Source: Spirochaetia bacterium (lineage in GTDB: Bacteria; Spirochaetota; Spirochaetia; SZUA-6; Bin103). From it: a stretch of 64,000 nucleotides of DNA. Each line of letters starts with the position of its first letter. Within the stretch, counting starts at the first letter, position 1. Below are positions 1-64,000 of this stretch, one piece after another. Position numbers and translations under genes: made by a program. The stretch is taken from the NCBI GenBank assembly GCA_965203905.1, contig CBDBDQ010000005.1, positions 6,624,001 through 6,688,000 of the forward strand, read 5' to 3'. The notes under the pieces are model-generated. The model searched no databases and was not told where the DNA came from. It was given only the letters and a program-made list of their open reading frames with translations.

Positions 1-485
1 CCGATGACGGCGATGGTGCGCCCGGCGTAGTCGGCGGGCGTATCCTGGCGAACCGCCGAGTAGATGCCGACCGGCAGCGCTATCAGCTGCCCGAGCACGA
101 GTGCTATGAGGCCGAGCTGTATCGTTACCGGCAGGCTGGCGATGATTCTCTGCCGCACGGTAAGACCGCCAAACAGTGAATCGCCGAGGGAGCCCTGCAG
201 CAGCCCGTTGAAGCGACGCTCACCGGTCATCCAGTCAGGGGTCGGCAACACTCCCATCCAGCGTCCATATTGAACGTAGACCGGCACGTCTAGTCCCATC
301 ATACGCTCCACAGCTTCACGGTCTATGCGGTCCCCCGTGCCAGCGCCGCCTTCGTAGAACATGCGACCTTCTATGATGTCTATGACATCGCCTGGGATGA
401 AGCGCACCAACAGAAAGACCAGGATGGTCAGTATGAAGAGGGTGGGGATGACAAGGAGTAACCGCCTGATGACATAGGCTCTCAC
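1..485 (-). CDS. dppB: ABC peptide/nickel permease, DppB-like (5' part, runs off window)
   Basis: GTG start at 485 reads MRAYVIRRLLLVIPTLFIL...RFIPGDVID, matching the other dppB copies. Confidence 0.9.
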   Translation of the reverse strand, partial: MRAYVIRRLLLVIPTLFILTILVFLLVRFIPGDVIDIIEGRMFYEGGAGTGDRIDREAVERMMGLDVPVYVQYGRWMGVLPTPDWMTGERRFNGLLQGSLGDSLFGGLTVRQRIIASLPVTIQLGLIALVLGQLIALPVGIYSAVRQDTPADYAGRTIAVI

Positions 486-531
486 CGCGAACACCTCATG
501 ACGATTTCTCCATCAATGCAGCCGGGAGAAC

Positions 532-569
532 AGGGGAGCTGGAAAGCGCGACGCCTCCCAGCTCCCTCT
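532..569 (-). terminator. Stem-loop between SBP and dppB (mRNA stabiliser or attenuator)
   Basis: GGGAGCTGG...CCAGCTCCC inverted repeat. Hairpins at the equivalent position occur at 8625, 16857, 21750, 36858 and 47841. Confidence 0.6.
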
Positions 570-597
570 TCCTGAGGTCCGCCGGATGCGGCGAATC

Positions 598-2445
598 CTA
601 GCGACCCATTTCTGCCTTGAGCTGACTGTCGACCCAGAGACGGGCCCATACATTCAAGTACTGTTGTGATCCGAAGCCGCCTTCGCCGCCATAACCCATC
701 ACCCACGGCTGGTGCACGGCAAAATCTGGGGCCGTGGGCCCCCAGATCATCCAGTGCTGCTCCAGGTGGCGCATGTCCATCTCTCTAATCGGCCTGGTCT
801 GCTCCTCTACGGTGGTAGCGGCTACCATTTCCTCATACAGGGCGTCATATTGCGCGTCGTGCTGTGGTATGTGGTGCCACCCAGTAGAACCGCCGTAAGA
901 CATGGACATCTGCGACCACGGCTCACCTTTGGCGCCTGTAGAACCGACCCACATGTCCCAGTCACCAATACCCCCGGCAGCGCGAACGGGGCGTGCCGCT
1001 GTTAATCGGGGGATTATTTCACCGATGGGAATCGGCTGAATATTGAGCTTGATGCCGACGGCCCCCCAGTATCCGCCCAATAATTCCGGCCAGCTCACAT
1101 CGCCACCCTCGATGAACAGGTAGGTGGTCTCGAATCTAATGCCGTCCGCGCCACGGGGAAGCCCGGCCTCATCGAGCAGCTTATTGGCCCCGTCCAGGTC
1201 ATACCTGTAGTATTGCTTGATCTCTTCGGGCCAGTCTTCGAACGCGACGCAATACCCGGTGGCGCAGAAACTGTTGTTCACCAGCCCCATAGGTGTCGTA
1301 TCCGCAAATCCCTTGAAGTAGGTAGCGTTGATGGTCTCGAGGTCCAGTGCCATCTGCATCGCCCGTCGCACCCGGATGTCGTCAAAGGGTGGCTTGGCCG
1401 TGTTGAGCTTGGTCGCATGATTCGTCCGCTGTGCAAACTGGATCACCACGAGCTCTGGGTTGGTCCGCATGAGGCTCTCTGCCTGGTCTATGGAGGCTAT
1501 TTGAGAGTTGCCCTGCCAACCTGCGTAATCGGCCTGACCCGAGCGCAGTGCCGCCATGATGGTCGCCGGCTCGCTCATATACAGGGCCTTTAGCTCGTCG
1601 ACATAGGGTAAGCGGTTCTCCGGGTACTTCTCGTCGAAGCCCCAGTAGTTGGGATGCTTGGTGTAGGTGAGGGAGCTGTCCGGGACGAAGTCGGTCATCA
1701 TGAAGGGCCCGGTGCCGACGACATTCCTCCAATCCTGCATATCCCCGTATTGCTCGATTACCTCGGGGGGCTGTATGAAGATGTAACGCTGGTCCAACAT
1801 GTGCTGCTCTGCACGGAGTCTTGGCTCCTGCAGCTTCATAACAACCGTCCAATCGTCGGTGGCCGTTACCGATTCCCAGGGCAGAGTACCGAGGGGGCCT
1901 GCTGCCGGGGAAGGTTCGGCTTCGCTGAACCGGGTCCCGGTCAACTTGTTTCCCAACATGCGGTGAAAGTTGAACTCGACATCCTGGGCAGTGAGCTCCC
2001 GCCCGTTCATAGGCGGCTTGTCATGCCAGTGAACGCCCTGGCGGATGTGGAAGACATAAGTGGTGGCGTCGGGCTGTTCCCAGCTCTCCGCCAGGGCCCC
2101 GGTAAGGGCGGACAGAGGCGGGGAATAGCCGCCGACGAAATGATACGCGTCCCTGTCTATGGCCCAGTCCACCGTGCCCAGTTTCTCTAGCACGCCGCTC
2201 ATGACTTGCCCCGCTCCACTGCCAAACCAGGGGTCGCGAGGCTCAACAGTGCTTTTGAATACGTAGATAAGTGTTCCGCCATACTCTGGCGCGGTGAACA
2301 CCTTGCCGGTGACCGGGTCGGTCACGTACCTCTTGTCAGCGGCGGCTGCCGGCTGCTCTTCTTCGCCGGCGGCCCAGAGGCCGGTTGCGGCAAGAACGAG
2401 ACCGACCAGTACGGCCAAGCACGTTCTGCAGGTTGCGAATCTCAT
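598..2445 (-). CDS. dppA: ABC solute-binding protein family 5 (SBP1)
   Basis: Signal peptide ending GLWA; LAESW, GTGPF and PFDDIRVRRA motifs; AGAAGGAG RBS before the ATG at 2445. Confidence 0.92.
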   Translation of the reverse strand: MRFATCRTCLAVLVGLVLAATGLWAAGEEEQPAAAADKRYVTDPVTGKVFTAPEYGGTLIYVFKSTVEPRDPWFGSGAGQVMSGVLEKLGTVDWAIDRDAYHFVGGYSPPLSALTGALAESWEQPDATTYVFHIRQGVHWHDKPPMNGRELTAQDVEFNFHRMLGNKLTGTRFSEAEPSPAAGPLGTLPWESVTATDDWTVVMKLQEPRLRAEQHMLDQRYIFIQPPEVIEQYGDMQDWRNVVGTGPFMMTDFVPDSSLTYTKHPNYWGFDEKYPENRLPYVDELKALYMSEPATIMAALRSGQADYAGWQGNSQIASIDQAESLMRTNPELVVIQFAQRTNHATKLNTAKPPFDDIRVRRAMQMALDLETINATYFKGFADTTPMGLVNNSFCATGYCVAFEDWPEEIKQYYRYDLDGANKLLDEAGLPRGADGIRFETTYLFIEGGDVSWPELLGGYWGAVGIKLNIQPIPIGEIIPRLTAARPVRAAGGIGDWDMWVGSTGAKGEPWSQMSMSYGGSTGWHHIPQHDAQYDALYEEMVAATTVEEQTRPIREMDMRHLEQHWMIWGPTAPDFAVHQPWVMGYGGEGGFGSQQYLNVWARLWVDSQLKAEMGR

Positions 2446-2762
2446 GGGAAATCTCCTTCTTCGAGAGCACTCGACGACTGCTCCCCTCGTCCGCTCTCGA
2501 AGTCCGGCTTCAGGGCCGGTTACTGGCAGGGAGAGAGGGCACTTGGCATCAGCTACCTCCGCACCTCCTGTCGCCTGCCATGGTACACACCCCGAATGGG
2601 CCGTCAAGCACGTACCACGGCAGACCGCGCGCTACCCAGGATGTCGACGTGGTCGTGGAGACCAACGGCGCGACGCGGCCTGCGCGAAGGAATGAGTAAG
2701 CTCATCGCGTGTCCGTGCGCGGCGGATCCATGGCCCAGTGCTTTGGGCACGGCGATGTTGGC

Positions 2763-2797
2763 TTGACACACTATCATCGTTGGTGAATGATACCAAC
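2763..2797 (+). promoter_or_regulatory. Promoter/operator of the RHH-MazF module, probably leaderless
   Basis: TTGACA at 2763; overlapping inverted repeats TATCAT..ATGATA and GTTGGT..ACCAAC directly before the ATG; no SD. Confidence 0.6.
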
Positions 2798-3040
2798 ATG
2801 GCAACCAGACCCGTCCAGATCTCGATCGACGAAGAGCTCTTGCGCCGCCTGGACGCGGATTCGGACGCCCGGCGGCAGGGTCGGTCGGCTTTCGTGCGCA
2901 CGGCGGTACGGTTCTACCTGGAGGCGAAGCAGCGCCGCGAGGTAGAAGCTCAGCTTCAACGAGCGTACCAGGGCCGCGCGGACGAATTGCTTGGTGAGGT
3001 GGCGGATATGATCACCGATCAGGAATGGCCCGCGAGCTGA
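2798..3040 (+). CDS. Ribbon-helix-helix (CopG-like) antitoxin
   Basis: MATRPVQISIDEELLRRLD...RSAFVRTAV RHH pattern; overlaps the toxin gene. Confidence 0.85.
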   Translation: MATRPVQISIDEELLRRLDADSDARRQGRSAFVRTAVRFYLEAKQRREVEAQLQRAYQGRADELLGEVADMITDQEWPAS

Positions 3041-3351
3041 ACCGCGGGGAGATCTGGCTGCTCGACCTCCCGCGCCCGGACAAGCGGCGTCCGGTTCTGA
3101 TCCTGACGCGGCGCGGGCTGATCGGCCTCCTGCACACCGTTACGGTGGTCGCTCTGACCTCCACCCTTCGCGGCGCCCCCACGGAGGTGGAGTTGGGCAC
3201 TGCCGAGGGGCTCAAAGGACTCTCGTGCGCCAACCTGTGCAATGTTTTCACGGTGGAACAGCACCGGCTGCGAACCTTTGTGGGGAGTGTTGGTCCGGAC
3301 AAGATGCGCCAGGTGTGCCGAGCACTGATCATCGCCACCGGGTGCGACTGA
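3025..3351 (+). CDS. mazF: PemK/MazF family toxin
   Basis: RGEIWLLDL...KRRPVLIL...VTVVALTST motif, 108 aa. Confidence 0.9.
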   Translation: MARELNRGEIWLLDLPRPDKRRPVLILTRRGLIGLLHTVTVVALTSTLRGAPTEVELGTAEGLKGLSCANLCNVFTVEQHRLRTFVGSVGPDKMRQVCRALIIATGCD

Positions 3352-3768
3352 GCGGGGACGGTCGTACTCGGACCTACCTGACCGACCTCGCGGCATCGGC
3401 ATAGAGCGCCGTTCGACAGCGCTCAGTCACATCTTGGGCAGTGAGTTCCTGCCAGCGCCCTATCTGGTCCGATACGCGTCCTGCCTGCTTCGGAGGTGCA
3501 TCGCCGCTCGGCTGATCGCACTCGACGTCGTGCCGCTTGGCCGACCACGCCAGGTAGCGCTCTCCGCCCCCGCGATGACGCGCTGCTGCGCTCGCGACCG
3601 CGCCAGGGGTTTGAGCATGGTCGGGCGCTGATGGTCCGGCAGCGATGGTAGTCACCGTGGTGCGATCGCGGTGTCGCCGACGTCCCCGCGCTGACCTGAT
3701 AGTGCGAACTTACCTTCTACTCCGACACAGCCTTGCCGACAGGCTTGCTGCCGGCGGAGAAGCGGGCG

Positions 3769-3816
3769 GCGCCGCGCAGGCGGGGGTCCAGGAGGTCACG
3801 CAGGGCGTCGCCGAAA
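3769..3816 (-). pseudogene. Orphan 3' tail of dppC
   Basis: The minus strand translates to FGDALRDLLDPRLRGA, the DppC C-terminus. Confidence 0.8.
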
Positions 3817-3914
3817 TCGAGCGCCCCACCTGACCACCCCTTTCGATGCGGATTCGGCAGCGCCCGGCACTCGCGCCGCTGGTCTCCGGGCGGGAATAGT
3901 GGTATAGGGGTGAT

Positions 3915-4169
3915 ATGGACGAGCCGGCAAGCAGGCGCGAACCGCAGGACCGGGCGGATTTCCAGGACCGGCTGCGCGTTCTGGTCGCACGCTACAAGGC
4001 GGAGTGCCTGTGGGACCTCAAGGAAGATCCGGACCTGGAACAGGAGGCGGTGGCTGGTATGGTACTGCGCCGCATCGTGTCCTGCGCTGACCGCGCCGGA
4101 TTCGTCGAAGCGCAGCTACTCCTGAGATGGCTGTCACCGAGTTCCAGCGTTCCATCTGCCGGCTCATAG
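3915..4169 (+). CDS. Small protein, likely antitoxin partner of the downstream nucleotidyltransferase
   Basis: 84 aa with a CLWD motif; 43 nt overlap with the AbiEii-like gene. Confidence 0.6.
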   Translation: MDEPASRREPQDRADFQDRLRVLVARYKAECLWDLKEDPDLEQEAVAGMVLRRIVSCADRAGFVEAQLLLRWLSPSSSVPSAGS

Positions 4170-4939
4170 CCGACCACCGCAAGCGCTCCGGAGTGAGCTA
4201 CGTCGCCGGCGGTGTAGCCCTCAATCTGCTCCTCGAAGCAACGCGCCTGTCGCGCGATATCGACATCTTCCACGATGCGGAAGAAGCGGTGCACTCCTCG
4301 TTTGCAACTGATCGCCGGCTGTTGGAGCGCGCCGGCTACAAGGTGTCTGCGCTGCGTGAGCTACCCGGTTTCGTGGCTGCCGCCGTCGCCAAGTCCGGTG
4401 ACGGCGTACGCATGGAGTGGGTTCGGGACAGTGCGTTCCGCTTCTTTCCGCTCATGGAGCATGAACAACTCGGGCTGACGCTGCACCCCTTCGACCTGGC
4501 CACCAACAAGGTTCTGGCGATGGTCGGACGGCTTGAGGTCCGCGATTGGGTGGACGCAATCAACGCTGGTCGCCGCTTGCAGCCGCTCGGCTACCTGCTG
4601 TGGGCCGCGTGCGGCAAGGACCCGGGGTACAGTCCCGGCTCGTTGCTCGCGCATGCTCGCCGGACGACCCACTATTCGGCCGTCGAAGTGGCGCAGCTCG
4701 AATTCGAGGGCGCGTCGCCGGATGCCCGCGCGCTTGCCTCCGATTGGCACGGCATGCTGGCCGAGGCCGCTGCGATCATCGATCTGCTGCCACCGGAGCA
4801 GGCTGGAAACTGCGTATTGGACGCCGAGAACAGTCTGTTCACGAGTGGCAGTGGTCGGCTGCCCCGCGCGCTCGCACAGCGTCGAATCCGTTTCCACGCG
4901 GGGTCGCTCGGCGGTGCCTACCCGCGGCTCGTGACCTGA
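4127..4939 (+). CDS. AbiEii-like nucleotidyltransferase toxin
   Basis: YVAGGVAL...RLSRDIDIF, NKVLA...R...RDWVD motifs. Confidence 0.8.
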   Translation: MAVTEFQRSICRLIADHRKRSGVSYVAGGVALNLLLEATRLSRDIDIFHDAEEAVHSSFATDRRLLERAGYKVSALRELPGFVAAAVAKSGDGVRMEWVRDSAFRFFPLMEHEQLGLTLHPFDLATNKVLAMVGRLEVRDWVDAINAGRRLQPLGYLLWAACGKDPGYSPGSLLAHARRTTHYSAVEVAQLEFEGASPDARALASDWHGMLAEAAAIIDLLPPEQAGNCVLDAENSLFTSGSGRLPRALAQRRIRFHAGSLGGAYPRLVT

Positions 4940-5055
4940 GCGGCGCCGCCGGACGCGAATGGATGACCACACCAGCGAGTGCGTTCGTGACAACCGGCTT
5001 GCGGGGCGTGCAACCGCTTGACAGCCCGGCGCGGGAGTTATAAACGCTTGTTATT

Positions 5056-6237
5056 GTGAGCAGCACGCGTCCTTCCCTCGCCGACGTGCGCCGTACGCTG
5101 CGCGTCAAGTGGTATCGGAGTCCCATCGACCCCGGGCTGCTGCGGCAGCTCATGAAGCGCAGCGATCTGCAGGGCTGGTGGCAGGCGCTGGGCGTGATCG
5201 GCTACCTGACCGGCACCGCCCTGCTGACTTGGCACTTCTTCGCCCAGCAGCAATGGGCACTGTTCGCCGTCGCGCTGTTCGCGTACGGCACCTACTCCTG
5301 CTTTCTCGGCGCGGCGTCGCACGAGCTGGATCACGGCACGGTGTTCCGCACCAAGGCGCTGAATCGGTTCTTCCTGCGCCTGTTCTCGCTGATCACCTTC
5401 TTCAATCCCGACGACTACGCGCTCAGCCACACCTACCATCACCGCTACACGCTGCACCCGGAGGGCGACCGCGAGGTGGTGCTGCCGCAGTCGGCGGCGA
5501 TGCGCATCCTGTTCATCGTCCAGTTGTTCTGCGTCAACCTGACCGGCGGGCCGGGCTGCGACGGACTGATTCCACGCGTCCGTGACACGGTGAACGCCGC
5601 GCTCGGCAAACCGCGGGCCAAGGACGCCGCCGGCGACACCGAGCCGCTGGCGCCGGGCGCTCAGGAGTGGATAGCGGCGCTGTACGAGGCCCATCCCGAG
5701 GAACGGATCAAGTCGGTGCGCTGGGCGCGCAAGATCCTGCTGTTCCACGCCGCAGTGATCGCGGTCGCGATCGTGTTTCAGCTCTGGCTGCTGCCGGTGT
5801 TCATTACGCTGTCCCGGTTCCTCATGAACTGGTGGCGTCTGTTCGTGTTCCTGCCGATGCACTGCGGCCTGCGCGACAACGTGGCCGACTTCCGCAAGTG
5901 CACGCGCAGCATCCGGCTCGACCCGGTCTCATCGTTCATGTACTGGCGCATGAACTGGCACCTGGAGCATCACATGTACGCCGGCGTGCCGTGCTACCAC
6001 CTGCGCAAGCTGCGCCAGGCGATCGAGTTCGACCTGCCGGTGGCCAACAACGCGATCGCGGCGTTCCGGGAGATGCGCGCCACCTGGAAGCGGCAGCAGA
6101 CGGAGCCCGGCTACCAGTACGACACGCCGCTGCCGCCGACCGCCAACCCGGGCCACGTCGACGCCCACGCTTCGAAGCAAGACGACGACCTCAGCACCTC
6201 GATCGGCGACCTGGCCCCGGCTGTGCTGAGCCATTGA
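5056..6237 (+). CDS. Fatty acid desaturase family protein
   Basis: Three His boxes (HELDH, HTYHH, HLEHH) and TM segments; TTGACA at 5018 upstream. Confidence 0.88.
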   Translation: MSSTRPSLADVRRTLRVKWYRSPIDPGLLRQLMKRSDLQGWWQALGVIGYLTGTALLTWHFFAQQQWALFAVALFAYGTYSCFLGAASHELDHGTVFRTKALNRFFLRLFSLITFFNPDDYALSHTYHHRYTLHPEGDREVVLPQSAAMRILFIVQLFCVNLTGGPGCDGLIPRVRDTVNAALGKPRAKDAAGDTEPLAPGAQEWIAALYEAHPEERIKSVRWARKILLFHAAVIAVAIVFQLWLLPVFITLSRFLMNWWRLFVFLPMHCGLRDNVADFRKCTRSIRLDPVSSFMYWRMNWHLEHHMYAGVPCYHLRKLRQAIEFDLPVANNAIAAFREMRATWKRQQTEPGYQYDTPLPPTANPGHVDAHASKQDDDLSTSIGDLAPAVLSH

Positions 6238-6276
6238 CCGGCCTCCCCGGCACTCCTATCCTTTGAAGCTGCCGCC

Positions 6277-6660
6277 ATGGGAGCCACCTACGTCGATGTG
6301 ACGATCCGCAACCCCGCCGCGCCGGCGAGGAGTTGGACGGGACGGTTCCTGGTGGATACCGGAGCGTTCAACTCACTGGCGCCGCGCCGGCATCTGGAAG
6401 CGATCGGCCTGGAGCCCAAGTCGCACGAGCAGTACGTGCTCGCGGACGGCACGGCGATCACGATGGACACCACGGTCGCGGAGATCGAGTTCGAAGGCAA
6501 AACGGTTGGCGGCACGGTGATCTTCGGGGACGCGGAGGCCGAGCCACTGCTTGGGGTTACGGCCCTTGAGTCCGGCGGTTTCGAGGTGGACCCCCGCTCG
6601 CAGCAACTGAAGCGCTTGCCGGCGATCTTGCTGAAAGGGATGCGCAGGAGCGCTCGGTAG
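6277..6660 (+). CDS. Clan AA (retropepsin-like) aspartic protease
   Basis: FLVDTGA catalytic motif and PLLGVTALE motif. Confidence 0.88.
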   Translation: MGATYVDVTIRNPAAPARSWTGRFLVDTGAFNSLAPRRHLEAIGLEPKSHEQYVLADGTAITMDTTVAEIEFEGKTVGGTVIFGDAEAEPLLGVTALESGGFEVDPRSQQLKRLPAILLKGMRRSAR

Positions 6661-6771
6661 GCGACAGCCTTCCCGCGGGTCGCAGCCGCCCGGTCGAACT
6701 CCCGGCCGATGCGCCACCGGTAGCAAGCTCCAAGAGTCCGGCGGAATCCCACCGCCGGTCAGCGGGCTGCT

Positions 6772-7646
6772 CTACAGCGACGCACCGCGATCGGCGCCGA
6801 GACGGCCGCCACCGCCGCGCAGCCGCGGGTCGAGCAGGTCCCGCACCGCGTCGCCGAACATGTTCAGGCAGTACACGACAACGGTCAGGCACAGCCCCGG
6901 CCACAGCGCCAGCCGCGGCGCCACCTCCATGAACTCGCGCCCTTCCCGGCTCAGCATCCCGCCCCAGCTCGGCACCGAGATCGGCAGTCCGAACCCCAGA
7001 AAGCTCAGCGCAGCCTCGCTGATGATCACGCCCCCGACGTTGATCGTGAAAATGACGATCACCGGAGCGGCGATGTTGGGCAGGACGTGATGGATGAGGG
7101 TTCTCCACCGGGTGCCGCCGATCGCCTCGGCTGCCTGAAAGTAGGCATTCTCCTTTACCCCGATCACCGCGCCTCGGACCACTCGCGAACCGCCGATGCC
7201 GCCGGTCACCCCAGCACCACGATGATCTGCGGCAACCCCCGCCCCACCAGCGACATGATGGTGAGCAACAGCAGCAGCCCCGGAAACGCCATCCAGGCGT
7301 CGACGAAGCGCTGCATCGCCAGGTCGAGTCGACCGCCGAAGAACCCCGAGATGCCGCCGATCAGCACCGCCACCACGACGTTGACGGTGGTCGCCGCCAG
7401 ACCGACGGTCAGCGATATCCGGGCCCCGAACACGAGGCGGCTCAGCAGGTCGCGCCCCAGTTGGTCGGTCCCCAACAAGTACCGGTTGGACGGGGCCTGC
7501 ATCCGATCGACGATGTTGACTTCATCATGCGGGTAAGGCGCCAGCACATCGGCAAAGATCGCCACCAGGATCAACAGCAGGATGACCACCCCGGCGACGA
7601 TGCTTAGTGGCTTCTCCTTGACCAGCCTGCGCAAGAACTCAGTCAT
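6772..7646 (-). CDS. dppC: DppC-like permease, 1-nt frameshift near 7210
   Basis: Near-identical to the intact copy at 14972-15847; C4 here versus C5 in paralogs. Possibly a sequencing error. Confidence 0.88.
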
Positions 7647-8595
7647 AGCGAACCCTGGGGTCCAGGACCGCGTAGACCAGGTCGATGAACAGGTTGATCA
7701 GCACCACCCCGGTGGCGAAGAACAGGTTGATGCCGGAGACCATCGGGTAGTCTCTGTCGTTGAGGGCATTCAGCAGGAGGCGCCCGAGCCCCGGCAGGTT
7801 GAAGATGTTCTCCATGATCACGGCGCCCCCGACCAGAATCGGCAACTGCAGGCCGATCAGGGACACCACCGGGATGAGGGCGTTCTTGACGGCGTGCCGG
7901 ACCACCACCGCCCGCTCCCGCAAGCCCTTGGACCAGGCGGTCCTGATGAAATCCTGCCGCAGCACCTCCAGCATCATGGTGCGGGTCATCCGCATGGTGG
8001 CGGCCGCCGCGGCCGTGCCCAGAATCAGGCTGGGGATCAGGAACCCCGAGAGATTTCGCAGCGGGTCTTCGGTGAAGGAAACCAGTTGCAGCGGCGGCAC
8101 CCAGCCCCACCAGGTGGCCGGGTAGATCATGACCATGATGCCGAGCCAGAAGTTGGGCGTGGCCAAGCCGATGATGGCGACCGAGCGCCCCACGAAGTCG
8201 GCGACGGTATCCTGGCGAATCGCGGAGTAGATGCCCACCGGCAGCGCAATCACCAGCCCGATGACGATTGCCAGGAGGCCAAGCTCAATGGTTACCGGCA
8301 GTCTACGAATTATCTTCTCCTCGACCGTCCCCTGGCCCAACAATGAACTGCCAAGGGTCCCGCGCAGAAAGATACCTCCGATCCAGCGTCCGTATTGCAC
8401 ATACACCGGCACGTCCAAGCCCAGCATCCGCTCATAGGCTTCTCGGTCGATGGCACCGGTCAGGTATTCATTGTTGGCCACCATCGTATCTATTACATCG
8501 CCCGGGATGAAGCGGACCGAGAGAAAGACCAGGATGCTCAATATGAACAGCGTAGGGATGATGAGCAGTAATCTCCTGATGATGTAGGCTCTCAT
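7639..8595 (-). CDS. dppB: DppB-like permease
   Basis: 318 aa; DFIRTAWSKGL EAA-like loop; DPRVRY C-terminus. Confidence 0.93.
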   Translation of the reverse strand: MRAYIIRRLLLIIPTLFILSILVFLSVRFIPGDVIDTMVANNEYLTGAIDREAYERMLGLDVPVYVQYGRWIGGIFLRGTLGSSLLGQGTVEEKIIRRLPVTIELGLLAIVIGLVIALPVGIYSAIRQDTVADFVGRSVAIIGLATPNFWLGIMVMIYPATWWGWVPPLQLVSFTEDPLRNLSGFLIPSLILGTAAAAATMRMTRTMMLEVLRQDFIRTAWSKGLRERAVVVRHAVKNALIPVVSLIGLQLPILVGGAVIMENIFNLPGLGRLLLNALNDRDYPMVSGINLFFATGVVLINLFIDLVYAVLDPRVRYD

Positions 8596-8681
8596 GGGGC
8601 AAATCTGCTTGCGGCTTAAAAAATCCCTCCCACCCTATCGAGGGTGAGAGGGACCTGCAAAGCGAGTTTCCAAACCCGTGC

Positions 8682-10475
8682 TCAATGCCCCATTTCTTGC
8701 TTCAGATCATGGTCAACCCAGAGACGGGCGAAGATCGGAAATTTCAGCGCTCCTATTCCGGCTTCGCCGTTATATCCTTTGATCCACGGCTGCGTGACAT
8801 GAAATAATGGGGTGTCGGGACCCCATATTACCCAGTGATTCCTGATCAGGTGCATGTCCATCTCTATAAGAATCTGTTTCTGTTCCTCATAGGTGCCAGC
8901 GGCCAAGGCTCTTTCGTACAAGCCGTCGTAAACCGGGTCGTTGCTCGCAACTGCGTTCCACGGACTCTCGGAGGAAAAAACGCCCACTGACAGTATTGGG
9001 TCAGCTACACCTGCAGCTCTCGTACCGGTCATGTCAAAATCTCTGGCTCCTATAGCCGCCACAGCTACCGGGCGGTCAACCACCTCGATCTCCATATCGA
9101 CTCCAATCTCACGCCAGTATGCAGCGACCAACTGGTCATAGCTTAGATCCGACTGCGCGGCGCTGCGCAGTAACGCGAACTTGAATCTGACGCCGTCGTC
9201 GCCACGAGGGTATCCGGCCTCATCAAGCAGCTCCTCTGCTCCCTCAGGATCATAGGTGTAGGCATCCTTGACCTCCTGAGGCCACTCTTCGAACGGGACG
9301 TAGAACCCGAGCACCGATGTCATCCCCATAGGTGTGGTACTTCCATAACCCTGAAAGTAGCTGTCGTTGATCGTCTCCAGGTCCATTGCCATCTGCATGG
9401 CGCGGCGCACCCGGATGTCGTCAAAGGGCGGCTTGCTTATGTGCGGGGTAAAGACGTTTTCGTTACCTTCCGAGAACGGCCAAATAATGAGTTCTGGACT
9501 TGTCTCCTTGAGCTTTTCGATCAGGTCGATAGACCGAACTTGGGAAGTTCCCGCCCAGCCTACGAAGTCAACCTGACCTGCGCGTAGTGCCGCCAGAAAT
9601 GTCGCTTCCTCCGGCATGATCGTCCACCTCAACTCATCAATGTAGGGCAAACGGTTCTCCGGGAACTTCTCGTCGTAGCCCCAGTAATCAGGATTCTTGC
9701 TATAGGCAAGTAAGCTACCCTCGACATAGTCATCCAGCACAAAGGGACCGGTACCTACCAGGTTCCTCCAATCCTCCATGTTGCCGTGTTCATCGATTAC
9801 CTCGGGGGGGTAGATAACCATACTATACCAGTCCGTGACAACGTTCACCGTACGGAGGTACGGTTGCTTCAGCCTGAACACAACGGTGTACTTGTCTGTG
9901 GCCGTTATCGACTCCCATTGGGGACTCCCGAGCTCACCTATTCCCGGGCTCGGTTCCGTGAAGCCGCTTCCCATACCCAACATGCGATGAAAATTATATT
10001 CGACATCCGCGGCGGTGAACTCCCTTCCGTTCATCGGGGGCTTGTCGTGCCACCGAACGCCTTGGCGGATATGGAAGGTATAGGCGAGGCCGTCGGTTGA
10101 AATCTCCCAGCTTTCGGCCAGCGAACCCTGTATCACGTGAATAGGCATCACGTAGCCGCCCTGAAAATGATACTCGTCCCTTGGCTTTGCCCAGTCCAAC
10201 TTGCCCAGCTTCTCTACCACGCCACCGACGGGTATATGCGCTATACCTGCAGTGTAGGTGTCAAACTGCCATGTCCAATCGAGCTTCATCACCCCGGTTA
10301 TGGTCCCGCCGTACTCCGGCGCGGTCACCATCTTGCCGGTGCTTGGGTCCAGCACCATTTCCTTTTCCGAGGCGGCTGCCGGCTGCTCTTCCGCGGCAGC
10401 GGCCCAGAGGCCGGTGGCGGCCAGAACCAGGACCAACGCAACCGCGAAGGTGGTGCCAATCTTTACCAGTGTCAT
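8682..10475 (-). CDS. dppA: ABC solute-binding protein family 5 (SBP2)
   Basis: 597 aa with signal peptide and family-5 motifs. Confidence 0.93.
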   Translation of the reverse strand: MTLVKIGTTFAVALVLVLAATGLWAAAAEEQPAAASEKEMVLDPSTGKMVTAPEYGGTITGVMKLDWTWQFDTYTAGIAHIPVGGVVEKLGKLDWAKPRDEYHFQGGYVMPIHVIQGSLAESWEISTDGLAYTFHIRQGVRWHDKPPMNGREFTAADVEYNFHRMLGMGSGFTEPSPGIGELGSPQWESITATDKYTVVFRLKQPYLRTVNVVTDWYSMVIYPPEVIDEHGNMEDWRNLVGTGPFVLDDYVEGSLLAYSKNPDYWGYDEKFPENRLPYIDELRWTIMPEEATFLAALRAGQVDFVGWAGTSQVRSIDLIEKLKETSPELIIWPFSEGNENVFTPHISKPPFDDIRVRRAMQMAMDLETINDSYFQGYGSTTPMGMTSVLGFYVPFEEWPQEVKDAYTYDPEGAEELLDEAGYPRGDDGVRFKFALLRSAAQSDLSYDQLVAAYWREIGVDMEIEVVDRPVAVAAIGARDFDMTGTRAAGVADPILSVGVFSSESPWNAVASNDPVYDGLYERALAAGTYEEQKQILIEMDMHLIRNHWVIWGPDTPLFHVTQPWIKGYNGEAGIGALKFPIFARLWVDHDLKQEMGH

Positions 10476-11200
10476 ACGTAACTCCGTATGTGGATTATCG
10501 AGAGTATTGCGCAGCGGACGCCCGCTCCCTGGCTACTCTCGCGCCCGCAACGCGGGTGGCCAGAAAGAGTCAATGGCCTGAAGCGCGCGACGTGCGACTC
10601 ACCGGGTTCACGTCGCGCGTGCGAGCGGTTCTTTGAGTATTACTTGCACCTCGTGTGGGCCGCGAACACCCGCAGGGGGGCCGCCGGCGACCCGCGATGC
10701 CCCGAAGTCATGCACCGTGGCGTGCGACGACACGGCAAAGCGTAGAAGGGGGAATGCGCGGCCAAGCGGTCCGGGAGTCACCGGACCGCGGAAATACGCG
10801 CCCTCCCGGGTGCGCCCCGGACGCTGCGTCGGGAGGGCGCGTCCAGTGCGTTTCAACGCACAGATCAACCAGTGCGACAGGACCGGACGCCGCGGTTCAG
10901 GCGGCGGGGATCCAGGACCGTTGCAGCGGCCACCGAACGAACGTGCCTTGAGCCGACGCCGAAGGTAGTCGGCCGCAATCCGGATGCGCAACGCGAAGGC
11001 CGCCGGGCGCTCCGCCGAAGCGGTTAAAGAATTATCATATAAAGAGTTGACTCGTGATGCGTGGGCCCGGGGGGGGGGGGGATGCACCGGCCGCATCGCT
11101 GCCATCCGGTTACTGGGCGGACGGTCCTGATGGCGTATGATCCTCATCCGTTTGCCCCTTGGGGTTTTCACTGTTTCACGCGCGCTTTGAGATGTCAAGC
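10476..11200 (-). promoter_or_regulatory. Conserved structured leader upstream of SBP2 (copy 1 of 3)
   Basis: Homologous to 23629-23763 + 28085-28569 and to 49668-50052; several hairpins; minus-strand TTGACA at the distal end. Confidence 0.6.
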
Positions 11201-11295
11201 TCGCGAACTCAACGGACTCAATCCGACTATCGTCCCCACGTGCACGGAGTGACCGTGAGTCGTGAGTCGGGAAATCGTAGTCGGCGGCAACGAGG

Positions 11296-12224
11296 TCAGA
11301 CCGGCATGGTTCGCTTGGTGTAGGCGCGTCCCGCGGCGGCGAAGTCCGGGCTCGGACAGGTGAACACTTGGCCGCCACGGTCGATCATGGTGGGGAGGTC
11401 GTCGATCACGTGGGTCTTATGGAAGGCGACGCCGTGCTCGCGGCACGCCGCCTCCACGCGCCGGTCGAGTTCTACCATCTCGTCCGACCAGGGGTTGGGC
11501 AGGCTGCGGTAGCCGAGCGAGAGGCTCATGTCGCCCGGTCCCATCTCCGCGTATCCGATACCCGGCACGGCCAGGATCTCTTCGATGTGCGGAATTGCGG
11601 CCTGCGACTCGATCTTGACCCCGAGCAGGAGTTCGCCGTCGGGGTTCAGCGGCCACGGGTCCGCCTTGGCGAGGTAGGTGTCGCGATCAACGCCCCAGAT
11701 GTGGGCGGCGCTGCGCTCCGACCCGACGCCGCGCATGCCCACCCCGAGCCCGGCGCCGAGCCGGTTGACCGGGTAGCGGCACGCCTCCACGAATGCCCGT
11801 ACCGCGTCCGCGGTGGTGGCCTGACACAGCATGATGCCGTGCGCGCCACGCCCCAGGATCTGCTGAAACTGCCACAGGTTGGCCCACACCACCTCGCGCG
11901 AGTAGCCGCCCACCGGCGCCTCCACGATGATCGGCGGCGTGCGGTGGCCGCTGGGCGTCGGGCCGCCGTCTACCAGGCCGCCCAGGTAGCGCTGCAGCCC
12001 GGCCAGGTCGTACGCCCCATGCTCGAACCCGACGTTGATGTAGTCGGCCCAGGTGGCGGCGTCGACGGTGCCCTGTTCGTGGGTCAGGACCGGGCTGTCG
12101 TGCGCGGTCAGGGTGCCGGAAGGCCGGCTGTCGGCGGTCCAGGGTGAGCCGGTGTGACCGCCGGTGTAGTAGATCGGTTGCCCTTGAGCCAGGAGTTCGA
12201 TGGCTCGGTGATGCGCTGTGCCAT
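11296..12224 (-). CDS. HpcH/HpaI aldolase/citrate lyase family protein
   Basis: INVGFEHG, GVKIES and GPGDMSLSLG motifs. Paralog of 61221-62165. True start likely MAQRINRAIEL at 12224, with a 1-nt deletion near 12210. Confidence 0.85.
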
Positions 12225-12310
12225 GCCGCGTCAAGTGTATCAGGTCGGCGGTGCCGGCGGGAGCGAATTCAGGCCGGCGCCCTCCGCACCGGCGGGCGCC
12301 GGCAGCAGGG

Positions 12311-12964
12311 CTACCGCCAGCGGTCGATGTGGACGATTTCCGTGGCCGGGGGCCGCGCGGCCGGGCGCCACTCGCCGCCGGTGGTATAGGCAACCGGCAG
12401 CAGGCACACCTGCAGCACGTCGTCGGGCAGGCCCAGCAATTCGGCAGCCTCGCGTTCGCCGCCCAGGTGCACGGTGGTCAGCACGGAGCCGAGGCCGCGC
12501 GCCCGCAGCGCGAGCTGAAACGACCACACCGCCGGCAAGATGGAGCCGTAGCGACCGGCGAGGTTGGCGTTGGTGGGGTGTTCCGGCCAGCGTCCGGTGA
12601 TGCAGGGGATGACGTGCACCGGCACGCGCGCGAGCCGCTCCATCAGGAACAGCGCCGAGGCGTACACGCGGCGCGTCTGTGCGGTGCCGGCGTTCGCCAA
12701 GCCCTGACGCAAAGCGCGCTCCCCGGCGCGGCGGTAGATACCGGCGAGCGCGGCTCGGGTGGCGGCGTCCTCCACCACGATCCAGCGCCAGCCCTGGGCG
12801 TTGCCGCCGGTCGGCGCCTGCTGCGCCTGTCGAATGCAGTCGAGAATCACGTCCCGCTGGACCGGCCGGTCGTAGTCGAGCCGGCGGCGTACGGCGCGTG
12901 TGGTGGTCAGCAGGTCCTCCACGACCTGGAGATCGAGTGTGTTGGGCGCAGCAGCCACGGTCAC
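12311..12964 (-). CDS. Nitroreductase family protein
   Basis: TTRAVRRRL...QAPTGGNAQGWRWIVV...LALRARGLGS motifs. Confidence 0.9.
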   Translation of the reverse strand: MTVAAAPNTLDLQVVEDLLTTTRAVRRRLDYDRPVQRDVILDCIRQAQQAPTGGNAQGWRWIVVEDAATRAALAGIYRRAGERALRQGLANAGTAQTRRVYASALFLMERLARVPVHVIPCITGRWPEHPTNANLAGRYGSILPAVWSFQLALRARGLGSVLTTVHLGGEREAAELLGLPDDVLQVCLLPVAYTTGGEWRPAARPPATEIVHIDRWR

Positions 12965-13179
12965 TTCCGATAGCCGCAGCCCAATTCGCTGTTGGGGTAG
13001 CTTGCCATAGGAGGCAGTCTACGGACTCCGGGCGGCACGCGCCACGCCACGGCCCGCGCCGTGCAGCCTGCCGCCGGCGCGTTGAAGCGCCAGCGCCCAG
13101 CGGCCCCTTCGGCGGCCTGCTCCACGCTCAACCCCAGGGGCGCGGCCAGCCGCCCTGGTGCGCGCCAGCCATTCCACCA

Positions 13180-14083
13180 AAGTCAAGGACCGCCGCGACT
13201 GTTCGGCGGCGCTGGCGATGCCGGGCGGCGAGATCGGAGGTGGGGACGCCATTGCACCTGGGCGTGATGCCGGGGGTGATCCGCGCCATTCTCGCGAGCT
13301 ACCCGGTGGCGCAGATGCAGCCTGGCGACGTGTACGGCACGAATCTGCCCTACCCGGAGGGGCCGGGCCATCTGCCCGACCTGTCGCTGGTGTCTCCCAT
13401 CTTTCACGACGAACAGCCGATCGCGCTGGCCGCCTCCACCGCCCACCACGTCGACATGGGCGCTACGCACCCGGCAGCATGCCGTGCGTTGCCGGACGGC
13501 ACCTACCAGTTCGAGAACTGTCTGGACGACGACGGCGTGACCGACGAGCCGGTCAAGATCGCGGTGGCGATCCGCGTCGCCGGCGACGAGCTGACCGCGG
13601 ACTTTGCCGGCAGCAGCCGCCAGGTGCTCGGCCCACTCAACGCGCGGATCAGCGCCGCCCAGGCCGCGGTGTACTACACCTGCAAGGCGGTGATCGACCC
13701 CGACCTGCCCACCTGCGCCGGATCCTACCGTCCGATTCACGTGCACGCCCCCGAGGGCAGCATCCTGCAGGCGTCCTACCCGGCCGCGATCGGCCAGGCC
13801 AACATCCTCACCGATCAGCGCGTGCTGGACGTGCTGGTGGGCGCGCTGGCGCAGTGCGTGCCGGAGCGGGTGTGCGCCGCCTGCAGCGGCGAGATGAACC
13901 TGATCAACATCGGCGGCATCGACAGCCGCCCGGCCCGACCGAGGGGATCTACTACAACTACGTGGAGACCTATGCCGGGGGCCAGGGTGCCTCCCGCGAC
14001 CTGGACGGCGACGACGGCGTGCACACCCACTTGACCAACACGCGCAACGCCGCCGTGGAGGTGATCGAGAGCACCTACCCGCT
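13180..14083 (+). pseudogene. Hydantoinase B/5-oxoprolinase remnant with internal deletion
   Basis: DCSAAL, PLHLG, GHLPD, HHVDMG and THLTNTRN segments in different frames; middle and end are missing. Confidence 0.8.
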
Positions 14084-14392
14084 TTACTCGCTGCTTTTTG
14101 GCAGCTTGAGCAGTCGCTCGCTGCGCCACACGCGGACCACTTGGACGTGGGCCTCGGCCCGCCGAGAGACAATGCGAAACGGTGGATGGATGAGTTCCCG
14201 AAGGGAGGGCTGATCGAACTCGGGCACGACTCGTCCGCTGTCGGGAAGATCGCCAAGCGTTTCGACTCGGGCCAGGATCTCCGCTACGATCCGGCTTCCG
14301 ACGTGCGGGATATCCTGGCTCTCATACCAGCCCACCAGATCCTGGAGATCGGCAAGGGCGGATTCCGAGAAGCGGATCAGTGTGTCAGGCAC
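14084..14392 (-). CDS. RelE/ParE family toxin
   Basis: IRFSESALADL...LPDSGRVVPE...LRELIHPPFRIV. Confidence 0.88.
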   Translation of the reverse strand: MPDTLIRFSESALADLQDLVGWYESQDIPHVGSRIVAEILARVETLGDLPDSGRVVPEFDQPSLRELIHPPFRIVSRRAEAHVQVVRVWRSERLLKLPKSSE

Positions 14393-14396
14393 CCGG

Positions 14397-14666
14397 TTAC
14401 CCGAGTCCGAGGCGCTCCTTCACCTCTGCCAGGGACCACTGTCGGCCGGCTTCCAGATCTGCAAGCCCGGCTACCACGGCCCGCATGAAATCTCGCTCAT
14501 CCTCGGCTGCCTCGAAGTCGGCCACCGACTGAACGACGGCTACGCCGCGGCCGCGGCTGGTCAGCAACACCGGCCGGTGCGCCTCTGACGCATGCCTGAC
14601 CACCCGCCCCGGATTCACCTTCAAGTCGGTGAGGGGGACGACATCTTCCGAGAACTTGATGCCCAT
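14397..14666 (-). CDS. Phd/YefM family antitoxin
   Basis: VVPLTDLKVNPGRVV...PVLLTSRGRGVAVV. Confidence 0.88.
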   Translation of the reverse strand: MGIKFSEDVVPLTDLKVNPGRVVRHASEAHRPVLLTSRGRGVAVVQSVADFEAAEDERDFMRAVVAGLADLEAGRQWSLAEVKERLGLG

Positions 14667-14971
14667 GACCGTCGATCCTTGTAGTCCATCCTCCAAAGAT
14701 GGTCCGACAATAGCACCACATAAGAGGTCCTGTCGACGTCCTCGTCGGCAAGGACGTGCGGCGGGGGCTCCGCAGACGCGCGCGTGGCGCATGTGGGGGG
14801 GCAGGCTGACGCTGTGGCGCGGCGAGGCCGAACGGAGCTACACCAGAACGAGACGGGACCGTCGAACAGTGCGCGGAGTGAGCATCGCCACCCGCACCGT
14901 CTCGTTCACGCCCAGCGCGGCTGCCCAGCGCGCGGCTGCCCGCCTCACAACCGCCCGGTCAGCGGGCTGCT

Positions 14972-15847
14972 CTACAGCGACGCACCGCGATCGGCGCCAA
15001 GACGGCCGCCACCGCCGCGCAGCCGCGGGTCGAGCAGGTCGCGCACCGCGTCGCCGAACATGTTCAGGCAGTATACGACAACCGTCAGGCACAACCCCGG
15101 CCACAGCGCCAGCCGCGGCGCCACCTCCATGAACTCGCGCCCTTCCCGGCTCAGCATCCCGCCCCAGCTCGGCACCGAGATCGGCAGTCCGAACCCCAGG
15201 AAGCTCAGCGCAGCCTCGCTGATGATCACGCCGCCCACGTTGATCGTGAAAATGATGATCACCGGGGCGGCGATGTTGGGCAGGACGTGGTGGATGAGGG
15301 TTCTCCACCGGGTGCCGCCGATCGCCTCGGCCGCCTGAAAGTAGGCATTCTCCTTGACGCCAATCACCGCGCCGCGGACCACTCGCGAACCGCCGATGCC
15401 GCCCGTCACCCCCAGCACCACGATGATCTGCGGCAACCCCCGCCCCACCAGCGACATGATGGTGAGCAACAGCAGCAACCCCGGGAACGCCATCCAGGCG
15501 TCGACGAAGCGCTGCATCGCCAGGTCGAGTCGACCGCCGAAGAACCCCGAGATGCCGCCGATCAGCACCGCCACCACGACGTTGACGGTGGTCGCCGCCA
15601 GACCGACGGTCAGCGAAATCCGGGCCCCAAAAAGAAGGCGGCTCAGCAGGTCGCGCCCCAGTTGGTCGGTCCCCAACAAGTACCGGTTGGACGGGGCCTG
15701 CATCCGATCGACGATGTTGACTTCATCATGCGGGTAAGGCGCCAGCACATCGGCAAAGATCGCCACCAGCATCAACAGCAGGATGACCACCCCGGCGATG
15801 ATGCTCAGTGGCTTCTCCTTGACCAGCCTGCGAAAGAACTCAGTCAT
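14972..15847 (-). CDS. dppC: DppC-like permease
   Basis: 291 aa; LGTDQLGRD, EAALSFLGFG and GDAVRDLLDPR motifs. Confidence 0.94.
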   Translation of the reverse strand: MTEFFRRLVKEKPLSIIAGVVILLLMLVAIFADVLAPYPHDEVNIVDRMQAPSNRYLLGTDQLGRDLLSRLLFGARISLTVGLAATTVNVVVAVLIGGISGFFGGRLDLAMQRFVDAWMAFPGLLLLLTIMSLVGRGLPQIIVVLGVTGGIGGSRVVRGAVIGVKENAYFQAAEAIGGTRWRTLIHHVLPNIAAPVIIIFTINVGGVIISEAALSFLGFGLPISVPSWGGMLSREGREFMEVAPRLALWPGLCLTVVVYCLNMFGDAVRDLLDPRLRGGGGRLGADRGASL

Positions 15848-16841
15848 AGCGGACCCTGGGGTCCAGGACCGCGTAGACCAGGTCGATGAACAGGTTGATC
15901 AGCACCACCCGGGTGGCGAAGAACAGGTTGATGCCGGAGACCATCGGATAATCCCGGTCATTGAGGGCATTCAGCAGGAGGCGCCCGAGCCCCGGCAGGT
16001 TGAAGATGTTCTCCATGATCACGGCGCCCCCGACCAGAATCGGCAACTGCAGGCCGATCAGGGACACCACCGGGATGAGGGCGTTCTTGACGGCGTGCCG
16101 GACCACCACCGCCCGCTCCCGCAAGCCCTTCGACCAGGCCGTCCTGATGAAATCCTGCCGCAGCACCTCCAGCATCATGGTGCGGGTCATCCGCATGGTG
16201 GCGGCCGCCGCGGCCGTGCCCAGGATCAGGCTGGGGACGAGGAACACCGCCAGATTCCCCAGCGGGTCTTTCGTGAACGAAATCAGCTCCAGCGGCGGTG
16301 CCCAGCCCCACCAGATGGCCGGGTAGATCATCACCATGATTCCCAGCCAGAAGTTCGGCGTGGCCAGGCCGACGATGGCGACCGAGCGCCCCAGGAAGTC
16401 GGCGACGGTATCCTGGCGAATCGCCGAGTAGATGCCCACCGGCAACGCGATCACCATCCCGATGAGGATTGCCATCAAACCAAGCTCGATGGTTACCGGC
16501 AGTCTATCTACTATCTTCTGCTCTACCGCCAAACCGCCATACAGTGATTCGCCCAGGGTGCCCTGGAGGAGACCCTTGAAGTGGGACTCATCGGTAACCC
16601 GGTCAGGGGTCGGCAACACTCCAATCCAGCGTCCGTACTGCACCCAGACAGGCACATCCAATCCCAGCCGACGCTCGAGCGCCGCACGGTCAATCCCCCC
16701 CGTTACGTAGATCTGCACCCGAGCCTCCAATACGTCTATGACATCGCCGGGGATGAAGCGGACCGAGAGAAAGACCAGGATGCTCAAGATAAACAGGGTG
16801 GGGACGACCAGCAGCAGCCGCCGGATGATGTAGGCTCTCAT
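15840..16841 (-). CDS. dppB: DppB-like permease
   Basis: MRAYIIRR start at 16841; carries a short insertion (VLPTPDRVTDESHFK) shared with the copy at 1-485. Confidence 0.93.
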   Translation of the reverse strand: MRAYIIRRLLLVVPTLFILSILVFLSVRFIPGDVIDVLEARVQIYVTGGIDRAALERRLGLDVPVWVQYGRWIGVLPTPDRVTDESHFKGLLQGTLGESLYGGLAVEQKIVDRLPVTIELGLMAILIGMVIALPVGIYSAIRQDTVADFLGRSVAIVGLATPNFWLGIMVMIYPAIWWGWAPPLELISFTKDPLGNLAVFLVPSLILGTAAAAATMRMTRTMMLEVLRQDFIRTAWSKGLRERAVVVRHAVKNALIPVVSLIGLQLPILVGGAVIMENIFNLPGLGRLLLNALNDRDYPMVSGINLFFATRVVLINLFIDLVYAVLDPRVRYD

Positions 16842-16960
16842 GTCTTCGTAGTAAATGGGCGCCGGGAAGATCGAGGCTCCCGGCACCCTTCTCTGCAGGC
16901 AGAACGAGCGCGAAACGCCCGCGGACCCCGCTGCCAGGCGTGGTCCGCGAACCCGTTGGC

Positions 16961-18741
16961 TCAGAATCCCATTTCTTTCTTCAGCGCACTATCAATCCAG
17001 AGGCGGGAGAAGATCACTTCCTCCCCCCCGCTTAATATCATTTCACCGTTGTAGCCTATGAGCCATGGCTGGTTCACCGAAAACTGTGGAAGCAACGGAC
17101 CATATATCGTCCAATATTGCTCCAATGCGTACATGACCAAGTCTGGCACCAGCCTGTCCCGCTCCTCGATGGTGGTCGCGGCTGCGGCTGCGGCATGCAT
17201 GGCGTCATAAGTCGGGTCGCTGACGTTGCTATTTACACCATCCGTGGTAAACCCACCCATGATTGACACCGCCCACTGCATGGAAACAGCATACGCCGTA
17301 TCGTTACTGGTCATTTCGTATTCCTGAGCTGTTCTTCTGGGGCCCCATGCAGCTGCTGGCGTTACTTCAATCTCCACGTCTACGCCAATCTTATCCCAGT
17401 ATGAAGCGGCTAATTCCGCATAGTTTAGATCGAAGCGCTCGAGATGCATCAACTTAGTCTTGAATCTAGTTCCGTCCGCGCCGCGAGGATACCCAGCCGC
17501 ATCAAGCAACGCTTCGGCCCCTTCCGGGTTATACGTGCGGGCCTTCCGGAGCTCTTCGGGCCACTCTTCGAATGGGATGGACCCACCTTTCATGAAACGG
17601 CCCAGTCGCCCTTGAGGTATCGGGTCTCCAAAACCCTTGAAGTACGAATTGTTGATTGTCTCGAAGTCCAGTGCCATGTTCATTGCCTTGCGCACCCTGA
17701 TGTCGTCAAAGGGTTCTATCTGAGTGTTCATGGCAAAACCATTATCCGACCGAAACCGTACCGGCCATAATTCGACTTCGGGATTGGTCCGCTGGATGCT
17801 CTCTACCTGCTCGACAGTCCTGAGTTGAGCTACCCCGGCCACACCGACGTAATCAACCTTGCCCGTGCGCATTGCCGCCAGTTGTGTTGCCACTTCGGGC
17901 ATAATCAGAGCCCTTAACGTGTCAACATACGGCAAGCGGTTCTCCGGGTATTTTTCGTCGTAGCCCCAGTAGCCAGGATTCTTGCTATAGGTGATAGAGC
18001 TGCCCTCGGTCCAGTCAGTCAGCTCAAAAGGACCGGTGCCGACTAGGTTCCTCCAATCCGTTACATCCCCGTGTTCCTCGATCACCTCGGGGGGGTACAT
18101 GACAGCAAGGGAGTCGTCGAGGATAACCATCAGCGTAAGGAGATTTGGCTCCTTCAGCTTGAAAACAACGGTCGATTTGTCGGTGGCCGTTATGGATTCG
18201 AATGACACCCTGGTCAAGAGACTATAAGCGGCGCTGGGTTCGGTGAAGCCGCTGCCCAGACCCAGAGTACGGTGAAAGTTGTATACGATATCGTCGGCAG
18301 TCAGCTCCCGACCGTTCATTGGTGCCTTTTCGTGCCAGTGAACGCCCTGGCGGACTTTGACGATAACGGTTTTGTCGTCGGGCATTTCCCAGCTTTCCGC
18401 CAGAGCCCCCCTCGTGTAATTTGGAGCGGCCATAGTCGGGAAGCTATATTCGTCCCTGGGCGTTGCCCAGTCGCCGATGCCTAACTTCTCTACGACCAGG
18501 CCCGCGGCCACCACACCCCCACTCAAATGTTTGTCAGTATGCGAAGGCGATTCTTTCTTGACGTAGGTTATGGTCCCGCCATACTCCGGCGCGGTCACCA
18601 TCTTGCCGGTGGTCGGGTCGGTCACCATTTCCTTCTCCATCGCCGCGGCCGGCTCCTCCTCCGAGGCAGCCGCCCAGAGGCCGGTGGCGGTCAGTGCGAG
18701 GCCACACAGCACGGCGAGCGAATGCGCATTACGAAATGCAT
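16961..18741 (-). CDS. dppA: ABC solute-binding protein family 5 (SBP3)
   Basis: Family-5 motifs; AGGAG + ATG at 18741 is one base out of frame with the ORF, likely a 1-nt deletion. Confidence 0.9.
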
Positions 18742-18884
18742 CAGATAACTCCTGTTGCTCAAGAGTACTGAATCGACTGCCGGCCCCTCGCCTACTCTCG
18801 AGTTATGCCTGCTTCAACGCCGGCGAGCACAAGCGAGGGCGACAGCGCGGGTCCCCAGGCGGTACGGCGCTTGGAGACGAGCCG

Positions 18885-18940
18885 GGTTTAGTCGTAACCG
18901 GTCTTGGGTGCCATCCCATCCTCCTTTGACGTGCGCGCAC
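18885..18940 (-). repeat. 56 bp repeat (copy at 34899-34954) with SD and 8-codon ORF
   Basis: AAGGAGG followed by ATG GCA CCC AAG ACC GGT TAC GAC TAA in both copies. Confidence 0.8.
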
Positions 18941-19283
18941 CACCGGCCGTTCGGATCGCGTCGGGACCTGCGTCCCAGCGTCCACGCGGCTGGCGAGGCG
19001 AGTTGGATTGGCCGGCGACGCCGACGGTGGAGTTGACGAGTGGTTGATGAGGCCCGTGCGCCGGTCTCGGCGCTGGGCGGACACCGCGCGAGGCGTCGGG
19101 TCGGTTAGCCGTGTTGGGGGGAGGAGGGGGGGTACGGCTATGGACGGGACGTTCGTGACGTACATAGCACTCTCGGAAACAGGAGAGCACGGAACGAGGA
19201 TAATGTCAACAAGCATTCTTGCCGCCGTGTCGGCGGCGTTTGCAATACAATGTGCTCGACCAACGGACAGGAGGCTACGTCAC

Positions 19284-19474
19284 GTGCCCAAATTTGTGTT
19301 CATGCCGCCGCAGGACGATGATCGACGGCTGTTTGCCGCCCGCCTGGCGGAGACCGTTCCCGAGTACGACGTAGCCTCGCCCGAGACGGACGATGAGGCG
19401 CTTGAGGCGGTCCGCGACGCCGACGCGGGCCGTCGACATGCAGCGCGGCCTCACCTACAACCCCGCCCACGACG
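19284..19474 (+). pseudogene. Dehydrogenase-like 5' fragment fused to an aspartic protease 3' fragment
   Basis: GGAGG + VPKFVFMPP...AVRDADA, resembling a D-2-hydroxyacid dehydrogenase N-terminus; 19429-19474 is identical to 41925-41970. Confidence 0.65.
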
Positions 19475-19485
19475 AACGTCTTTCT

Positions 19486-20235
19486 TTAAAGCTGTCCTAT
19501 TCGGCGTACCACGTCGCGGAGGGTGGTTATAGAACTGTAAGAAAGGTGGAGATCAAGTGCTTTCAAAAGCGCCTTTTGGAACGCGGTTATCTTGCTGAAT
19601 ACCGTGGCCGTGGAGACGCCAAAGTCAACCGCAAAGCCGCATGCATCCCGTTCAAGCTTGGTACTGCCGATGCTGTAGACGAGGGTTTCACCGTTCACTC
19701 CGCCGTCGACTTTCTGTCCTAGTTCAATCAGTTCCGAGAGTTCTCTGTCGGGATAGGCATTGAACAGCCAAAGAAGATCATAGAGGTCCTTTTCGCCACA
19801 CCTGGAAACGAGAGTAGCCGCCTTCATGGCAAACAGGGTCGGCAAACCGGCTACGACGACATCCCCGGTGGCGTTGGTCTCGGCAACGCTGACGATATGC
19901 TCATCGAGAACCACGTCCACCGTAAACCCAAGCTCTTTGTGGTAGCAGACGGCTCTATAGTACTGGTTGCTGCGACCCATCTCCTGCAGCTCGACGCCGA
20001 TGTTGCTCAGCGAGCGCACGGCCAGCACCGCTTCCTTGAACCCAATCGTATCGCCCGCGAACAGGTCGAGGTCATCCGACCGCCGGTGGCCTGCGTAGAA
20101 GCCGGCCAACGCAGTACCGCCGACGAGAATACAGTCGCCTATCCCCTGCGCGAAGACGTGTCTCAGGGACTCGAGCAATGGAGCCGGCAGGACACGATCG
20201 GCTAGCGATCGGTCAAATCGTGATGAATCTTCCAT
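19486..20235 (-). CDS. AbiEii nucleotidyltransferase toxin (type IV TA)
   Basis: LVGGTALAGFYAGHRRSDDLDLF...MKAATLVSR...KDLYD. Confidence 0.88.
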   Translation of the reverse strand: MEDSSRFDRSLADRVLPAPLLESLRHVFAQGIGDCILVGGTALAGFYAGHRRSDDLDLFAGDTIGFKEAVLAVRSLSNIGVELQEMGRSNQYYRAVCYHKELGFTVDVVLDEHIVSVAETNATGDVVVAGLPTLFAMKAATLVSRCGEKDLYDLLWLFNAYPDRELSELIELGQKVDGGVNGETLVYSIGSTKLERDACGFAVDFGVSTATVFSKITAFQKALLKALDLHLSYSSITTLRDVVRRIGQL

Positions 20236-20729
20236 ACGGTATCGACCTCCGTGCGTCGTGCCGCAGGCAGAAGCTGGCGCAGTCCAGGGTAGGTGCGCCA
20301 CACCCGTGCGCCCAATACCGCCGCCGCCTCGTATATTCCTCGACTGGCGATAAGGCGCGCCACCGCCCGCGGCTCCGATCCGGCCAGTGCAACCAGGAAG
20401 CGATAGATATCGGGATAGGATCGATCCCAGCAGAACTCCGCGTACCAGCGCCGTACGGTCGCACGATCCGTCAATACCGGGAACGGTTTGAGGAGCTCGG
20501 CCGGGTCTATTCCAAGGCCGGCACTCAAGTTCATGAGAGTGGCAACGTGCACGTTCCGGAAGTCATCATCGGCGGCAAACCAGAGCGAGACCGCCTGCCG
20601 GCTCACCCCCGCGGCCTTGGCCACATCCGACTGTTGATATCCCTTCTTTGCCATCGCGGCCTTGAGTACGCTGAGATACACAATTCCGATATAGCACCAT
20701 TTGCGCGCTACGTCAAGTACACTTGTCAC
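20202..20729 (-). CDS. XRE-type HTH protein, likely antitoxin of the AbiEii gene
   Basis: QQSDVAKAAGVSRQAVSLWF HTH; C-terminal FCWD motif; overlaps the toxin start. The start may be ~20680. Confidence 0.75.
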   Translation of the reverse strand: MTSVLDVARKWCYIGIVYLSVLKAAMAKKGYQQSDVAKAAGVSRQAVSLWFAADDDFRNVHVATLMNLSAGLGIDPAELLKPFPVLTDRATVRRWYAEFCWDRSYPDIYRFLVALAGSEPRAVARLIASRGIYEAAAVLGARVWRTYPGLRQLLPAARRTEVDTVWKIHHDLTDR

Positions 20730-20765
20730 TCACACTCACTCAGCCCCGGCGATGATGCTCAGAAA

Positions 20766-21725
20766 TCAGTCATAGCGGACCCGGGGGTCCAGGACTGCGT
20801 AGACCAGGTCGATGAGCAGATTGATCCCCACCACCCCGGTGGCGAAGAACAGGTTGATTCCGGAGACCATCGGGTAGTCTCTGTCGTTGAGGGCATTCAG
20901 CAGGAGGCGCCCGAGCCCCGGCAGGTTGAAGATGTTCTCCATGATCACGGCGCCCCCGACCAGGATCGGCAACTGCAGGCCGATCAGGGACACCACCGGG
21001 ATGAGGGCGTTCTTGACGGCGTGTCGGACCACCACGGCCCGCTCCTTCAACCCCTTGGACCAGGCCGTCCGGATATAGTCCTGCCGGAGCACCTCCAACA
21101 TCATGGTGCGGGTCATCCGCATGGTGGCGGCCGCCGCGGCCGTTCCCAGAATCAGGCTGGGAATGAGGAACACCGCAAGATTCCCCAGCGGGTCTTTGGT
21201 GAAGGAAACCAGCTCCAGCGGCGGCGCCCAGCCCCACCAGATGGCCGGGTAGATCATTACCATTATTCCCAGCCAGAAGTTGGGCGTTGCCAGGCCGATG
21301 ATGGCGACCGATCGCCCCAGGTAGTCGGCGGCGGTATCCTGGCGAATCGCCGAGTAGATGCCGACCGGCAGCGCGATCACCAGGCCGATGAGGATTGCCA
21401 TCAAACCAAGCTCAATGGTTACCGGCAGTCTATCTATTATCTTCTCCTCCACGGCCCCACGGCCCATCAGTGATTCACCAAGGGTACCGCGCAGAACAAT
21501 GCCTCCTATCCAGCGTTCGTACTGCACGTGGACGGGCACGTCTAATCCCAGCCGGCGCTCAACGGCTGCACGGTCAAGCACCGCCATTGTTTGGGATTCC
21601 ATCCTAATTTGCATTACGTCTATGATATCGCCGGGGATGAAGCGCACCGAGAGAAAGACCAGGATCGTCAATATGAACAGCGTGGGGATGATGAGCAATA
21701 ACCGCCTGATGATATAGGCTCTCAT
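20766..21725 (-). CDS. dppB: DppB-like permease (its dppC reduced to a ~30 bp remnant at 20743-20773)
   Basis: Full DppB ORF; downstream ATG ACT GAT TT..CTG AGC ATC ATC GCC GGG matches the dppC start. Confidence 0.92.
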   Translation of the reverse strand: MRAYIIRRLLLIIPTLFILTILVFLSVRFIPGDIIDVMQIRMESQTMAVLDRAAVERRLGLDVPVHVQYERWIGGIVLRGTLGESLMGRGAVEEKIIDRLPVTIELGLMAILIGLVIALPVGIYSAIRQDTAADYLGRSVAIIGLATPNFWLGIMVMIYPAIWWGWAPPLELVSFTKDPLGNLAVFLIPSLILGTAAAAATMRMTRTMMLEVLRQDYIRTAWSKGLKERAVVVRHAVKNALIPVVSLIGLQLPILVGGAVIMENIFNLPGLGRLLLNALNDRDYPMVSGINLFFATGVVGINLLIDLVYAVLDPRVRYD

Positions 21726-21840
21726 GTCACACCCATCATGCAATGAGTAAGGGAGCCGGGAAGCGCGCTCGCAAGCGAAACGCGCTCGGAAGCGCGCGCC
21801 TCCCGGCCCCTTTTCCCTGAGGTCAGTAGGGGTGCACTCC

Positions 21841-23628
21841 CTAGTGACCCATAGCTTCCTTCAGCTCACTATCAATCCAGAGGCGGGCGAAGATGGCGGT
21901 ATATTGACCGTTTCCCAACGCCCCTTCATTGTTAAACCCTTTGATCCACGGCTGGATCGCCACATACAGTGGGGCCCCAGGACCCCAAATCGTCCAGAAC
22001 TTCTCTATCCCATACTGATTCAACTCTCCGGCTATCCTGTTTTGCTCCTCGAGGGTGGTAGCGGCTCCGCCGGCTTCAAACTTGGCTGTATAAACCGGAT
22101 CGTTGACATTGGAGGTATTCCAAGGTGCGGCCGGCACATAGCGAAACATTACTGGCAATGGGTACCAAATACTGGCCCCCTCCGCGTTGATCATTTCGAA
22201 ATCCCTCTCATTTCTTCTAGGGCCATATGTAGCTGCTTCCTGTACATCAATCTCTACATTAACGCCAATCTTATTCCAGTATGAGGCGACTAATTCATCA
22301 TAGTTCAAATCGTACCGGACGAAATGCATCAACTCGGTCTTAAATCTAATGCCGTCCGCGCCGCGAGGATACCCGGCCTCATCAAGCAGCGCTTCGGCGC
22401 CTTCCGGGTCGTAGTCAAAGACCTTCTTGACATCTTCGGGCCAATCTTCAAATTGGGTGGCAACCTCTGTAAACATACGGTTTAGCAGCCCCTGAGGTAT
22501 TGCATCTGCATTACCCTTATAGTAGGCATTGTTAATTTCTTCGAGGTTTATTGCCATCTGCATTGCCTTGCGCACCCTGATGTCGTCGAAGGGCTCTATC
22601 TGAACGTTCATGCCAAACATAGTCCCCCCACTCCCGACGGAAAACGACGATATCACGACTTCAGGGTTGGTCCGCTGGAGGCTCTCTACCTGGTCGAGAC
22701 TCCTCATTGCGGCTTGGCCGTTCCGACCTAGGTAATCAACCCGACCCGTGCGCAGTGCCGCCAGCTGTGTTGCCGGTTCCGGCATAGTCAGGGCCCTTAA
22801 CCGGTCAACATAGGGCAAGCGGTTCTCCGGGTATTTTTCGTCGTAGCCCCAGTAGTCAGGATTCTTGTCCCAGGTGATAGAGCTGCCCTCGGTCCAGTCA
22901 GTCAGCATAAAGGGCCCGGTGCCGACCAGGTTCCTCCAATCCGTAACGTCCCCATGTTCCTTGATTACCTCGGGGGGGTATATCCGAGCCATGTTGCCGT
23001 CGAGCATAGCAACCAGCGCAAAGAGGTGTGGCTCCTTCAGCTTGAAAACTACCGTCCATTTGTCGGTGGCCGTTACCGATTCCACTTGCACATCGCGCCA
23101 GCTAGTAGCAAATTCGCTACGTTCGGTGAAACCGCTGCCAAGTCCCAAGATACGGTGAAAGTTGTACTCGATATCTTGGGCAGTCAGTTCCCGACCGTTC
23201 ATCGGCGGCTTATCATGCCAGCGAACGCCCTGGCGGACTTTGACGATATACGTCAGTGAGTCGGGCTGCGACCAGCTTTCCGCCAACTGCCCTTTCGTGT
23301 TAGCTGGTACGTTGAGAAACTGGAAGTTCCATTTGACCCTGGGCGTTGCCCAGTCGCCCCAGGCCAGCTTCTCTAAAACGCCATCGATGCCTCCCACCGA
23401 ACCAGAGACCACCAAGTCAGTACCCGGCGGCTCTTCTTTTTGGGCGAAGGTCAGTGTCCCGCCATACTCCGGCGCGGTCACCACCTTGCCGGTGGAGGGG
23501 TCGGTCACATACTTCTTGTCAGCCGCGGCTGCCGGCTCCTCTTCTGTGCCACCCGCCCAAAGGCCGGTTGCGGTCAGGGCGAGGACCAACGCAATCGCGA
23601 AGGTCATTCTGATTTTTACAATGTTCAT
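21841..23628 (-). CDS. dppA: ABC solute-binding protein family 5 (SBP4)
   Basis: 595 aa with signal peptide and family-5 motifs. Confidence 0.93.
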   Translation of the reverse strand: MNIVKIRMTFAIALVLALTATGLWAGGTEEEPAAAADKKYVTDPSTGKVVTAPEYGGTLTFAQKEEPPGTDLVVSGSVGGIDGVLEKLAWGDWATPRVKWNFQFLNVPANTKGQLAESWSQPDSLTYIVKVRQGVRWHDKPPMNGRELTAQDIEYNFHRILGLGSGFTERSEFATSWRDVQVESVTATDKWTVVFKLKEPHLFALVAMLDGNMARIYPPEVIKEHGDVTDWRNLVGTGPFMLTDWTEGSSITWDKNPDYWGYDEKYPENRLPYVDRLRALTMPEPATQLAALRTGRVDYLGRNGQAAMRSLDQVESLQRTNPEVVISSFSVGSGGTMFGMNVQIEPFDDIRVRKAMQMAINLEEINNAYYKGNADAIPQGLLNRMFTEVATQFEDWPEDVKKVFDYDPEGAEALLDEAGYPRGADGIRFKTELMHFVRYDLNYDELVASYWNKIGVNVEIDVQEAATYGPRRNERDFEMINAEGASIWYPLPVMFRYVPAAPWNTSNVNDPVYTAKFEAGGAATTLEEQNRIAGELNQYGIEKFWTIWGPGAPLYVAIQPWIKGFNNEGALGNGQYTAIFARLWIDSELKEAMGH

Positions 23629-23944
23629 ACGTTTCTCCGTATGTGGATTTTTCGAGAGTATTGCGAAGCGGATTGCCGCTTCCTGGCTACTCTCGCGCCC
23701 GCAACGCAGGCGACCAGCCAGATAGAGTCAACTTCCTGAAGCGCGCGGCGTGTGACTCACCGTTATTGCGTTGCGCGCCCAAGGGCGGGGTGAGGGCGTA
23801 CCGGTTGCAGTGACGATGACGTAGGCGGAGGAGCGACAGGGGCGTAAAGTGTGAAGCCCGCAGCAGGTAAATGCTGCGGGCTTCACTTTTAGGCGGCCTC
23901 GGCGAGCGGAAGACAACCGCCCGCCGAGGCCCGAGAGGCAGCGA

Positions 23945-24769
23945 GTGTCCGAGGGTGCAACCGAGGCACACGCGCTCCCGTTCGCGACGACGAACTACCA
24001 GGCGGATCAGGACGGAACCTTGCGCGCCGTGCTGCCGTCGCGGTGTGTCTACGCCACGGGGGAGCAGACGTGTGCCATCTTCGTCGATCATTACCGCGAG
24101 CGCAAGACCGGGCCCCGCTATCCGCTAGCGGTGGTGGGGTGCGGGGTGCATGGGGGCCGGCGCTACACCCTGTATCCGCCCGGACACTACCCCTACGGAC
24201 GGGTGGCGGTGGTGCCCTACAGCGCAGGCGGAGACGTGCTGTTGGACGCAACCGGCAAACGACCGCAGTGGCAGGTGACGCTGTTCGGGGCCGCGCAGGA
24301 TGCGAAGCAGGGGAAGCTGTGGCCAGCCGAGCAGCACTGGTGGCAAGCGTTGAGTACGCCCTGCCGGCGCATCCAGGGACGGCGCCTGGAGCTGGCCGGT
24401 CGGTTGACCGGGGTCAGCCCGGAGTTGGACCAGCGGCAGCGGGAGCAGATCGCGACGCGCTTGGGAGTGGCGACCATGACCGTGCTCTGGGGAGCGCGCT
24501 GCTGGGGGCGCAGCTGGCGCAGCCGCGGCGTAGCGATCATGGCGGTGTTGCTGGCGCTGGCGGTCAGCGCGACGCTGGGGGAGCGCATGGGTGCGGCTGG
24601 TGCGGTCAGCGACCTGTGGGGGCCACCGCGCCCGCGGCTGGTGGCGCGCTGGGAGCAGGCCGGCCAGAGCTGGGTGGTGGCCGCGAGCGGTCGTTCAGCA
24701 GCGCGGGAACAGGGGGTTGTCGACCACCTTCGGGGACGGGCGCCCCCGGCCACGAAAGCGCTTATTTGA
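23945..24769 (+). CDS. Transposon accessory protein with Cys/His cluster (DUF6431-like position)
   Basis: First ORF inside the TIRs; C-x8-C..H..C-x2-H..TLYP..PYGR pattern. Confidence 0.55.
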   Translation: MSEGATEAHALPFATTNYQADQDGTLRAVLPSRCVYATGEQTCAIFVDHYRERKTGPRYPLAVVGCGVHGGRRYTLYPPGHYPYGRVAVVPYSAGGDVLLDATGKRPQWQVTLFGAAQDAKQGKLWPAEQHWWQALSTPCRRIQGRRLELAGRLTGVSPELDQRQREQIATRLGVATMTVLWGARCWGRSWRSRGVAIMAVLLALAVSATLGERMGAAGAVSDLWGPPRPRLVARWEQAGQSWVVAASGRSAAREQGVVDHLRGRAPPATKALI

Positions 24770-24798
24770 AGCCTCCCGTACGGCGCTACGGTAGGCGC

Positions 24799-26205
24799 AT
24801 GAATGATTCGTCACGTCCCCCGTTACCGATCTCGGCTACCGCGCTGCTGCGCTACCTGGTGATCGCCGAGATGGAGGCCCTGGTGTTGCGCGGGTGGCCT
24901 GCGGGCGCCGCGGTACGCAAGGTTGCCCGCGCACCGCGGATCGACCTGGACGGTCGTCCGGTGCGGATCAGCGTGCGTACCCTGCAACGCTGGCGCGCGG
25001 CCTGGGCGAGCGGTCGGCTCGCCGCCCTGGAGCCGCAGCCGCGCACCCGCACCGAGACCTCACTGGCGCTGAGTCCGCAACTGGTCACCTTTCTGCGCAC
25101 CGAGAAGCAACGTGATGTGCGCGCCTCGGTGCCGGAACTGGTGCGGCGGGCGCGCGAGCGCGGCATCATCCCGGTCGACGCCAAGATCGATCGCACCACG
25201 GTGTGGCGCGCCTGTCGGCGAATGGGCCTGCCGACGCGTCAGCGACCACACAAACACGAAGCGGACACGCGTCGCTGGCGCTATGCCGAGCGCATGCAGT
25301 GCGTGCTTGCCGACGGCAAGCACTTCCGCGCCGGCGCAGCGCGGCTGCGGCGGGTGGCGCTGTTCTTCCTCGACGATGCCACCCGCTACGGCCTGGAGGT
25401 GGTGGTGGGCACCGCGGAGTCCAGCGAGCTGTTCCTGCGCGGCCTCTACGAGGTGGTCATGCACCACGGCACTGCGGATCTGTACTACCTGGACAAAGGC
25501 CCGGGCTTCATCTCCAAGGACACCCTGGCCGTGGTCCAGGGCGGCCTGGGCACCTTGCTGATTCACGGCGCCACCAGGTATCCCGAGGGCCACGGCGCCA
25601 TCGAGCGCTTCCATCGCACCGCTTACGATCAGGTGCTGCGTTCCTTCGACGGTGCCGCCGACGTGGACCCCGCTTGCCAGGCACTCACGCTGCGCCTGCG
25701 CCACTTCCTGAACCGCTACAACGACACCCCGCACGAGACGCTCGGCAAGGACACCCCGCGCCAGCGCTGGGAGCAGGGACGGGAGTTGCGCTTTCCCACC
25801 GACGAGGCCGATCTGTATCGCCGCTTCGTGGTGCGCGCCATGCACAAGGTCTCCAACGATCACGTCATCAAGGCCGCCGGTCGGTTGTGGGAAGCGCCGC
25901 GCCGCAGCGCCCGCTGTTGGGTCGAGGTGGCGCGCCACGTGCTCGACGGGCGGCTGTGGGTTCAGCACCAAGGGCGCATGATCGAGCTGGCCGAGCTGGA
26001 TCCCCACGCCAACGCGACCTCACCGCGCGGCTCCGGCAGCGCGCCACAACCGACCGCCGACGAGGACGGCGAGGAACTCCCCGCCACCGCGGCCGGCATC
26101 GCCTACGCCAACGACACCCGCCCGCTGGTCGACCCCGACGGCGGCTACCGCGACCCGCAGGACGACCAACAGGACGACCAACACGTCCAGGAGCAGCAGC
26201 CATGA
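24799..26205 (+). CDS. DDE transposase (MuA/TnsB-like)
   Basis: HTH (SVRTLQRW); DDE residues in LADGKH, YLDKGPGF and AIERFHR; YNDTPH motif. Confidence 0.9.
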   Translation: MNDSSRPPLPISATALLRYLVIAEMEALVLRGWPAGAAVRKVARAPRIDLDGRPVRISVRTLQRWRAAWASGRLAALEPQPRTRTETSLALSPQLVTFLRTEKQRDVRASVPELVRRARERGIIPVDAKIDRTTVWRACRRMGLPTRQRPHKHEADTRRWRYAERMQCVLADGKHFRAGAARLRRVALFFLDDATRYGLEVVVGTAESSELFLRGLYEVVMHHGTADLYYLDKGPGFISKDTLAVVQGGLGTLLIHGATRYPEGHGAIERFHRTAYDQVLRSFDGAADVDPACQALTLRLRHFLNRYNDTPHETLGKDTPRQRWEQGRELRFPTDEADLYRRFVVRAMHKVSNDHVIKAAGRLWEAPRRSARCWVEVARHVLDGRLWVQHQGRMIELAELDPHANATSPRGSGSAPQPTADEDGEELPATAAGIAYANDTRPLVDPDGGYRDPQDDQQDDQHVQEQQP

Positions 26206-27005
26206 GCCACGACCTCAGCCCACTGGGCTTCCGCAAGACCCCCTTTACTCGCGAGTTGACCGTGCGCGAGTGCTTCCCGCTCGAACCTCAGGCCCAGGTC
26301 GCCGCCGCACTCACCGCGGCGGTGCAGGAGCGCATGAGCGCCGCCCTCATCGCTCCCGCCGGCACCGGCAAGACCGTCGCCTTGCGCATGCTCGTCGCCA
26401 CCCTGCCGGAGGTGCGCTTCCAGGTCCACTACGTCAAGGTGACCGGCCTCTCCAAGCGTGACCTGTGCAAGGAAATCGCGGTCGCCTGCGGCCTCTCTCC
26501 CACCGGGATCTATCCCGCTCTGGTGCGCAAGCTGCAGGACGCGTTCGAACATACCGTCAGCGACGGCATGCGCCCCGTCATCCTGCTCGACGAAGCCCAT
26601 GATCTGCGCCCCGAAGCGTTGGCCATGTTGCGCGTCCTCACCAACTTCACAATGGACAGTCGCCTCGTCGTGTCCCTCGTGCTCGCCGGCCAGCCACTCC
26701 TGAAACTGCTGCTCCGGCGCCCTGAACAAGCCGCCATCGCGCAGCGCCTGGCGCACTACGCCGAACTGCGCCTGCTGTCCCGCGATGAGACCCGCGCCTA
26801 CCTCGAACATCGCTGCACCCTCGCCGGCGCTCGCACCAATCCCTTCGACGACGACGCTCAGGAAACCATCTTCGAAATGAGCCGCGGCAACCTGCGTGCC
26901 ATCGACCGCTTGGCCCTGGCGGCGCTGCACCACGCCGCCAAGTCTTCTCACACCACCGTCAGTGCCGGCGACGTGATCGCCGCGCGCAAGTACCTGTGGC
27001 CATGA
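26202..27005 (+). CDS. ExeA/TnsC-like AAA+ ATPase
   Basis: GFRKTPF, Walker A APAGTGKT, Walker B ILLDEAH, LAGQP, SRGNLRAI; ATGA overlap with the transposase. Confidence 0.9.
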   Translation: MSHDLSPLGFRKTPFTRELTVRECFPLEPQAQVAAALTAAVQERMSAALIAPAGTGKTVALRMLVATLPEVRFQVHYVKVTGLSKRDLCKEIAVACGLSPTGIYPALVRKLQDAFEHTVSDGMRPVILLDEAHDLRPEALAMLRVLTNFTMDSRLVVSLVLAGQPLLKLLLRRPEQAAIAQRLAHYAELRLLSRDETRAYLEHRCTLAGARTNPFDDDAQETIFEMSRGNLRAIDRLALAALHHAAKSSHTTVSAGDVIAARKYLWP

Positions 27006-27940
27006 CCACACCGCTGCCCACCGTTCCGGTGCATGCCATCGATCCCCAGCCCGACGCTCCCCAGTGGCTGGTGCGCGACCTCTGGACCACCGCGGCTGTC
27101 GGCGTGATCGGGGGCAGCCCCAAGGTTGGCAAGTCCTGGCTCGGCCTTGACCTCGCCGTCTCGGTCGCGTCCAGCACCCCGGCCCTCGGGCGGTTCCCGG
27201 TCGAGGCCACCGGCCCCGCCCTGGTCTATCTCGCCGAGGATGCTCTGCCACGCGTCCGCGACCGTGTCGCCCACTTGTGCCGCCACCGCGGTTTGGATCT
27301 GGCACGCCTCGATCTGCACGTCGTCACTGCTGACCGCTTGCGCCTCGATACCGAGCGCGACCAGCTCGCTCTCGACCAGACCGTGCAACGGATCCGCCCG
27401 GCACTACTGCTGTTGGACCCTCTGGTCCGACTTCATTCCCTCGATGAGAACAGCGCTTCAGACATCTCTTCTCTGCTCGGCTTTCTGCGCGCACTCAACC
27501 GCCGCTATCAACTCGCTGTGGTCCTCGTCCACCACCTGGCCAAGCGCTCGCGCCGCAATCTCGGCCAGTCCCTGCGCGGCTCCTCCGATCTGCATGCCTG
27601 GACCGACTCCGCCTGCTATCTGGTGCGGCGTCCCGACGACCGTCTGCAACTCACCGTCGAGCATCGCTCCGCTCCCGCTCCAGACCCCCTGCTGTTGCGC
27701 CTCTCAGGCGGCGCCGACCAGCCCCTCTCGCTGCTCGTCGACAACGCTGCCGCCGCCCCGCCTCCCCCGCTCGCCGAGGCGGTGCGCGCCACGCTCCGCA
27801 GCGCCGGCCAGCCGCTCTCCAGGACCGCTCTGCGGCAACGCTTGCGCGTCAACAACGCCCGTCTCGGTCTCGCCCTCCAAACTCTCCAACAGCACGGCCT
27901 CGCCGTCCGCGGCCCCAACGGCTGGCACCTGCCGGCCTGA
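27002..27940 (+). CDS. AAA_25/RepA-like RecA-fold ATPase with C-terminal wHTH
   Basis: GSPKVGKS, YLAED, LLLDPL, LVHH and LRGSS motifs; ATGA overlap with the preceding gene. Confidence 0.85.
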   Translation: MTTPLPTVPVHAIDPQPDAPQWLVRDLWTTAAVGVIGGSPKVGKSWLGLDLAVSVASSTPALGRFPVEATGPALVYLAEDALPRVRDRVAHLCRHRGLDLARLDLHVVTADRLRLDTERDQLALDQTVQRIRPALLLLDPLVRLHSLDENSASDISSLLGFLRALNRRYQLAVVLVHHLAKRSRRNLGQSLRGSSDLHAWTDSACYLVRRPDDRLQLTVEHRSAPAPDPLLLRLSGGADQPLSLLVDNAAAAPPPPLAEAVRATLRSAGQPLSRTALRQRLRVNNARLGLALQTLQQHGLAVRGPNGWHLPA

Positions 27941-28639
27941 CCGGCACCGTCGCCTGCCTACTCGCTCTCGTTCCGCCATTCCCGCGTTCCGCACCAGGGA
28001 CGCGCTCGGAACGGAACGACCACCGTACACACTCCGTGCCAACTATCGTGCAACTCGCCTCGGCTCAGGGCGCGCAACGCAACAACCGGGTTCACCCGGG
28101 CTCACGCCGCGCGCGCGAGCGGCTCTTTGAGTACTACTTGCACCTCGTCGTGGGGGCAGGGAGTAACCCGGCCGCGGAGAACCCACGGCACCAAGACGCG
28201 CCCCGGACGCTGCGCCGGGAGGACGCGCATAGTGCGTCGGAGCGCGCATTTCAAGCAGCGCGACAGGATAGCACGCCGCGATTCAGGAGCCGGGGATCCA
28301 GGACCGTTGCAGCGGCCAGTGAACGAACCTGCATTGGACCGGCGCCGGAGGTAGCCGGCCGCAACCCGGATGCTGAAGTCGAAGGCCGCGGTGCGATCAG
28401 CCGGAGCGGTCAGTTTCTCGGTTCGAATAGCTGCCGGGGGGGACGATTGGATGCACCGGTTGCGTCATCGCCATCCGGTTACTCTGCAGACGGCCGTGAT
28501 GGTGCATTATCCGCATCCGTTCGATCCTGAAGTTTCGTAGCATTTCACGCTCGCTTGGAAGTGTCAAGCTCACCCCCCGGGCCGGGACGGACCGGAGTTG
28601 GCATGGGAGAAACAGGGCTGCAAGCCTATACTGGGGGTT

Positions 28640-28825
28640 AGTCTTCGAGGGAGCGCGAAGTAGGCCGGCGATGCACTGGTGTAGCGCCCTGCGGCGAACC
28701 CGTTGTCAAGCTTGGTCCCGAGGCCCGTGGCGTTGTCATTGGTGAGGCTCAGCCCGCGACCGGTTGCGGTGGTGATCCATCCCGATAAGGAGAATGCGCA
28801 GTTGCTTCACGCCTTGGCCGCTCCA
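28640..28825 (+). ncRNA. Candidate IS110 bridge RNA (ends approximate)
   Basis: Contains TGTCAAGC (28704-28711, equal to left target + core), then TAAGGAG (28786-28792, equal to left donor + core) inside a GTGAGGC/GCTTCAC stem. Confidence 0.7.
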
Positions 28826-28844
28826 CTCATTCCCAGGAGGAGTC

Positions 28845-30239
28845 ATGGCACGACGCAAACGCAGAAGCAAACGCAGCGGCAAGGGCAATCGCTCGGCGCA
28901 GCCGCAGGTGGTGCACCCCGAGGCGGCAGGCCTGGATGTGGGCGCCACCATGATCTACGCGGCGGTACGCGCTGAGCGCGCCGAGCAGCCGATCCAATCG
29001 TTCCCGACCTTTACCCGCGATCTGCATGCCTTGGCCGATTGGCTGAGTACCTGCCAGGTAACCACGGTGGCCATGGAGTCGACCGGCGTGTACTGGATCC
29101 CGGTGCACCAGATCCTGGAAGCACGCGGCTTCGAGGTGGTGCTGGTCAACGCTCGCCACGTGCGCTCGGTGCCCGGTCGCAAGAGCGACGTCGAGGACTG
29201 CGAATGGCTGCGTTGCCTGCACTCGGTAGGGTTTCTGCGCGGCTCGTTCCGACCGGCTGACGAGGTATGTGCGGTGCGCTCCTTGTTGCGCCATCGCGAC
29301 AGCGTGATCAAGACCGCCTCCCGCAGCGTACTGCACATGCAGAAGGCGTTCGATCAGATGAACGTCCATCTGCACCACGCGATCTCCGATCTGACCGGGC
29401 TCAGCGGCCTGGCCATCACCGACGCCATCCTGGACGGAGAGCGCGACCCGACGCGCTTGGCGAAGCTGGCGCACCCGCGGATCAAGGCCAGCCGTGCCAC
29501 CCTGATCAAGGCTCTGGAGGGTGATTGGCGCAGCGAACATCTGTTCACCTTGCGCCACGCACGCCAGACCTATGCGCACTACCAGCAGCTCATCAGTGAG
29601 TGTGACCAGGAGATCATGGCCCGCATCCGCGCGTTCGAGCAGACCCAGGAGCCGCCCGCCGCGACCGCTACCGACCAGCAACCGCCGGAATCCCCTGAAC
29701 CGGGCCCGGAACCGCCTGCGTCGCCTCCGCAAGCGTGCAACATGAAAGCCCACCTGACGCGGTTGTTCGGCACCGACCTGACCCTCATTCCCGGTATCGG
29801 CGACACTACCGCGCTGGTGCTGTTCAGCGAACTCGGCCCCGATCTGTCACGCTTTCCGAGCGCCGCGCAGTTCGCATCCTGGTTGAACCTCTGTCCGCAG
29901 AACAAGATCACCGGCGGCAAGGTGATCAGCTCTCAGACGGGGCCCGGCGCCAACCGTGCGGCACAGGCGCTGCGCATGGCAACCCAGACCCTGTACCGCA
30001 GCCACTCCGCGCTCGGTGACTTCTTCCGCCGCAAGCGGGCCCGCGTCGGCTCCCCGCAGGCGATTACCGACACCGCCCACAAGCTGGCGCGCATCATCTA
30101 CCACCTGGTGACCCGCCACGTCCTCTACGATGACAACGTTCTGCTCCAGCAACAGCGCCAGGACCGTAAACGCCATGAACGGCGACTTCGAAATCAGGCC
30201 CGCGCTCTCGGCTTCAAACTCGTTCCGGAGGCTGCCTGA
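28845..30239 (+). CDS. IS110 DEDD recombinase/transposase
   Basis: GLDVG, AMESTGVYW, RKSDVED, IPGIG and RFPSAAQFASW motifs; AGGAGG RBS. Confidence 0.95.
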   Translation: MARRKRRSKRSGKGNRSAQPQVVHPEAAGLDVGATMIYAAVRAERAEQPIQSFPTFTRDLHALADWLSTCQVTTVAMESTGVYWIPVHQILEARGFEVVLVNARHVRSVPGRKSDVEDCEWLRCLHSVGFLRGSFRPADEVCAVRSLLRHRDSVIKTASRSVLHMQKAFDQMNVHLHHAISDLTGLSGLAITDAILDGERDPTRLAKLAHPRIKASRATLIKALEGDWRSEHLFTLRHARQTYAHYQQLISECDQEIMARIRAFEQTQEPPAATATDQQPPESPEPGPEPPASPPQACNMKAHLTRLFGTDLTLIPGIGDTTALVLFSELGPDLSRFPSAAQFASWLNLCPQNKITGGKVISSQTGPGANRAAQALRMATQTLYRSHSALGDFFRRKRARVGSPQAITDTAHKLARIIYHLVTRHVLYDDNVLLQQQRQDRKRHERRLRNQARALGFKLVPEAA

Positions 30240-30385
30240 ATGCTTGGTTTCTAAGGAGCGTGCGCAGACTCGACTGACTCGACGACTGGACTCGACTTGA
30301 ACATCGTCTTCCAAGTCACGGACTGACCGTGCCGAATCCGTTGCGCCTCGCACCTTGGAGACGATAGATTTCAGTGCGGAACGTA

Positions 30386-31010
30386 ATGAGCACGCCACCC
30401 ACGCACCCGCGCATTCCTACGGCGAGGCCGACTTCAGCGCATCCGCCTCAACCGGTGGCGGTACGTCGACAAGACCCGCTTCCTGCGGCGTCTGGAGGAG
30501 GAGCGCTACGCCTTTCTCATCCGTCCGCGCCGCTTCGGCAAGTCGCTCGGGGCGTCGGTCTTGGAGAACTACCACGACCGCTTCTGGGCGGACGGCTTCG
30601 ACGCCACCTTCGCCGGTACCGACATCGGGCAGCACCCGACCGGGGAACAGAGCCGCTATGTCACCCTCGCTTCGACTGTTCAAACGTCAACGACGCGCTC
30701 GACACCCTGGAGCGGGAGTTCACTCCTTCACCCACGGCGGCGGCTTCTACCGCAACTTCTTCGCCACCCTGAAGTCCGGGGCGGGGCGCACCGGCGGCGG
30801 TCTGGAACGGCTGTTCATCACCGGGGTGTCACCGGTCACCATGGACGACGTGACCAGCGGCTGCAACATCGGCTACAACGTCAGCCTGGAACCCGACCTC
30901 AATGAGATGGTCGGCTTCACCGAGGCGGAGGTGCGGCACCTGGTGGAGACGGTACCGGGAGCTGGGCGTGCTCAATGAGGACGCTGCGACCGCCATGGGC
31001 ATCATGGGCG
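30386..31010 (+). pseudogene. AAA-ATPase-like / PD-(D/E)XK protein remnant
   Basis: IPYGEADF..YVDKT..RPRRFGKS and LFITGVSPVTMDDVTSG segments with frameshifts and an internal deletion. Confidence 0.85.
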
Positions 31011-31364
31011 CAACATAGCGCGCCATAGGGCGTCATTGGGCGCGCTTCCGCCAGGCCCGGATTTGCCGGGCCGCTATGGCCTGTTCCACGTCTGCGAGGA
31101 GAATCACGGCCAACACGGTACGGATGGGAACGGTCTCACCCGCGCCTACCAGGATTGTGAGCTACGACGCCCGAGGCGTTGGACTCCAACTCCGTCTCGA
31201 TCCTGGCAGTCTCTTTCGCTACCAGGGCGTCGCCCTCCTGGATGGGATCGCCTTCGTTCTTCCCCTGACGCTCGTTCCCCCCTCCGGGGCCGCGTGGGCC
31301 GCGCACGTTGACTTCTTTTCCCGACCGCCGACAATGGGGCCGGCGGGACAACGCGAGGAACGCG

Positions 31365-31760
31365 GTGACAAAGATACGCGTGGCAACATTGGACGGCCCG
31401 AATACGCTGCCGAGGATCCGTAGCGTACGGCGACCGACGGTACCGGACCGTGCCGGGCTCATTCGCATCGTTGCCTGTGGCGTCTGCGGCCCGGATCTTC
31501 ACATTCTGCGCGGACGTTGGCCCAAGCCTCTTCCCGGGCCGCTGACTCTGGGTCACGAACTGGCCGGACTCATCGACGAGAAGGGCCCGGACTGGAGGCC
31601 GACTTCATGGGCCGGGCCCTCGCCGCCGGCGACAAGGTCAGGTTGCCACCGCTCATGCCGTGCGGCGAATGCTACTATTGCGTGCATTACCCGACGCGGA
31701 CCGACAGGTGCCTCAACCCGACCTGTTACGGTCGCTACATTCCCTTCGAGCAACCACCGC
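31365..31760 (+). pseudogene. Zn-dependent alcohol dehydrogenase 5' remnant
   Basis: CGVCGPDLH, LGHELAG and CGECYYC..C motifs; frameshifted and truncated. Confidence 0.8.
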
Positions 31761-31800
31761 GAGGCGCGCAGCGCGCCGACCATCGCGGTAGGATGAGGCG

Positions 31801-33348
31801 ATGACCCGGCGCCGACTGCCTATCGGCATGCAGACGTTCCGCACGCTCCGAGAGCAGGACTGCTACTACGTGGACAAGACGGCCTACGTGGAGCCGCTGC
31901 TTCGCGGCGGCACGCACTACTTCCTGTCGCGACCGCGGCGGTTCGGCAAGAGTCTGTTCCTGGACACGCTGAAGGAGCTGTTCGAGGGCAGCGAGGCGCT
32001 GTTCGCGGGGCTCTACATCCACGACCGTCACGACTGGTCGGAGCGCCATCCGGTGGTGCGGCTGAGCTTTGCCGGCGGCAGCTTCAAGGAGGCGGCGAAG
32101 CTGCACGCGAACGTGATGGCACAGTTGGAGGGCGTGGCGGAACAGGAGGGTGTGAGCGCGCGCTACGAGACCGCGCCGGAGCGGTTGGCGTATCTGCTGA
32201 GGACGTTGCATGCGCGTGCCGGGCAGCGGGTGGCGGTGCTGGTGGACGAGTACGACAAGCCGATCCTGGACGCACTGGAGATGCCGGAGGTGGCGCTTGC
32301 CAACCGCGACTATCTGCGCGGGCTGTACGGGGTGATCAAGGACAGCGACGCGCACGTGCGATTCACGTTCCTGACGGGAGTGAGCAAGTTTACCAAGGTG
32401 AGCCTGTTTTCGGACCTGAACAACCTCACCGACATCACCCTCGACCGGCGCTACTCCTCGATCTGCGGCTACACGGAGGATGACCTGGAGGCGGTGTTCG
32501 CGCCGGAGCTGGCCGGGCTGGACCGGGAGCGGATCCGGGAGTGGTACAACGGCTACCGGTGGCGTGGTGCGGAGAAGGTGTACAACCCGTACGACGTGCT
32601 GCTGCTGTTCGACAGCCGCGAGTTCGCGGCCCACTGGTTCGAGACCGGGACGCCGGCGTTTCTGGTGGACCTGCTGCTCCAGCGCCGGGTGGCGTCGGTG
32701 GGGCTGGACCGGATGGTGGGCACGGTGGAGCTGCTGTCGACGTTCGACGTAGGCAAGATCGGTACCGAGGCGCTGCTGTTCCAGACCGGCTACCTGACGA
32801 TTACGGGGGAGGAGGAGCTGGGGGGCATGGCGCTGTTCCGGCTGGGCTATCCGAACCGGGAGGTGCGCCAGAGCCTGAATGGGGCTCTGCTGAGTCAACT
32901 GGTGCAGGACACGGCGCAGCAGACGGCCAACAGCATGCGTCTGGCGCGGCTGCTGGAGGCGCACGACTGTGCGGGCCTGAAGGACATGTTCCACGCCTTC
33001 TTCGCCAGCATTCCGTACCAATGGTACACCAACAACGACATCGCGCGGTACGAGGGATTCTACGCGAGCGTGGTGTACTCCTACTTTGCGGCGTTGGGGT
33101 ACGAGATCGCGGTGGAGGAGTCGAGCAGCCACGGCCGGCTGGACTTGGCGGTGAGGACCGGCGGGCACGTGTATCTGTTCGAATTCAAGGTGGTCGAGCT
33201 GGCGTCGCCGGGGTCTGCGCTGGTGCAGTTGCGGGAGCGGGACTACGCGGCAAAGTACCGGGGGCGGGGCGAGCCGATCCACCTGATCGGGGTGGAGTTC
33301 AGCCGCGAGACGCGCAACGTGACGGCGTTCGAGGTGGCCGACGGCTGA
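31801..33348 (+). CDS. AAA-ATPase-like protein with C-terminal PD-(D/E)XK nuclease domain
   Basis: LPIGMQTF, YVDKT, RPRRFGKS, LVDEYDKP, WYNGY and GRLDL..FEFK motifs; intact 515 aa. Confidence 0.92.
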   Translation: MTRRRLPIGMQTFRTLREQDCYYVDKTAYVEPLLRGGTHYFLSRPRRFGKSLFLDTLKELFEGSEALFAGLYIHDRHDWSERHPVVRLSFAGGSFKEAAKLHANVMAQLEGVAEQEGVSARYETAPERLAYLLRTLHARAGQRVAVLVDEYDKPILDALEMPEVALANRDYLRGLYGVIKDSDAHVRFTFLTGVSKFTKVSLFSDLNNLTDITLDRRYSSICGYTEDDLEAVFAPELAGLDRERIREWYNGYRWRGAEKVYNPYDVLLLFDSREFAAHWFETGTPAFLVDLLLQRRVASVGLDRMVGTVELLSTFDVGKIGTEALLFQTGYLTITGEEELGGMALFRLGYPNREVRQSLNGALLSQLVQDTAQQTANSMRLARLLEAHDCAGLKDMFHAFFASIPYQWYTNNDIARYEGFYASVVYSYFAALGYEIAVEESSSHGRLDLAVRTGGHVYLFEFKVVELASPGSALVQLRERDYAAKYRGRGEPIHLIGVEFSRETRNVTAFEVADG

Positions 33349-33672
33349 CGCAGCGCCCACACCCACGGCATCCAGGTCTGTCTCAGGACAATAGCGCCAC
33401 GGCTCGCGTCTGGGCGCCACGGTAATCGCTTCCGTGACCGCGGCAATCTCCGTCTCGCCGATCCCGGCCCAGGAGCAGGAGGCCGTTCAGCCGGAGATTG
33501 CCGATGGATGGTTTCACCGGGCTGCCGCAGGAAGCATCTACGCGTGGACGCTTTCCGATGCCGGAAGTTCGAATGGACCGCGACCCACACCAGCGTGAGC
33601 AGCATTCCCACCGTCTCGTTCACGCATCGCGCGCGGCTGCCCGCCTCACAGCCGCCCGATCGGCGGGCTGCT

Positions 33673-34003
33673 CTACAGCGACACACCGCGATCGGCGCCG
33701 AGACGGCCGCCACCGCCGCGCAGCCGCGGGTCGAGCAGGTCGCGCACCGCGTCGCCGAACATGTTCAGGCAGTACACGACAACCGTCAGGCACAGCCCCG
33801 GCCACAGCGCCAGCCGCGGCGCCACCTCCATGAACTCGCGCCCTTCCCGGCTCAGCATCCCGCCCCAGCTCGGCACCGAGATCGGCAGTCCGAACCCAAG
33901 AAAGCTCAGCGCAGCCTCGCGGTCTTGAATCTAGTCCCATCGGCGCCGCGAGGATACCCGGCCTCATCAAGCAACGCTTCGGCGCCTTCAGGGTCGTAGT
34001 CGG
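33673..34003 (-). pseudogene. Collapsed ABC cassette: internal SBP fragment fused to dppC 3' end
   Basis: DYDPEGAEALLDEAGYPRGADGTRFKT joined directly to EAALSFLGFG...DPRLRG. Confidence 0.85.
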
Positions 34004-34212
34004 CGACGCAGCGAGTCTGAATGACCGGCAACGCCGGCGGTGAGTTGACGGGTGGCGCTACAGGGACCGTCCATGGCTCTACCGTGCGACTGTAGCACGG
34101 ACCCGTGAGTCGGGTCAGGTACGCCAGATCGCATGGATCGCATGGGGCTGCGGGCCGGTTCGTTGGAGAGAAAGGTTGTCCTGAAGACACTTTGAGGATA
34201 TACTTTTGGTGT

Positions 34213-34443
34213 ATGAAGACGATTACAGTCAAGGAACTGAAGGCCCATTGGGCCACCGTCGAGTCGGAGATCCGCTTGGGGGAGACGTTCGAGGTACTCA
34301 ACCGGGGCCGGGTTGCCGCCCACATCGTACCGCCGCGGCCGCGTCCCGTGGTCGCGTGGCCGGATCATCTGAGCACCGCTCTTCAGAACGACGACACCAA
34401 GGGGGCGGACATCGTCGCGTCGCACCGACACGAACGACGTTGA
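34213..34443 (+). CDS. Phd-like (prevent-host-death) antitoxin
   Basis: MKTITVKELKAHW...GETFEVLNRGRVAAHIVP. Confidence 0.82.
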   Translation: MKTITVKELKAHWATVESEIRLGETFEVLNRGRVAAHIVPPRPRPVVAWPDHLSTALQNDDTKGADIVASHRHERR

Positions 34444-34871
34444 TCTATCTCGACACCAGCGCGTTCATCAAGCTGTACCTGAAGGAAGAGGGGTCCGCTG
34501 CGGTGCATGAAGCGGTGGTCTCCCAGCAGGAGCCGCTGCCGGTGTGGAGTGTGCTCGAGTTGGAACTGTACAACGCGTTGCGGTTCAAGGTGTTCATCAA
34601 TGAGCTGACCGAGCAGGAGGTGGACGGTCTCCTGTCCACCTATCGCACACGCAAGCGCGCCGGCCAGTATCACGTGCCCCTTCTCGACCCGGTTGCACTG
34701 CACGAGCGTGCGATCGAGCTGACCTTGCGCACGCCGACCACTGGCTGCCGGTCGCTGGACATTCTTCATGTCGCTGCCGCCGACCTCCTGGCAGCGGAGC
34801 TGTTCGTGACCGGTGACCGACGCCAAGCCACGCTGGGGGAAGGCGAGGGCCTGCCGGTCAGGCTCGTCTGA
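34440..34871 (+). CDS. vapC: VapC PIN-domain toxin
   Basis: TTG start, IYLDTSAFIKLY...RSLDILHVA...FVTGDRRQ. Confidence 0.9.
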   Translation: MIYLDTSAFIKLYLKEEGSAAVHEAVVSQQEPLPVWSVLELELYNALRFKVFINELTEQEVDGLLSTYRTRKRAGQYHVPLLDPVALHERAIELTLRTPTTGCRSLDILHVAAADLLAAELFVTGDRRQATLGEGEGLPVRLV

Positions 34872-34998
34872 CGCTTTGATCGCGTCAGGTTTAGTCGTGG
34901 TTTAGTCGTAACCGGTCTTGGGTGCCATCCCATCCTCCTTTGACGTGCGCGCACCCTCCGTACGGGTTGCCGATCCAGCGGAGTTGTAGACGCGGTTA

Positions 34999-35889
34999 CT
35001 AGCCGCCGGCGCCGAGCCGACCGCCGCCACCGCGGAGGCGCGGGTCGAGCAGGTCGCGCACGGCGTCGCCGAACATGTTCAGACTGTAGACCACGATCGT
35101 CAGGCACAGGCCGGGCCAGAGCGCCAGCCAGGGCGCCTGCTGCATGTACTCACGCCCTTCCCGGCTGAGCATGGCACCCCAGCTCGGCACGCCGACCGGC
35201 AGACCGAAGCCGAGAAAGCTCAGGGAAGCCTCACTGATGATCACCCCACCGACGTTGATGCTGAAGACGATGATGACGACCGGCATGATATTGGGCAGGA
35301 CATGGTGGATGAATGTCCGCCACTTTGAGGCGCCGATCACCTCCGCCGCCTGGAAGTACGCGTTCTCCTTGATGTCGATCACGGCGCCTCGCACCAATCT
35401 CGAACCGCCGATGCCTCCTGATATCCCCAGCACCAGGATGAGCTGTGGCACACCTCGCCCCACGATGGACATGATGGTCAACAACAGCAGCAGTCCCGGA
35501 ATAGCCATCCAGGCATCGACAAATCTCTGCACCACCAGGTCCAACTTGCCGCCAAAGAATCCTGACGTGCCGCCGATCAGGAGAGCAACCACGACATTGA
35601 GCGCGGTCGCTGCCAGACCGACGACCATCGACAGCCGCGCGCCGTAGATGACGCGGCTGAACAGGTCTCGCCCCAAGTGGTCGGTACCGAGCGGATACGC
35701 GGCTGATGAGCCGGTCAGCCGGTCCGCCAAGTGTATTTCAATGTATCCATACGGGGCCAGGACATCGGCCAGGATAGCCACCAGGATCACGAGCACGATG
35801 ATGATCCCGCTGATCGTGCCGAGTGACTTCTCCCGCCACATCCTGACGAAGAAAGAGGCCGTTCCCGGTACCGCGGTGGGGTCGCTCAT
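34999..35889 (-). CDS. dppC: DppC-like permease (divergent paralog)
   Basis: Start MSDPTAVPG at 35889; LGTDHLGRD motif. Confidence 0.92.
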   Translation of the reverse strand: MSDPTAVPGTASFFVRMWREKSLGTISGIIIVLVILVAILADVLAPYGYIEIHLADRLTGSSAAYPLGTDHLGRDLFSRVIYGARLSMVVGLAATALNVVVALLIGGTSGFFGGKLDLVVQRFVDAWMAIPGLLLLLTIMSIVGRGVPQLILVLGISGGIGGSRLVRGAVIDIKENAYFQAAEVIGASKWRTFIHHVLPNIMPVVIIVFSINVGGVIISEASLSFLGFGLPVGVPSWGAMLSREGREYMQQAPWLALWPGLCLTIVVYSLNMFGDAVRDLLDPRLRGGGGRLGAGG

Positions 35890-36842
35890 TGATAACGGAC
35901 CCGCGGATCCAGGTAGCCATAGAGCAGGTCGACCATGAGATTCACCCCGACCACCGCTGCGCCGAACACCAGGTTTACTCCGGAGACCATCGGGTAATCC
36001 CTGTCGGTGAGCGCGGCCAGCATGAGACGACCCAACCCCGGCAGGTTGAATATGTTCTCCATGATCACCGAACCGCCTACCAGGATCGGCAACTGCAGTC
36101 CAACCAGAGTGACTATCGGGATGAGGGCGTTCTTGATGGCGTGTCTGACAACGACCGCTCTCTCCCTGAGCCCCTTTGACCAGGCCGTGCGGATGTAGTC
36201 CTGCCGCAGCACCTCCAGCATCATGGTGCGCGTTATCCGCATGGTGGCTGCGGACAGGTAGGTGCCCAGAATCAGGCTGGGGATGATGAACACGCCGAGA
36301 CTTCCCAGCGGGTCTTCTGTGAACTGAATCACTTCCATCGGTGGTGCCCAGCCCCACCAGATCACCGGGTACAGCATGACCATCATTGCCAGCCAGAAGT
36401 TCGGCGTGGCCAGGCCGACGATGGCCACCGAGCGTCCCACGTAGTCGGCGGACGTATCCTGCCGAATCGCCGAGTAGATGCCGATTGGCAGGGCGATTAC
36501 CAGCCCGATGACGATCGACATGAGGCCGAGCTGAATCGTTACCGGCAATCGACTTACTATCGTCTCCTCTATCGTGTCCCGGTTGCCAACCAGTGAACGA
36601 CCGAGGCTGCCGCGCAGGAAAATATCGCCTAACCAGCGTACATACTGCACGTAGCCAGGCACGTCCAATCCCAGCATACGCTCGAGCGCCTCCCGGTCTA
36701 CCTCGGCTGAGAAGTCCACCGTGCCCAACATTGCGTCAATGGTATCGCCGGGGATGAAGCGGACCGAAAAGAAGACGATAAGGCTCAAAATGAGCAGGGT
36801 GGGGATAACGAGCAGCAACCGCCTGATGATATAGGCCCGCAT
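35886..36842 (-). CDS. dppB: DppB-like permease
   Basis: 318 aa DppB paralog. Confidence 0.93.
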   Translation of the reverse strand: MRAYIIRRLLLVIPTLLILSLIVFFSVRFIPGDTIDAMLGTVDFSAEVDREALERMLGLDVPGYVQYVRWLGDIFLRGSLGRSLVGNRDTIEETIVSRLPVTIQLGLMSIVIGLVIALPIGIYSAIRQDTSADYVGRSVAIVGLATPNFWLAMMVMLYPVIWWGWAPPMEVIQFTEDPLGSLGVFIIPSLILGTYLSAATMRITRTMMLEVLRQDYIRTAWSKGLRERAVVVRHAIKNALIPIVTLVGLQLPILVGGSVIMENIFNLPGLGRLMLAALTDRDYPMVSGVNLVFGAAVVGVNLMVDLLYGYLDPRVRYQ

Positions 36843-36914
36843 GTCACATGAAATGAACGGCGAGCTGGAAAGAAAGAGCCTCCCAACTCGCCGATAACCG
36901 GGGGGATAAGACCC

Positions 36915-38693
36915 CTAGAATCCCATTTCTTCCTTCAACTGACTATCAATCCAAAGGCGCGAGATAACGAGGCTGTCCTCATTCGGTCCGAGATCGAATT
37001 CACCGCTGTAGCCTGTGACCCACGGCTGGAGTGCCCAAAACTGGGGAGCCTTGGGGCCCCATATTTGATAGTGGTGCTCGATCGCGTACATATCAACCTC
37101 TCTCACCCACTTCTGCTGCTCCTCGAAGGTAGTAGCGGCCAGAGCGGCGTCAACGAGAGCGTCCAACTCAGGCCACTGATGCAAGGGACGGTTCCACTGT
37201 GCGTCCGAGCGATGCCAGCCTACTAGAACTGGAGCGGCATAACTGGCGCCCCCAAGGCTTTGCATCATGCCTTCATAGCTACGCGCGAAGAGGTCCGCGT
37301 GATACAGGGCCCAGTCGCTGTAATCGTTGACCTCCACGTCGACGCCGATTTCGGCCCAGTAGGCGGCAGCGATCTCTGCATAGCTTGACCCACCGAGTGA
37401 CCTCGCGGACGTCTTGAATCGCGTGCCATCCGCGCCGCGCGGATATCCAGCCTCATCAAGGAGCTCCTCGGCACCTTCCGGGTCGTACGTATAGCCCTTC
37501 TTGACCTCTTCGGGCCACTCTTCGAATGGGATGTAAAACCCTTGAGCCCCTACTATCCCCTGAGGCGTCGCACTTGCGTAGCCCTTCCAGTACGTGTCCG
37601 CAATGGTCTCGAGGTCCAGGGCCATTTGCATCGCCTTGCGCACCCGGACGTCGTCAAAGGGCGGCACTCTTACGTTTGCAGCAAAGGTAGCCGTAGACCG
37701 AAAATAATGCGTATGTAGCACGATTTCGGGGTTGGTCTTCTGCAGGCTGTCTACGGCGTCGACAGATTTTAACCAACCACCTGAAGGGCCTCTGAGATCA
37801 ATCGTCCCTGAGATGAGTGCCGCCTGGAGTGTTGCTTCCTCCGGAATAATCAAATAACGTACCTCGTCAACGTAAGGCAGGCGGTTCTCGGGGTACTTTT
37901 CGTCATAGCCCCAGTAATCAGGGTTTCTGGTCCGGGTAGAAGAGCTGCCGTCCACCCAGTCAGTCATCTCAAAGGGCCCGGTGCCGACCAGGTTCCTCCA
38001 ATCCGTGATACCACCGTGTTCCTTGATTACCTCTGGCGGCAATATGTAAACCATCAGATCCTGGGTGATGACCTGAAACGCGGGCAGGTAAGGCCGCTTC
38101 AACTTCATGACAACCGTCGAATCGTCGGACGCAGTCACCGATTCGAATGGCACGCCAAGGAGGTTGGAAGCGCCCCCAAAGGGGGATGGTCCGACGTCGG
38201 CGAAGTCGCCCAGACCTACCATACGGTGAAAGTTGAATTCGACATCCTGCGCCGTCAGCAGACGGCCGTTCATCGGGGCCTTATCGTGCCAGCGAACGCC
38301 GTCGCGGATGTGGAAGATAAAGGTGGTATCGTCAGGCGTTTCCCAGCTTTCGGCCAGCCGCCCCGTTACCACGAACGGCGGGTAGGTGTTCGCCGCTTTC
38401 AAGTCCCACACATCTCTGTCTATTCCCCAGTTGGCGATAGCCAGCTTCTCCAAGACGCCCATGATCGGTGGGTCTGGCCAGCCGGAATAGGGGTCCCAAC
38501 TATTGAGCATGCCCTTGTAACCGACGGTCAGCGTCCCGCCATACTCCGGCGCCACTACCATCTCACCGGTGGTGGGATCGGTCACATACTGCTTGTCGGC
38601 GGCGGCGGCCGGCGCCTCCTCCTCGCCGCTGGCAAACGTAACGGTAGCCACCAGCGCGAGCGCCAGTGCCAATACAAGTGATCGAAGAGCCAT
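36915..38693 (-). CDS. dppA: ABC solute-binding protein family 5 (SBP5)
   Basis: GAGGAG RBS, start MALRSLV, signal peptide ending TFA; family-5 motifs. Confidence 0.92.
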   Translation of the reverse strand: MALRSLVLALALALVATVTFASGEEEAPAAAADKQYVTDPTTGEMVVAPEYGGTLTVGYKGMLNSWDPYSGWPDPPIMGVLEKLAIANWGIDRDVWDLKAANTYPPFVVTGRLAESWETPDDTTFIFHIRDGVRWHDKAPMNGRLLTAQDVEFNFHRMVGLGDFADVGPSPFGGASNLLGVPFESVTASDDSTVVMKLKRPYLPAFQVITQDLMVYILPPEVIKEHGGITDWRNLVGTGPFEMTDWVDGSSSTRTRNPDYWGYDEKYPENRLPYVDEVRYLIIPEEATLQAALISGTIDLRGPSGGWLKSVDAVDSLQKTNPEIVLHTHYFRSTATFAANVRVPPFDDVRVRKAMQMALDLETIADTYWKGYASATPQGIVGAQGFYIPFEEWPEEVKKGYTYDPEGAEELLDEAGYPRGADGTRFKTSARSLGGSSYAEIAAAYWAEIGVDVEVNDYSDWALYHADLFARSYEGMMQSLGGASYAAPVLVGWHRSDAQWNRPLHQWPELDALVDAALAATTFEEQQKWVREVDMYAIEHHYQIWGPKAPQFWALQPWVTGYSGEFDLGPNEDSLVISRLWIDSQLKEEMGF

Positions 38694-39179
38694 AATCGTG
38701 CTCCTCTTTTTTGCGGAGCGCGAGTCTGCGCCCCGTTTTTTTTGCCGGATACTCCGGCTTTTTTTTTCGTGTAGTGTTGCTGTTGGCCGGCCCTGCGATC
38801 CTGCCGCTCGGAACGGAAAGCAGCGAGCAGGCTGCGGTGCTCGAGCGCTGCGCAGGGGCACGGGCGGGCTACCCGCCGCAACCCGCGAGCAGCGTGGTGT
38901 GCTGGGAGTGGAGTTCTGCTGGTCGCCCGGCTGATAGCCGCGACGGGGTGAAAGACTGACGAATTGCGAGTGCCCGGCTGGCGGAGCGGTTAGTGAGCCG
39001 GTCTACTAGGTTGTGTTCATATTCCCCGGGGGGGGGTAGGCGAGGATAGGACGCGCCGGTTGCGTTGCCGCTAGGAGCGTGTCGGCTGCGCCGACGAGGT
39101 CCGAGCGTACCGGTGGGATGGGCCACCCGCTTCGCGGCCCTTCGGGGCGGCGCCTCGGGCGTCGGTTTTGGGGCGCTAG

Positions 39180-41038
39180 GAGTCTGTCGGATTGGCCGCA
39201 CGGAGCAGGCGACGGGGTGCTGGGGCGGTTCCCGGAGTGGATAGCGGCTGCATGAACCCATGCTGTCACAGATCGTTGGATGGTGCTACCCAGTGCCAGA
39301 GAACATGGCCACAGGGAATTAGTGGGCACTCATCAAGAGGCGAACATTGGTTGGCCGATCTCCTGCAGTTGGCTGGACATTGGCTTCTGATTTCGGATAG
39401 TCTTGGAGGTCCATAATCAGTACCTGGGGTGCTCATGGCAGACGACTTTCGCCCACTTGATCGAGACACGCCGATGTTCCTGCCGCCGTCCATTCAGGAG
39501 TGGCTACCGGAACAGCATCTGGCGCGTTTTGTAGTGGATATCGTAGACCAACTCGATCTCGGTGAAATAACCAGTCAGTACGCCGGTAGTGGCGGCAAGC
39601 GAGCCTATCATCCGGCCCTGCTGGTGGCCCTGTTGTTCTACGGCTACGCCACCGGGGTGTTCTCCAGCCGGAAGTTGGAGCAGGCCACGTACGACTCGGT
39701 GGCGGTTCGCTACATCACCGGAGATGAGCATCCTGACCATGACACGATAGCGAACTTTCGGAAACGGTTTCTGGCTGAGTTGGAAGGGCTGTTCAAGCAG
39801 ATCCTGGAGTTGGCGGCAGAGCTGGGAGCGCTCCGGCTGGGGACGGTGAGCCTGGACGGGAGCAAGATGCAGGGGAACGCGAGCAAGCACAAAGCGATGA
39901 GCTGGGGGCATGCGAACAAGCTGGAGCGGCAGTTGCAGGGGGAGGTGGAGAAGCTGCTGAAGCTGGCCGAGCAAGCGGACCAGAACACGGAGCAGGAGCA
40001 GCAGGAGTTGGATATCCCGGAAGAATTGAAGCGCCGGGAGGAGCGGCTGGCGGGGATACGGGAAGCGCAGGAGAAGATCACCGAGCGCGCACGAGAGCGC
40101 CACGAGGGGGAGCGAGCGGAGTACGAAGAGAAGCTGAAGCGGCGCCAGGAACGAGAGGCAAAGACCGGCAAGAAGATGGGAGGGCGACCGCCGAAAGAAC
40201 CGGAAGCAGGACCGGAAGAGAAAGATCAAGTGAACTTCACGGATGAAGAATCGCGGATCATGCGGGGAGCGAACGGGGAATTCGTGCAGGGCTACAACGC
40301 GCAAGCGGTGGTAGACCATGACAGTCATCTGGTAGTAGGGAACCACGTCAGCCAAGCGACCAACGACAAGCAGGAAGTGGAACCGGCACTGACCGAGTTG
40401 GGGAAAGTGGAAGAGGCCCTGGGGAAGCCGGAAGCGGTGGTAGCGGATGCCGGGTACCACAGCAAAGAGAACGTGGAGAAGTGTGTGGAGGAGGGCATCG
40501 AGCCGTATATCGCGGGGAGCCGAGAACGCCACAACCAGGCACTGGAAGAACGCATGCAGGCGCCCCCGGAGTGTCCTGCCGATGCGGATGCGGTGACGGC
40601 GATGCAGCATCGTATGCAGACGCCTGAAGGCAAGGCGATCTACGGCAAGCGCAAGGCCACGGTGGAGACGGTATTCGGGGTAATCAAGGAAGTGCTGGGA
40701 TTTCGGCGCTTCCATCTGCGCGGATTACGCGGCGCCGAGGGCGAATGGTCTCTGGTGTGCACGGCGTGGAATCTGAAGCGGCTGTATGTCCTGGTAGGAG
40801 GATAGCGGAGATAAGTGGGTCCCAGCGAACGAACAGTGGAGCCCGAAAGGGCGTCCAGGCCACCCTGGCGAGCAGTTCTGGCGTCCCGATCACTGACAAA
40901 GGGCCTCAATCACTCTCGGAGGGCCCGCTTGGGCACTCTTGACAGCGCAACCAAGCGCTCGCGCCCCCAGCCGGCAGCTTGCATCGCTCCCCGTGGATCA
41001 GCAGGTCCTCACCCCATGAAGCTGATTCCGACAGACTC
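39180..41038 (+). mobile_element. IS1182 family element
   Basis: Inverted repeats GAGTCTGTCGGA / TCCGACAGACTC, each flanked by CTAG (39176-39179 and 41039-41042). Confidence 0.9.
39429..40805 (+). CDS. IS1182 family DDE transposase
   Basis: YHPALLV, SSRKLE, PDHDTIANFR, LDGSK, FTDEESR, QGYNAQ, ADAGY and VETVFGVIK motifs; the start may be ATG 39435. Confidence 0.95.
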   Translation: MLMADDFRPLDRDTPMFLPPSIQEWLPEQHLARFVVDIVDQLDLGEITSQYAGSGGKRAYHPALLVALLFYGYATGVFSSRKLEQATYDSVAVRYITGDEHPDHDTIANFRKRFLAELEGLFKQILELAAELGALRLGTVSLDGSKMQGNASKHKAMSWGHANKLERQLQGEVEKLLKLAEQADQNTEQEQQELDIPEELKRREERLAGIREAQEKITERARERHEGERAEYEEKLKRRQEREAKTGKKMGGRPPKEPEAGPEEKDQVNFTDEESRIMRGANGEFVQGYNAQAVVDHDSHLVVGNHVSQATNDKQEVEPALTELGKVEEALGKPEAVVADAGYHSKENVEKCVEEGIEPYIAGSRERHNQALEERMQAPPECPADADAVTAMQHRMQTPEGKAIYGKRKATVETVFGVIKEVLGFRRFHLRGLRGAEGEWSLVCTAWNLKRLYVLVGG

Positions 41039-41189
41039 CTAGGCAGTTGCTGCGCGGGTATGTGTCGTCAGGTGCCATGCGCATCGTTCGCCATCCCAGG
41101 GCAATCACTATAGCAGACGTTGCAACAGCCGTCAAGCGCCCGCAAGTGCCAGAAAAGTGCCAGAATCAGTACTCGCTGGCGCATAGGCA

Positions 41190-41507
41190 ACCCGAGCAGG
41201 ACGGCACCCTGGCCGCCGCCGCGGCGCGGGGACTGGCATTCATCCCTGGAGCCCCCTGGGTGGCATCGCCGACCCGCCGCATGGGGCGCGTGATCTTGCT
41301 CGACGGCACCCCGCGGTTGCCCGCCTGGCCGAGCGCCACGGCGTGAGCCCGCAGCGGCTGGTGGTCGCCTGGCTGCTGAGCAAGGGGCCCCACGTCCTGG
41401 TGATCGTCGGCGCCAGCCGGGCCGCCACCATCGAGGACTCGGCACCCGCTGCCGACCTTGAACTGGATGCCAGCGACCTCGCCCGGCTCGATGCAGCCAC
41501 CCTCTGA
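41190..41507 (+). pseudogene. Aldo/keto reductase C-terminal remnant
   Basis: GLAFIPWSPLGG...HGVSPQRLVVAWLL...IVGASR. Confidence 0.7.
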
Positions 41508-41558
41508 CCGAGGTCGTGTACCCTCGCGGCCCGTGCTCGGTTGTCTTCCCGCCGCCCG

Positions 41559-41996
41559 ATGTCGTACCTTTCCAGCGACTTCATGCGTCATACGACGGAA
41601 ATCACGTTAGTCAATCGAGCCGATGAAATCCGGGCTGAGAGTGGAATCATCGAGCGGGGAGAAGTGCGGCGGGTGGTAGTGGGCGATGCGTTGGTCGACA
41701 CAGGTGCAACCATGCTCTCGTTGCCTCAATCCGTTGTCCGGCAGTTGGGGCTCACACCGGTCGGTACGGCACGGTCTTTTACCGCCAACGGCACCGTGGA
41801 ACGGGGCATCTATTCGGAGGTCAGGTTCACGGTCCTGGGGAGGTCCGGGACGCTCGAGGTTACCGAGCTTCCCGACGATGCACCGGTGCTGGTCGGCCAC
41901 ATGGTGATGGAGTTGCTGGACTTGGCCGTCGACATGCAGCGCGGCCTCACCTACAACCCCGCCCACGACGGCCAGCGGACCGTGGAGCAACTCTGA
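41559..41996 (+). CDS. Clan AA aspartic protease
   Basis: ALVDTGATMLSLP and PVLVGH..MELLDL motifs. Confidence 0.88.
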   Translation: MSYLSSDFMRHTTEITLVNRADEIRAESGIIERGEVRRVVVGDALVDTGATMLSLPQSVVRQLGLTPVGTARSFTANGTVERGIYSEVRFTVLGRSGTLEVTELPDDAPVLVGHMVMELLDLAVDMQRGLTYNPAHDGQRTVEQL

Positions 41997-42167
41997 ACCC
42001 CGACGCCATCGTCGTCAAGTGTCGGCGGCGTTTGCGGTACAGTGGTACCTGGGGGCTCAACGCAATCGCGTCTGGGGCAAGGACGCCCGCAAGACGCCCT
42101 ACGTATACCTCGGCCAGGCCACTGCACCGACTTTGTCATAACCACCGTTCCGCACACGCCGGAGACC

Positions 42168-42252
42168 GAACGCGGTTATCTTGGTGAACACCGTGGCCGT
42201 GGAGACGCCAAAGTCAACCGCAAAGCCGCATGCATTCCGTTCAAGCTTGGTT
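42168..42252 (-). pseudogene. AbiEii toxin fragment (copy of ~19579-19662)
   Basis: Near-identical nucleotide match. Confidence 0.75.
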
Positions 42253-42259
42253 ACAGCGC

Positions 42260-43105
42260 ATTGCCGACATTCGCGGGCAGCGGAATCTGGAGCGCGTGAC
42301 CGGTCTTTGACTGGGTAACGGTGATGGTGTCGTTGATCCAGTCTATGTCGGCGAGTCGAAGGCTCAGGATATCTACGGATCGCAATCCGGTTCGCAACGC
42401 CAACAGGATGATGGCCTTGTCTCGAAATTAGAGGGACTCGCCGTGCAGCAGCGTTTCCAGGGTAGCGGTCTCCTGCTCGGAAAGGATCGGTATGATCGGC
42501 TTGTTTCTTACACACCGCGAGGGAACTGCTGATAGCAGACGGTCGGCTTTGCAGAAGCGCAGAAACGAGCGTATGTTCGAGGCAACAGTACGGATACTCG
42601 TGGGGCGATATGTGGCGAGCAGATGCTGGAAGAAAGCAGGTACCAGAGCGACACTGGCGAGCGCCAGCGTAGTGCAGCCGTGGTCTTCTAGAAACAACAG
42701 TAACTGACGGACTGAGTTGGTGCATGACTGAATCGTATTGGCACTCTTGTTAGTGACTTTAAGGTAATCCATGAAGTTCTCATGCAGCAGCAGAAGCTCT
42801 CTCGACTTAGGCATCGGATGGCGCTCGCATGTATAGATGGCCCATCTGATTGCTCCGTTGGCGACATATTCTCGCAGTATCAATGATGCCCGTCTGAAAT
42901 GAGCGTGTCGGCCCCGTCCGACTGTTCCTGCCTTGTGCTGGTTCACCTTATCCTGCAGGAAACTTCGGATCAGGCCGTCACAATAGCGTTCGACGTTCCG
43001 TGCTGTTGCATACTCCTTGAGCCGCTTATATGTTTGTCGATAGTGATTGATCGTTGCCGTGTCAAGACCGAACTTTCCGATCTCCTGAAGAACCGTTCTC
43101 GACAA
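42260..43105 (-). pseudogene. Tyrosine recombinase (RIT-like) remnant
   Basis: SAM-like N-terminal domains, then in another frame RDKAIILLALRTGLRSVDILSLRLADIDW..QSKTG; the catalytic C-terminus is missing. Lower GC. Confidence 0.8.
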
Positions 43106-43314
43106 GATCGTCCCACAACAGGTTGGTGTGCATTGAGCACCTCCTTGAATGATCTCCAGATCAGTGTCTGGCTCCTCATCTTGGACGGTGCGCTTGCAAG
43201 TCGCAATGTTATGCCGAAGTTTGGAACGCTAACTGCTTGTGCACAAGCAAGTTACCCTCAAAGTTCGGCATTTCATTTCTTTCGGGATAATCCGAAAAAT
43301 GCCGAAATTCGGCA

Positions 43315-43800
43315 TTTTGGCGACAACGGCGGCGAATTCATCAATCTTCATCTGGCGCGCTACTGCGAGGATCACGGCATCACCTTCACTCGGGGGCGCC
43401 CGTATCGCAAGAACGACACCTGCTTCGTCGAGCAGAAAAACGGCCACGTGGTGCGGCGCGCGGTGGCTACCTGCGCTACGACAGCGACGCGCAACTGGCT
43501 GCCCTCAACGCGGTGTATCGCCCCCTCTGCCTGCTGAAGAACTTCTTCTACCCTTCGGTGAAGCTGGTGAAGAAAGTTCGCTCCGGCAGCAAGGTGCGCC
43601 GCATCTATGATGACCCGCAGACCCCGTATCACCGCGTGCTGGACCCAGTCGGTGAGCGACGAGGTGAAGGCCTGCCTCAAGCAGCAGTACGCGACGTTGA
43701 ATCCGGTCGCCCTCAAGCGCGAGCTGACCCGATTGACCGAGCACCTGTTGCGGCTACCTGGGTCCAAGAGCGCGCCTCCAACACGGCCGAGCAACCGCTG
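43315..43800 (+). pseudogene. Integrase-core transposase C-terminal remnant
   Basis: DNGGEFIN..FTRGRPYRKNDTCFVEQKN..YDDPQTPYHR across frameshifts. Confidence 0.8.
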
Positions 43801-43964
43801 AATGTTGCCGCGGCCGGGGGTGGACGTTCTCAGGGGGCGGCTTCGCCCACGCCCGGTCCGTGCTCGGAGCGCCGACCCGCGAGGTTTGCCGACCCGTCTG
43901 TGGGTGCCCAGGGGGCACCCCTGGTACCAGATCGTTTCTGACACGCTGTTTCTGGGCCGTGCTC

Positions 43965-44190
43965 GCGTACCACGGTGCCGCGGCGTACCACTCCTTCACT
44001 CACGGCGGCGGCTTCTACCGCAATTTCTTTGCCACCCTCAAGGGCGGCGCGGACCGTAGCGGCGGCGGTCCGGAGCGGCTGTTCATCACCGGCGTGGCGC
44101 CGATCACCATGGACGACGTGACCAGCGGCTTCAACATCGGCACCAACGTCAGCCTGGAACCGGACTTCAACGAGATGGTCGGCTTCGCCA
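43965..44190 (+). pseudogene. AAA-ATPase-like internal fragment
   Basis: YHSFTHGGGFYRNFFATLK..LFITGV..DDVTSGFNIG. Confidence 0.75.
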
Positions 44191-44470
44191 AGGCGGCCGA
44201 GGCGGCCAGGGTGATCCCATGCTGACGGATGTGATGGACGGACCAGTGCCGGCTCGGTGAGCAAGTGAGTTCGTGACGGGGAATTCGTCGGGCCTCGGGC
44301 AGATCGCGACCGGCAGTCTGCGATTTGGCGAGCGCCGCCAGCCACCGGTGCGCGGCCCGGCAACCGCCCTCCGGGTGCGGCGGCTGACCGCTCGTGTGCC
44401 GGCGCCGACCGCACGGAAGCTGCACCGGTCCACCCGAGCGGCCCGCGCACGTCTCGCCTGCGCACGGCGG

Positions 44471-45529
44471 TCACCCCGACAGCACGCGCCGCACCTCGTC
44501 CGCATCCACTGCCAGCGCCGCGGCGATCGCCTCGGCATCCTGCCCCAGGCCATGCAGGCGGCGGATCGCCTGCGCGAGCAGCACGCGCTGCGCCTGCTCC
44601 GCCTGCAGCCGCTCCTGCTCCGCCTGCCGCTGCGCCCGCTCCGCCTGCAGCCGCTCCTGCTCCGCCTGCCGCTGCTCCTGCTCCGCCTGCCGTTGCGCCC
44701 GCTCCGCTCGCTGCGCCCGCTGCCGCTCCTGTGCTATCAGGCGGTCGCGATGCTCCACCTGCCGCGCCAGCAGCATCGAGTCGCGCAACAGCAGGTCCTC
44801 CCCCTCCATCGTGCGCCGCACCTCCTCCTCCGCCATCGCCTCCCGTAACTGCCGCAGCACGAACCCGCACTCCGCCGGATACTCCCCTTCCTCGATCGTC
44901 AGCACGTGCGCGTCACCCCGCCCGTTGCCCTTCACCAGACCCTGGTCGAAGATCGCCAGCACCCGCTCCAACTCGTCCCGCCGCCGGCTCGCCAGCCGCG
45001 GTATCTGGATGATGTGGCTGCGGTGATGGATCCCCTCCACCAGCGGATGGCTCGCCGCAAGTTCCCGCCCCGTGCGCCGCTCGGTCACCCGCGGGCAGAC
45101 GTCGATCACCGTCTCCTCCGACAGATCATCCAGGGCGTAGCCCAGAAGGTAGATCGTCACGATCGGCACCGCCTCGGTGCGGCCTGACGGATGGGTCAGG
45201 ATGTTGTCTCGGCTGCCGATCTGCTGGCCCAGGTAGCGCCGGAAACGCTCGATCACGGTCGGCGCATTGGCCTTCTGAATCTCGATCAGCACCTGCCGCT
45301 CGCCGCCGTCGGCGGTGCGCACGCGGGCTGCGAAGTCCATGCGCAGCAGCGTCAGCGGCAGGTCGCGCTCCGCGGCGCCGGCGGTGCGGCGCACGGCGGT
45401 CTCCTGCGGGCTGACGGTGAGCGACTGCACCGCCAGGCCGGTGATCCTGCCGATCAGCAGGCGGGCGACGCGCTGGTTCTGCATCAGGTACTTGAACACC
45501 ACGTCGTAGATGGGGTTGGCGACGTCCAC
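44471..45529 (-). CDS. Rpn-like PD-(D/E)XK nuclease with coiled-coil tail
   Basis: ANPIYDVVFKYLM, RMDF, LIEIQK and RFRRY motifs; GTG start at 45529. Confidence 0.8.
   Translation of the reverse strand: MDVANPIYDVVFKYLMQNQRVARLLIGRITGLAVQSLTVSPQETAVRRTAGAAERDLPLTLLRMDFAARVRTADGGERQVLIEIQKANAPTVIERFRRYLGQQIGSRDNILTHPSGRTEAVPIVTIYLLGYALDDLSEETVIDVCPRVTERRTGRELAASHPLVEGIHHRSHIIQIPRLASRRRDELERVLAIFDQGLVKGNGRGDAHVLTIEEGEYPAECGFVLRQLREAMAEEEVRRTMEGEDLLLRDSMLLARQVEHRDRLIAQERQRAQRAERAQRQAEQEQRQAEQERLQAERAQRQAEQERLQAEQAQRVLLAQAIRRLHGLGQDAEAIAAALAVDADEVRRVLSG
44590..44730 (-). repeat. Imperfect 21 bp tandem repeat encoding heptads
   Basis: QAEQERL / QAERAQR / QAEQEQR units. Confidence 0.8.
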
Positions 45530-45741
45530 GCCGGCATTGAACCTGCGGTCCGCGCGGCGGGTCAATCGCCTTGCCGGTGTTGCGAATGATCGGTGCGGCG
45601 GCGCCTCACTGAGGGGGCGTGCTCCCTGGTGTCTGTTGCCGGGGCAGGCGGCGCCGGACGCCGGCGCAGGCTCCTGGCGCGCTTCACGAGCCGGCGGCGG
45701 CGCGGTGGGCGGCTCCGGGCGCCACGGCCCCAACACCGCTC

Positions 45742-45880
45742 CTTCAAGTACCTCAATCGCCGTGGGCGCTTGCAGCGCTCTGAGCGCCCTCAGGGCGGCG
45801 AGTCGGCGGACGCCGCCGGCGTGGCAGCGGCGGTGCGAGAGGCGACTGCGCAGCTCGAGCGGTACCTGGCGGACGAGCGG
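45742..45880 (+). pseudogene. AAA/PD-(D/E)XK protein C-terminal fragment
   Basis: FKYL..AAAVREATAQLERYLADE resembles the segment at 59160-59260. Confidence 0.6.
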
Positions 45881-45983
45881 CAAGACCTGGGGCACCACGG
45901 CGCTACGTTCGACCAGACCGGCTTCCTGGTTCACGCACCGCGCGCGGCTGCCCGTCGCACAGCCGCCCGATCAACGGGTTGCT

Positions 45984-46860
45984 CTACACCGGCGCAGCGC
46001 GATCGGCGCCGAGACGGCCGCCACCGCCCCGCAGCCGCGGGTCGAGCAGGTCGCGCACCGCGTCGCCGAACATGTTCAGGCAGTACACGACAACCGTCAG
46101 GCACAGCCCCGGCCACAGCGCCAGCCGCGGCGCCACCTCCATGAACTCGCGCCCTTCCCGGCTCAGCATCCCGCCCCAGCTCGGCACCGAGATCGGCAGT
46201 CCGAATCCAAGAAAGCTCAGCGCAGCCTCGCTGATGATCACGCCACCCACGTTGATGGTGAAAATGATGATCACCGGAGCCGCGATGTTGGGCAGGACGT
46301 GGTGGATGAGGGTTCTCCAGCGGGTGCCGCCGATCGCCTCGGCCGCCTGAAAGTAGGCGTTCTCCTTGACCCCGATCACCGCGCCGCGGACCACTCGCGA
46401 ACCGCCGATGCCGCCCGTCACCCCCAGCACCACGATGATCTGCGGCAACCCCCGCCCCACCAGCGACATGATGGTGAGCAACAGCAGCAGCCCCGGAAAC
46501 GCCATCCAGGCGTCGACGAAGCGCTGCATCGCCAGGTCGAGTCGACCGCCGAAGAACCCCGAGACGCCGCCGATCAGCACCGCCACCACGACGTTGACGG
46601 TGGTCGCCGCCAGACCGACGGTCAGCGATATCCGGGCCCCGAACACGAGGCGGCTCAGCAGGTCTCGTCCCAGTTGGTCGGTCCCCAACAGGTACCGGTT
46701 GGACGGGGCCTGCATCCGGTCCACGATGTTGACTTCATCATGCGGGTAAAGGCGCCAGCACATCGGCAAAGATCGCCACCAGGATCAACAGCAGGATGAC
46801 GACCCCGGCGATGATGCTCAGTGGCTTCTCCTTGACCAGCCTGCGAAAGAACTCAGTCAT
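45984..46860 (-). CDS. dppC: DppC-like permease, 1-nt insertion near 46749
   Basis: Near-identical to the 14972 copy; GGGTAAAGG here versus GGGTAAGG. Confidence 0.88.
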
Positions 46861-47815
46861 AGCGAACCCTGGGGTCCAGGACCGCGTAGATCAGGTCGAT
46901 GAGCAGATTGATCACCACGACCCCAGTGGCGAAGAACAGGTTGATGCCGGAGACCATCGGGTAGTCCCGGTCATCGAGCGCATTCAGCAACAGGCGCCCG
47001 AGCCCCGGCAGGTTGAAGATGTTCTCCATGATCACGGCGCCCCCGACCAGGATCGGCAACTGCAGGCCGATCAGGGACACCACCGGGATGAGAGCATTCT
47101 TGACGGCGTGTCGGATCACCACCGCCCGCTCCTTGAGCCCCTTGGACCAGGCGGTGCGGATATAGTCCTGCCGGAGCACCTCCAGCATCATGGTACGGGT
47201 CATCCGCATGGTCGCGGCCGCGGCGGCGGTGCCCAGAATCAGGCTGGGAACGATGAACACCGCCAGATTGCCCAGCGGGTCTTCGGTGAAGGCAACCAGC
47301 TCCAGCGGCGGCGCCCAGCCCCACCAGATGGCCGGGTAGATCATGACCATGATGCCCAGCCAGAAGTTGGGCGTGGCCAAGCCGATGATGGCGACCGAGC
47401 GCCCCAGGAAGTCGGTGGCCGAATCCTGGCGAACCGCCGAGTAGATGCCGATCGGGAGGGCTATCACCAGACCGATCATGATCGCCAGGAGGCCAAGCTC
47501 GATGGTCACCGGCAGTCTGGTTATGATCTGCTCCCCCACCGCCCCACGGCCCATCAGCGATTCGCCAAGGCTGCCACGCAGGAGAATCCCTCCCAACCAA
47601 CGGCCGTACTGCACCCACACCGGCACGTCCAGTCCCAGCCTGCGCTCCAGCGCTTCCCGGTCGACCGACCCAACGGCCACCGTGTATCCCAGCCTCGCTT
47701 GGATTGCGTCGATTACGTCGCCGGGGATGAAGCGGACCGAGAGAAACACCAGGACCGTCACGACGAACAGGGTAGGGATGATCAGCAACAACCGCCGAAC
47801 GAGATAGGCTGTCAC
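46853..47815 (-). CDS. dppB: DppB-like permease
   Basis: 320 aa DppB paralog. Confidence 0.93.
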   Translation of the reverse strand: MTAYLVRRLLLIIPTLFVVTVLVFLSVRFIPGDVIDAIQARLGYTVAVGSVDREALERRLGLDVPVWVQYGRWLGGILLRGSLGESLMGRGAVGEQIITRLPVTIELGLLAIMIGLVIALPIGIYSAVRQDSATDFLGRSVAIIGLATPNFWLGIMVMIYPAIWWGWAPPLELVAFTEDPLGNLAVFIVPSLILGTAAAAATMRMTRTMMLEVLRQDYIRTAWSKGLKERAVVIRHAVKNALIPVVSLIGLQLPILVGGAVIMENIFNLPGLGRLLLNALDDRDYPMVSGINLFFATGVVVINLLIDLIYAVLDPRVRYD

Positions 47816-47904
47816 GGTGGCACCTTGCTCATCGATGAGTAAGGGAGCCGAAAGGCCCGAGCCTCCCAGCCCCCGTTCTCACTTGAGTCGGTGTGGGTTA
47901 CGCC

Positions 47905-49667
47905 TCAGAAACCCATTTCTCTCTTTAGATCCTCGTCAATCCAGACGCGGGTAAAGACGGCGTTATAGCGACCGTCTCCCAACCGGTGCTCGCCGTTATA
48001 GCCGATGACCCACGGCTGGATTACGGCAAACTGTGGGGCCACGGGACCAAATATCGTCCAGAACTGCTCTACGCCATACAACTGCAACTCTTTGACCAGG
48101 CTGTTGAGCTCCTCCACGCTGGAAGCGCCCTTGGCCTCCTCGAACTTGGCGTTATACCACGGATCGTCAACATTGGAGGAGTTGTGTCCGGTGGTCGTCA
48201 AGTAGCGCGCGGACCACCCCAAGGGCTGTCCCTTCCCGGCCGCTTCCGCATTCGTCATGACGAAATCTCGCGCACTTCGTTTGGCCGCGTGGGACGGCGG
48301 CGAATGGACATCTATCTCGACCTCGACGCCAATCTCTTTCCAGTATGACGCGAGTAATTGTATGTAGTTCACATCGTAGCGTTCGAGATGGATCATCGTG
48401 GTCTTGAAGCCATCGGGATAGCCCGCTTCAGCCAACAGCTCTTTGGCTCCTTCGGGGTCGTACGTAAAGACCTTCCTGACCTCTTCCGGCCAATCTTCAA
48501 ACTGGATGACCGCCTTTGAAGTCCGGCTCAGTTGCCCCTGAGGTATTATATCGGCGTAGCCCTTGTAGTAGGCGTCGTTGATCTCCTCCAGGTTCAAGGC
48601 CATCTGCATCGCCTTGCGCACGCGGATGTCGTCAAACGGTTTCACCTGGACATTCATGCCGACGCCGTTGTCCGACCGACGGATATAGGGCCATATTACC
48701 AGCTCGGGGTTGGTCCGCTGAAGGCCCTCTATCTGCTCAAGCGTCCTCAGTTGACGCTCATAATCGACGCGACCCGTGCGCAGTGCCGCCATACGGGTCG
48801 CCGGTTCGATCATGATCAGGGCCCGCAACTCGTCAATGTAGGGCAACCGGTTCTGCGGGTACTTCTCGTCATGGCCCCAGTAATCGGGGTTCTTCACCCA
48901 CGTGACTGAGCTGCCTTCGACCCGGTCGGTCAGCAGCATCGGTCCGGTGCCGACCAGGTTCTGCCAATCGCCCGCGTCTCCGTGTTCCTCGATGACCTCC
49001 GGCGGGTACATCCAGCCCATGAAACTGTTCAAGACAGCCGGCAGAATTGTGAGGGTCAGTTTTTCCAGCTTGAATACCACCGTCGATTCATCGGTTGCCG
49101 TTACCGAAGCTATGTTCGCGCCCGCGAGCAGTTCCCATGGCATGATCGTGCGCTCGGTGAACCCACTGCCGAGTCCCAACAGACGGTGATAGTTGTACTC
49201 GATATCCTGAGCCGTCAGCACCCGTCCGTTCATCGGTGGCTTGTCATGCCAGTGAACGCCCTGGCGCACATTGACGACCACCGTCGTTGGGTCGGGCTGC
49301 GACCAGCTTTCCGCCAGTGCCCCGCTCGTGTGGTCTGGCGGGAACAGAAACACAAAGTCGAATTTGTCCCTTGGCGCCGCCCAGTCTGCCATACCCAGCT
49401 TTTCGAGCACGGGATCAATCAGGGCTTCCGCCCAGCCGCCTGGAACGACGATGTCGGCACTTGCCGACGTGCCGGTTTTGACGAAGGTCAATGTCCCACC
49501 ATACCGCGGTGCCGTCACCATCTCGCCGGTACTCGGGTCGAGCACCATTTCCTTCTCTGTGGCGGCTGCCGGCTCCTCTTCGCCGGCTGGACTTGCCCAG
49601 AGACCGGTGGTAGTCAGGACCAGGACCAACGCAACCGGAAGGTCAGTCGGATTATTGCAATATTCAT
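47905..49667 (-). CDS. dppA: ABC solute-binding protein family 5 (SBP6)
   Basis: Family-5 motifs; ATG at 49667 (MNIAIIRLTF, cf. SBP4) is one base out of frame near 49637. Confidence 0.9.
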
Positions 49668-50052
49668 GCGTATCTCCGTATGTCGGGTTTTGAGAGTATC
49701 GCGTAGCGGATCCCTGGCTACTCTCTGCCAGGCCGAGTCAGATTCCTGAAGCGCGCGGCGTGTGACTCACCGGGTTCACGCCGCGCGCGGGTGCGGTTCT
49801 TTGAGTATCACTCGCATCTCGTGTGCGCCGGGAACACCGCCACGGTGTTTGCCGGCGACCCACGAGGTCCCGGAGTCATGCAGCGCAGCCGGTAGAGACG
49901 CGGCAAAGTGTTGACGGGAGGGGGGGACGATTGGATGCACCGGTTGCGTCATCGCCATCCGGTTACTCTGCAGATGGTCGTGATGGTGCATTATCCGCAT
50001 CCGTTCGATCCTGAAGTTTCGTAGCATTTCACGCTCGCTTGGTGGTGTCAAG
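49668..50052 (-). promoter_or_regulatory. Conserved structured leader of SBP6 (uninterrupted copy)
   Basis: Four or more hairpins; contains the empty sites of both elements inserted in the SBP4 leader. Confidence 0.6.
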
Positions 50053-50177
50053 CGTGCGCAGACTCGACAGTGACTCGACAGACTCGACTTGACCATCGTC
50101 TTCCGGGTCACGGACTGACCGTGCCGAATCCGTTGCGCCTCGCACCTTGGAGACGATAGATTTCAGTGCGGTACGTA

Positions 50178-50830
50178 ATGAGCACGCCACCCACGCAGCC
50201 GCGCATTCCCTACGGCGAGGCCGACTTCAGGCGCATCCGCCTCAACCGGTGGCGGTGCGTCGACAAGACCCGCTTCCTGCAGCGTCTGGAGGAGGAGCGC
50301 TACGCCTTTCTCATCCGTCCGCGCCGCTTCGGCAAGTCGCTCGGGGCGTCGGTCTTGGAGAACTACTACGACCGCTTCTGGCGGACGGCTTCGCCGGCAC
50401 CGACATCGGGCAGGACCCGACCGGGGAACAGAGCCGCTACGTCACCCTGCGCTTCGACTTTTCAAACGTCAACGACGCGCTCGACACCTGCAGCGGGAGT
50501 TCACTCCTTCACCCACGGCGGCGGCTTCTACCGCACCTTCTTCGCCACCCTGAAGTCCGGGGCGGGACGCACGGGCGGCGGTCTGGACGGCTGTTCATCA
50601 CCGGGGTGTCACCGGTGACCATGGACGACGTGACCAGCGGCTTGAACATCGGCACCAACATCAGCCTGGAACCGGACTTCAACGAGATGGTCGGCTTCAC
50701 CGAGCTGGAAGTGCGACACCTGGTGGAGACCTACCTGGCCGCCTATCTGAGCGTGACCGACTATCGGGAAAGGGGACACGCGGACATCGCGCTGGAACCG
50801 CACGTGGCCCGCTATCCGAACCTGCAGCGC
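50178..50830 (+). pseudogene. AAA-ATPase-like / PD-(D/E)XK remnant
   Basis: Near-identical to the 30386 copy, with the same GAGTT|CACTCC deletion junction. Confidence 0.85.
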
Positions 50831-51088
50831 GGTATACGACGCCGGCACCGGCGGGAATCGCCCGCGTGCAACCCGATTCTCGGACGAGCGGGTGCGCACG
50901 CGGGACGTGGAGGCGGCCCGCAATGAGGCGATCAGCTACGTCGCTATCGGATGCTGCTCCATCGCTACCGCGAGTCGCCGGGGGCGAAGGAGTCGTTGCC
51001 GAGCTTCGACGCGCTGCTGGCCGCGGTCGGTAACCGCGCGGCGTTGCGCGTGATCGAGCACGGCCTGGCCGACGGCGACGAGCTCGGA
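50829..51088 (+). pseudogene. Haloperoxidase internal fragment
   Basis: Matches 62590-62908 with an internal deletion. Confidence 0.8.
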
Positions 51089-51119
51089 GGAGTGAGCGCC
51101 GCCACATCCCACCGTATGG

Positions 51120-51203
51120 TTCACGCACAGCGCGCGGCTGCCCGCCGCGCAGCCGCCGATCAGCGGGCTGCTCTACAGCGACGCGCCGCGATCGGCGCCG
51201 AGG
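51120..51203 (-). repeat. dppC extreme 3' tail plus conserved downstream sequence
   Basis: LGADRGASL-stop followed by the element also seen at 14904, 33618 and 45929. Confidence 0.8.
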
Positions 51204-51310
51204 CACCGCCGGACCAGGAGCGTGGTTGCGCCGCGCGATTCCGCATTGTAATCGTATTTGCATGAAGGTAGCTTTTCTAAACTCTTTGGAAGGAGCGGAA
51301 CCGATTCTGC

Positions 51311-52190
51311 ATGACTATTCCCGTCAGCAACGAGGGCGGCAACCCCACCGGCCACGCTTGGCTCAGGCGTGAGTTGAAGTTGGCGGTCCCGCCGCCGGCG
51401 GTCGAGAGCTACGTCGTGGCAGGGACGCGGCGCACCGAGGTGCGCGGTCGGCGAGTCGTGGAACAGTATCCCCGGCAATATGCCACGGAGGAATCGATCG
51501 TGGCACATATCAGGTTCGCACTGCGCCATGAACCGATCGACCTCGGCGTGCTGGTTGCCACCTTCAAGGCAATCGAAGCCGACCTGGAAGCCTGGGTGAG
51601 AGCAGAGCCCACGGGTGCGTTCAGCCGCCGCACGTGGTTCTTCTACGAGACGTTCACCGGCCGGATGTTGGATCCATCGCTTCCTGATACACCACGTGGC
51701 TTTCCAGACGAGGCTACAGCCCGCCCGGCGTCATCTTCCCGGTGTCGGCAGCGATTCTCCGCGACCGGCGGAGTTACGATGAAACCCTCGAAACTTTTTC
51801 GCGGGCGACGCTCGGACTGATCCGATGGAGGTGGACGGGTGCGCGAGAAATCGTGGTCGACAATGAGACCGCCGATCTCTATCGGTACTTCGACGCGACC
51901 GCATTCGCGGAGTACCTGCACGACCGCGTTGCCGATACGGTTCGCCGCGATCTCACGGAAGAGCTTGCATTCATCGCGGTGTTCGACCGGGCGTTTGCCG
52001 CGGTACGTGAGATCGTCGATATGCCGGACCGTCGGGTGGCGTTGTTCGTGCGGCTCTGCATGCAAAACAGCGGCCGGCTTTCCGCGACGAAACGGCGCCT
52101 TTTCGCAGAACTGAACGACGTCAAAGTCGCCGCGATGCAGGCATCGGTCGGGGAAGCGCTCGCCGACCCCGTTTCAGGCCCATCAGCTTG
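51311..52190 (+). pseudogene. Fic family protein with central deletion
   Basis: N-terminal FALRHEPIDL..RRTWFFYE and C-terminal YRYFDAT..IVDMPDR segments; the HPFxDGNGR region is absent. Confidence 0.7.
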
Positions 52191-52194
52191 ACCG

Positions 52195-52335
52195 CGGGGT
52201 AGCTCGCTGCGCCACACACGGACCACATGGACGTGGGCCGTGCCCGGCGATAGACAATACGAAACGGTGGCTGGATGAGTTCCCGAAGAGCAGGCTGATC
52301 GAACTCGGGCACGACTCGTCCGCTGTCGGGAAACT
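52195..52335 (-). pseudogene. ParE toxin fragment (also at 54825-54965 and 59262-59380)
   Basis: FPDSGRVVPEFDQPALRELIQPPFRIVY. Confidence 0.8.
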
Positions 52336-52387
52336 GAACGTTGGTTGTCGGGACCGTGGCGGCTACCATCGCACCATCGTGTGCTAG

Positions 52388-52625
52388 TTTCCTCGGCTAC
52401 GGTCTGCCGCCCGGCACTCCCGACTGGGGCGCCATGCTGAGCTGGGAAGGGCGCAAGTACATGGAGGTGGCCCCCTGGCTGGCGCTCTGGCCCGGCCTCT
52501 GCCTCACGATCGTCGTGTACAGCCTGAACATGCTCGGCGACGCGCTCAGGGACCTGCTCGATCCGAGGTTGCGCGGCGCCGCGCCACCACCCTCAGGGGC
52601 CGCAGCGGTCGTCTCGGCGCTGAGC
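52388..52625 (+). pseudogene. dppC 3' fragment in inverted orientation
   Basis: FLGYGLPPGTPDWGAMLS..GDALRDLLDPRLRG. Confidence 0.85.
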
Positions 52626-52702
52626 ACGCCGCGTCGGCGTGACGACGCGAGCCACCGGCGCCTCGCCCGCGCCCGGGTGTCCGCTCAGCAGGGCGCGCGC
52701 CA

Positions 52703-52993
52703 TCAGACCTCGGCGTGGACCGGATGCACCTGGCTGGAGATCTCGGCACCGCGTTCACGTTCGACGGTCGCCAAATCGTATTGCCCCTGGAGATCGAGCC
52801 AGAAGCGGGGGCTGTTGCCAAAGTAGCGCCCGAGGCGCAGCGCGGTGTCGGCGGTGATGGAACGGCGTCCATTCAGGATGTCGGTGATGCGGCCGGACGG
52901 AACAGCAAGGTCGAGCGCCAAGCGGTTGGCGCTCAGGCGACGGGCTTCAAGCTCACGCTTGAGCAACCGGCCGGGGTGCGAAATCGGGGCCAT
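52703..52993 (-). CDS. higA: HigA antitoxin
   Basis: HPGRLLK..ITADTALRLGRYFGNSPRFWLDLQ. Confidence 0.92.
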   Translation of the reverse strand: MAPISHPGRLLKRELEARRLSANRLALDLAVPSGRITDILNGRRSITADTALRLGRYFGNSPRFWLDLQGQYDLATVERERGAEISSQVHPVHAEV

Positions 52994-53012
52994 AACTTGT
53001 ACCTCCTACCCG

Positions 53013-53295
53013 CTAATGGTAGTCGACGATCTCAACCTCATGAGCGTCACCTCTGCGGAACTCGAAGCAAATGCGCCATGGTCCGTTTACCGTCATCGCC
53101 CATTGGTCCTTACGGTCGCCCTTGAGTTTGTGTAACCCGACGCTCTTGAGTGGGCTCAGGTCGTGGAGCCTCTGAGCCACGTTCAGAGCCAACAACAGAT
53201 CGACTGCAGCAGCGAAGTCCAGACCGGCGAAACGGTTCGGCTGTTCACCGAGCCAAACCTTCTCGCTTGCTGCGTTACGCCCAGGAGCGGATCAC
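53013..53295 (-). CDS. higB: HigB toxin, 1-nt insertion near start
   Basis: LHKLKGDRKDQWAMTVNGPWRICFEF..EIVDYH; GTG ATC CGC TCC TGG at 53295 joins the frame if one G is removed. Confidence 0.85.
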
Positions 53296-53487
53296 GGATA
53301 AACATACTACGAGACACAGTAAAGTGGCACGGCTTCATTTGGCGTGTTCCACCGTGGCGGCGAACGCTTCCACTTCGTGGGCCGAGATTAGCCGCACGAA
53401 CCGGATGTGCGACCAGCGCGGGTCCGACCGGTACTTCACCGACAGCCGTTGCCGGCTTGCCCGGCATGAGGCTTGCCGGCTTGCCTC

Positions 53488-53700
53488 CTGGGGAATCTCG
53501 GAATGTTCCTCCTCCCCAGCCTGATTCTGGGCACGTCCTCTTCGGCCGCCGCCATACGGATATTGCCGATCGCCACCGGGGTCGTGTGGATCAATCTGAT
53601 GATCGACCTGCTCTATGCCTATCTGGGTCCGAGGTTGCGCGACGCCAGCACGCTCAGGGGCCGGGTCGGTCGTCTCGGCCGCCGAGCGCGCCGCGGCGGC
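53488..53700 (+). pseudogene. Collapsed dppB/dppC mosaic fragment
   Basis: GNLGMFLLPSLILGT joined to ATGVVWINLMIDLLYAYL.PRLR. Confidence 0.75.
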
Positions 53701-53835
53701 CGGTCCGACGACGCGAGCCACCGCAGGCCACGTCCATCGCGTCCATCGGCACGCCGCGTAGGTGCACGCAGGTGCTGCAGGTGCTAGGCCAGGTTGACAG
53801 GCGCCGCGCTGGGGGGACACTCACAGAGAGAAACG

Positions 53836-54245
53836 CTTCTTCAACACCTCGGGGCCGGTGGTTGCCGCCGACCACTACTGCGTGCCGGCGCTCGAACGAC
53901 TCGATCTGAGCGAGGTCCTCTCGCTGATCGGCACCAAGCGCTACTTCGTGCTGCACGCGCCGCGCCAGACCGGCAAGACCTCGGCGCTGCTGGCACTCCG
54001 CGATCTGCTGAACGCGGGCGCCCACGGCAGGTACCGTTGCGTCTACGTGAACGTGGAGGCCGGCCAGGCGGCACGGGAAAACCAGGCGGAGGCGATGCGC
54101 GCCACCCTCAGCGAACTGGAAGTCGAGGCGGAGGCGACGCTCGACGACCCGTTGCCCGCCACCCTGTGGCCGAGGCTGCTGGATCGCGCCGGCCCGCTGG
54201 GAGTGTTGCGAGTGTTGCGCCAGGTGTTGACGCGGTGGGCCCAGG
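53836..54245 (+). pseudogene. AAA ATPase (FNTxGP..HAPRQTGKT type) 5' fragment
   Basis: FFNTSGPVVAADHYC..YFVLHAPRQTGKTS. Confidence 0.8.
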
Positions 54246-54247
54246 CC

Positions 54248-54820
54248 ACTCGACGGTCCGGCATGTCGACGATCTCCCGTACCGCGGCACACACCCGGTC
54301 GAACACCGCGATGAACGCAAGCTCTTCGGTGAGATCACGGCGCACCGTATCGGCAACGCGGTCGTGCAGGTCGATCGGTTCATGGCGCAAGTGCGAAACT
54401 GAGATGTGCCACGATCGATTGCTCCGTGGCATATTGCCGGGGATACTGTTCCACGATTCGCCGGCCGCGCACCTCGGTGCGCCGCGCCCCTGCCACGACG
54501 TAGCTCTCGACCGCCGGCGGCGGGACCGCCAACTTCAGCTCACGCCTGAGCCAAGCGTGGCCGGTCGGGCTGCCGTCCTGGTTGCTGACGGGAATAGTCA
54601 TGCAGAATCGATTCCGCTCCTTCCAATGAGTTTAGACAAAGCTATCTTTATGCCGGACTGTCGGGTGGCGCTGTTCGTGCGGCTCTGCATGGAAAACGGC
54701 GGCCGGCTTTCCGCGACGAAAAGACGCATTTTCGCAGAACTGAACGACGTCGAAGTCGCCGCGATGCAGGCATCGATCGGGGAAGCGCTCGCCGACTCCG
54801 TTTCAGGCCCATCAGCTTGA
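54248..54820. pseudogene. Second Fic remnant, 5' part inverted relative to the 3' part
   Basis: 54248-54645 is the reverse complement of parts of 51270-52035; 54650-54820 matches 52021-52190 directly. Confidence 0.8.
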
Positions 54821-55050
54821 CCGCGGGGTAGCTCGCTGCGCCACACGCGGACCACATGGACGTGGGCCGTGCCCCGGCGATAGACAATACGAAACGGTGG
54901 CTGGATGAGTTCCCGAAGAGCAGGCTGATCGAACTCGGGCACGACTCGTCCGCTGTCGGGAAATTGAACGTTGGTTGTCGGGACCGTGGCGGCTACCATC
55001 GCACCATCGTGTGCAAGTGGCGCAAGTGGTTCAGTGATCGGCGGGCTGCC

Positions 55051-55928
55051 CTACCGCGACGCAGCGCGATCGGCGCCGAGACGGCCGCCACCGCCGCGCA
55101 GCCGCGGGTCGAGCAGGTCGCGCACCGCGTCGCCGAACATGTTCAGGCAGTACACGACAACCGTCAGACACAGCCCCGGCCACAGCGCCAGCCGCGGCGC
55201 CACCTCCATGAACTCGCGCCCTTCCCGGCTCAGCATCCCGCCCCAGCTCGGCACCGAGATCGGCAGTCCGAACCCCAGGAAGCTCAGCGCAGCCTCGCTG
55301 ATGATCACGCCACCCACGTTGATCGTGAAAATGATGATCACCGGAGCCGCGATGTTGGGCAGGACGTGGTGGATGAGGGTTCTCCACCGGGTGCCGCCGA
55401 TCGCCTCGGCCGCCTGAAAGTAGGCATTCTCCTTGACGCCGATCACCGCGCCGCGGACCACTCGCGAACCGCCGATGCCGCCTGTTACCCCCAGCACCAC
55501 GATGATCTGCGGCAAACCCCGACCTACCAGCGACATGATGGTGAGCAACAGCAGCAGCCCCGGAAACGCCATCCAGGCGTCGACGAAGCGCTGCATCGCC
55601 AGGTCGAGTCGACCGCCGAAGAATCCCGATATGCCGCCGACCAGCACCGCCACCACGACGTTGACCATGGTCGCCGCCAGACCCACGGTCAGCGAAATCC
55701 GGGCGCCGAACACCAGGCGGCTCAGCAGGTCGCGCCCCAACTGGTCGGTCCCCAACAGGTACCGGTTGGAGGGCGCCTGCATCCGGTCCACGATGTTGAC
55801 TTCATCATGCGGGTAAGGCGCCAGCACATCGGCAAAGATCGCCACCAGAATCAACAGCAGGATGACCACCCCGGCGATGATGCTCAGCGGCTTCTTTCCT
55901 TGACCAGCGTGTGAAAGAACTCAGTCAT
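55051..55928 (-). CDS. dppC: DppC-like permease, indels near the 5' end
   Basis: Near-identical to the other dppC copies. Confidence 0.85.
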
Positions 55929-56315
55929 AGCGCACCCTCGGGTCCAGGACGGCGTAGATCAGGTCGATGAGTTAGATTGATCACCACCACCCCGGTGGCG
56001 AACAACAGGTTAATGCCGGAGACCATCGGGTAGTCTCTGTCATTGAGGGCATGGAGCAAGAGGCGACCGAGCCCCGGCAGGTTGAAGATGTTCTCCATGA
56101 TCACCGCACGCCCCACCAGAATCGGCAACTGCAGGCCGATCAGGGACACCACCGGGATGAGGGCGTTCTTGACGGCGTGTCGGACCACCACGGCCCGCTC
56201 CTTCAGCCCCTTGGACCAGGCGGTGCGGATATAGTCCTGCCTCAGCACCTCCAGCATCATGGTACGCGTCATCCGCATGGTGGCGGCAGCCGCGGCGGTG
56301 CCCGGAATCAGGCTG
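55921..56315 (-). pseudogene. dppB 3' half only
   Basis: MRMTRTMMLEVLRQDYIRTAWSKGL onward; the 5' half is replaced by an ATPase fragment. Confidence 0.85.
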
Positions 56316-56326
56316 GTGGCCGCGGT

Positions 56327-56971
56327 CTACTGCGCCAGCAGTGCCCGTATCTCCTGCTCCGAGAATTCGCCCAGGCGCAGCGACTCGGACTTGATGTTGA
56401 AAGCGCTGCCGCCGAGCACCAGCCGATTCTCGGCCGCGCGAGTGGATGCCGTAGCGCGCACGTCGCCGCTGCGCAACTGCCGCAGCACCGCCAGCAGGGT
56501 GTCGCCCACCAGCGCGTCGATCTCATCGATCAGCAGCACCAGCGGCCGCGGATCGGCCATGCTCCAGCGCGCCAGTGCCTGGCGCAGTGCTGTGCCAGGC
56601 ACTACCCGCTCCAGCAGGCCGGGCCAGAGTTCCTCCAGGGTGTCGTCGCCCAGCGTCACGCTCGCCTGGAGCGCCAGTTCGGCAAGCACGGTGCGCACGC
56701 GCTCGGCCACGTTCTCACGCATCGCATGGCCATCCTCCACGTTGGCGTACATGCAACGGAAATCGCCGGCAGCGCCGCCGTTCAGCAGATCCCGCAGTTC
56801 CAGCAGCGCCGAGGTCTTGCCGGTCTGCCGCGGTGCGTGCAGCACGAAGTACTTCTTGTCCCGGACCAAGCCGAGCACCGCATCGAGATCGATCCGCTCC
56901 AGCGGTGGGATGCAGTAGTGGTCCGCGGCCACTACGGAACCCGCGGTGTTGAACTGGCGCACGGTCGCCAT
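56327..56971 (-). pseudogene. AAA ATPase remnant (paralog of the 53836 fragment)
   Basis: FNTAGS..HAPRQTGKTS..LLIDEIDAL..SAFNIKSESL; internally deleted and truncated. Confidence 0.8.
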
Positions 56972-57199
56972 CGTCGCAGAGTACGGCTCGGCTGTCATCC
57001 TCGCCAACAACCCGCTACCCGGAGCCCGACCACCGAACAAGCTGCATCTCGTCCTCGTGGGTCACTCCGCCGTGGTCCTCGACCAACCACTACCGCCAGC
57101 CGTCGTGAGCAGGGATGATGTTTCGCGCTGACTCAGCCCGTCCGCGGGACGCGGAGGCCACGGCGGCCGATACCGTGCTTGGCGCCGCCGAACCGCCTC

Positions 57200-57256
57200 A
57201 TGTGCCCGCGCAGCCGCAGATCGAGCAGGTCGCGCAGCGCGTCGCCGAACATGTCT
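57200..57256 (-). pseudogene. Orphan 3' tail of dppC
   Basis: DMFGDALRDLLDLRLRG. Confidence 0.78.
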
Positions 57257-57292
57257 GGGAAAAAGAAAAGCGCATAGAACACCTCCTTTGTT

Positions 57293-57706
57293 TTACGCGG
57301 CCACTGAGGCCACTTCAAGGCGCAATCCGATGGCACCTAAAGCAGCATCCATCTGATCCAACCGAGAATGGTGATTGACGTTCAACACACGATCTACTTG
57401 TGGGAGATGCCAGCCCAAGCGCCGTGCCAACTCGGCCTTGCCGATGTTCTGATCACGCATGCCTTGGTACAGGATCACTTTGACGGCGGTAAGGGTCGGC
57501 AGTTGGACGGTGATATCGCCTGGGGATGGCATGGGAATATCTCTCCGATCGTGGATACGAGCGGCGACCGCTTCTTCTAACGCATCGACCGCCCTCACCA
57601 ACGCTTCATCATGATCTTCACCGAATGTAGTCAGTTCTGGAAAATCAGGAGACGTTACGAGTAAAGTATCGTCGTCTTCTTCAAGAATAATTGTGTAACA
57701 CAACAT
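57293..57706 (-). CDS. hicB: HicB antitoxin
   Basis: YTIILEED..VTSPDFPELTTFGED..EAL..A plus C-terminal HTH; low GC. Confidence 0.9.
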   Translation of the reverse strand: MLCYTIILEEDDDTLLVTSPDFPELTTFGEDHDEALVRAVDALEEAVAARIHDRRDIPMPSPGDITVQLPTLTAVKVILYQGMRDQNIGKAELARRLGWHLPQVDRVLNVNHHSRLDQMDAALGAIGLRLEVASVAA

Positions 57707-57776
57707 GTCATTGAGTTCCAAGAAATAGTTTTGATATCGCAACTTCAAGAGTCGCCGCGTTTAACCAAGCCCTTTG

Positions 57777-57965
57777 TTAATCCAGGCCTAGATCCTTCTT
57801 AATCTTGGCAACAAGGCCCTTCCCCAGATCCTTATCTGAGCCGTGCACAGGAAACTGAGATACGAGACCATCGCGTCGAACGGTCACATGCCCTCCTCCA
57901 CCCTTGTGGGCTTCGAAGGTGCACCCTCTTTTCTTCAACCATCGTCGTAGTTCGGAACCTTTCAC
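57777..57965 (-). CDS. hicA: HicA toxin
   Basis: ELRRWLKKRGC..GGGHV..PVHGSDKDLGKGLVAKIKKDLGL. Confidence 0.9.
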   Translation of the reverse strand: MKGSELRRWLKKRGCTFEAHKGGGGHVTVRRDGLVSQFPVHGSDKDLGKGLVAKIKKDLGLD

Positions 57966-58179
57966 CTATCCCTCTAGCTTCCGGGGGACCTGCCCCGCCG
58001 ATTTTTTGACCCTTTCTCATTTGGATGACTCCTCCGTAGGGAGAAGTATACACAACAGATCTGTTTATAGGCAACCAGGAGGCTCTCACGGCCAGACTGA
58101 CTGGGCTTTGCCGAGTTGACGTCGGTCGGGCGTCCCATCGAACGGGAAGCGGCCCCGTTGATGATTGGGCGTACCAATG

Positions 58180-59261
58180 GCGTACCACGGCGCCGCGGCG
58201 TACCACTCCTTCACCCGCGGCGGCGGTCAGGAGCCGCTGTTCATCACCGGCGCGTCGCCGATCACCATGGACGACGTGACCAGCGGCTTCAGCATCGGCA
58301 CCAACATAACCTGGAACCGGACTTCAACGAGATGGTCGGCTTCACCGCGGTGGAGGTGCGGCGCTTGGTGGAGAAGTACCGCGACCTGGGCGTGTTCAGC
58401 CAGGAGGTCGTGACCGCCATGGGCATCATGGGCGAGTGGTACAACGGCTACCCGGTTTGCCGAGGAAGCGGAAACCGATCTGTACAACACCGACATGGTA
58501 CTCTACTACCTGAAGCACTCGATGCCGAACCGAGACGTGCCAACGTACCTGATCGACACCAACGTGCGCATCGACTACGGCAAGCTGCGCCACCTGCTGG
58601 TGGTTGGCCGGCAGCTCAACGGCAACTTCGACCTGCTGCGCAACATCATCGGCGAGGAGCGGGTGGACGTGCTGCGCATCCAGCCGAGCTTCCCGCTGAA
58701 ACAGCTCACCGACGAGGAGAACTTCCTGTCCCTGCTGCACTACTTCGGGCTCCTGAGCATCCGTGAGGTGACAGGCGGTGCGCTACGGCTGGGGATTCCC
58801 AACCAGACCGTGAAGCGGCTGATGTACGGGTATCTGCGCGATGCCCACCGCGACGTGGAGGTGTTCCGGATCAGCCTGTTCCGGTTCGAGCAGTCGCTGA
58901 TGCGGATGGCCAACAAGGGCGAGTGGCGGCCGGCTTTCGAGTTCCTGGGCGAGGCAATCGCCCGGCAGACCCGGATTCGCGACTACATCGCCGGGGAGAA
59001 GGTAATGGCGCCCCGTGCCGGGGCGCTGGGTTTTCTGGCGGCGTATCTGAGCCTGGCCGACTACTACGTGTTGCGGTCGGAGGTGGGGAAGGGACACGCG
59101 GACATCGCCCTGGAGCCGCTGGTCGCCCGCCACCCGCACTTGCAGCGCGGCTACCTGATCGAGCTCAAGTATCGAGCGCGTTCCGAGCCGGCGGATCAGG
59201 CCGCGGTCACGACGGTGGTCGAGGAGGCGCAGGCGCAGCTCCTGCGGTATCTGGCGGACGA
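58180..59261 (+). pseudogene. AAA-ATPase-like / PD-(D/E)XK remnant (C-terminal part)
   Basis: WYNGY, YNTDMVLYY, IPNQTV and GHADI..LIELKY motifs; lacks the N-terminus. Confidence 0.82.
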
Positions 59262-59387
59262 ACCAGGATCTCCGCTACGATCCGGCTCCCGATGTGCCGG
59301 ATGCCCTGGCTCTGGTACCAGCCCACAAGGTCCTGCAGGTCCGCGAGAGCAGACTCCGAGAAGCGGATCGGTGTGTCAGGCACCCGG

Positions 59388-59658
59388 CTACCCGAGTCCG
59401 AGCCGTTCCTTCACCTCAGTCAGGGACCACTCCCGGCCGGCTTCCAGATCTGCAAGCCCGGCTACCACGGCCCGCATGAAGTCCCGCTCATCCTCGGCTG
59501 CCTCGAAGTCGGCCACCGACTGAACGACGGCTACGCCGCGGCCGCGGCTGGTCAGCAACACCGGCCGGTGCGCCTCCGACGCGTGCCCGACCACCCGACC
59601 CGGATTCACCTTCAAGTCGGTGAGGGGGGACGATATCTTGCGAGAACTTGATACCCAT
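59388..59658 (-). pseudogene. Phd antitoxin, second copy (1-nt insertion) with truncated ParE
   Basis: Near-identical to 14397-14666. Confidence 0.8.
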
Positions 59659-59704
59659 GACTTGGTCCGACAATAGCACCAGATAAGAGGTCCTGTCGAC
59701 GCCC

Positions 59705-59932
59705 ACCACGGCGGCGACCATTGCACCATCGTGCAGTGGCGTAAGTGATTTCGCGTCGGTACCGTGGCCGCCGTCATGGCCCTGATCCCGGTACATGCAT
59801 CCGGTGAAGAGCTGCCCGTGGCGATGGGACGCGTGGTCGGCACACGACGCCGGCACGGGCGGGGATCCCCTCCTGGCGGCGCCGATCCTGGCGGAGGGCG
59901 CCGACGAGCTGGCCGATCCGAACCGCTGGCAG
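59705..59932 (+). pseudogene. Haloperoxidase 5' remnant with serial deletions
   Basis: Patches match 62365-62470, 62568-62650 and 62970-63005. Confidence 0.75.
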
Positions 59933-59978
59933 CTTGGCCGGCGTTGACAAGGATCCGCACATACATGACAGTTCATTT

Positions 59979-60221
59979 ATGAAGACCATTACGATAAATG
60001 TATCGGAGCCGGTCTATCGGGACTTCCAGCGCATCGCCAAGGCGCAGGATCGGACGGCGTCCGAGCTGATTCGGCAGGCGATGGAGGAATTCCGCGAACG
60101 GCGGATCGTCCGCTCCACCACGCTGGCCGATCTGAGCCCGGTATCCGTGGGCCGGGTGCTGGCGCCGTTGCGCCGCGGGGATGACCTGCTGGCCGAACTG
60201 CTCGACGATGATCGGGATTGA
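59979..60221 (+). CDS. CopG/RHH antitoxin
   Basis: MKTITINVSEPVYRDF..TASELIRQAM; TTGACA at 59944, no SD. Confidence 0.85.
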   Translation: MKTITINVSEPVYRDFQRIAKAQDRTASELIRQAMEEFRERRIVRSTTLADLSPVSVGRVLAPLRRGDDLLAELLDDDRD

Positions 60222-60669
60222 TACGACGTTCCTGGTTCAGCTTGAGATTCGGGAGTCCGAGTCGCATGTCGCAGCGCTTGAGGTGCTGCGCGACCGGATT
60301 CTGGGCCGTGACCGCGAAGCGGCGCTCGCGCCGCAGGTGCTCACCGAATTCGTGCACATCGCGACCGACCCGCGTCGCTTCAAGCGGCCGCTCTCCATGG
60401 ATCTGGCGGTCGGGAAGGCTGCTTTCTGGTGGAACGCTCGGGAAGTGGCGAGGGTATTCCCGGATGAGGAGTGCGTGGCGCAGTTCCTGGCCTGGATGAG
60501 GGACCACGGGCTCGGTCGCAAACGACTGCTCGATACGATGCTCGCCGCTACCTACTACGGGTGCGGCATCACCACGATCGCGACATCGAACGCCCGCGAC
60601 TATCGGACATTCGGCGTATTCGAGCTGATCGAGATCTCAGAAGGAGCCGATACGCGCCGACCTACCTGA
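60208..60669 (+). CDS. vapC: VapC PIN-domain toxin
   Basis: MIGIDTTFLV..QVLTEF..LLDTMLAAT..TSNARDY. Confidence 0.88.
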   Translation: MIGIDTTFLVQLEIRESESHVAALEVLRDRILGRDREAALAPQVLTEFVHIATDPRRFKRPLSMDLAVGKAAFWWNAREVARVFPDEECVAQFLAWMRDHGLGRKRLLDTMLAATYYGCGITTIATSNARDYRTFGVFELIEISEGADTRRPT

Positions 60670-60739
60670 TCGACACCCAACGTGTATCGACTACCGCCGC
60701 CTCGCGGCGTCGCTGTCGGCCCAGCCCCGCCTCCCATAC

Positions 60740-60786
60740 GGAGTCCTGTCGGATCTGCCGCTGACGCGCCAATCCGACAGACTCCT
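60740..60786. mobile_element. Miniature IS1182-end derivative / hairpin
   Basis: GGAGTCCTGTCGGAT...ATCCGACAGACTCCT matches the IS1182 terminal repeats. Confidence 0.7.
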
Positions 60787-61210
60787 AATGCGCCTGTGAC
60801 AGCTCGATGGTGACGTTGTCGGGGGCTTGCAGGAAGCAGATCACGTGACCCGGGCTGAACTCGAACGGTTCGGCGGCGAAGGTGGCGCCCTTGGCGCGGA
60901 TCTCCTCGCAGAACGCAGGCAGGTCGCCGTGGTAATCGTAGCCGAAGTGGTCGGCACCCCACCCGTCGTGGCTCACATAGCCGGCGAACTGCCGCATCGG
61001 CTTGGTGTCGATCTCCGGCGACTCGCCCGGCCGGCGGCCGCGGATCAGCAGCCGCATGCCGCCGAGATGGACGGTGAACTGCGGCGCCCCCAGCAGCTCC
61101 GACTGGTCGGCGATGCTGCCGCCGAGGATCTCCTCGTACCAGCGCGCCGCGGCCTGCGGATCCTCGCTGATCAGATGAATGTGGTCGAACCTGACTCCCG
61201 TACTGCCCAT
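60785..61210 (-). CDS. VOC/glyoxalase family protein
   Basis: FDHIHL..AARWY, DHFG and FLQAPDNVTIEL motifs; AAGGAGG RBS. Confidence 0.9.
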   Translation of the reverse strand: MGSTGVRFDHIHLISEDPQAAARWYEEILGGSIADQSELLGAPQFTVHLGGMRLLIRGRRPGESPEIDTKPMRQFAGYVSHDGWGADHFGYDYHGDLPAFCEEIRAKGATFAAEPFEFSPGHVICFLQAPDNVTIELSQAH

Positions 61211-61220
61211 GATTCCTCCT

Positions 61221-62165
61221 TCAAACCGGCATCGCGCGCTTGGTGTGGGCGCGCCCGATGCGGGCTATCTCCTGGTCCGGCGCGGTGATCACCAGTGCCC
61301 CGGCGTCGATCAACGCGGGAAAGTCGGCCGGCGCGGCATACCCGGTGAACGGGTGGAAGTATACCCCGCCCGCCTCACACGCCTCCTTGACCCGCTGTTC
61401 GATCTCCACCATCTCCTGCGGCCAGGGATCGGAAAGCGAGCGGATCCCGAGCGTCAGCGCCATGTCGCCCGGGCCCACCTCCGCGAACCCCACCCCCGGC
61501 ACCTGCATGATCTCCTCGACGTACGGCAGCGCCGCCTTCGATTCGATCTTGATGCCCAGGAACAGCTCGCCGTCGGGATTCAGCGGCCACGGATCCGCCT
61601 TTTCGATGTAGGTGTCGGCGTCCACGCCCCACACGTGGCCGGCGCTGTCCTCCGAGGCGATGCCGCGCATGCCGGTGCCGAGGCCGGTGCCGACGCCGAG
61701 ACGGTTGATCGGGTAGCGGCACGCCTCCACGAACGCCGCCACCGCGTCCGGCGTGTTGGCCTTGCACAGGATGATGCCGTGCACGCCGCGCGCCAGAAGC
61801 TGCTGGCACTGCCAGGCGTTGGCCTCCACCACCGCGCGCGAGGTGCCGTTGACCGGCGCCTCGACGATGATGGTCGGCGTGCGGTGGCCACTGCGCGTCG
61901 GCCCGGCGTCCACCATGCCGTGCAGGTAGTCGTCGAGCCCCGCCACGTTGAACGACCCGTGCTCGAAGCCCACGTTGATGTAGTCGGCCCAGTGCCCGGC
62001 GTCGGTCTGCCCCTGCTCGTAGGTGAGGACCGGGGTGTGGCTTGCGGTGAGCGCGCCCTTGGGCCTCCGGTGAAAGGTGCCGGCAAGCCCGGTGTGCCCA
62101 CCCACGTAGTAGATCGGCTGCCCGCACTCCAGCAACTCGATAGTCCGATTGATCCGGGTTCCCAT
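61221..62165 (-). CDS. HpcH/HpaI aldolase/citrate lyase family protein
   Basis: Start MGTRINRTIEL; paralog of 11296-12224. Confidence 0.88.
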   Translation of the reverse strand: MGTRINRTIELLECGQPIYYVGGHTGLAGTFHRRPKGALTASHTPVLTYEQGQTDAGHWADYINVGFEHGSFNVAGLDDYLHGMVDAGPTRSGHRTPTIIVEAPVNGTSRAVVEANAWQCQQLLARGVHGIILCKANTPDAVAAFVEACRYPINRLGVGTGLGTGMRGIASEDSAGHVWGVDADTYIEKADPWPLNPDGELFLGIKIESKAALPYVEEIMQVPGVGFAEVGPGDMALTLGIRSLSDPWPQEMVEIEQRVKEACEAGGVYFHPFTGYAAPADFPALIDAGALVITAPDQEIARIGRAHTKRAMPV

Positions 62166-62386
62166 GCTCCGCGTCGATGCCACCTCAGGGACACTGTAGC
62201 CTGATCCTGAAATCGCGACCAGCCAGCAATCAACAAACAAGCCGCGATGCTCGGTGAACCGCACCGGAAACCCACAGATTGCCGGCGCTCGCTTCCCCTC
62301 CCATTGCGTAGGGACCGGCAGCGGCCGTGCACCGCGGCGTCGGGCACTTTGAACGTCGGGACCGCGGCGGCTACCATTTCACCACT

Positions 62387-64000
62387 ATGTACAAGTGGCG
62401 TGAGTGCCTCCGCGCCGGTACCGCGGCGGCCGTCATGGCCCTGGTCTCGGCACATGCATCCGGTGAAGAACCATCCGTGGCTCGCCGCTGGAACGAGGTG
62501 ACCCTGGAAGCGATCCGCAACGACTTCGCCCGCCCGCCGCTGCACGCGCGCAACCTCTACCACCTGTCGGTGGCGATGTGGGACGCATGGGCGGTATACG
62601 ACACGGGCGCGGGCGGGAATCGCCCCCTGGCCCGGCCGATTCTGGCGGAGGAACGGGTGCGGACCGGCGACGTGGCGGCGTCCCGCAACGAGGCGATCAG
62701 CTACGCCGCCTACCGCGTGCTGGTCCATCGCTACCGCGAGTCGCCGGGGGCGGAGGAGTCGTTGCCGAGCTTCGACGCGCTGCTGGCCGAGCTCGGCTAC
62801 CACGCATCCAACGAAACCACTCGGGGAAACAGCGCCGCCGCAGTCGGCAACCGCGCGGCGTTGCGGGTGATCAGGCACGGCCTTGTCGACGGTGCCGACG
62901 AGCTCGGCGACTACGCGTTCGACAACGGCTACGAGCCGGTCAATCCCCCGCTCTTCGTAGCCCTGCCGGGCGCCGGCGAGCTGGCCGATCCGAACCGCTG
63001 GCAGCCGCTGTCGCTGCTGGAGTTCATCGATCAGGCCGGCCGGCGCCAAGCGGGCAACGTGCAGCGCTTCATCGGCTCCCACTGGGGGGAGGTGACGCCG
63101 TTCGCGCTGCCCCGCGCCGCGCTGGCGGCTCCCGGCGTCTACCACGACCCCGGAGCACCGCCGTACCTCCGCAGCGACCGGTCAGCCGAATATCGCGACG
63201 CGTTCGCGGAGGTCGTGCGCTTCAGCGCGACGCTCGATCCCGACGACGGCGTCCTCATGGACATCGGGCCGGGTGCGCTCGGCGGCAACTCGCTCGGGGC
63301 CAACGACGGCCGGGGTTACGCACGCAATCCGGTCACCGGCCGCCCATACGCCGCCAACGTCGTCAAGCGCGGCGACTGGACGCGCGTCATCGCCGAGTTC
63401 TGGGCCGACGGGCCCGACTCCGAGACGCCGCCCGGCCACTGGAACACGCTGGCCAACTACGTCACCGATCACCCGCAGCAGCGCCGCCTGCTGCGCGGCG
63501 CCGGTGCCGAGCTCGCCCCGCTGGAGTGGGACGTCAAGCTGTACCTGGCTCTGAACGGGGCGTTGCACGACGCCGCGGTCGCGGCCTGGGGCATCAAGGG
63601 CCACTACGACTACGTGCGGCCGATCACCGCGATTCGGTTCATGGCGCAACTCGGCCAGTCCTCCGACCCCTCCGGACCCGCCTACCACCCGCACGGACTG
63701 CCGCTGGAGCCCGGACTGATCGAGGTAATCACGCCGGAGTCCGCGGCGGCCGGCGAGCGCCACGCTCACCTCGCCGACCACGTCGGCGAGATCGCCGTGT
63801 ACGCGTGGCGCGGCCGGGCGCCGTCGGTAGTGCAGCGCACGTTCAACCGCCAGCAGATGGCGGCCAGCGTGATCCCGGAAGTTCCCGTGATCAAGCGAAC
63901 GCCGCCGCGCGAGCTGACCGGCAACGACTACTGGGGCGCCGGTTGGATCCGCGCCACCGAGTGGCTGCCCTATCAGCGCGACAGCTTCGTCACGCCGCCG
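62387..64000 (+). CDS. Secreted vanadium-dependent haloperoxidase-like protein (runs off window)
   Basis: Not in the ORF track. Signal peptide ending AHA; VARRWNE..HARNLYH..MWDAW, EFWADGP..PPGHW and DAAVAAWGIKGHYDYVRP motifs. Confidence 0.85.
   Translation, partial: MYKWRECLRAGTAAAVMALVSAHASGEEPSVARRWNEVTLEAIRNDFARPPLHARNLYHLSVAMWDAWAVYDTGAGGNRPLARPILAEERVRTGDVAASRNEAISYAAYRVLVHRYRESPGAEESLPSFDALLAELGYHASNETTRGNSAAAVGNRAALRVIRHGLVDGADELGDYAFDNGYEPVNPPLFVALPGAGELADPNRWQPLSLLEFIDQAGRRQAGNVQRFIGSHWGEVTPFALPRAALAAPGVYHDPGAPPYLRSDRSAEYRDAFAEVVRFSATLDPDDGVLMDIGPGALGGNSLGANDGRGYARNPVTGRPYAANVVKRGDWTRVIAEFWADGPDSETPPGHWNTLANYVTDHPQQRRLLRGAGAELAPLEWDVKLYLALNGALHDAAVAAWGIKGHYDYVRPITAIRFMAQLGQSSDPSGPAYHPHGLPLEPGLIEVITPESAAAGERHAHLADHVGEIAVYAWRGRAPSVVQRTFNRQQMAASVIPEVPVIKRTPPRELTGNDYWGAGWIRATEWLPYQRDSFVTPP

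What the first reader, a model, noticed from the sequence alone, without database searches (positions are those of the whole stretch)
23764..28084. Four-gene Mu/Tn7-like transposon with a second, RecA-fold ATPase instead of TniQ
Seen: 17 bp TIRs, a 5 bp target duplication (one mismatch) confirmed by two empty alleles, and the gene order Cys/His protein, DDE transposase, ExeA/TnsC-like AAA+, AAA_25/RepA-like ATPase-wHTH. The last three are coupled by ATGA overlaps. Established: IS21 has two genes, and Tn7-like elements use TniQ/TnsD/TnsE or Cas proteins as target selectors. Inference: the helicase-like fourth gene is a core component and could select targets or aid replicative transposition. 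I know no characterised element with this layout.
Basis: partly seen in the sequence, partly recalled or inferred. Interest (0 to 1): 0.72.

Follow-up and report, generated by a model that had tools for sequence, protein, structure and literature searches.

The report
Transposon carrying its own replicative helicase
This is a real 4.3 kb jumping gene from a widespread, apparently undescribed family that carries, beside a Tn7/Mu-type transposase and its ATPase partner, its own plasmid-type DNA helicase (its sister clade also carries a primase), which suggests that it supplies part of the machinery that copies it.

Summary
Window 23764-28084 is a 4321 bp element with 17 nt inverted ends (16 of 17 alike), a 5 bp target duplication (ACCGT/ACCGG) and four same-strand genes, the last three joined by ATGA overlaps. 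The "empty alleles" are really other copies of a dispersed repeat that the element landed in. The genome holds four copies.

By profile, g2 is nearest to TnsB, g3 to TnsC/MuB, and g4 only to the RSF1010 RepA hexameric helicase. g1 is a Cys/His protein with a confident model but no fold match.

The fourth gene is core. Among 116 related loci, the g4 relative has g3 directly upstream in 82 of 83 loci with enough sequence, and g2 in 63 of 64. Its dN/dS (0.16-0.31) is as low as that of g3.

New here: in the sister clade a DnaG-type primase gene follows the helicase gene, inside the inverted ends. I therefore read g4 as a replication helicase for replication-coupled transposition, not as a TniQ substitute. 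This is inferred, not shown. The element has no TnsA, TniQ or resolvase.

Eight literature searches found no description. ISfinder and TnCentral could not be queried.

The parts
23759..23763 (.). left copy of the 5 bp target duplication (ACCGT)
23764..23780 (+). left terminal inverted repeat TATTGCGTTGCGCGCCC
   Evidence: The tip is conserved in relatives from other phyla.
23803..23826 (+). left subterminal motif GGTTGCAG...GATG, mirrored at the right end; possibly a second transposase-binding site
   Evidence: conserved columns; the binding role is inferred
23851..23886 (+). left-end hairpin 1: 15 bp perfect stem, followed by TTTT
   Evidence: I14; z -6.95 on +, -7.77 on -; compensatory changes in relatives
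23895..23931 (+). left-end hairpin 2, directly before the g1 ribosome-binding site
   Evidence: (I20)
23945..24769 (+). g1: 274 aa Cys/His protein. Invariant C43, R51, R53, G56, C66, H69, Y77, P78. N-terminal beta region plus helical region; no known family or fold.
24799..26205 (+). g2: DDE (rve-type) transposase, TnsB/MuA-like, with N-terminal HTH. D162, D222 and E259 are invariant; numbering is from 24829, so add 10 for the ATG at 24799.
26202..27005 (+). g3: AAA+ ATPase (AAA_22), TnsC/MuB-like. Walker A G54/G56/K57 and Walker B D130 are invariant. ATGA overlap with g2.
27002..27940 (+). g4: RecA-fold AAA_25 ATPase like the RSF1010 RepA helicase, with a C-terminal winged-helix-like tail. 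Walker A K41/K44/S45 and Walker B D139 are invariant. ATGA overlap with g3.
27968..28019 (.). right subterminal palindrome CGTTCCG...CGGAACGGAACG. Its sequence is conserved in both clades of the family. Candidate protein-binding or priming site.
   Evidence: the function is inferred
28034..28055 (-). right subterminal motif AGTTGCAC...GATAG, counterpart of 23803-23826
28068..28084 (-). right terminal inverted repeat (reverse complement TGTTGCGTTGCGCGCCC)
28085..28089 (.). right copy of the target duplication (ACCGG)

Best explanation
The element is an intact, autonomous member of a widespread and apparently uncharacterised family of TnsB/TnsC (MuA/MuB)-type DDE transposons.

Shown: the ends, the 5 bp duplication, multiple copies, four conserved genes under purifying selection, and the family relations of g2, g3 and g4.

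Inferred mechanism:
1. The transposase g2 binds the tip and subterminal repeats.
2. With the AAA+ partner g3 on target DNA, g2 joins the 3' ends to a target with a 5 bp stagger. There is no TnsA to cut the 5' strands.
3. The resulting branched intermediate must then be replicated.
4. For this step the element brings its own RepA/DnaB-type hexameric helicase, g4, whose winged-helix tail may place it on the element. In the sister clade it also brings a DnaG-type primase. DNA synthesis across the element would then depend less on the host's restart primosome.

It is open whether replication starts from a target-joined (Mu/Tn5053-like) intermediate or from a one-ended 'copy-out' figure-eight (IS3/IS21-like).

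g1, a Zn-type DNA-binding-like protein found upstream in all lineages, is the likelier end- or target-recognition or regulatory factor.
For: Mobility
- Inverted ends and the duplication are confirmed.
- The genome holds 4 copies at 100, 100, 95 and 88% identity.
- Of 28 end pairs examined in related loci, 7 have a perfect 5 bp duplication and 2 have one mismatch.

Core relations
- g2 profile: TnsB (7svw) E 1.2e-16, then retroviral integrases. D/D/E are invariant in 31 sequences. Of 31 family members, 20 hit rve and 8 hit Mu-transposase C-terminal models.
- g3 profile: VchTnsC E 1.4e-8, MuB 6e-5, ShTnsC 6e-5; PHROG 'DNA transposition protein' E 5.8e-33.

g4 as a helicase
- AAA_25 at 115 bits.
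- The only significant PDB relative is the RSF1010 RepA helicase, E 9.6e-11 by profile, aligned colinearly through the Walker A, Walker B and HH-K regions.
- PHROG hits are to the helicase parts of phage primase-helicases and to DnaB-like helicases.
- Walker A, Walker B and many other residues are invariant in 29 sequences.

g4 as core
- g3 lies upstream in 82 of 83 loci, and g2 in 63 of 64.
- dN/dS of g4 is 0.16-0.31, against 0.20-0.39 for g2 and 0.37-0.43 for g1.

Primase
- A gene with Zn_ribbon_DnaG plus Toprim domains (dnaG TIGR01391, E 6.4e-35) follows g4.
- It is present in 17 of 43 loci with at least 1000 bp downstream. One more, L106, was mis-scored by my rule, and 7 further loci have cut-off partial copies.
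- It lies inside the inverted ends in L058, L116, L126 and L097.
- All primase loci fall in one of the two main g4 clades. The window's clade has 0 of 14 scorable loci with a primase (quick tree).

Established background
- Passages of PMC8649781: loss of TnsA predicts replicative transposition in Tn7-like elements.
- Passages of PMC11208146: transposon AAA+ regulators are kin of helicase loaders, and IS21 is proposed to use copy-out/paste-in.
Against: - No helicase activity, oligomer, cointegrate or circular form has been shown.
- The window's own clade has no primase, so the priming argument rests on relatives.
- No resolvase is encoded, yet many copies are simple insertions with perfect duplications. 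A purely Mu/Tn3-like cointegrate route would therefore need host recombination.
- Contigs of four public runs showed no end-to-end junction, though contigs cannot exclude one.
- g2 scores best against the IS481 model in NCBIfam, below its cut-off (95 bits against 224), so the Mu/Tn7 label is not exclusive.
- RecA-fold AAA_25 proteins are not all helicases.
Confidence: 0.6

Rival explanations
1. g4 is a target selector or regulator, a functional substitute for TniQ/TnsD/TnsE. Its winged-helix tail would recognise a DNA feature, and its ATPase domain would signal to the TnsC-like g3. It would not unwind DNA.
For: No TniQ is detectable in the element. g4 sits directly after the TnsC-like gene and is translationally coupled to it, where Tn7-like elements place their selector. 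The C-terminal 60 residues resemble winged-helix domains only weakly (GntR E 0.079; E 0.2-0.9). Three of four duplications in this genome share ACCG.
Against: A DnaG-type primase is the conserved neighbour of g4 in the sister clade, which fits a helicase and not a selector. The only solved relative is a replicative helicase. Duplications in relatives (CGTGC, GCCTC, AGGGC, ACTGG, GCGGG) show no common site. g1, present in all lineages, already offers a DNA-binding candidate.
Confidence: 0.12
2. The helicase (with the primase in relatives), the right-end palindrome and perhaps g1 form a minimal IncQ-like replicon. The excised, circularised element would persist and amplify as an episome between insertions, making it a transposon-plasmid hybrid.
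For: RepA-type helicase plus primase is the IncQ replication set (RepA match; primase). A sequence-invariant palindrome lies only at the right end, in both clades. Many metagenome contigs are about element length, 4.3-5.4 kb.
Against: Element-length contigs carry short flanks beyond the tips (L050: element 76-4568 of 4636), as expected for collapsed repeats rather than circles. No end-to-end junction was found in laid contigs. No initiator homologue was identified, since g1 has no known fold. There was no hit in 72,556 plasmid records with g4.
Confidence: 0.1
3. g4 is conserved cargo that benefits the element or host in another way, for example DNA repair, anti-defence or an addiction function, and has no role in the transposition reaction.
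For: Three-gene relatives (Zn-type ORF, DDE, AAA_22) without g4 are multi-copy in sister genomes, so the core can move without it.
Against: g4 is never separated from g3 in 82 of 83 loci. The two genes overlap by ATGA. g4 is as constrained as g3. Its divergence tracks that of g2 and g3 in most lineages. A 4.3 kb element with no other cargo is unlike a cargo carrier.
Confidence: 0.08

Closest known systems
Tn7-like, Tn5053/Tn402 and Tn552 transposons and phage Mu (TnsB/TniA/MuA transposase with TnsC/TniB/MuB AAA+)
   Same: rve-type DDE transposase whose nearest solved relative is TnsB. TnsC/MuB-like AAA+ encoded directly downstream. 5 bp target duplication. Ends beginning TGT/TAT, with tip and subterminal repeats and unlike left and right ends.
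   Different: No TnsA, no TniQ/TnsD/TnsE and no Cas proteins. No resolvase, which the TnsA-less relatives carry according to passages of PMC8649781. No cargo, and only 4.3 kb. It adds a RepA-type helicase (with a primase in the sister clade) and an upstream Zn-type protein of unmatched fold.
IS21 (IstA transposase with IstB AAA+)
   Same: A small element with a DDE transposase plus a dedicated AAA+ regulator in one operon. IstB is a paralogue of the helicase loader DnaC, and a copy-out/paste-in route has been proposed (passages of PMC11208146).
   Different: The NCBIfam IS21 model does not hit g2 of the window. IstB_IS21 is not among the Pfam hits of g3. IS21 has two genes and no helicase.
IS481 family
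   Same: Best NCBIfam model for g2 (E 4.6e-27). The three-gene relatives come close to its cut-off (207.7 bits against 224).
   Different: The window's g2 scores 95 bits against a cut-off of 224. From my recollection, IS481 elements are about 1 kb and have a single gene. This element has four coupled genes.
RepA helicase of the IncQ plasmid RSF1010, and helicase domains of phage primase-helicases
   Same: g4 matches 1g8y (E 9.6e-11 by profile), with the Walker A, Walker B and following motifs aligned. PHROG hits are to primase-helicases. A primase gene is its neighbour in relatives.
   Different: g4 is encoded inside a DDE transposon, carries an extra C-terminal winged-helix-like tail, and has no RepC-like initiator beside it.
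IEE, a PrimPol-helicase protein that enhances excision of IS3-type elements
   Same: A primase/helicase-type protein functionally tied to DDE transposition that needs replication (abstract and passages of 10.1101/2023.06.07.543989).
   Different: IEE acts in trans, is not part of the IS, and has a PrimPol domain. Here the helicase (with or without a DnaG-type primase) is a core gene of the element.

Membership tests
Tn7-like transposons | TnsB-type DDE transposase | tested here: met
   The profile of 31 sequences matches TnsB 7svw at E 1.2e-16 over the catalytic and following domain. D/D/E are invariant.
Tn7-like transposons | TnsC-type AAA+ regulator | tested here: met
   VchTnsC E 1.4e-8 over 39-264 of 268 profile positions; ShTnsC and MuB at 6e-5.
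Tn7-like transposons | TnsA endonuclease | tested here: not met
   The four genes fill 23945-27940 of the 23764-28084 element. None hits a TnsA model in Pfam or NCBIfam.
Tn7-like transposons | TniQ/TnsD-family target selector | tested here: not met
   No TniQ hit at E up to 0.1. The confident g1 model (pLDDT 88.9) has 0 PDB matches at E up to 0.001.
Tn7-like transposons | 5 bp target duplication | tested here: met
Tn5053/Tn552-type (TnsA-less, replicative) | element-encoded resolvase | tested here: not met
   No serine or tyrosine recombinase domain in any of the four proteins.
IS21 | IstA-type transposase and IstB-type (IstB_IS21) ATPase | tested here: not met
   NF033546 is not among the g2 hits. 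PF01695 is not among the 12 Pfam hits of g3.
IS481 | transposase reaching the NCBIfam IS481 cut-off; single-gene element | tested here: not met
   95.3 bits against a cut-off of 224; four coupled genes.
AAA_25 / RepA-like RecA-fold helicases | domain model above cut-off and intact nucleotide-binding motifs | tested here: met
   PF13481 at 115.1 bits against a cut-off of 27. K44/S45 and D139 are invariant in 29 sequences. RepA match.
AAA_25 / RepA-like RecA-fold helicases | hexamer formation and DNA unwinding | not testable with these tools
   Six copies exceed the size limit of the complex tool.

The most novel reading that the evidence does not exclude
This family is a self-priming replicative transposon. 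Its helicase (plus primase in the sister clade), the TnsC-like AAA+ acting also as a loader, and the invariant right-end palindrome would form a portable mini-origin. The element could then replicate from its strand-transfer or excised form without the host restart primosome, and perhaps transiently as an episome. That would be a living link between DDE transposons and IncQ-like replicons, and it would explain the family's spread across many phyla.
Probability: 0.2. Interest if true: 0.9.

Novelty: new variant of a known kind. Interest (0 to 1): 0.78.

Why it matters
TnsB/TnsC-type transposons are known to vary in how they choose targets. This family varies in another part: it adds replication proteins to the core.

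If the helicase, and in the sister clade the primase, drive copying of the element, this would be a bacterial DDE transposon that supplies part of its own replication machinery. I know of no characterised example. Casposons and Polintons carry polymerases, Helitrons carry a Rep-helicase, and IEE acts in trans.

This would make a long-standing question testable: how the hand-over from transpososome to replisome is achieved. It might also explain why near-identical gene sets occur in records labelled with ten or more phyla.

A host-independent replicative transposon would be of practical interest for genetics in non-model bacteria.

The family also holds a large protein family (841 cluster representatives) with a confident predicted structure and no known fold.

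Tried and rejected
g1 structure and homology
- The first structure job for g1 used a shallow alignment of 35 close sequences and gave pLDDT 50.7. I did not use it. The deeper alignment (89 rows) gave 88.9.
- ESM Atlas search with g1 gave no usable hit.
- hhalign of the g1 profile against the upstream ORFs of L036 and L061 gave probabilities of 1.3% and 0.15%. Homology between the different upstream Zn-type ORFs is therefore not shown. I saw only a shared C..C..H/Y..R-K/R..G motif by eye.

Binding of g3 and g4
- Complex prediction of g3 with g4, both as alignments, scored 0.00 against a mark of 0.32. The tool gives no verdict. This is neither for nor against binding.

RNA families
- The Rfam scan of the element gave only a sub-threshold chance-level hit (ar14, 21 bits against 58.8, E 0.73) over the left hairpins.

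Public sequencing runs
- All runs are kept as contigs only.
- Joints that skip about 4326 bases come from other copies of the flanking repeat. They are not evidence of excision.
- No end-to-end junction was seen.
- Contigs of an RNA library lie on g2-g4 at 90-95% likeness, but DNA carry-over cannot be excluded.
- Depths were not used.

Other collections
- Plasmid collection: no hit with g4. With g2 there were two weak Streptomyces hits at 28-30% identity.
- Phylum sample: g4 at E up to 1e-40 was found in 0 of 400 other genomes searched.

Junction promoter
- I looked by eye for a promoter across abutted ends and found nothing convincing. No tool was run.

Literature
- Eight searches and passages of six papers showed no element with this layout.
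- Supplementary tables of PMC8649781 and PMC10293859 list thousands of loci and might hold some. They were closed.

Caveats on my own analyses
- The g4 tree is the quick tree. The careful search did not finish in 288 s.
- Rows dropped before the tree: loci with g4 score under 430, a stop, or under 270 aa, plus L040, L041, L049 and L079 as near-copies. That took 92 rows to 88.
- My g2 query began 30 nt after the true ATG.


Full report
**1. The observation**

Window 23764-28084 is a 4321 bp element. Its left end reads TATTGCGTTGCGCGCCC, and the reverse complement of its right end reads TGTTGCGTTGCGCGCCC. The repeat finder extends the arms to 33 nt at 79% complementarity. The 15-base core occurs exactly only at the two ends. 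Allowing up to 2 mismatches gives 5 matches against 0.54 expected, and no shuffle of 100 reached 5.

The five bases outside the ends are ACCGT and ACCGG. The flanks belong to a dispersed repeat of roughly 200 bp with more than 20 places in the genome. Two uninterrupted copies lie in the window, at about 10459-10659 and 49639-49822. They read GACTC-ACCGG-GTTCAC across the insertion point.

The genome (7.99 Mb, five contigs) holds four copies at 100, 100, 95 and 88% identity. The other three have perfect duplications: ACCGT, ACCGC and CCAGG. The 88% copy has a TAG inside its transposase gene. It is also split near its left end by an IS110-family element.

**2. The genes**

Four + strand genes fill the element:

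| Gene | Coordinates | Size or family |
|---|---|---|
| g1 | 23945-24769 | 274 aa, no family hit |
| g2 | 24799-26205 | DDE transposase |
| g3 | 26202-27005 | AAA_22 |
| g4 | 27002-27940 | AAA_25 |

ATGA overlaps lie at 26202-26205 and 27002-27005, and 29 nt separate g1 from g2. My g2 queries started at 24829, ten residues short.

- **g1** has no Pfam, NCBIfam or PHROG hit.
- **g2** has HTH and weak rve_3 hits. Its best NCBIfam model is IS481, below cut-off (95 bits against 224).
- **g3** is AAA_22 (E 4.7e-21).
- **g4** is AAA_25 (E 4e-33).

Profiles built from 29-31 family members sharpen this picture.

- The best solved relative of g2 is the TnsB of a type V-K CAST (E 1.2e-16), ahead of retroviral integrases.
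- D162, D222 and E259 of g2 are invariant.
- Of 31 g2 family members, 20 hit rve and 8 hit Mu-transposase C-terminal models.
- The best full-length relatives of g3 are TnsC proteins (E 1.4e-8) and MuB (6e-5). Its PHROG hit is 'DNA transposition protein' (E 5.8e-33).
- The only significant solved relative of g4 is the hexameric helicase RepA of plasmid RSF1010 (E 9.6e-11). The alignment is colinear through the nucleotide-binding motifs.
- The PHROG hits of g4 are the helicase parts of phage primase-helicases and DnaB-like helicases.
- Walker A (K41, K44, S45), Walker B (D139) and some sixty other positions of g4 are invariant in 29 sequences down to 47% identity.
- The last 60 residues of g4 resemble winged-helix domains only weakly.

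**3. Is the fourth gene core?**

I collected 36 loci from species-representative genomes with g4. I scored all 116 loci with HMMs that I built from session sequences. Of the 116, 105 have a strong g4 match.

| Gene sought | Loci with enough sequence | Loci with the gene |
|---|---|---|
| g3 upstream | 83 (at least 900 bp upstream) | 82 |
| g2 upstream | 64 (at least 2400 bp upstream) | 63 |
| g1 upstream | 45 (at least 3300 bp upstream) | 38 |

The one exception for g3 and g2, L043, is a truncated copy. Of the seven loci without a g1-profile hit, I inspected L061, L104, L118 and L129. Each carries a different small Cys-cluster ORF in the same place.

The records are labelled Spirochaetia, Nitrospiraceae, Gemmatimonadales, Longimicrobiales, Dehalococcoidia, Rhodothermales, Salinibacter, Thermoanaerobaculia, Actinomycetes, Bacteroidales, Desulfobacteraceae and Neomarinimicrobiota. 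All of them are MAGs, and short contigs may be mis-binned. The long-contig cases are Spirochaetia chromosomes and Gemmatimonadales contigs.

Within the host's phylum the element is patchy. Close copies occur in 3 of 40 relatives (G001, G018, and fragments in G005). g4 was not found in 400 other genomes sampled across the phylum.

dN/dS against five relatives:

| Gene | dN/dS |
|---|---|
| g4 | 0.16-0.31 |
| g3 | 0.14-0.32 |
| g2 | 0.20-0.39 |
| g1 | 0.37-0.43 |

The next-nearest AAA_25 genes (L070-L073, 27-39% identity) have no g2 or g3 beside them.

Conversely, relatives with about 30% identical g2 and g3 but no g4 are multi-copy in sister genomes. These carry an upstream Zn-type ORF, a DDE with rve and Mu-transposase-C domains, and AAA_22.

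So g4 is a fixed part of one large clade. It is not a sporadic neighbour.

**4. The new clue: a primase**

In L058 and L060 a fifth gene overlaps the end of g4. It has a DnaG-type CHC2 zinc ribbon and a Toprim domain, and matches dnaG TIGR01391 at E 6.4e-35.

Of 43 loci with at least 1000 bp downstream of g4, 17 have this gene. One more, L106, was mis-scored by my positional rule, and 7 shorter loci show its beginning.

The primase gene lies inside the inverted ends wherever both tips were found:

| Locus | Element size (bp) |
|---|---|
| L058 | 5409 |
| L116 | 5293 |
| L126 | 5524 |
| L097 | 6204 |

The tips are homologous to the window's (TGTTACGTTGCGCGACC in L058).

On a quick g4 tree of 88 rows, all 24 primase-bearing rows fall in one main clade of 54. 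The window's clade of 34 has none among its 14 scorable rows. The split has SH-aLRT support of 97, and the root is unknown.

A helicase-primase pair is a replication module. This is the main reason that I read g4 as a helicase working in DNA synthesis rather than as a target selector.

**5. g1**

A profile search finds 841 cluster representatives at E up to 0.001. C43, R51, R53, G56, C66, H69, Y77 and P78 are invariant in 89 sequences.

With that alignment AlphaFold gives pLDDT 88.9 and pTM 0.83. The model has an N-terminal beta region followed by a bundle of helices. Foldseek finds no match at E up to 0.001 in the PDB or in BFVD.

g1 is therefore not recognisably TniQ. As a Zn-type protein with a helical DNA-binding-like half, present upstream of the transposase in every lineage, it is the likelier recognition or regulatory factor. 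This is inference.

**6. The ends**

Beyond the tips, both ends share a subterminal GGTTGCAG...GATGG motif about 30-55 nt inside.

The left end has two strong hairpins, at 23851-23886 and 23895-23931. Their z-scores are about -7 on either strand, and relatives show compensatory changes. The first hairpin is followed by TTTT and may block read-through from outside.

The right end alone has a palindrome, CGTTCCG...CGGAACGGAACG, at 27968-28019. Its arms are sequence-invariant in both clades, though it is not unusually stable (z -0.86). This points to a protein-binding or priming site. Its function is unknown.

**7. Mechanism**

The shown parts are listed above. The rest follows from established knowledge.

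In Tn7-like elements, loss of TnsA predicts replicative transposition, usually with a resolvase (passages of PMC8649781). AAA+ partners capture target DNA and activate the transposase, and IstB is a paralogue of the helicase loader DnaC (passages of PMC11208146).

This element has no TnsA and no resolvase, but it does have a helicase. I therefore propose replication-coupled transposition in which the element supplies the helicase, and in the sister clade also the primase, that opens and primes the branched intermediate.

Simple insertions with perfect duplications and no resolvase fit a copy-out/paste-in route at least as well as a Mu-like route. I cannot decide between the two.

**8. Novelty**

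Eight literature searches and passages of six papers gave no element with this layout. The nearest functional parallel is IEE, a PrimPol-helicase that acts in trans on IS3-type elements.

ISfinder, TnCentral and the papers' supplements could not be consulted.

I rate the element a new variant of a known kind: a TnsB/TnsC-type transposon with a built-in replication module and an unknown Zn-type partner.

Noticed in passing
window 23600-23763 plus 28085-28150; 10459-10659; 49639-49822: The element sits inside one copy of a dispersed repeat of roughly 200 bp with more than 20 places in this genome. About 56 bp left of the insertion the repeat holds a stretch 82% complementary to the element's own tip (I19). 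I did not examine whether the repeat is a MITE, a REP-like element or a preferred target.
   Followed up: partly
window 28794-30239 (+); and G000:C5 about 7727934-7729613 (L004 5745-7130, - strand): An IS110-family transposase gene (DEDD_Tnp_IS110 plus Transposase_20) lies about 700 bp right of the element. Another IS110-family element splits the fourth genomic copy at a point equivalent to window 23855-23857, inside left-end hairpin 1. IS110 elements may be targeting that conserved hairpin.
   Followed up: partly
window 23851-23931: Two adjacent hairpins lie between the left tip and g1. They are very stable (z about -7) and are kept by compensatory changes in relatives from other phyla. Only a sub-threshold Rfam hit was found. 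They could be a read-through terminator, an mRNA leader or a DNA signal.
   Followed up: partly
L036, L037, L038 (G012, G009, G004) and further places listed: These are three-gene relatives: a Cys-cluster ORF of about 200 aa, a DDE with rve and Mu-transposase-C domains that falls just under the IS481 cut-off (207.7 bits against 224), and AAA_22. They lack the helicase and are present in up to about 10 places per genome in sister genera. Their ends were not mapped.
   Followed up: partly
L039-L042, L049 (G001): In the sister genome with the most copies, the five bases flanking the two tips do not match in 4 of 5 copies (L039 has 1 mismatch; the others have 2-4). This would fit recombination between copies or intramolecular events, but my tip calls may be off by a few bases.
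   Followed up: no
L058 1695-1778 and 5898-5981: The 84 nt beyond the right tip of this five-gene element are 88% complementary to a stretch near the start of its own transposase gene (I1). This is either a nested inverted copy or an assembly artefact.
   Followed up: no
L061, L065, L098, L104, L118, L129, L143: These lineages have a g4 about 50% identical to the window's, but g3 only about 25% identical and g2 not detectable by tblastn. They have other small Zn-ribbon ORFs upstream. The helicase (and primase) module may have been exchanged between distinct transposase lineages.
   Followed up: partly
runs X1-X20: Near-identical sequence is held by contigs of runs labelled coral reef, biofilm, sponge, coral and marine metagenomes. 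This suggests a marine, possibly invertebrate-associated host. Only four runs were laid.
   Followed up: partly

What the first reader, a model, noticed from the sequence alone, without database searches (positions are those of the whole stretch)
28545..28711. The IS110 guide spells the reverse complement of the sigma70 -35 box
Seen: guide TGTCAAG is the reverse complement of CTTGACA, and the insertion lies directly upstream of a minus-strand TTGACA that is conserved in all three leader copies (11194, 28563, 50046). Further GCTTGACA sites precede the RHH-MazF module (2761) and the desaturase (5016). Inference: the element may be programmed to land just outside -35 boxes. These are abundant intergenic sites where the core promoter survives but upstream regulation is replaced.
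Basis: partly seen in the sequence, partly recalled or inferred. Interest (0 to 1): 0.7.

Follow-up and report, generated by a model that had tools for sequence, protein, structure and literature searches.

The report
IS110 guide matching the -35 box
A small jumping gene carries an RNA guide that makes it insert right next to the sequence bacteria use as the first half of a promoter, so about half of its copies sit just upstream of genes' start signals, though there is no proof that it evolved for that purpose.

Summary
Window 28569-30258 is a 1690-bp IS110-family element. TGTCAAG at 28704-28710, in its 5' non-coding end, repeats the 7 bases left of the element (28562-28568). All 5 identical copies in the genome follow TGTCAAG. 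Guide and flank change together in 9 related lineages, and the guide 7-mer recurs at the left junction in 52 of 78 distant relatives. It is therefore a bridge-RNA left target guide.

The complement, CTTGACA, contains this organism's real -35 box. After intergenic TTGACA, a TAnnnT signal stands at exactly 17 bp. CTTGACA ranks 12th of 16,226 7-mers for lying upstream of a co-oriented gene.

The site at 28562 is a plausible promoter of an ABC-transporter operon. It reads TTGACA-N14-TGn-AATGCT and is conserved in three paralogous leaders.

The element reads only the word. Of 25 occupied CTTGACA sites, 19 are intergenic and 11 lie upstream of a gene. That matches the free sites (179 and 106 of 275). 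Six occupied sites are inside genes. The guide also drifts among close relatives.

TGTCAAG is nevertheless the commonest guide among 81 lineages and appears in at least three separate clades. Promoter-side landing is a real effect. Selection for it is possible but unproven.

The parts
28569..30258 (+). IS110-family insertion sequence, 1690 bp. It has no inverted repeats, and the core AG is shared with the target.
   Evidence: Five identical copies in the genome. Empty paralogous site at 50046. A contig of run X7 skips exactly 1690 bases.
28562..28568 (+). Left target TGTCAAG (5 bases plus core AG). On the minus strand it reads C + TTGACA, the -35 hexamer at 28562-28567.
   Evidence: Logo over 28 sites of the TGTCAAG-guide lineages: T27 G28 T26 C28 A28 A28 G28.
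28539..28547 (-). Candidate extended -10 of the flanking promoter: TGA then AATGCT, 17 bp after TTGACA.
   Evidence: Sequence. Copy 3 (50046) has the same hexamer, and copy 1 (11193) has TGA-AACAGT. The organism's -10 signal TAnnnT stands at spacer 17. The simple promoter scan did not call it.
28627..28632 (+). -10-like hexamer TATACT inside the left end, conserved as TAnnnT. It is a possible internal promoter for the bridge RNA.
   Evidence: Alignment of 9 lineages reads TATACT, TAGACT, TATTAT, TATTGT, TATAGT. Its function is inferred only.
28648..28825 (+). Conserved core of the presumed bridge RNA, with two stem-enclosed domains. Stem A is 28663-28667 with 28713-28717. Stem B is 28718-28724 with 28811-28817.
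   Evidence: nhmmer finds this core in 78 places of 160 distant loci. RNAalifold on 35 sequences gives 26 pairs, 17 with compensatory changes, and G-U pairs that fit only the + strand.
28670..28674 (+). Right target guide (GAUGC) on the 5' side of the first loop. C28674 pairs with the core G.
   Evidence: Complementarity diagonal over 40 lineages: r-3 with core G 0.82, r-4 with +1 0.57, r-5 with +2 0.55, against about 0.25 elsewhere. (G)CATC occurs in 3 of 5 own right flanks.
28703..28710 (+). Left target guide TTGTCAAG on the 3' side of the first loop.
   Evidence: Covaries with the left flank in 9 lineages. The guide 7-mer recurs at the left junction in 52 of 78 distant relatives.
28786..28792 (+). 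Left donor guide TAAGGAG, identical to the element's right end (30252-30258).
   Evidence: Covaries with the right end. G403 has TTCAGGAG with CTCAGGAG. G359 has TTTAGGAG with CTTAGGAG.
28845..30239 (+). Recombinase gene, 464 aa from ATG 28845. The open frame reaches back to ATG 28794.
   Evidence: PF01548 at 6e-19 and PF02371 at 1.6e-13. The only PDB relative is the IS621 transposase 8wt6, E=1.5e-6.
28086..28568 (-). Promoter-proximal part of leader copy 2 of a paralogous ABC-transporter operon. It is cut off from its gene.
   Evidence: Homology 10602-11202 with 28096-28571, and 49920-50053 with 28436-28569.
23763..28085 (+). 4.3-kb transposon splitting leader copy 2. Ends are TTATTGCGTTGCGCGCCC and TTGTTGCGTTGCGCGCCC (inverted), with a 3-bp CCG duplication. 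This is context, not part of the IS110.
   Evidence: Sequence comparison with copy 1. Genes carry HTH_32, AAA_22 and AAA_25.
21841..23762 (-). SBP_bac_5 gene (21841-23628) and the gene-proximal leader piece (23629-23762) that the promoter at 28562 once served.
   Evidence: Pfam 2.1e-71. Homology 10476-10604 with 23629-23762.
50046..50052 (-). Unoccupied paralogous target and -35 (copy 3), upstream of the SBP gene 47905-49629.
11193..11199 (-). Unoccupied paralogous target and -35 (copy 1), upstream of the SBP gene 8682-10475.

Best explanation
Window 28569-30258 is an active IS110-family insertion sequence. It consists of a DEDD/Transposase_20 recombinase and an RNA encoded in its 276-nt left end, which I take to be a bridge RNA.

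How it aims. In the first stem-enclosed loop of that RNA, UUGUCAAG has the same sequence as the DNA left of the insertion point, so it pairs with the bottom strand. A short segment, GAUGC, on the other side of the loop pairs weakly with the first 2-4 bases to the right. In the second loop, UAAGGAG matches the element's own right end. Recombination takes place at a shared AG. The target is in effect the 7-mer TGTCAAG plus a weak right-hand preference.

Why it lands at promoters. TGTCAAG is the complement of C+TTGACA, and TTGACA-N17-TAnnnT is this organism's housekeeping promoter. About two thirds of the genome's roughly 280 such words are intergenic, and about 4 in 10 stand just upstream of a co-oriented gene. 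The element therefore lands one base upstream of a -35 hexamer in roughly half of its insertions. The core promoter stays whole and everything further upstream is displaced.

The copy in the window. Here it landed at the promoter of an Opp/Dpp-like ABC-transporter operon, whose leader is in addition split by a 4.3-kb transposon.

Limits. The element does not sense promoter function. It also inserts into the same word inside genes and into its own guide-coding DNA.

Shown: anatomy, guide-flank covariation, word statistics and site census.
Inferred: transcription of the RNA, base pairing as the mechanism, and activity of the flanking promoter.
For: - Family: Pfam DEDD_Tnp_IS110 plus Transposase_20; IS621 transposase as the only PDB relative.
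- Copies: five identical copies, each after TGTCAAG.
- Ends: empty site at 50046, and a contig that skips exactly 1690 bases.
- Guide and flank covary in 9 lineages of the family's genomes: TGTCAAG (G000 5/5, G409 17/20, G395b 2/2, G401 1/1), AGTCAAG (G410), GTAAAG (G395a), TGTGAAG (second element of G000), TCAAGAG (G403) and TCAGGAG (G359).
- The rule holds in 52 of 78 distant left ends.
- Donor guide and right end covary.
- Stems have compensatory changes in 17 of 26 pairs.
- Right-guide diagonal: 0.82, 0.57, 0.55.
- -10 signal after intergenic TTGACA, n=269: T 0.38, A 0.49, T 0.44 at spacer 17.
- CTTGACA: 280 sites, 59% intergenic, 29% in promoter position. It ranks 3rd of 4478 and 12th of 16,226.
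- Occupied sites: 19/25 intergenic and 11/25 before a co-oriented gene, like the background.
- A sister lineage with the guide TCAAGAG sits in genes in 10 of 15 cases.
- The paralogous leaders keep TTGACA-N14-TGn-AAnnnT, while their overall identity is 72%.
Against: - No read shows the RNA or the flanking promoter being transcribed. The runs laid were contigs.
- Rfam has no matching family.
- No right donor guide could be found.
- The two bottom-strand guides lie on the 3' sides of their loops. Durrant et al. place them on the 5' sides for IS621 (passages read).
- The residue aligned with the serine of the IS621 'ESG' motif is a threonine here.
- The promoter scan does not call the site at 28562, because its -10 matches TATAAT in only 3 of 6 places.
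- Gene calls for the census come from my own crude codon-bias caller.
- The background is from G000 only, while 20 of the 25 occupied sites are from other genomes.
- Some G409 sites are paralogous to each other (L107 and L121).
Confidence: 0.75

Rival explanations
1. Selected promoter homing. The guide TGTCAAG is kept or re-invented by selection because sites one base upstream of -35 boxes are safe harbours, or because uncoupling promoters from upstream control is useful. On this reading the match to the -35 box is adaptive.
For: - TGTCAAG is the commonest guide among 81 lineages. It occurs in 5 rows, where 0.11-0.27 are expected from position frequencies.
- It sits in three separately supported clades of the recombinase tree: own clade, L158 and L186.
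- It is the most promoter-associated of all guide words seen, and ranks first of 319 CT-starting words of equal composition.
- The single site of L158 is TTGACA-N17-TATCAT.
- All promoter measures lean upward in occupied sites. nAnnnT at 16-18 bp: 12/25 against 95/275. -10 match of 4 or more of 6: 4/25 against 21/275.
- The TCAAGAG lineage is mostly genic, 10/15.
Against: - None of the differences from the background is significant (p = 0.12-0.67).
- Other guides recur as often: TTAAGAG 4, TTAGAAG 3, TGGAGAG 3. The independence model is therefore poor.
- Close relatives have left the word by 1-4 changes and still multiplied, for example G403 with 15 copies.
- The tree is a FastTree with local supports only.
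- The finding was picked out because the word was recognised, so a post-hoc discount applies.
Confidence: 0.25
2. Pure coincidence with no functional promoter at this site. The TTGACA at 28562 is just a conserved piece of a leader, and the element is only one of many with an arbitrary 7-mer guide.
For: - The promoter scan finds nothing there.
- The -10 matches only 3 of 6 places.
- There are no TSS data.
- The operon downstream is already cut off by a transposon.
- CTTGACA is not enriched in the window.
Against: - The three paralogues keep TTGACA, the 17-bp spacing, TGn and A2/T6, at 72% overall identity. Homology between copies 1 and 3 ends at the hexamer.
- 33% of promoter-position TTGACA sites in this genome have nAnnnT at 17 bp, against 11.5% of genic ones.
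- Other occupied sites are textbook promoters. L093 is TTGACA-N16-AATAAT followed by a ribosome-binding site and ATG. L114 is TTGACA-N17-TAGATT.
Confidence: 0.15
3. TGTCAAG belongs to the element (a terminal repeat), or the element homes to the repeated leader sequence rather than to a 7-mer.
For: The word directly abuts every copy, and the window copy lies in a repeated leader.
Against: - The empty paralogue at 50046 and the X7 contig keep one TGTCAAG without the element.
- Only 1 of 5 own copies is in a leader, and the other flanks are unrelated.
- The flank changes with the guide across lineages.
Confidence: 0.02

Closest known systems
IS621 of E. coli and its bridge RNA (Durrant et al. 2024, PMC11208160, passages read; structure paper PMC11208158, abstract only)
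   Same: - DEDD plus Transposase_20 recombinase.
- Long non-coding left end and short right end.
- A guide identical to left flank plus core, a guide identical to the element's right end plus core, and a short guide complementary to the right flank.
- A 2-nt core shared by donor and target.
- Scarless insertion.
   Different: - The core is AG, not CT.
- Only one region, about 117 residues, aligns with the IS621 protein at E=1.5e-6.
- The bottom-strand guides are on the 3' sides of the loops, not the 5' sides.
- The right target guide effectively covers about 2-3 bases.
- No right donor guide was found.
- The likely promoter for the RNA lies inside the left end, about 60 nt from the junction, rather than across it (inferred).
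- Thr stands in place of the aligned Ser.
- The natural target is a -35-like word, not a REP element.
ISPpu9 / ISPpu10 of Pseudomonas putida and other REP-targeting IS110 elements (abstracts seen)
   Same: IS110-family elements that home to a short sequence that recurs many times in intergenic DNA. Insertions are therefore mostly harmless.
   Different: Those targets are repeated palindromic elements. Here the recurring word is a functional promoter element, each copy belonging to a different gene.
[quoted passage not shown]
   Same: Family members whose specificity points at a functional DNA signal of another genetic system. The second IS110 of this genome (guide TGTGAAG) likewise sits in the left end of a transposon.
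   Different: Those belong to the IS1111 group, with the RNA in the right end. Their targets are longer.
IS900 / IS901-type mycobacterial IS110 elements, said to insert between ribosome-binding site and start codon (recalled, no call)
   Same: An IS110-family target that coincides with a gene-expression signal.
   Different: That is a translation signal, not a transcription signal.

Membership tests
IS110 family (IS110 group) | N-terminal DEDD/RuvC-like domain (PF01548) with its acidic residues | tested here: met
   PF01548 at 6e-19. D of GLDVG in 79/81 relatives, E of MESTG in 80/81, and D..D of SDVxDC in 81/81 and 72/81.
IS110 family (IS110 group) | C-terminal Transposase_20 domain (PF02371) with the nucleophile serine | tested here: inconclusive
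   PF02371 at 1.6e-13. The residue aligned with S of the IS621 'ESG' motif is T here. Among relatives it is T in 19 and S in 60 of 81. That this S is the catalytic one is recalled, not checked.
IS110 family (IS110 group) | Long non-coding left end and short right end; no terminal inverted repeats; no duplication beyond a shared core | tested here: met
   The left end is 276 nt (28569-28844) and the right end 19 nt (30240-30258). AG stands at both junctions in all lineages.
IS110 family (IS110 group) | Circular intermediate with abutted ends | not testable with these tools
   Head-to-tail junctions (right end|left end) exist in G403 (L115/L118) and G359 (L095). These may be tandem copies.
Bridge RNA | Guide identical to left flank plus core, covarying with it | tested here: met
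   9 lineages. 52 of 78 distant left ends, where about 1% is expected per 220-nt window.
Bridge RNA | [quoted passage not shown] | tested here: met
   Short diagonal of 0.82 / 0.57 / 0.55, then fading. Positions +1 and +2 of 24 sites are biased: S 20/24 and W 18/24.
Bridge RNA | Donor loop: guide identical to the element's right end plus core | tested here: met
   TAAGGAG, TCAGGAG and TTAGGAG change together in left end and right end.
Bridge RNA | Donor loop: guide complementary to the element's left end | tested here: inconclusive
   No diagonal appears in the matrix. GGTGAG at 28751 fits the window's own left end but does not change with it in relatives.
Bridge RNA | Two stem-enclosed internal loops in a transcribed RNA | tested here: inconclusive
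   Stems have compensatory changes. Transcription is not shown: only contigs from RNA libraries cover parts of it. No Rfam family matches.
Bridge RNA of the IS621 type | [quoted passage not shown] | tested here: not met
   Both lie on the 3' side of their loops in the consensus fold. The 5'-side rule is quoted.
Sigma-70-type promoter (site 28539-28567, minus strand) | -35 hexamer, 17-bp spacer, -10 hexamer | tested here: inconclusive
   TTGACA matches 6/6, the spacer is 17, and AATGCT matches 3/6 with A2 and T6 plus TGn. The scan tool does not call it. It fits the organism's own TAnnnT signal only in A2 and T6.
Sigma-70-type promoter (site 28539-28567, minus strand) | A mapped transcription start | not testable with these tools
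   No raw RNA reads of this organism were on offer.

The most novel reading that the evidence does not exclude
A lineage of bridge-RNA insertion sequences has repeatedly settled on a guide that spells the housekeeping -35 box. In at least three clades these are promoter-homing elements. They use the cell's own promoter word as a safe, abundant, always-intergenic landing pad. They insert one base upstream of it, so the gene keeps its core promoter but loses its upstream control region. If so, natural bridge RNAs are tuned to functional genome signals and not only to repeats, and such elements would systematically rewire regulation.
Probability: 0.25. Interest if true: 0.7.

Novelty: new variant of a known kind. 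Interest (0 to 1): 0.5.

Why it matters
Bridge-RNA recombinases are being developed as programmable genome-writing tools, but little is known about what their natural guides point at beyond REP elements, attC sites and transposon ends.

Here a natural guide coincides with the host's -35 box. In this genome that word is one of the best single-word predictors of a promoter. The example shows how a 7-base guide can confine an element mostly to intergenic DNA: 76% of insertions, against 33% for a sister lineage with another guide. It also predicts a specific regulatory consequence, namely that the core promoter is kept while upstream sites are displaced.

The family further shows that the sides of the guide loops can be swapped relative to IS621, and that an element can hit its own guide-coding DNA.

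If selection for the -35 word were shown, it would be a new kind of target logic for RNA-guided mobile elements.

Tried and rejected
- Rfam: no family at gathering score in the whole window. Only chance-level hits in 27900-28900.
- Folding the left end alone gave no signal (z = +1.5). The 9-sequence consensus had little covariation. Only the 35-sequence set was informative.
- The promoter scan of 27900-30400 found no site.
- GGTGAG at 28751 was my first candidate for a right donor guide. It is constant while the left ends differ, so I dropped it. A second GTTGTCA at 28733 does not follow the target either.
- The search for related loci in genome contigs and metagenome contigs returned only relatives of 40-57% identity. 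The close relatives came from the genome search.
- Sequencing runs: all four runs laid were contigs, so no start, strand or level of any RNA can be read. Parts without cover mean nothing. RNA-library contigs over 28675-28952 and the recombinase gene are 90-99% alike and come from relatives.
- Not used: structure prediction, complex prediction, the protein atlas, and the phage, plasmid and E. coli collections. None bore on the question.
- Literature: three searches listed no paper that links an IS110 or bridge-RNA target to a -35 box. I judged this from listings and abstracts only. Supplementary tables of natural targets in PMC11208160 were not open to me and may contain such cases.

Caveats on the census:
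- The gene calls are my own codon-bias caller. It covers 78% of the main contig, which is probably too little.
- The 275 background sites include the five guide-coding copies inside the elements.
- Rows dropped before the count of 25: 3 near-match sites of G409 (AGTCAAG once, TGCCAAG twice) and the truncated L101.
- Two sites would move to 'before a gene' by eye: L113, where the operon is cut off by the transposon, and L117, where a tRNA gene follows. I did not count them.

Full report
WHAT IS THERE

The window is G000:C5:6624001-6688000. ORF 28794/28845-30239 (+) carries DEDD_Tnp_IS110 and Transposase_20. Its only relative among solved structures is the IS621 transposase.

The genome holds five 100%-identical copies. 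All five follow TGTCAAG, then begin CTCACC... and end ...TAAGGAG. The next base is C, G or A.

A paralogous site at 50046 reads TGTCAAG|Cgtgcgcag without the element. A DNA contig of run X7 joins 28566 to 30257, skipping exactly 1690 bases. That contig may come from a relative or from a paralogue.

The element is therefore 28569-30258. AG is present at both junctions and serves as the shared core.

THE GUIDE IS A BRIDGE-RNA LEFT TARGET GUIDE

In the genomes of the same family I found eight further lineages at 74-87% protein identity. In an alignment of their left ends, the eight bases between the invariant GAACCCG and CTTGG change together with the bases left of the element.

| Lineage | Guide | Left flank |
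|---|---|---|
| G000 | TTGTCAAG | TGTCAAG, 5 of 5 |
| G409 | TTGTCAAG | TGTCAAG 17, AGTCAAG 1, TGCCAAG 2, of 20 |
| G401 | TTGTCAAG | TGTCAAG, 1 of 1 |
| G395b | TTGTCAAG | TGTCAAG, 2 of 2 intact |
| G410 | TAGTCAAG | AGTCAAG |
| G395a | GAGTAAAG | AGTAAAG, TGCAAAG, TGTAAAG (twice) |
| second element of G000 | TTGTGAAG | TGTGAAG |
| G403 | TTCAAGAG | TCAAGAG in 14 of 15 copies; the 15th (TCAGGAG) abuts another copy's right end |
| G359 | TTCAGGAG | TCAGAAG |

A second variable word, xTAAGGAG at 28786-28792, changes together with the element's right end.

In 160 more distant loci (40-57% identity), nhmmer found the left-end core 78 times. In 52 of those 78 the guide's 7-mer recurs exactly 44-152 nt upstream, mostly at 106-152 nt. 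Seven more recur as 6-mers, and ten loci had too little upstream sequence.

A consensus fold of 35 sequences gives two stem-enclosed domains. 17 of 26 pairs show compensatory changes, and the G-U pairs fit only the + strand.

Both bottom-strand guides lie on the 3' sides of their loops. Durrant et al. describe them on the 5' sides for IS621 (passages read).

On the 5' side of the first loop, a short segment is complementary to the core G and to the first two or three bases of the right flank (0.82, 0.57, 0.55 over 40 lineages). For the window's element this segment is GAUGC (28670-28674). (G)CATC occurs in 3 of 5 own right flanks.

The target logo over 28 sites is T27 G28 T26 C28 A28 A28 G28. 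Position -8 is free. Position +1 is G or C in 20 of 24 sites, and +2 is A or T in 18 of 24. I found no right donor guide.

IS TTGACA A -35 BOX HERE, AND IS THE SITE A PROMOTER?

The genome has 66% G+C. After 269 intergenic TTGACA sites that precede a co-oriented gene, a signal of T 0.38, A 0.49, n, n, n, T 0.44 stands at exactly 17 bp. It is weak after 520 genic TTGACA sites. The organism therefore uses TTGACA-N17-TAnnnT.

CTTGACA occurs 280 times. 59% of these are intergenic and 29% lie 10-400 nt before a co-oriented gene start. That ranks 3rd of 4478 7-mers of equal composition, 1st of 319 among those that begin with CT, and 12th of 16,226 7-mers overall.

The window holds six paralogous Opp/Dpp-like ABC-transporter operons on the minus strand. 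The three 'leaders' are the 5' regions of three of them. All three read TTGACA-N14-TGn-AAnnnT: AATGCT twice and AACAGT once. Overall identity between copy 1 and the others is 72%, and homology between copies 1 and 3 ends at the hexamer.

This makes a real promoter likely. The simple scan does not call it, and no start site could be mapped.

In the window copy, the leader is also split by a 4.3-kb transposon (23763-28085). The promoter at 28562 therefore no longer reaches its SBP gene (21841-23628).

CTTGACA at 2762 is followed after 17 bp by AATGAT and then the ATG of an RHH-MazF pair. CTTGACA at 5017 precedes a desaturase gene.

DOES THE ELEMENT SEEK PROMOTERS OR A WORD?

I rebuilt the empty site of every copy and classified it with one gene caller of my own. 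I did the same for all 275 free CTTGACA sites of G000.

| Measure | Occupied exact sites (n=25: G000 5, G409 17, G395b 2, G401 1) | Free sites in G000 (n=275) | Fisher p |
|---|---|---|---|
| Intergenic | 19 | 179 | 0.38 |
| Co-oriented gene start 10-400 nt downstream | 11 | 106 | 0.67 |
| nAnnnT at 16-18 bp | 12 | 95 | 0.20 |
| -10 match of 4 or more of 6 | 4 | 21 | 0.14 |

Six occupied sites lie inside genes. The element mirrors the distribution of the word and shows no further discrimination.

The sister lineage G403, with target CTCAAGAG, is intergenic in only 5 of 15 cases (p = 0.018 against the TGTCAAG lineages). The choice of word therefore matters for where copies end up.

IS THE WORD SELECTED?

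Guides turn over fast on the recombinase tree, and rows a few percent apart carry different guides.

TGTCAAG is the commonest guide. It occurs in 5 of 81 rows, where 0.11-0.27 are expected from position frequencies. It occurs in three separately supported clades: the own clade, L158 and L186. The L158 site is TTGACA-N17-TATCAT.

However, TTAAGAG (4 rows), TTAGAAG (3) and TGGAGAG (3) recur too. The tree is a quick one. Close relatives that left the word have still multiplied. I put selection for the -35 word at about one in four.

COMPARISON AND NOVELTY

This is a new member of the IS110 group that works like IS621. Its peculiarities are:
- an AG core;
- swapped loop sides;
- a very short right target guide;
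- a probable internal promoter (TATACT at 28627-28632, conserved as TAnnnT);
- threonine at the position aligned with the serine of the IS621 ESG motif.

Three literature searches listed no report of an IS110 target that coincides with a -35 box (listings and abstracts only).

VERDICT

The mechanism is known in kind, and its details are newly worked out for this family. The promoter-side landing is a real, quantified effect of the word. That it is an adaptation remains open.

Noticed in passing
window 598-57040 (SBP genes at 598-2607, 8682-10475, 16961-18712, 21841-23628, 36915-38861, 47905-49629): Six paralogous Opp/Dpp-like ABC-transporter operons (SBP_bac_5 plus two permeases) lie on the minus strand of one 64-kb window. 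Several have split or shortened permease genes. Three keep a long conserved 5' leader of 400-720 nt, which matches no Rfam family.
   Followed up: partly
window 28085-28133: A 49-nt G+C-rich hairpin piece of the leader, also present at 10602-10659 and 49770-49822, has a contig depth of about 3200-3700 in two RNA-library runs of one study. The depth over the IS is 2-68. The contigs run on into sequence like the uninterrupted paralogues. It may be a highly expressed or very stable leader element in relatives. Strand and ends are unknown.
   Followed up: no
window 23763-28085: A 4.3-kb transposon with 18-bp inverted ends (17 of 18 alike) and a 3-bp CCG duplication. It carries a 720-aa HTH_32 protein, an AAA_22 ATPase and an AAA_25 protein. 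It is inserted in the hairpin of leader copy 2.
   Followed up: partly
L006/L120 (G000:C5:7727931-7729623) and window 23850-23856: The genome's second IS110 (74% protein identity, guide TGTGAAG) sits about 95 bp inside the left end of another copy of that 4.3-kb transposon. The same TGTGAAG site in the window's copy is empty. This is a transposon-end target, as known for IS4321/IS5075.
   Followed up: partly
L128 (G409:C3:2560312-2566236), L136 (G395:C2:2411223-2416709), and an RNA-library contig of X19 laid at window 30239 -> 28709: In three independent places, the right end of one copy is joined at the core AG to the sequence that follows the guide inside the left end. The result is a full copy followed by a copy lacking its first ~140 nt. 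The guide-coding DNA is itself a perfect left target, so the element seems to hit, or recombine with, its own guide.
   Followed up: partly
L115/L118 (G403:C4:1264419-1270471), L095 (G359:C2:196333-200739): Head-to-tail copies with the right end directly abutting the left end. In these two lineages the target guide (TTCAAGAG, TTCAGGAG) resembles the donor guide, that is the element's own right end. This would favour insertion next to a resident copy.
   Followed up: no
window 29898-29906 (residues NKITGGK of the recombinase): The residue aligned with the serine of the IS621 'ESG' motif is threonine in this multi-copy element. It is T in 19 and S in 60 of 81 relatives.
   Followed up: partly
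L157, L156, L026, L166, L068, L159, L212, L204 (left junctions): Eight distant relatives with guides such as TCCTGAG or TCCCGAG sit after (T)GTCA-TCCTGAG-like sequence. The same flank recurs in different metagenomes, which suggests a repeated host element as target. The TGTCA there lies 7 bases further from the insertion point than in the window.
   Followed up: no
window 2763-2808: The RHH-MazF pair appears to have a leaderless arrangement: TTGACA-N17-AATGAT, with the ATG 7 bases later.
   Followed up: no
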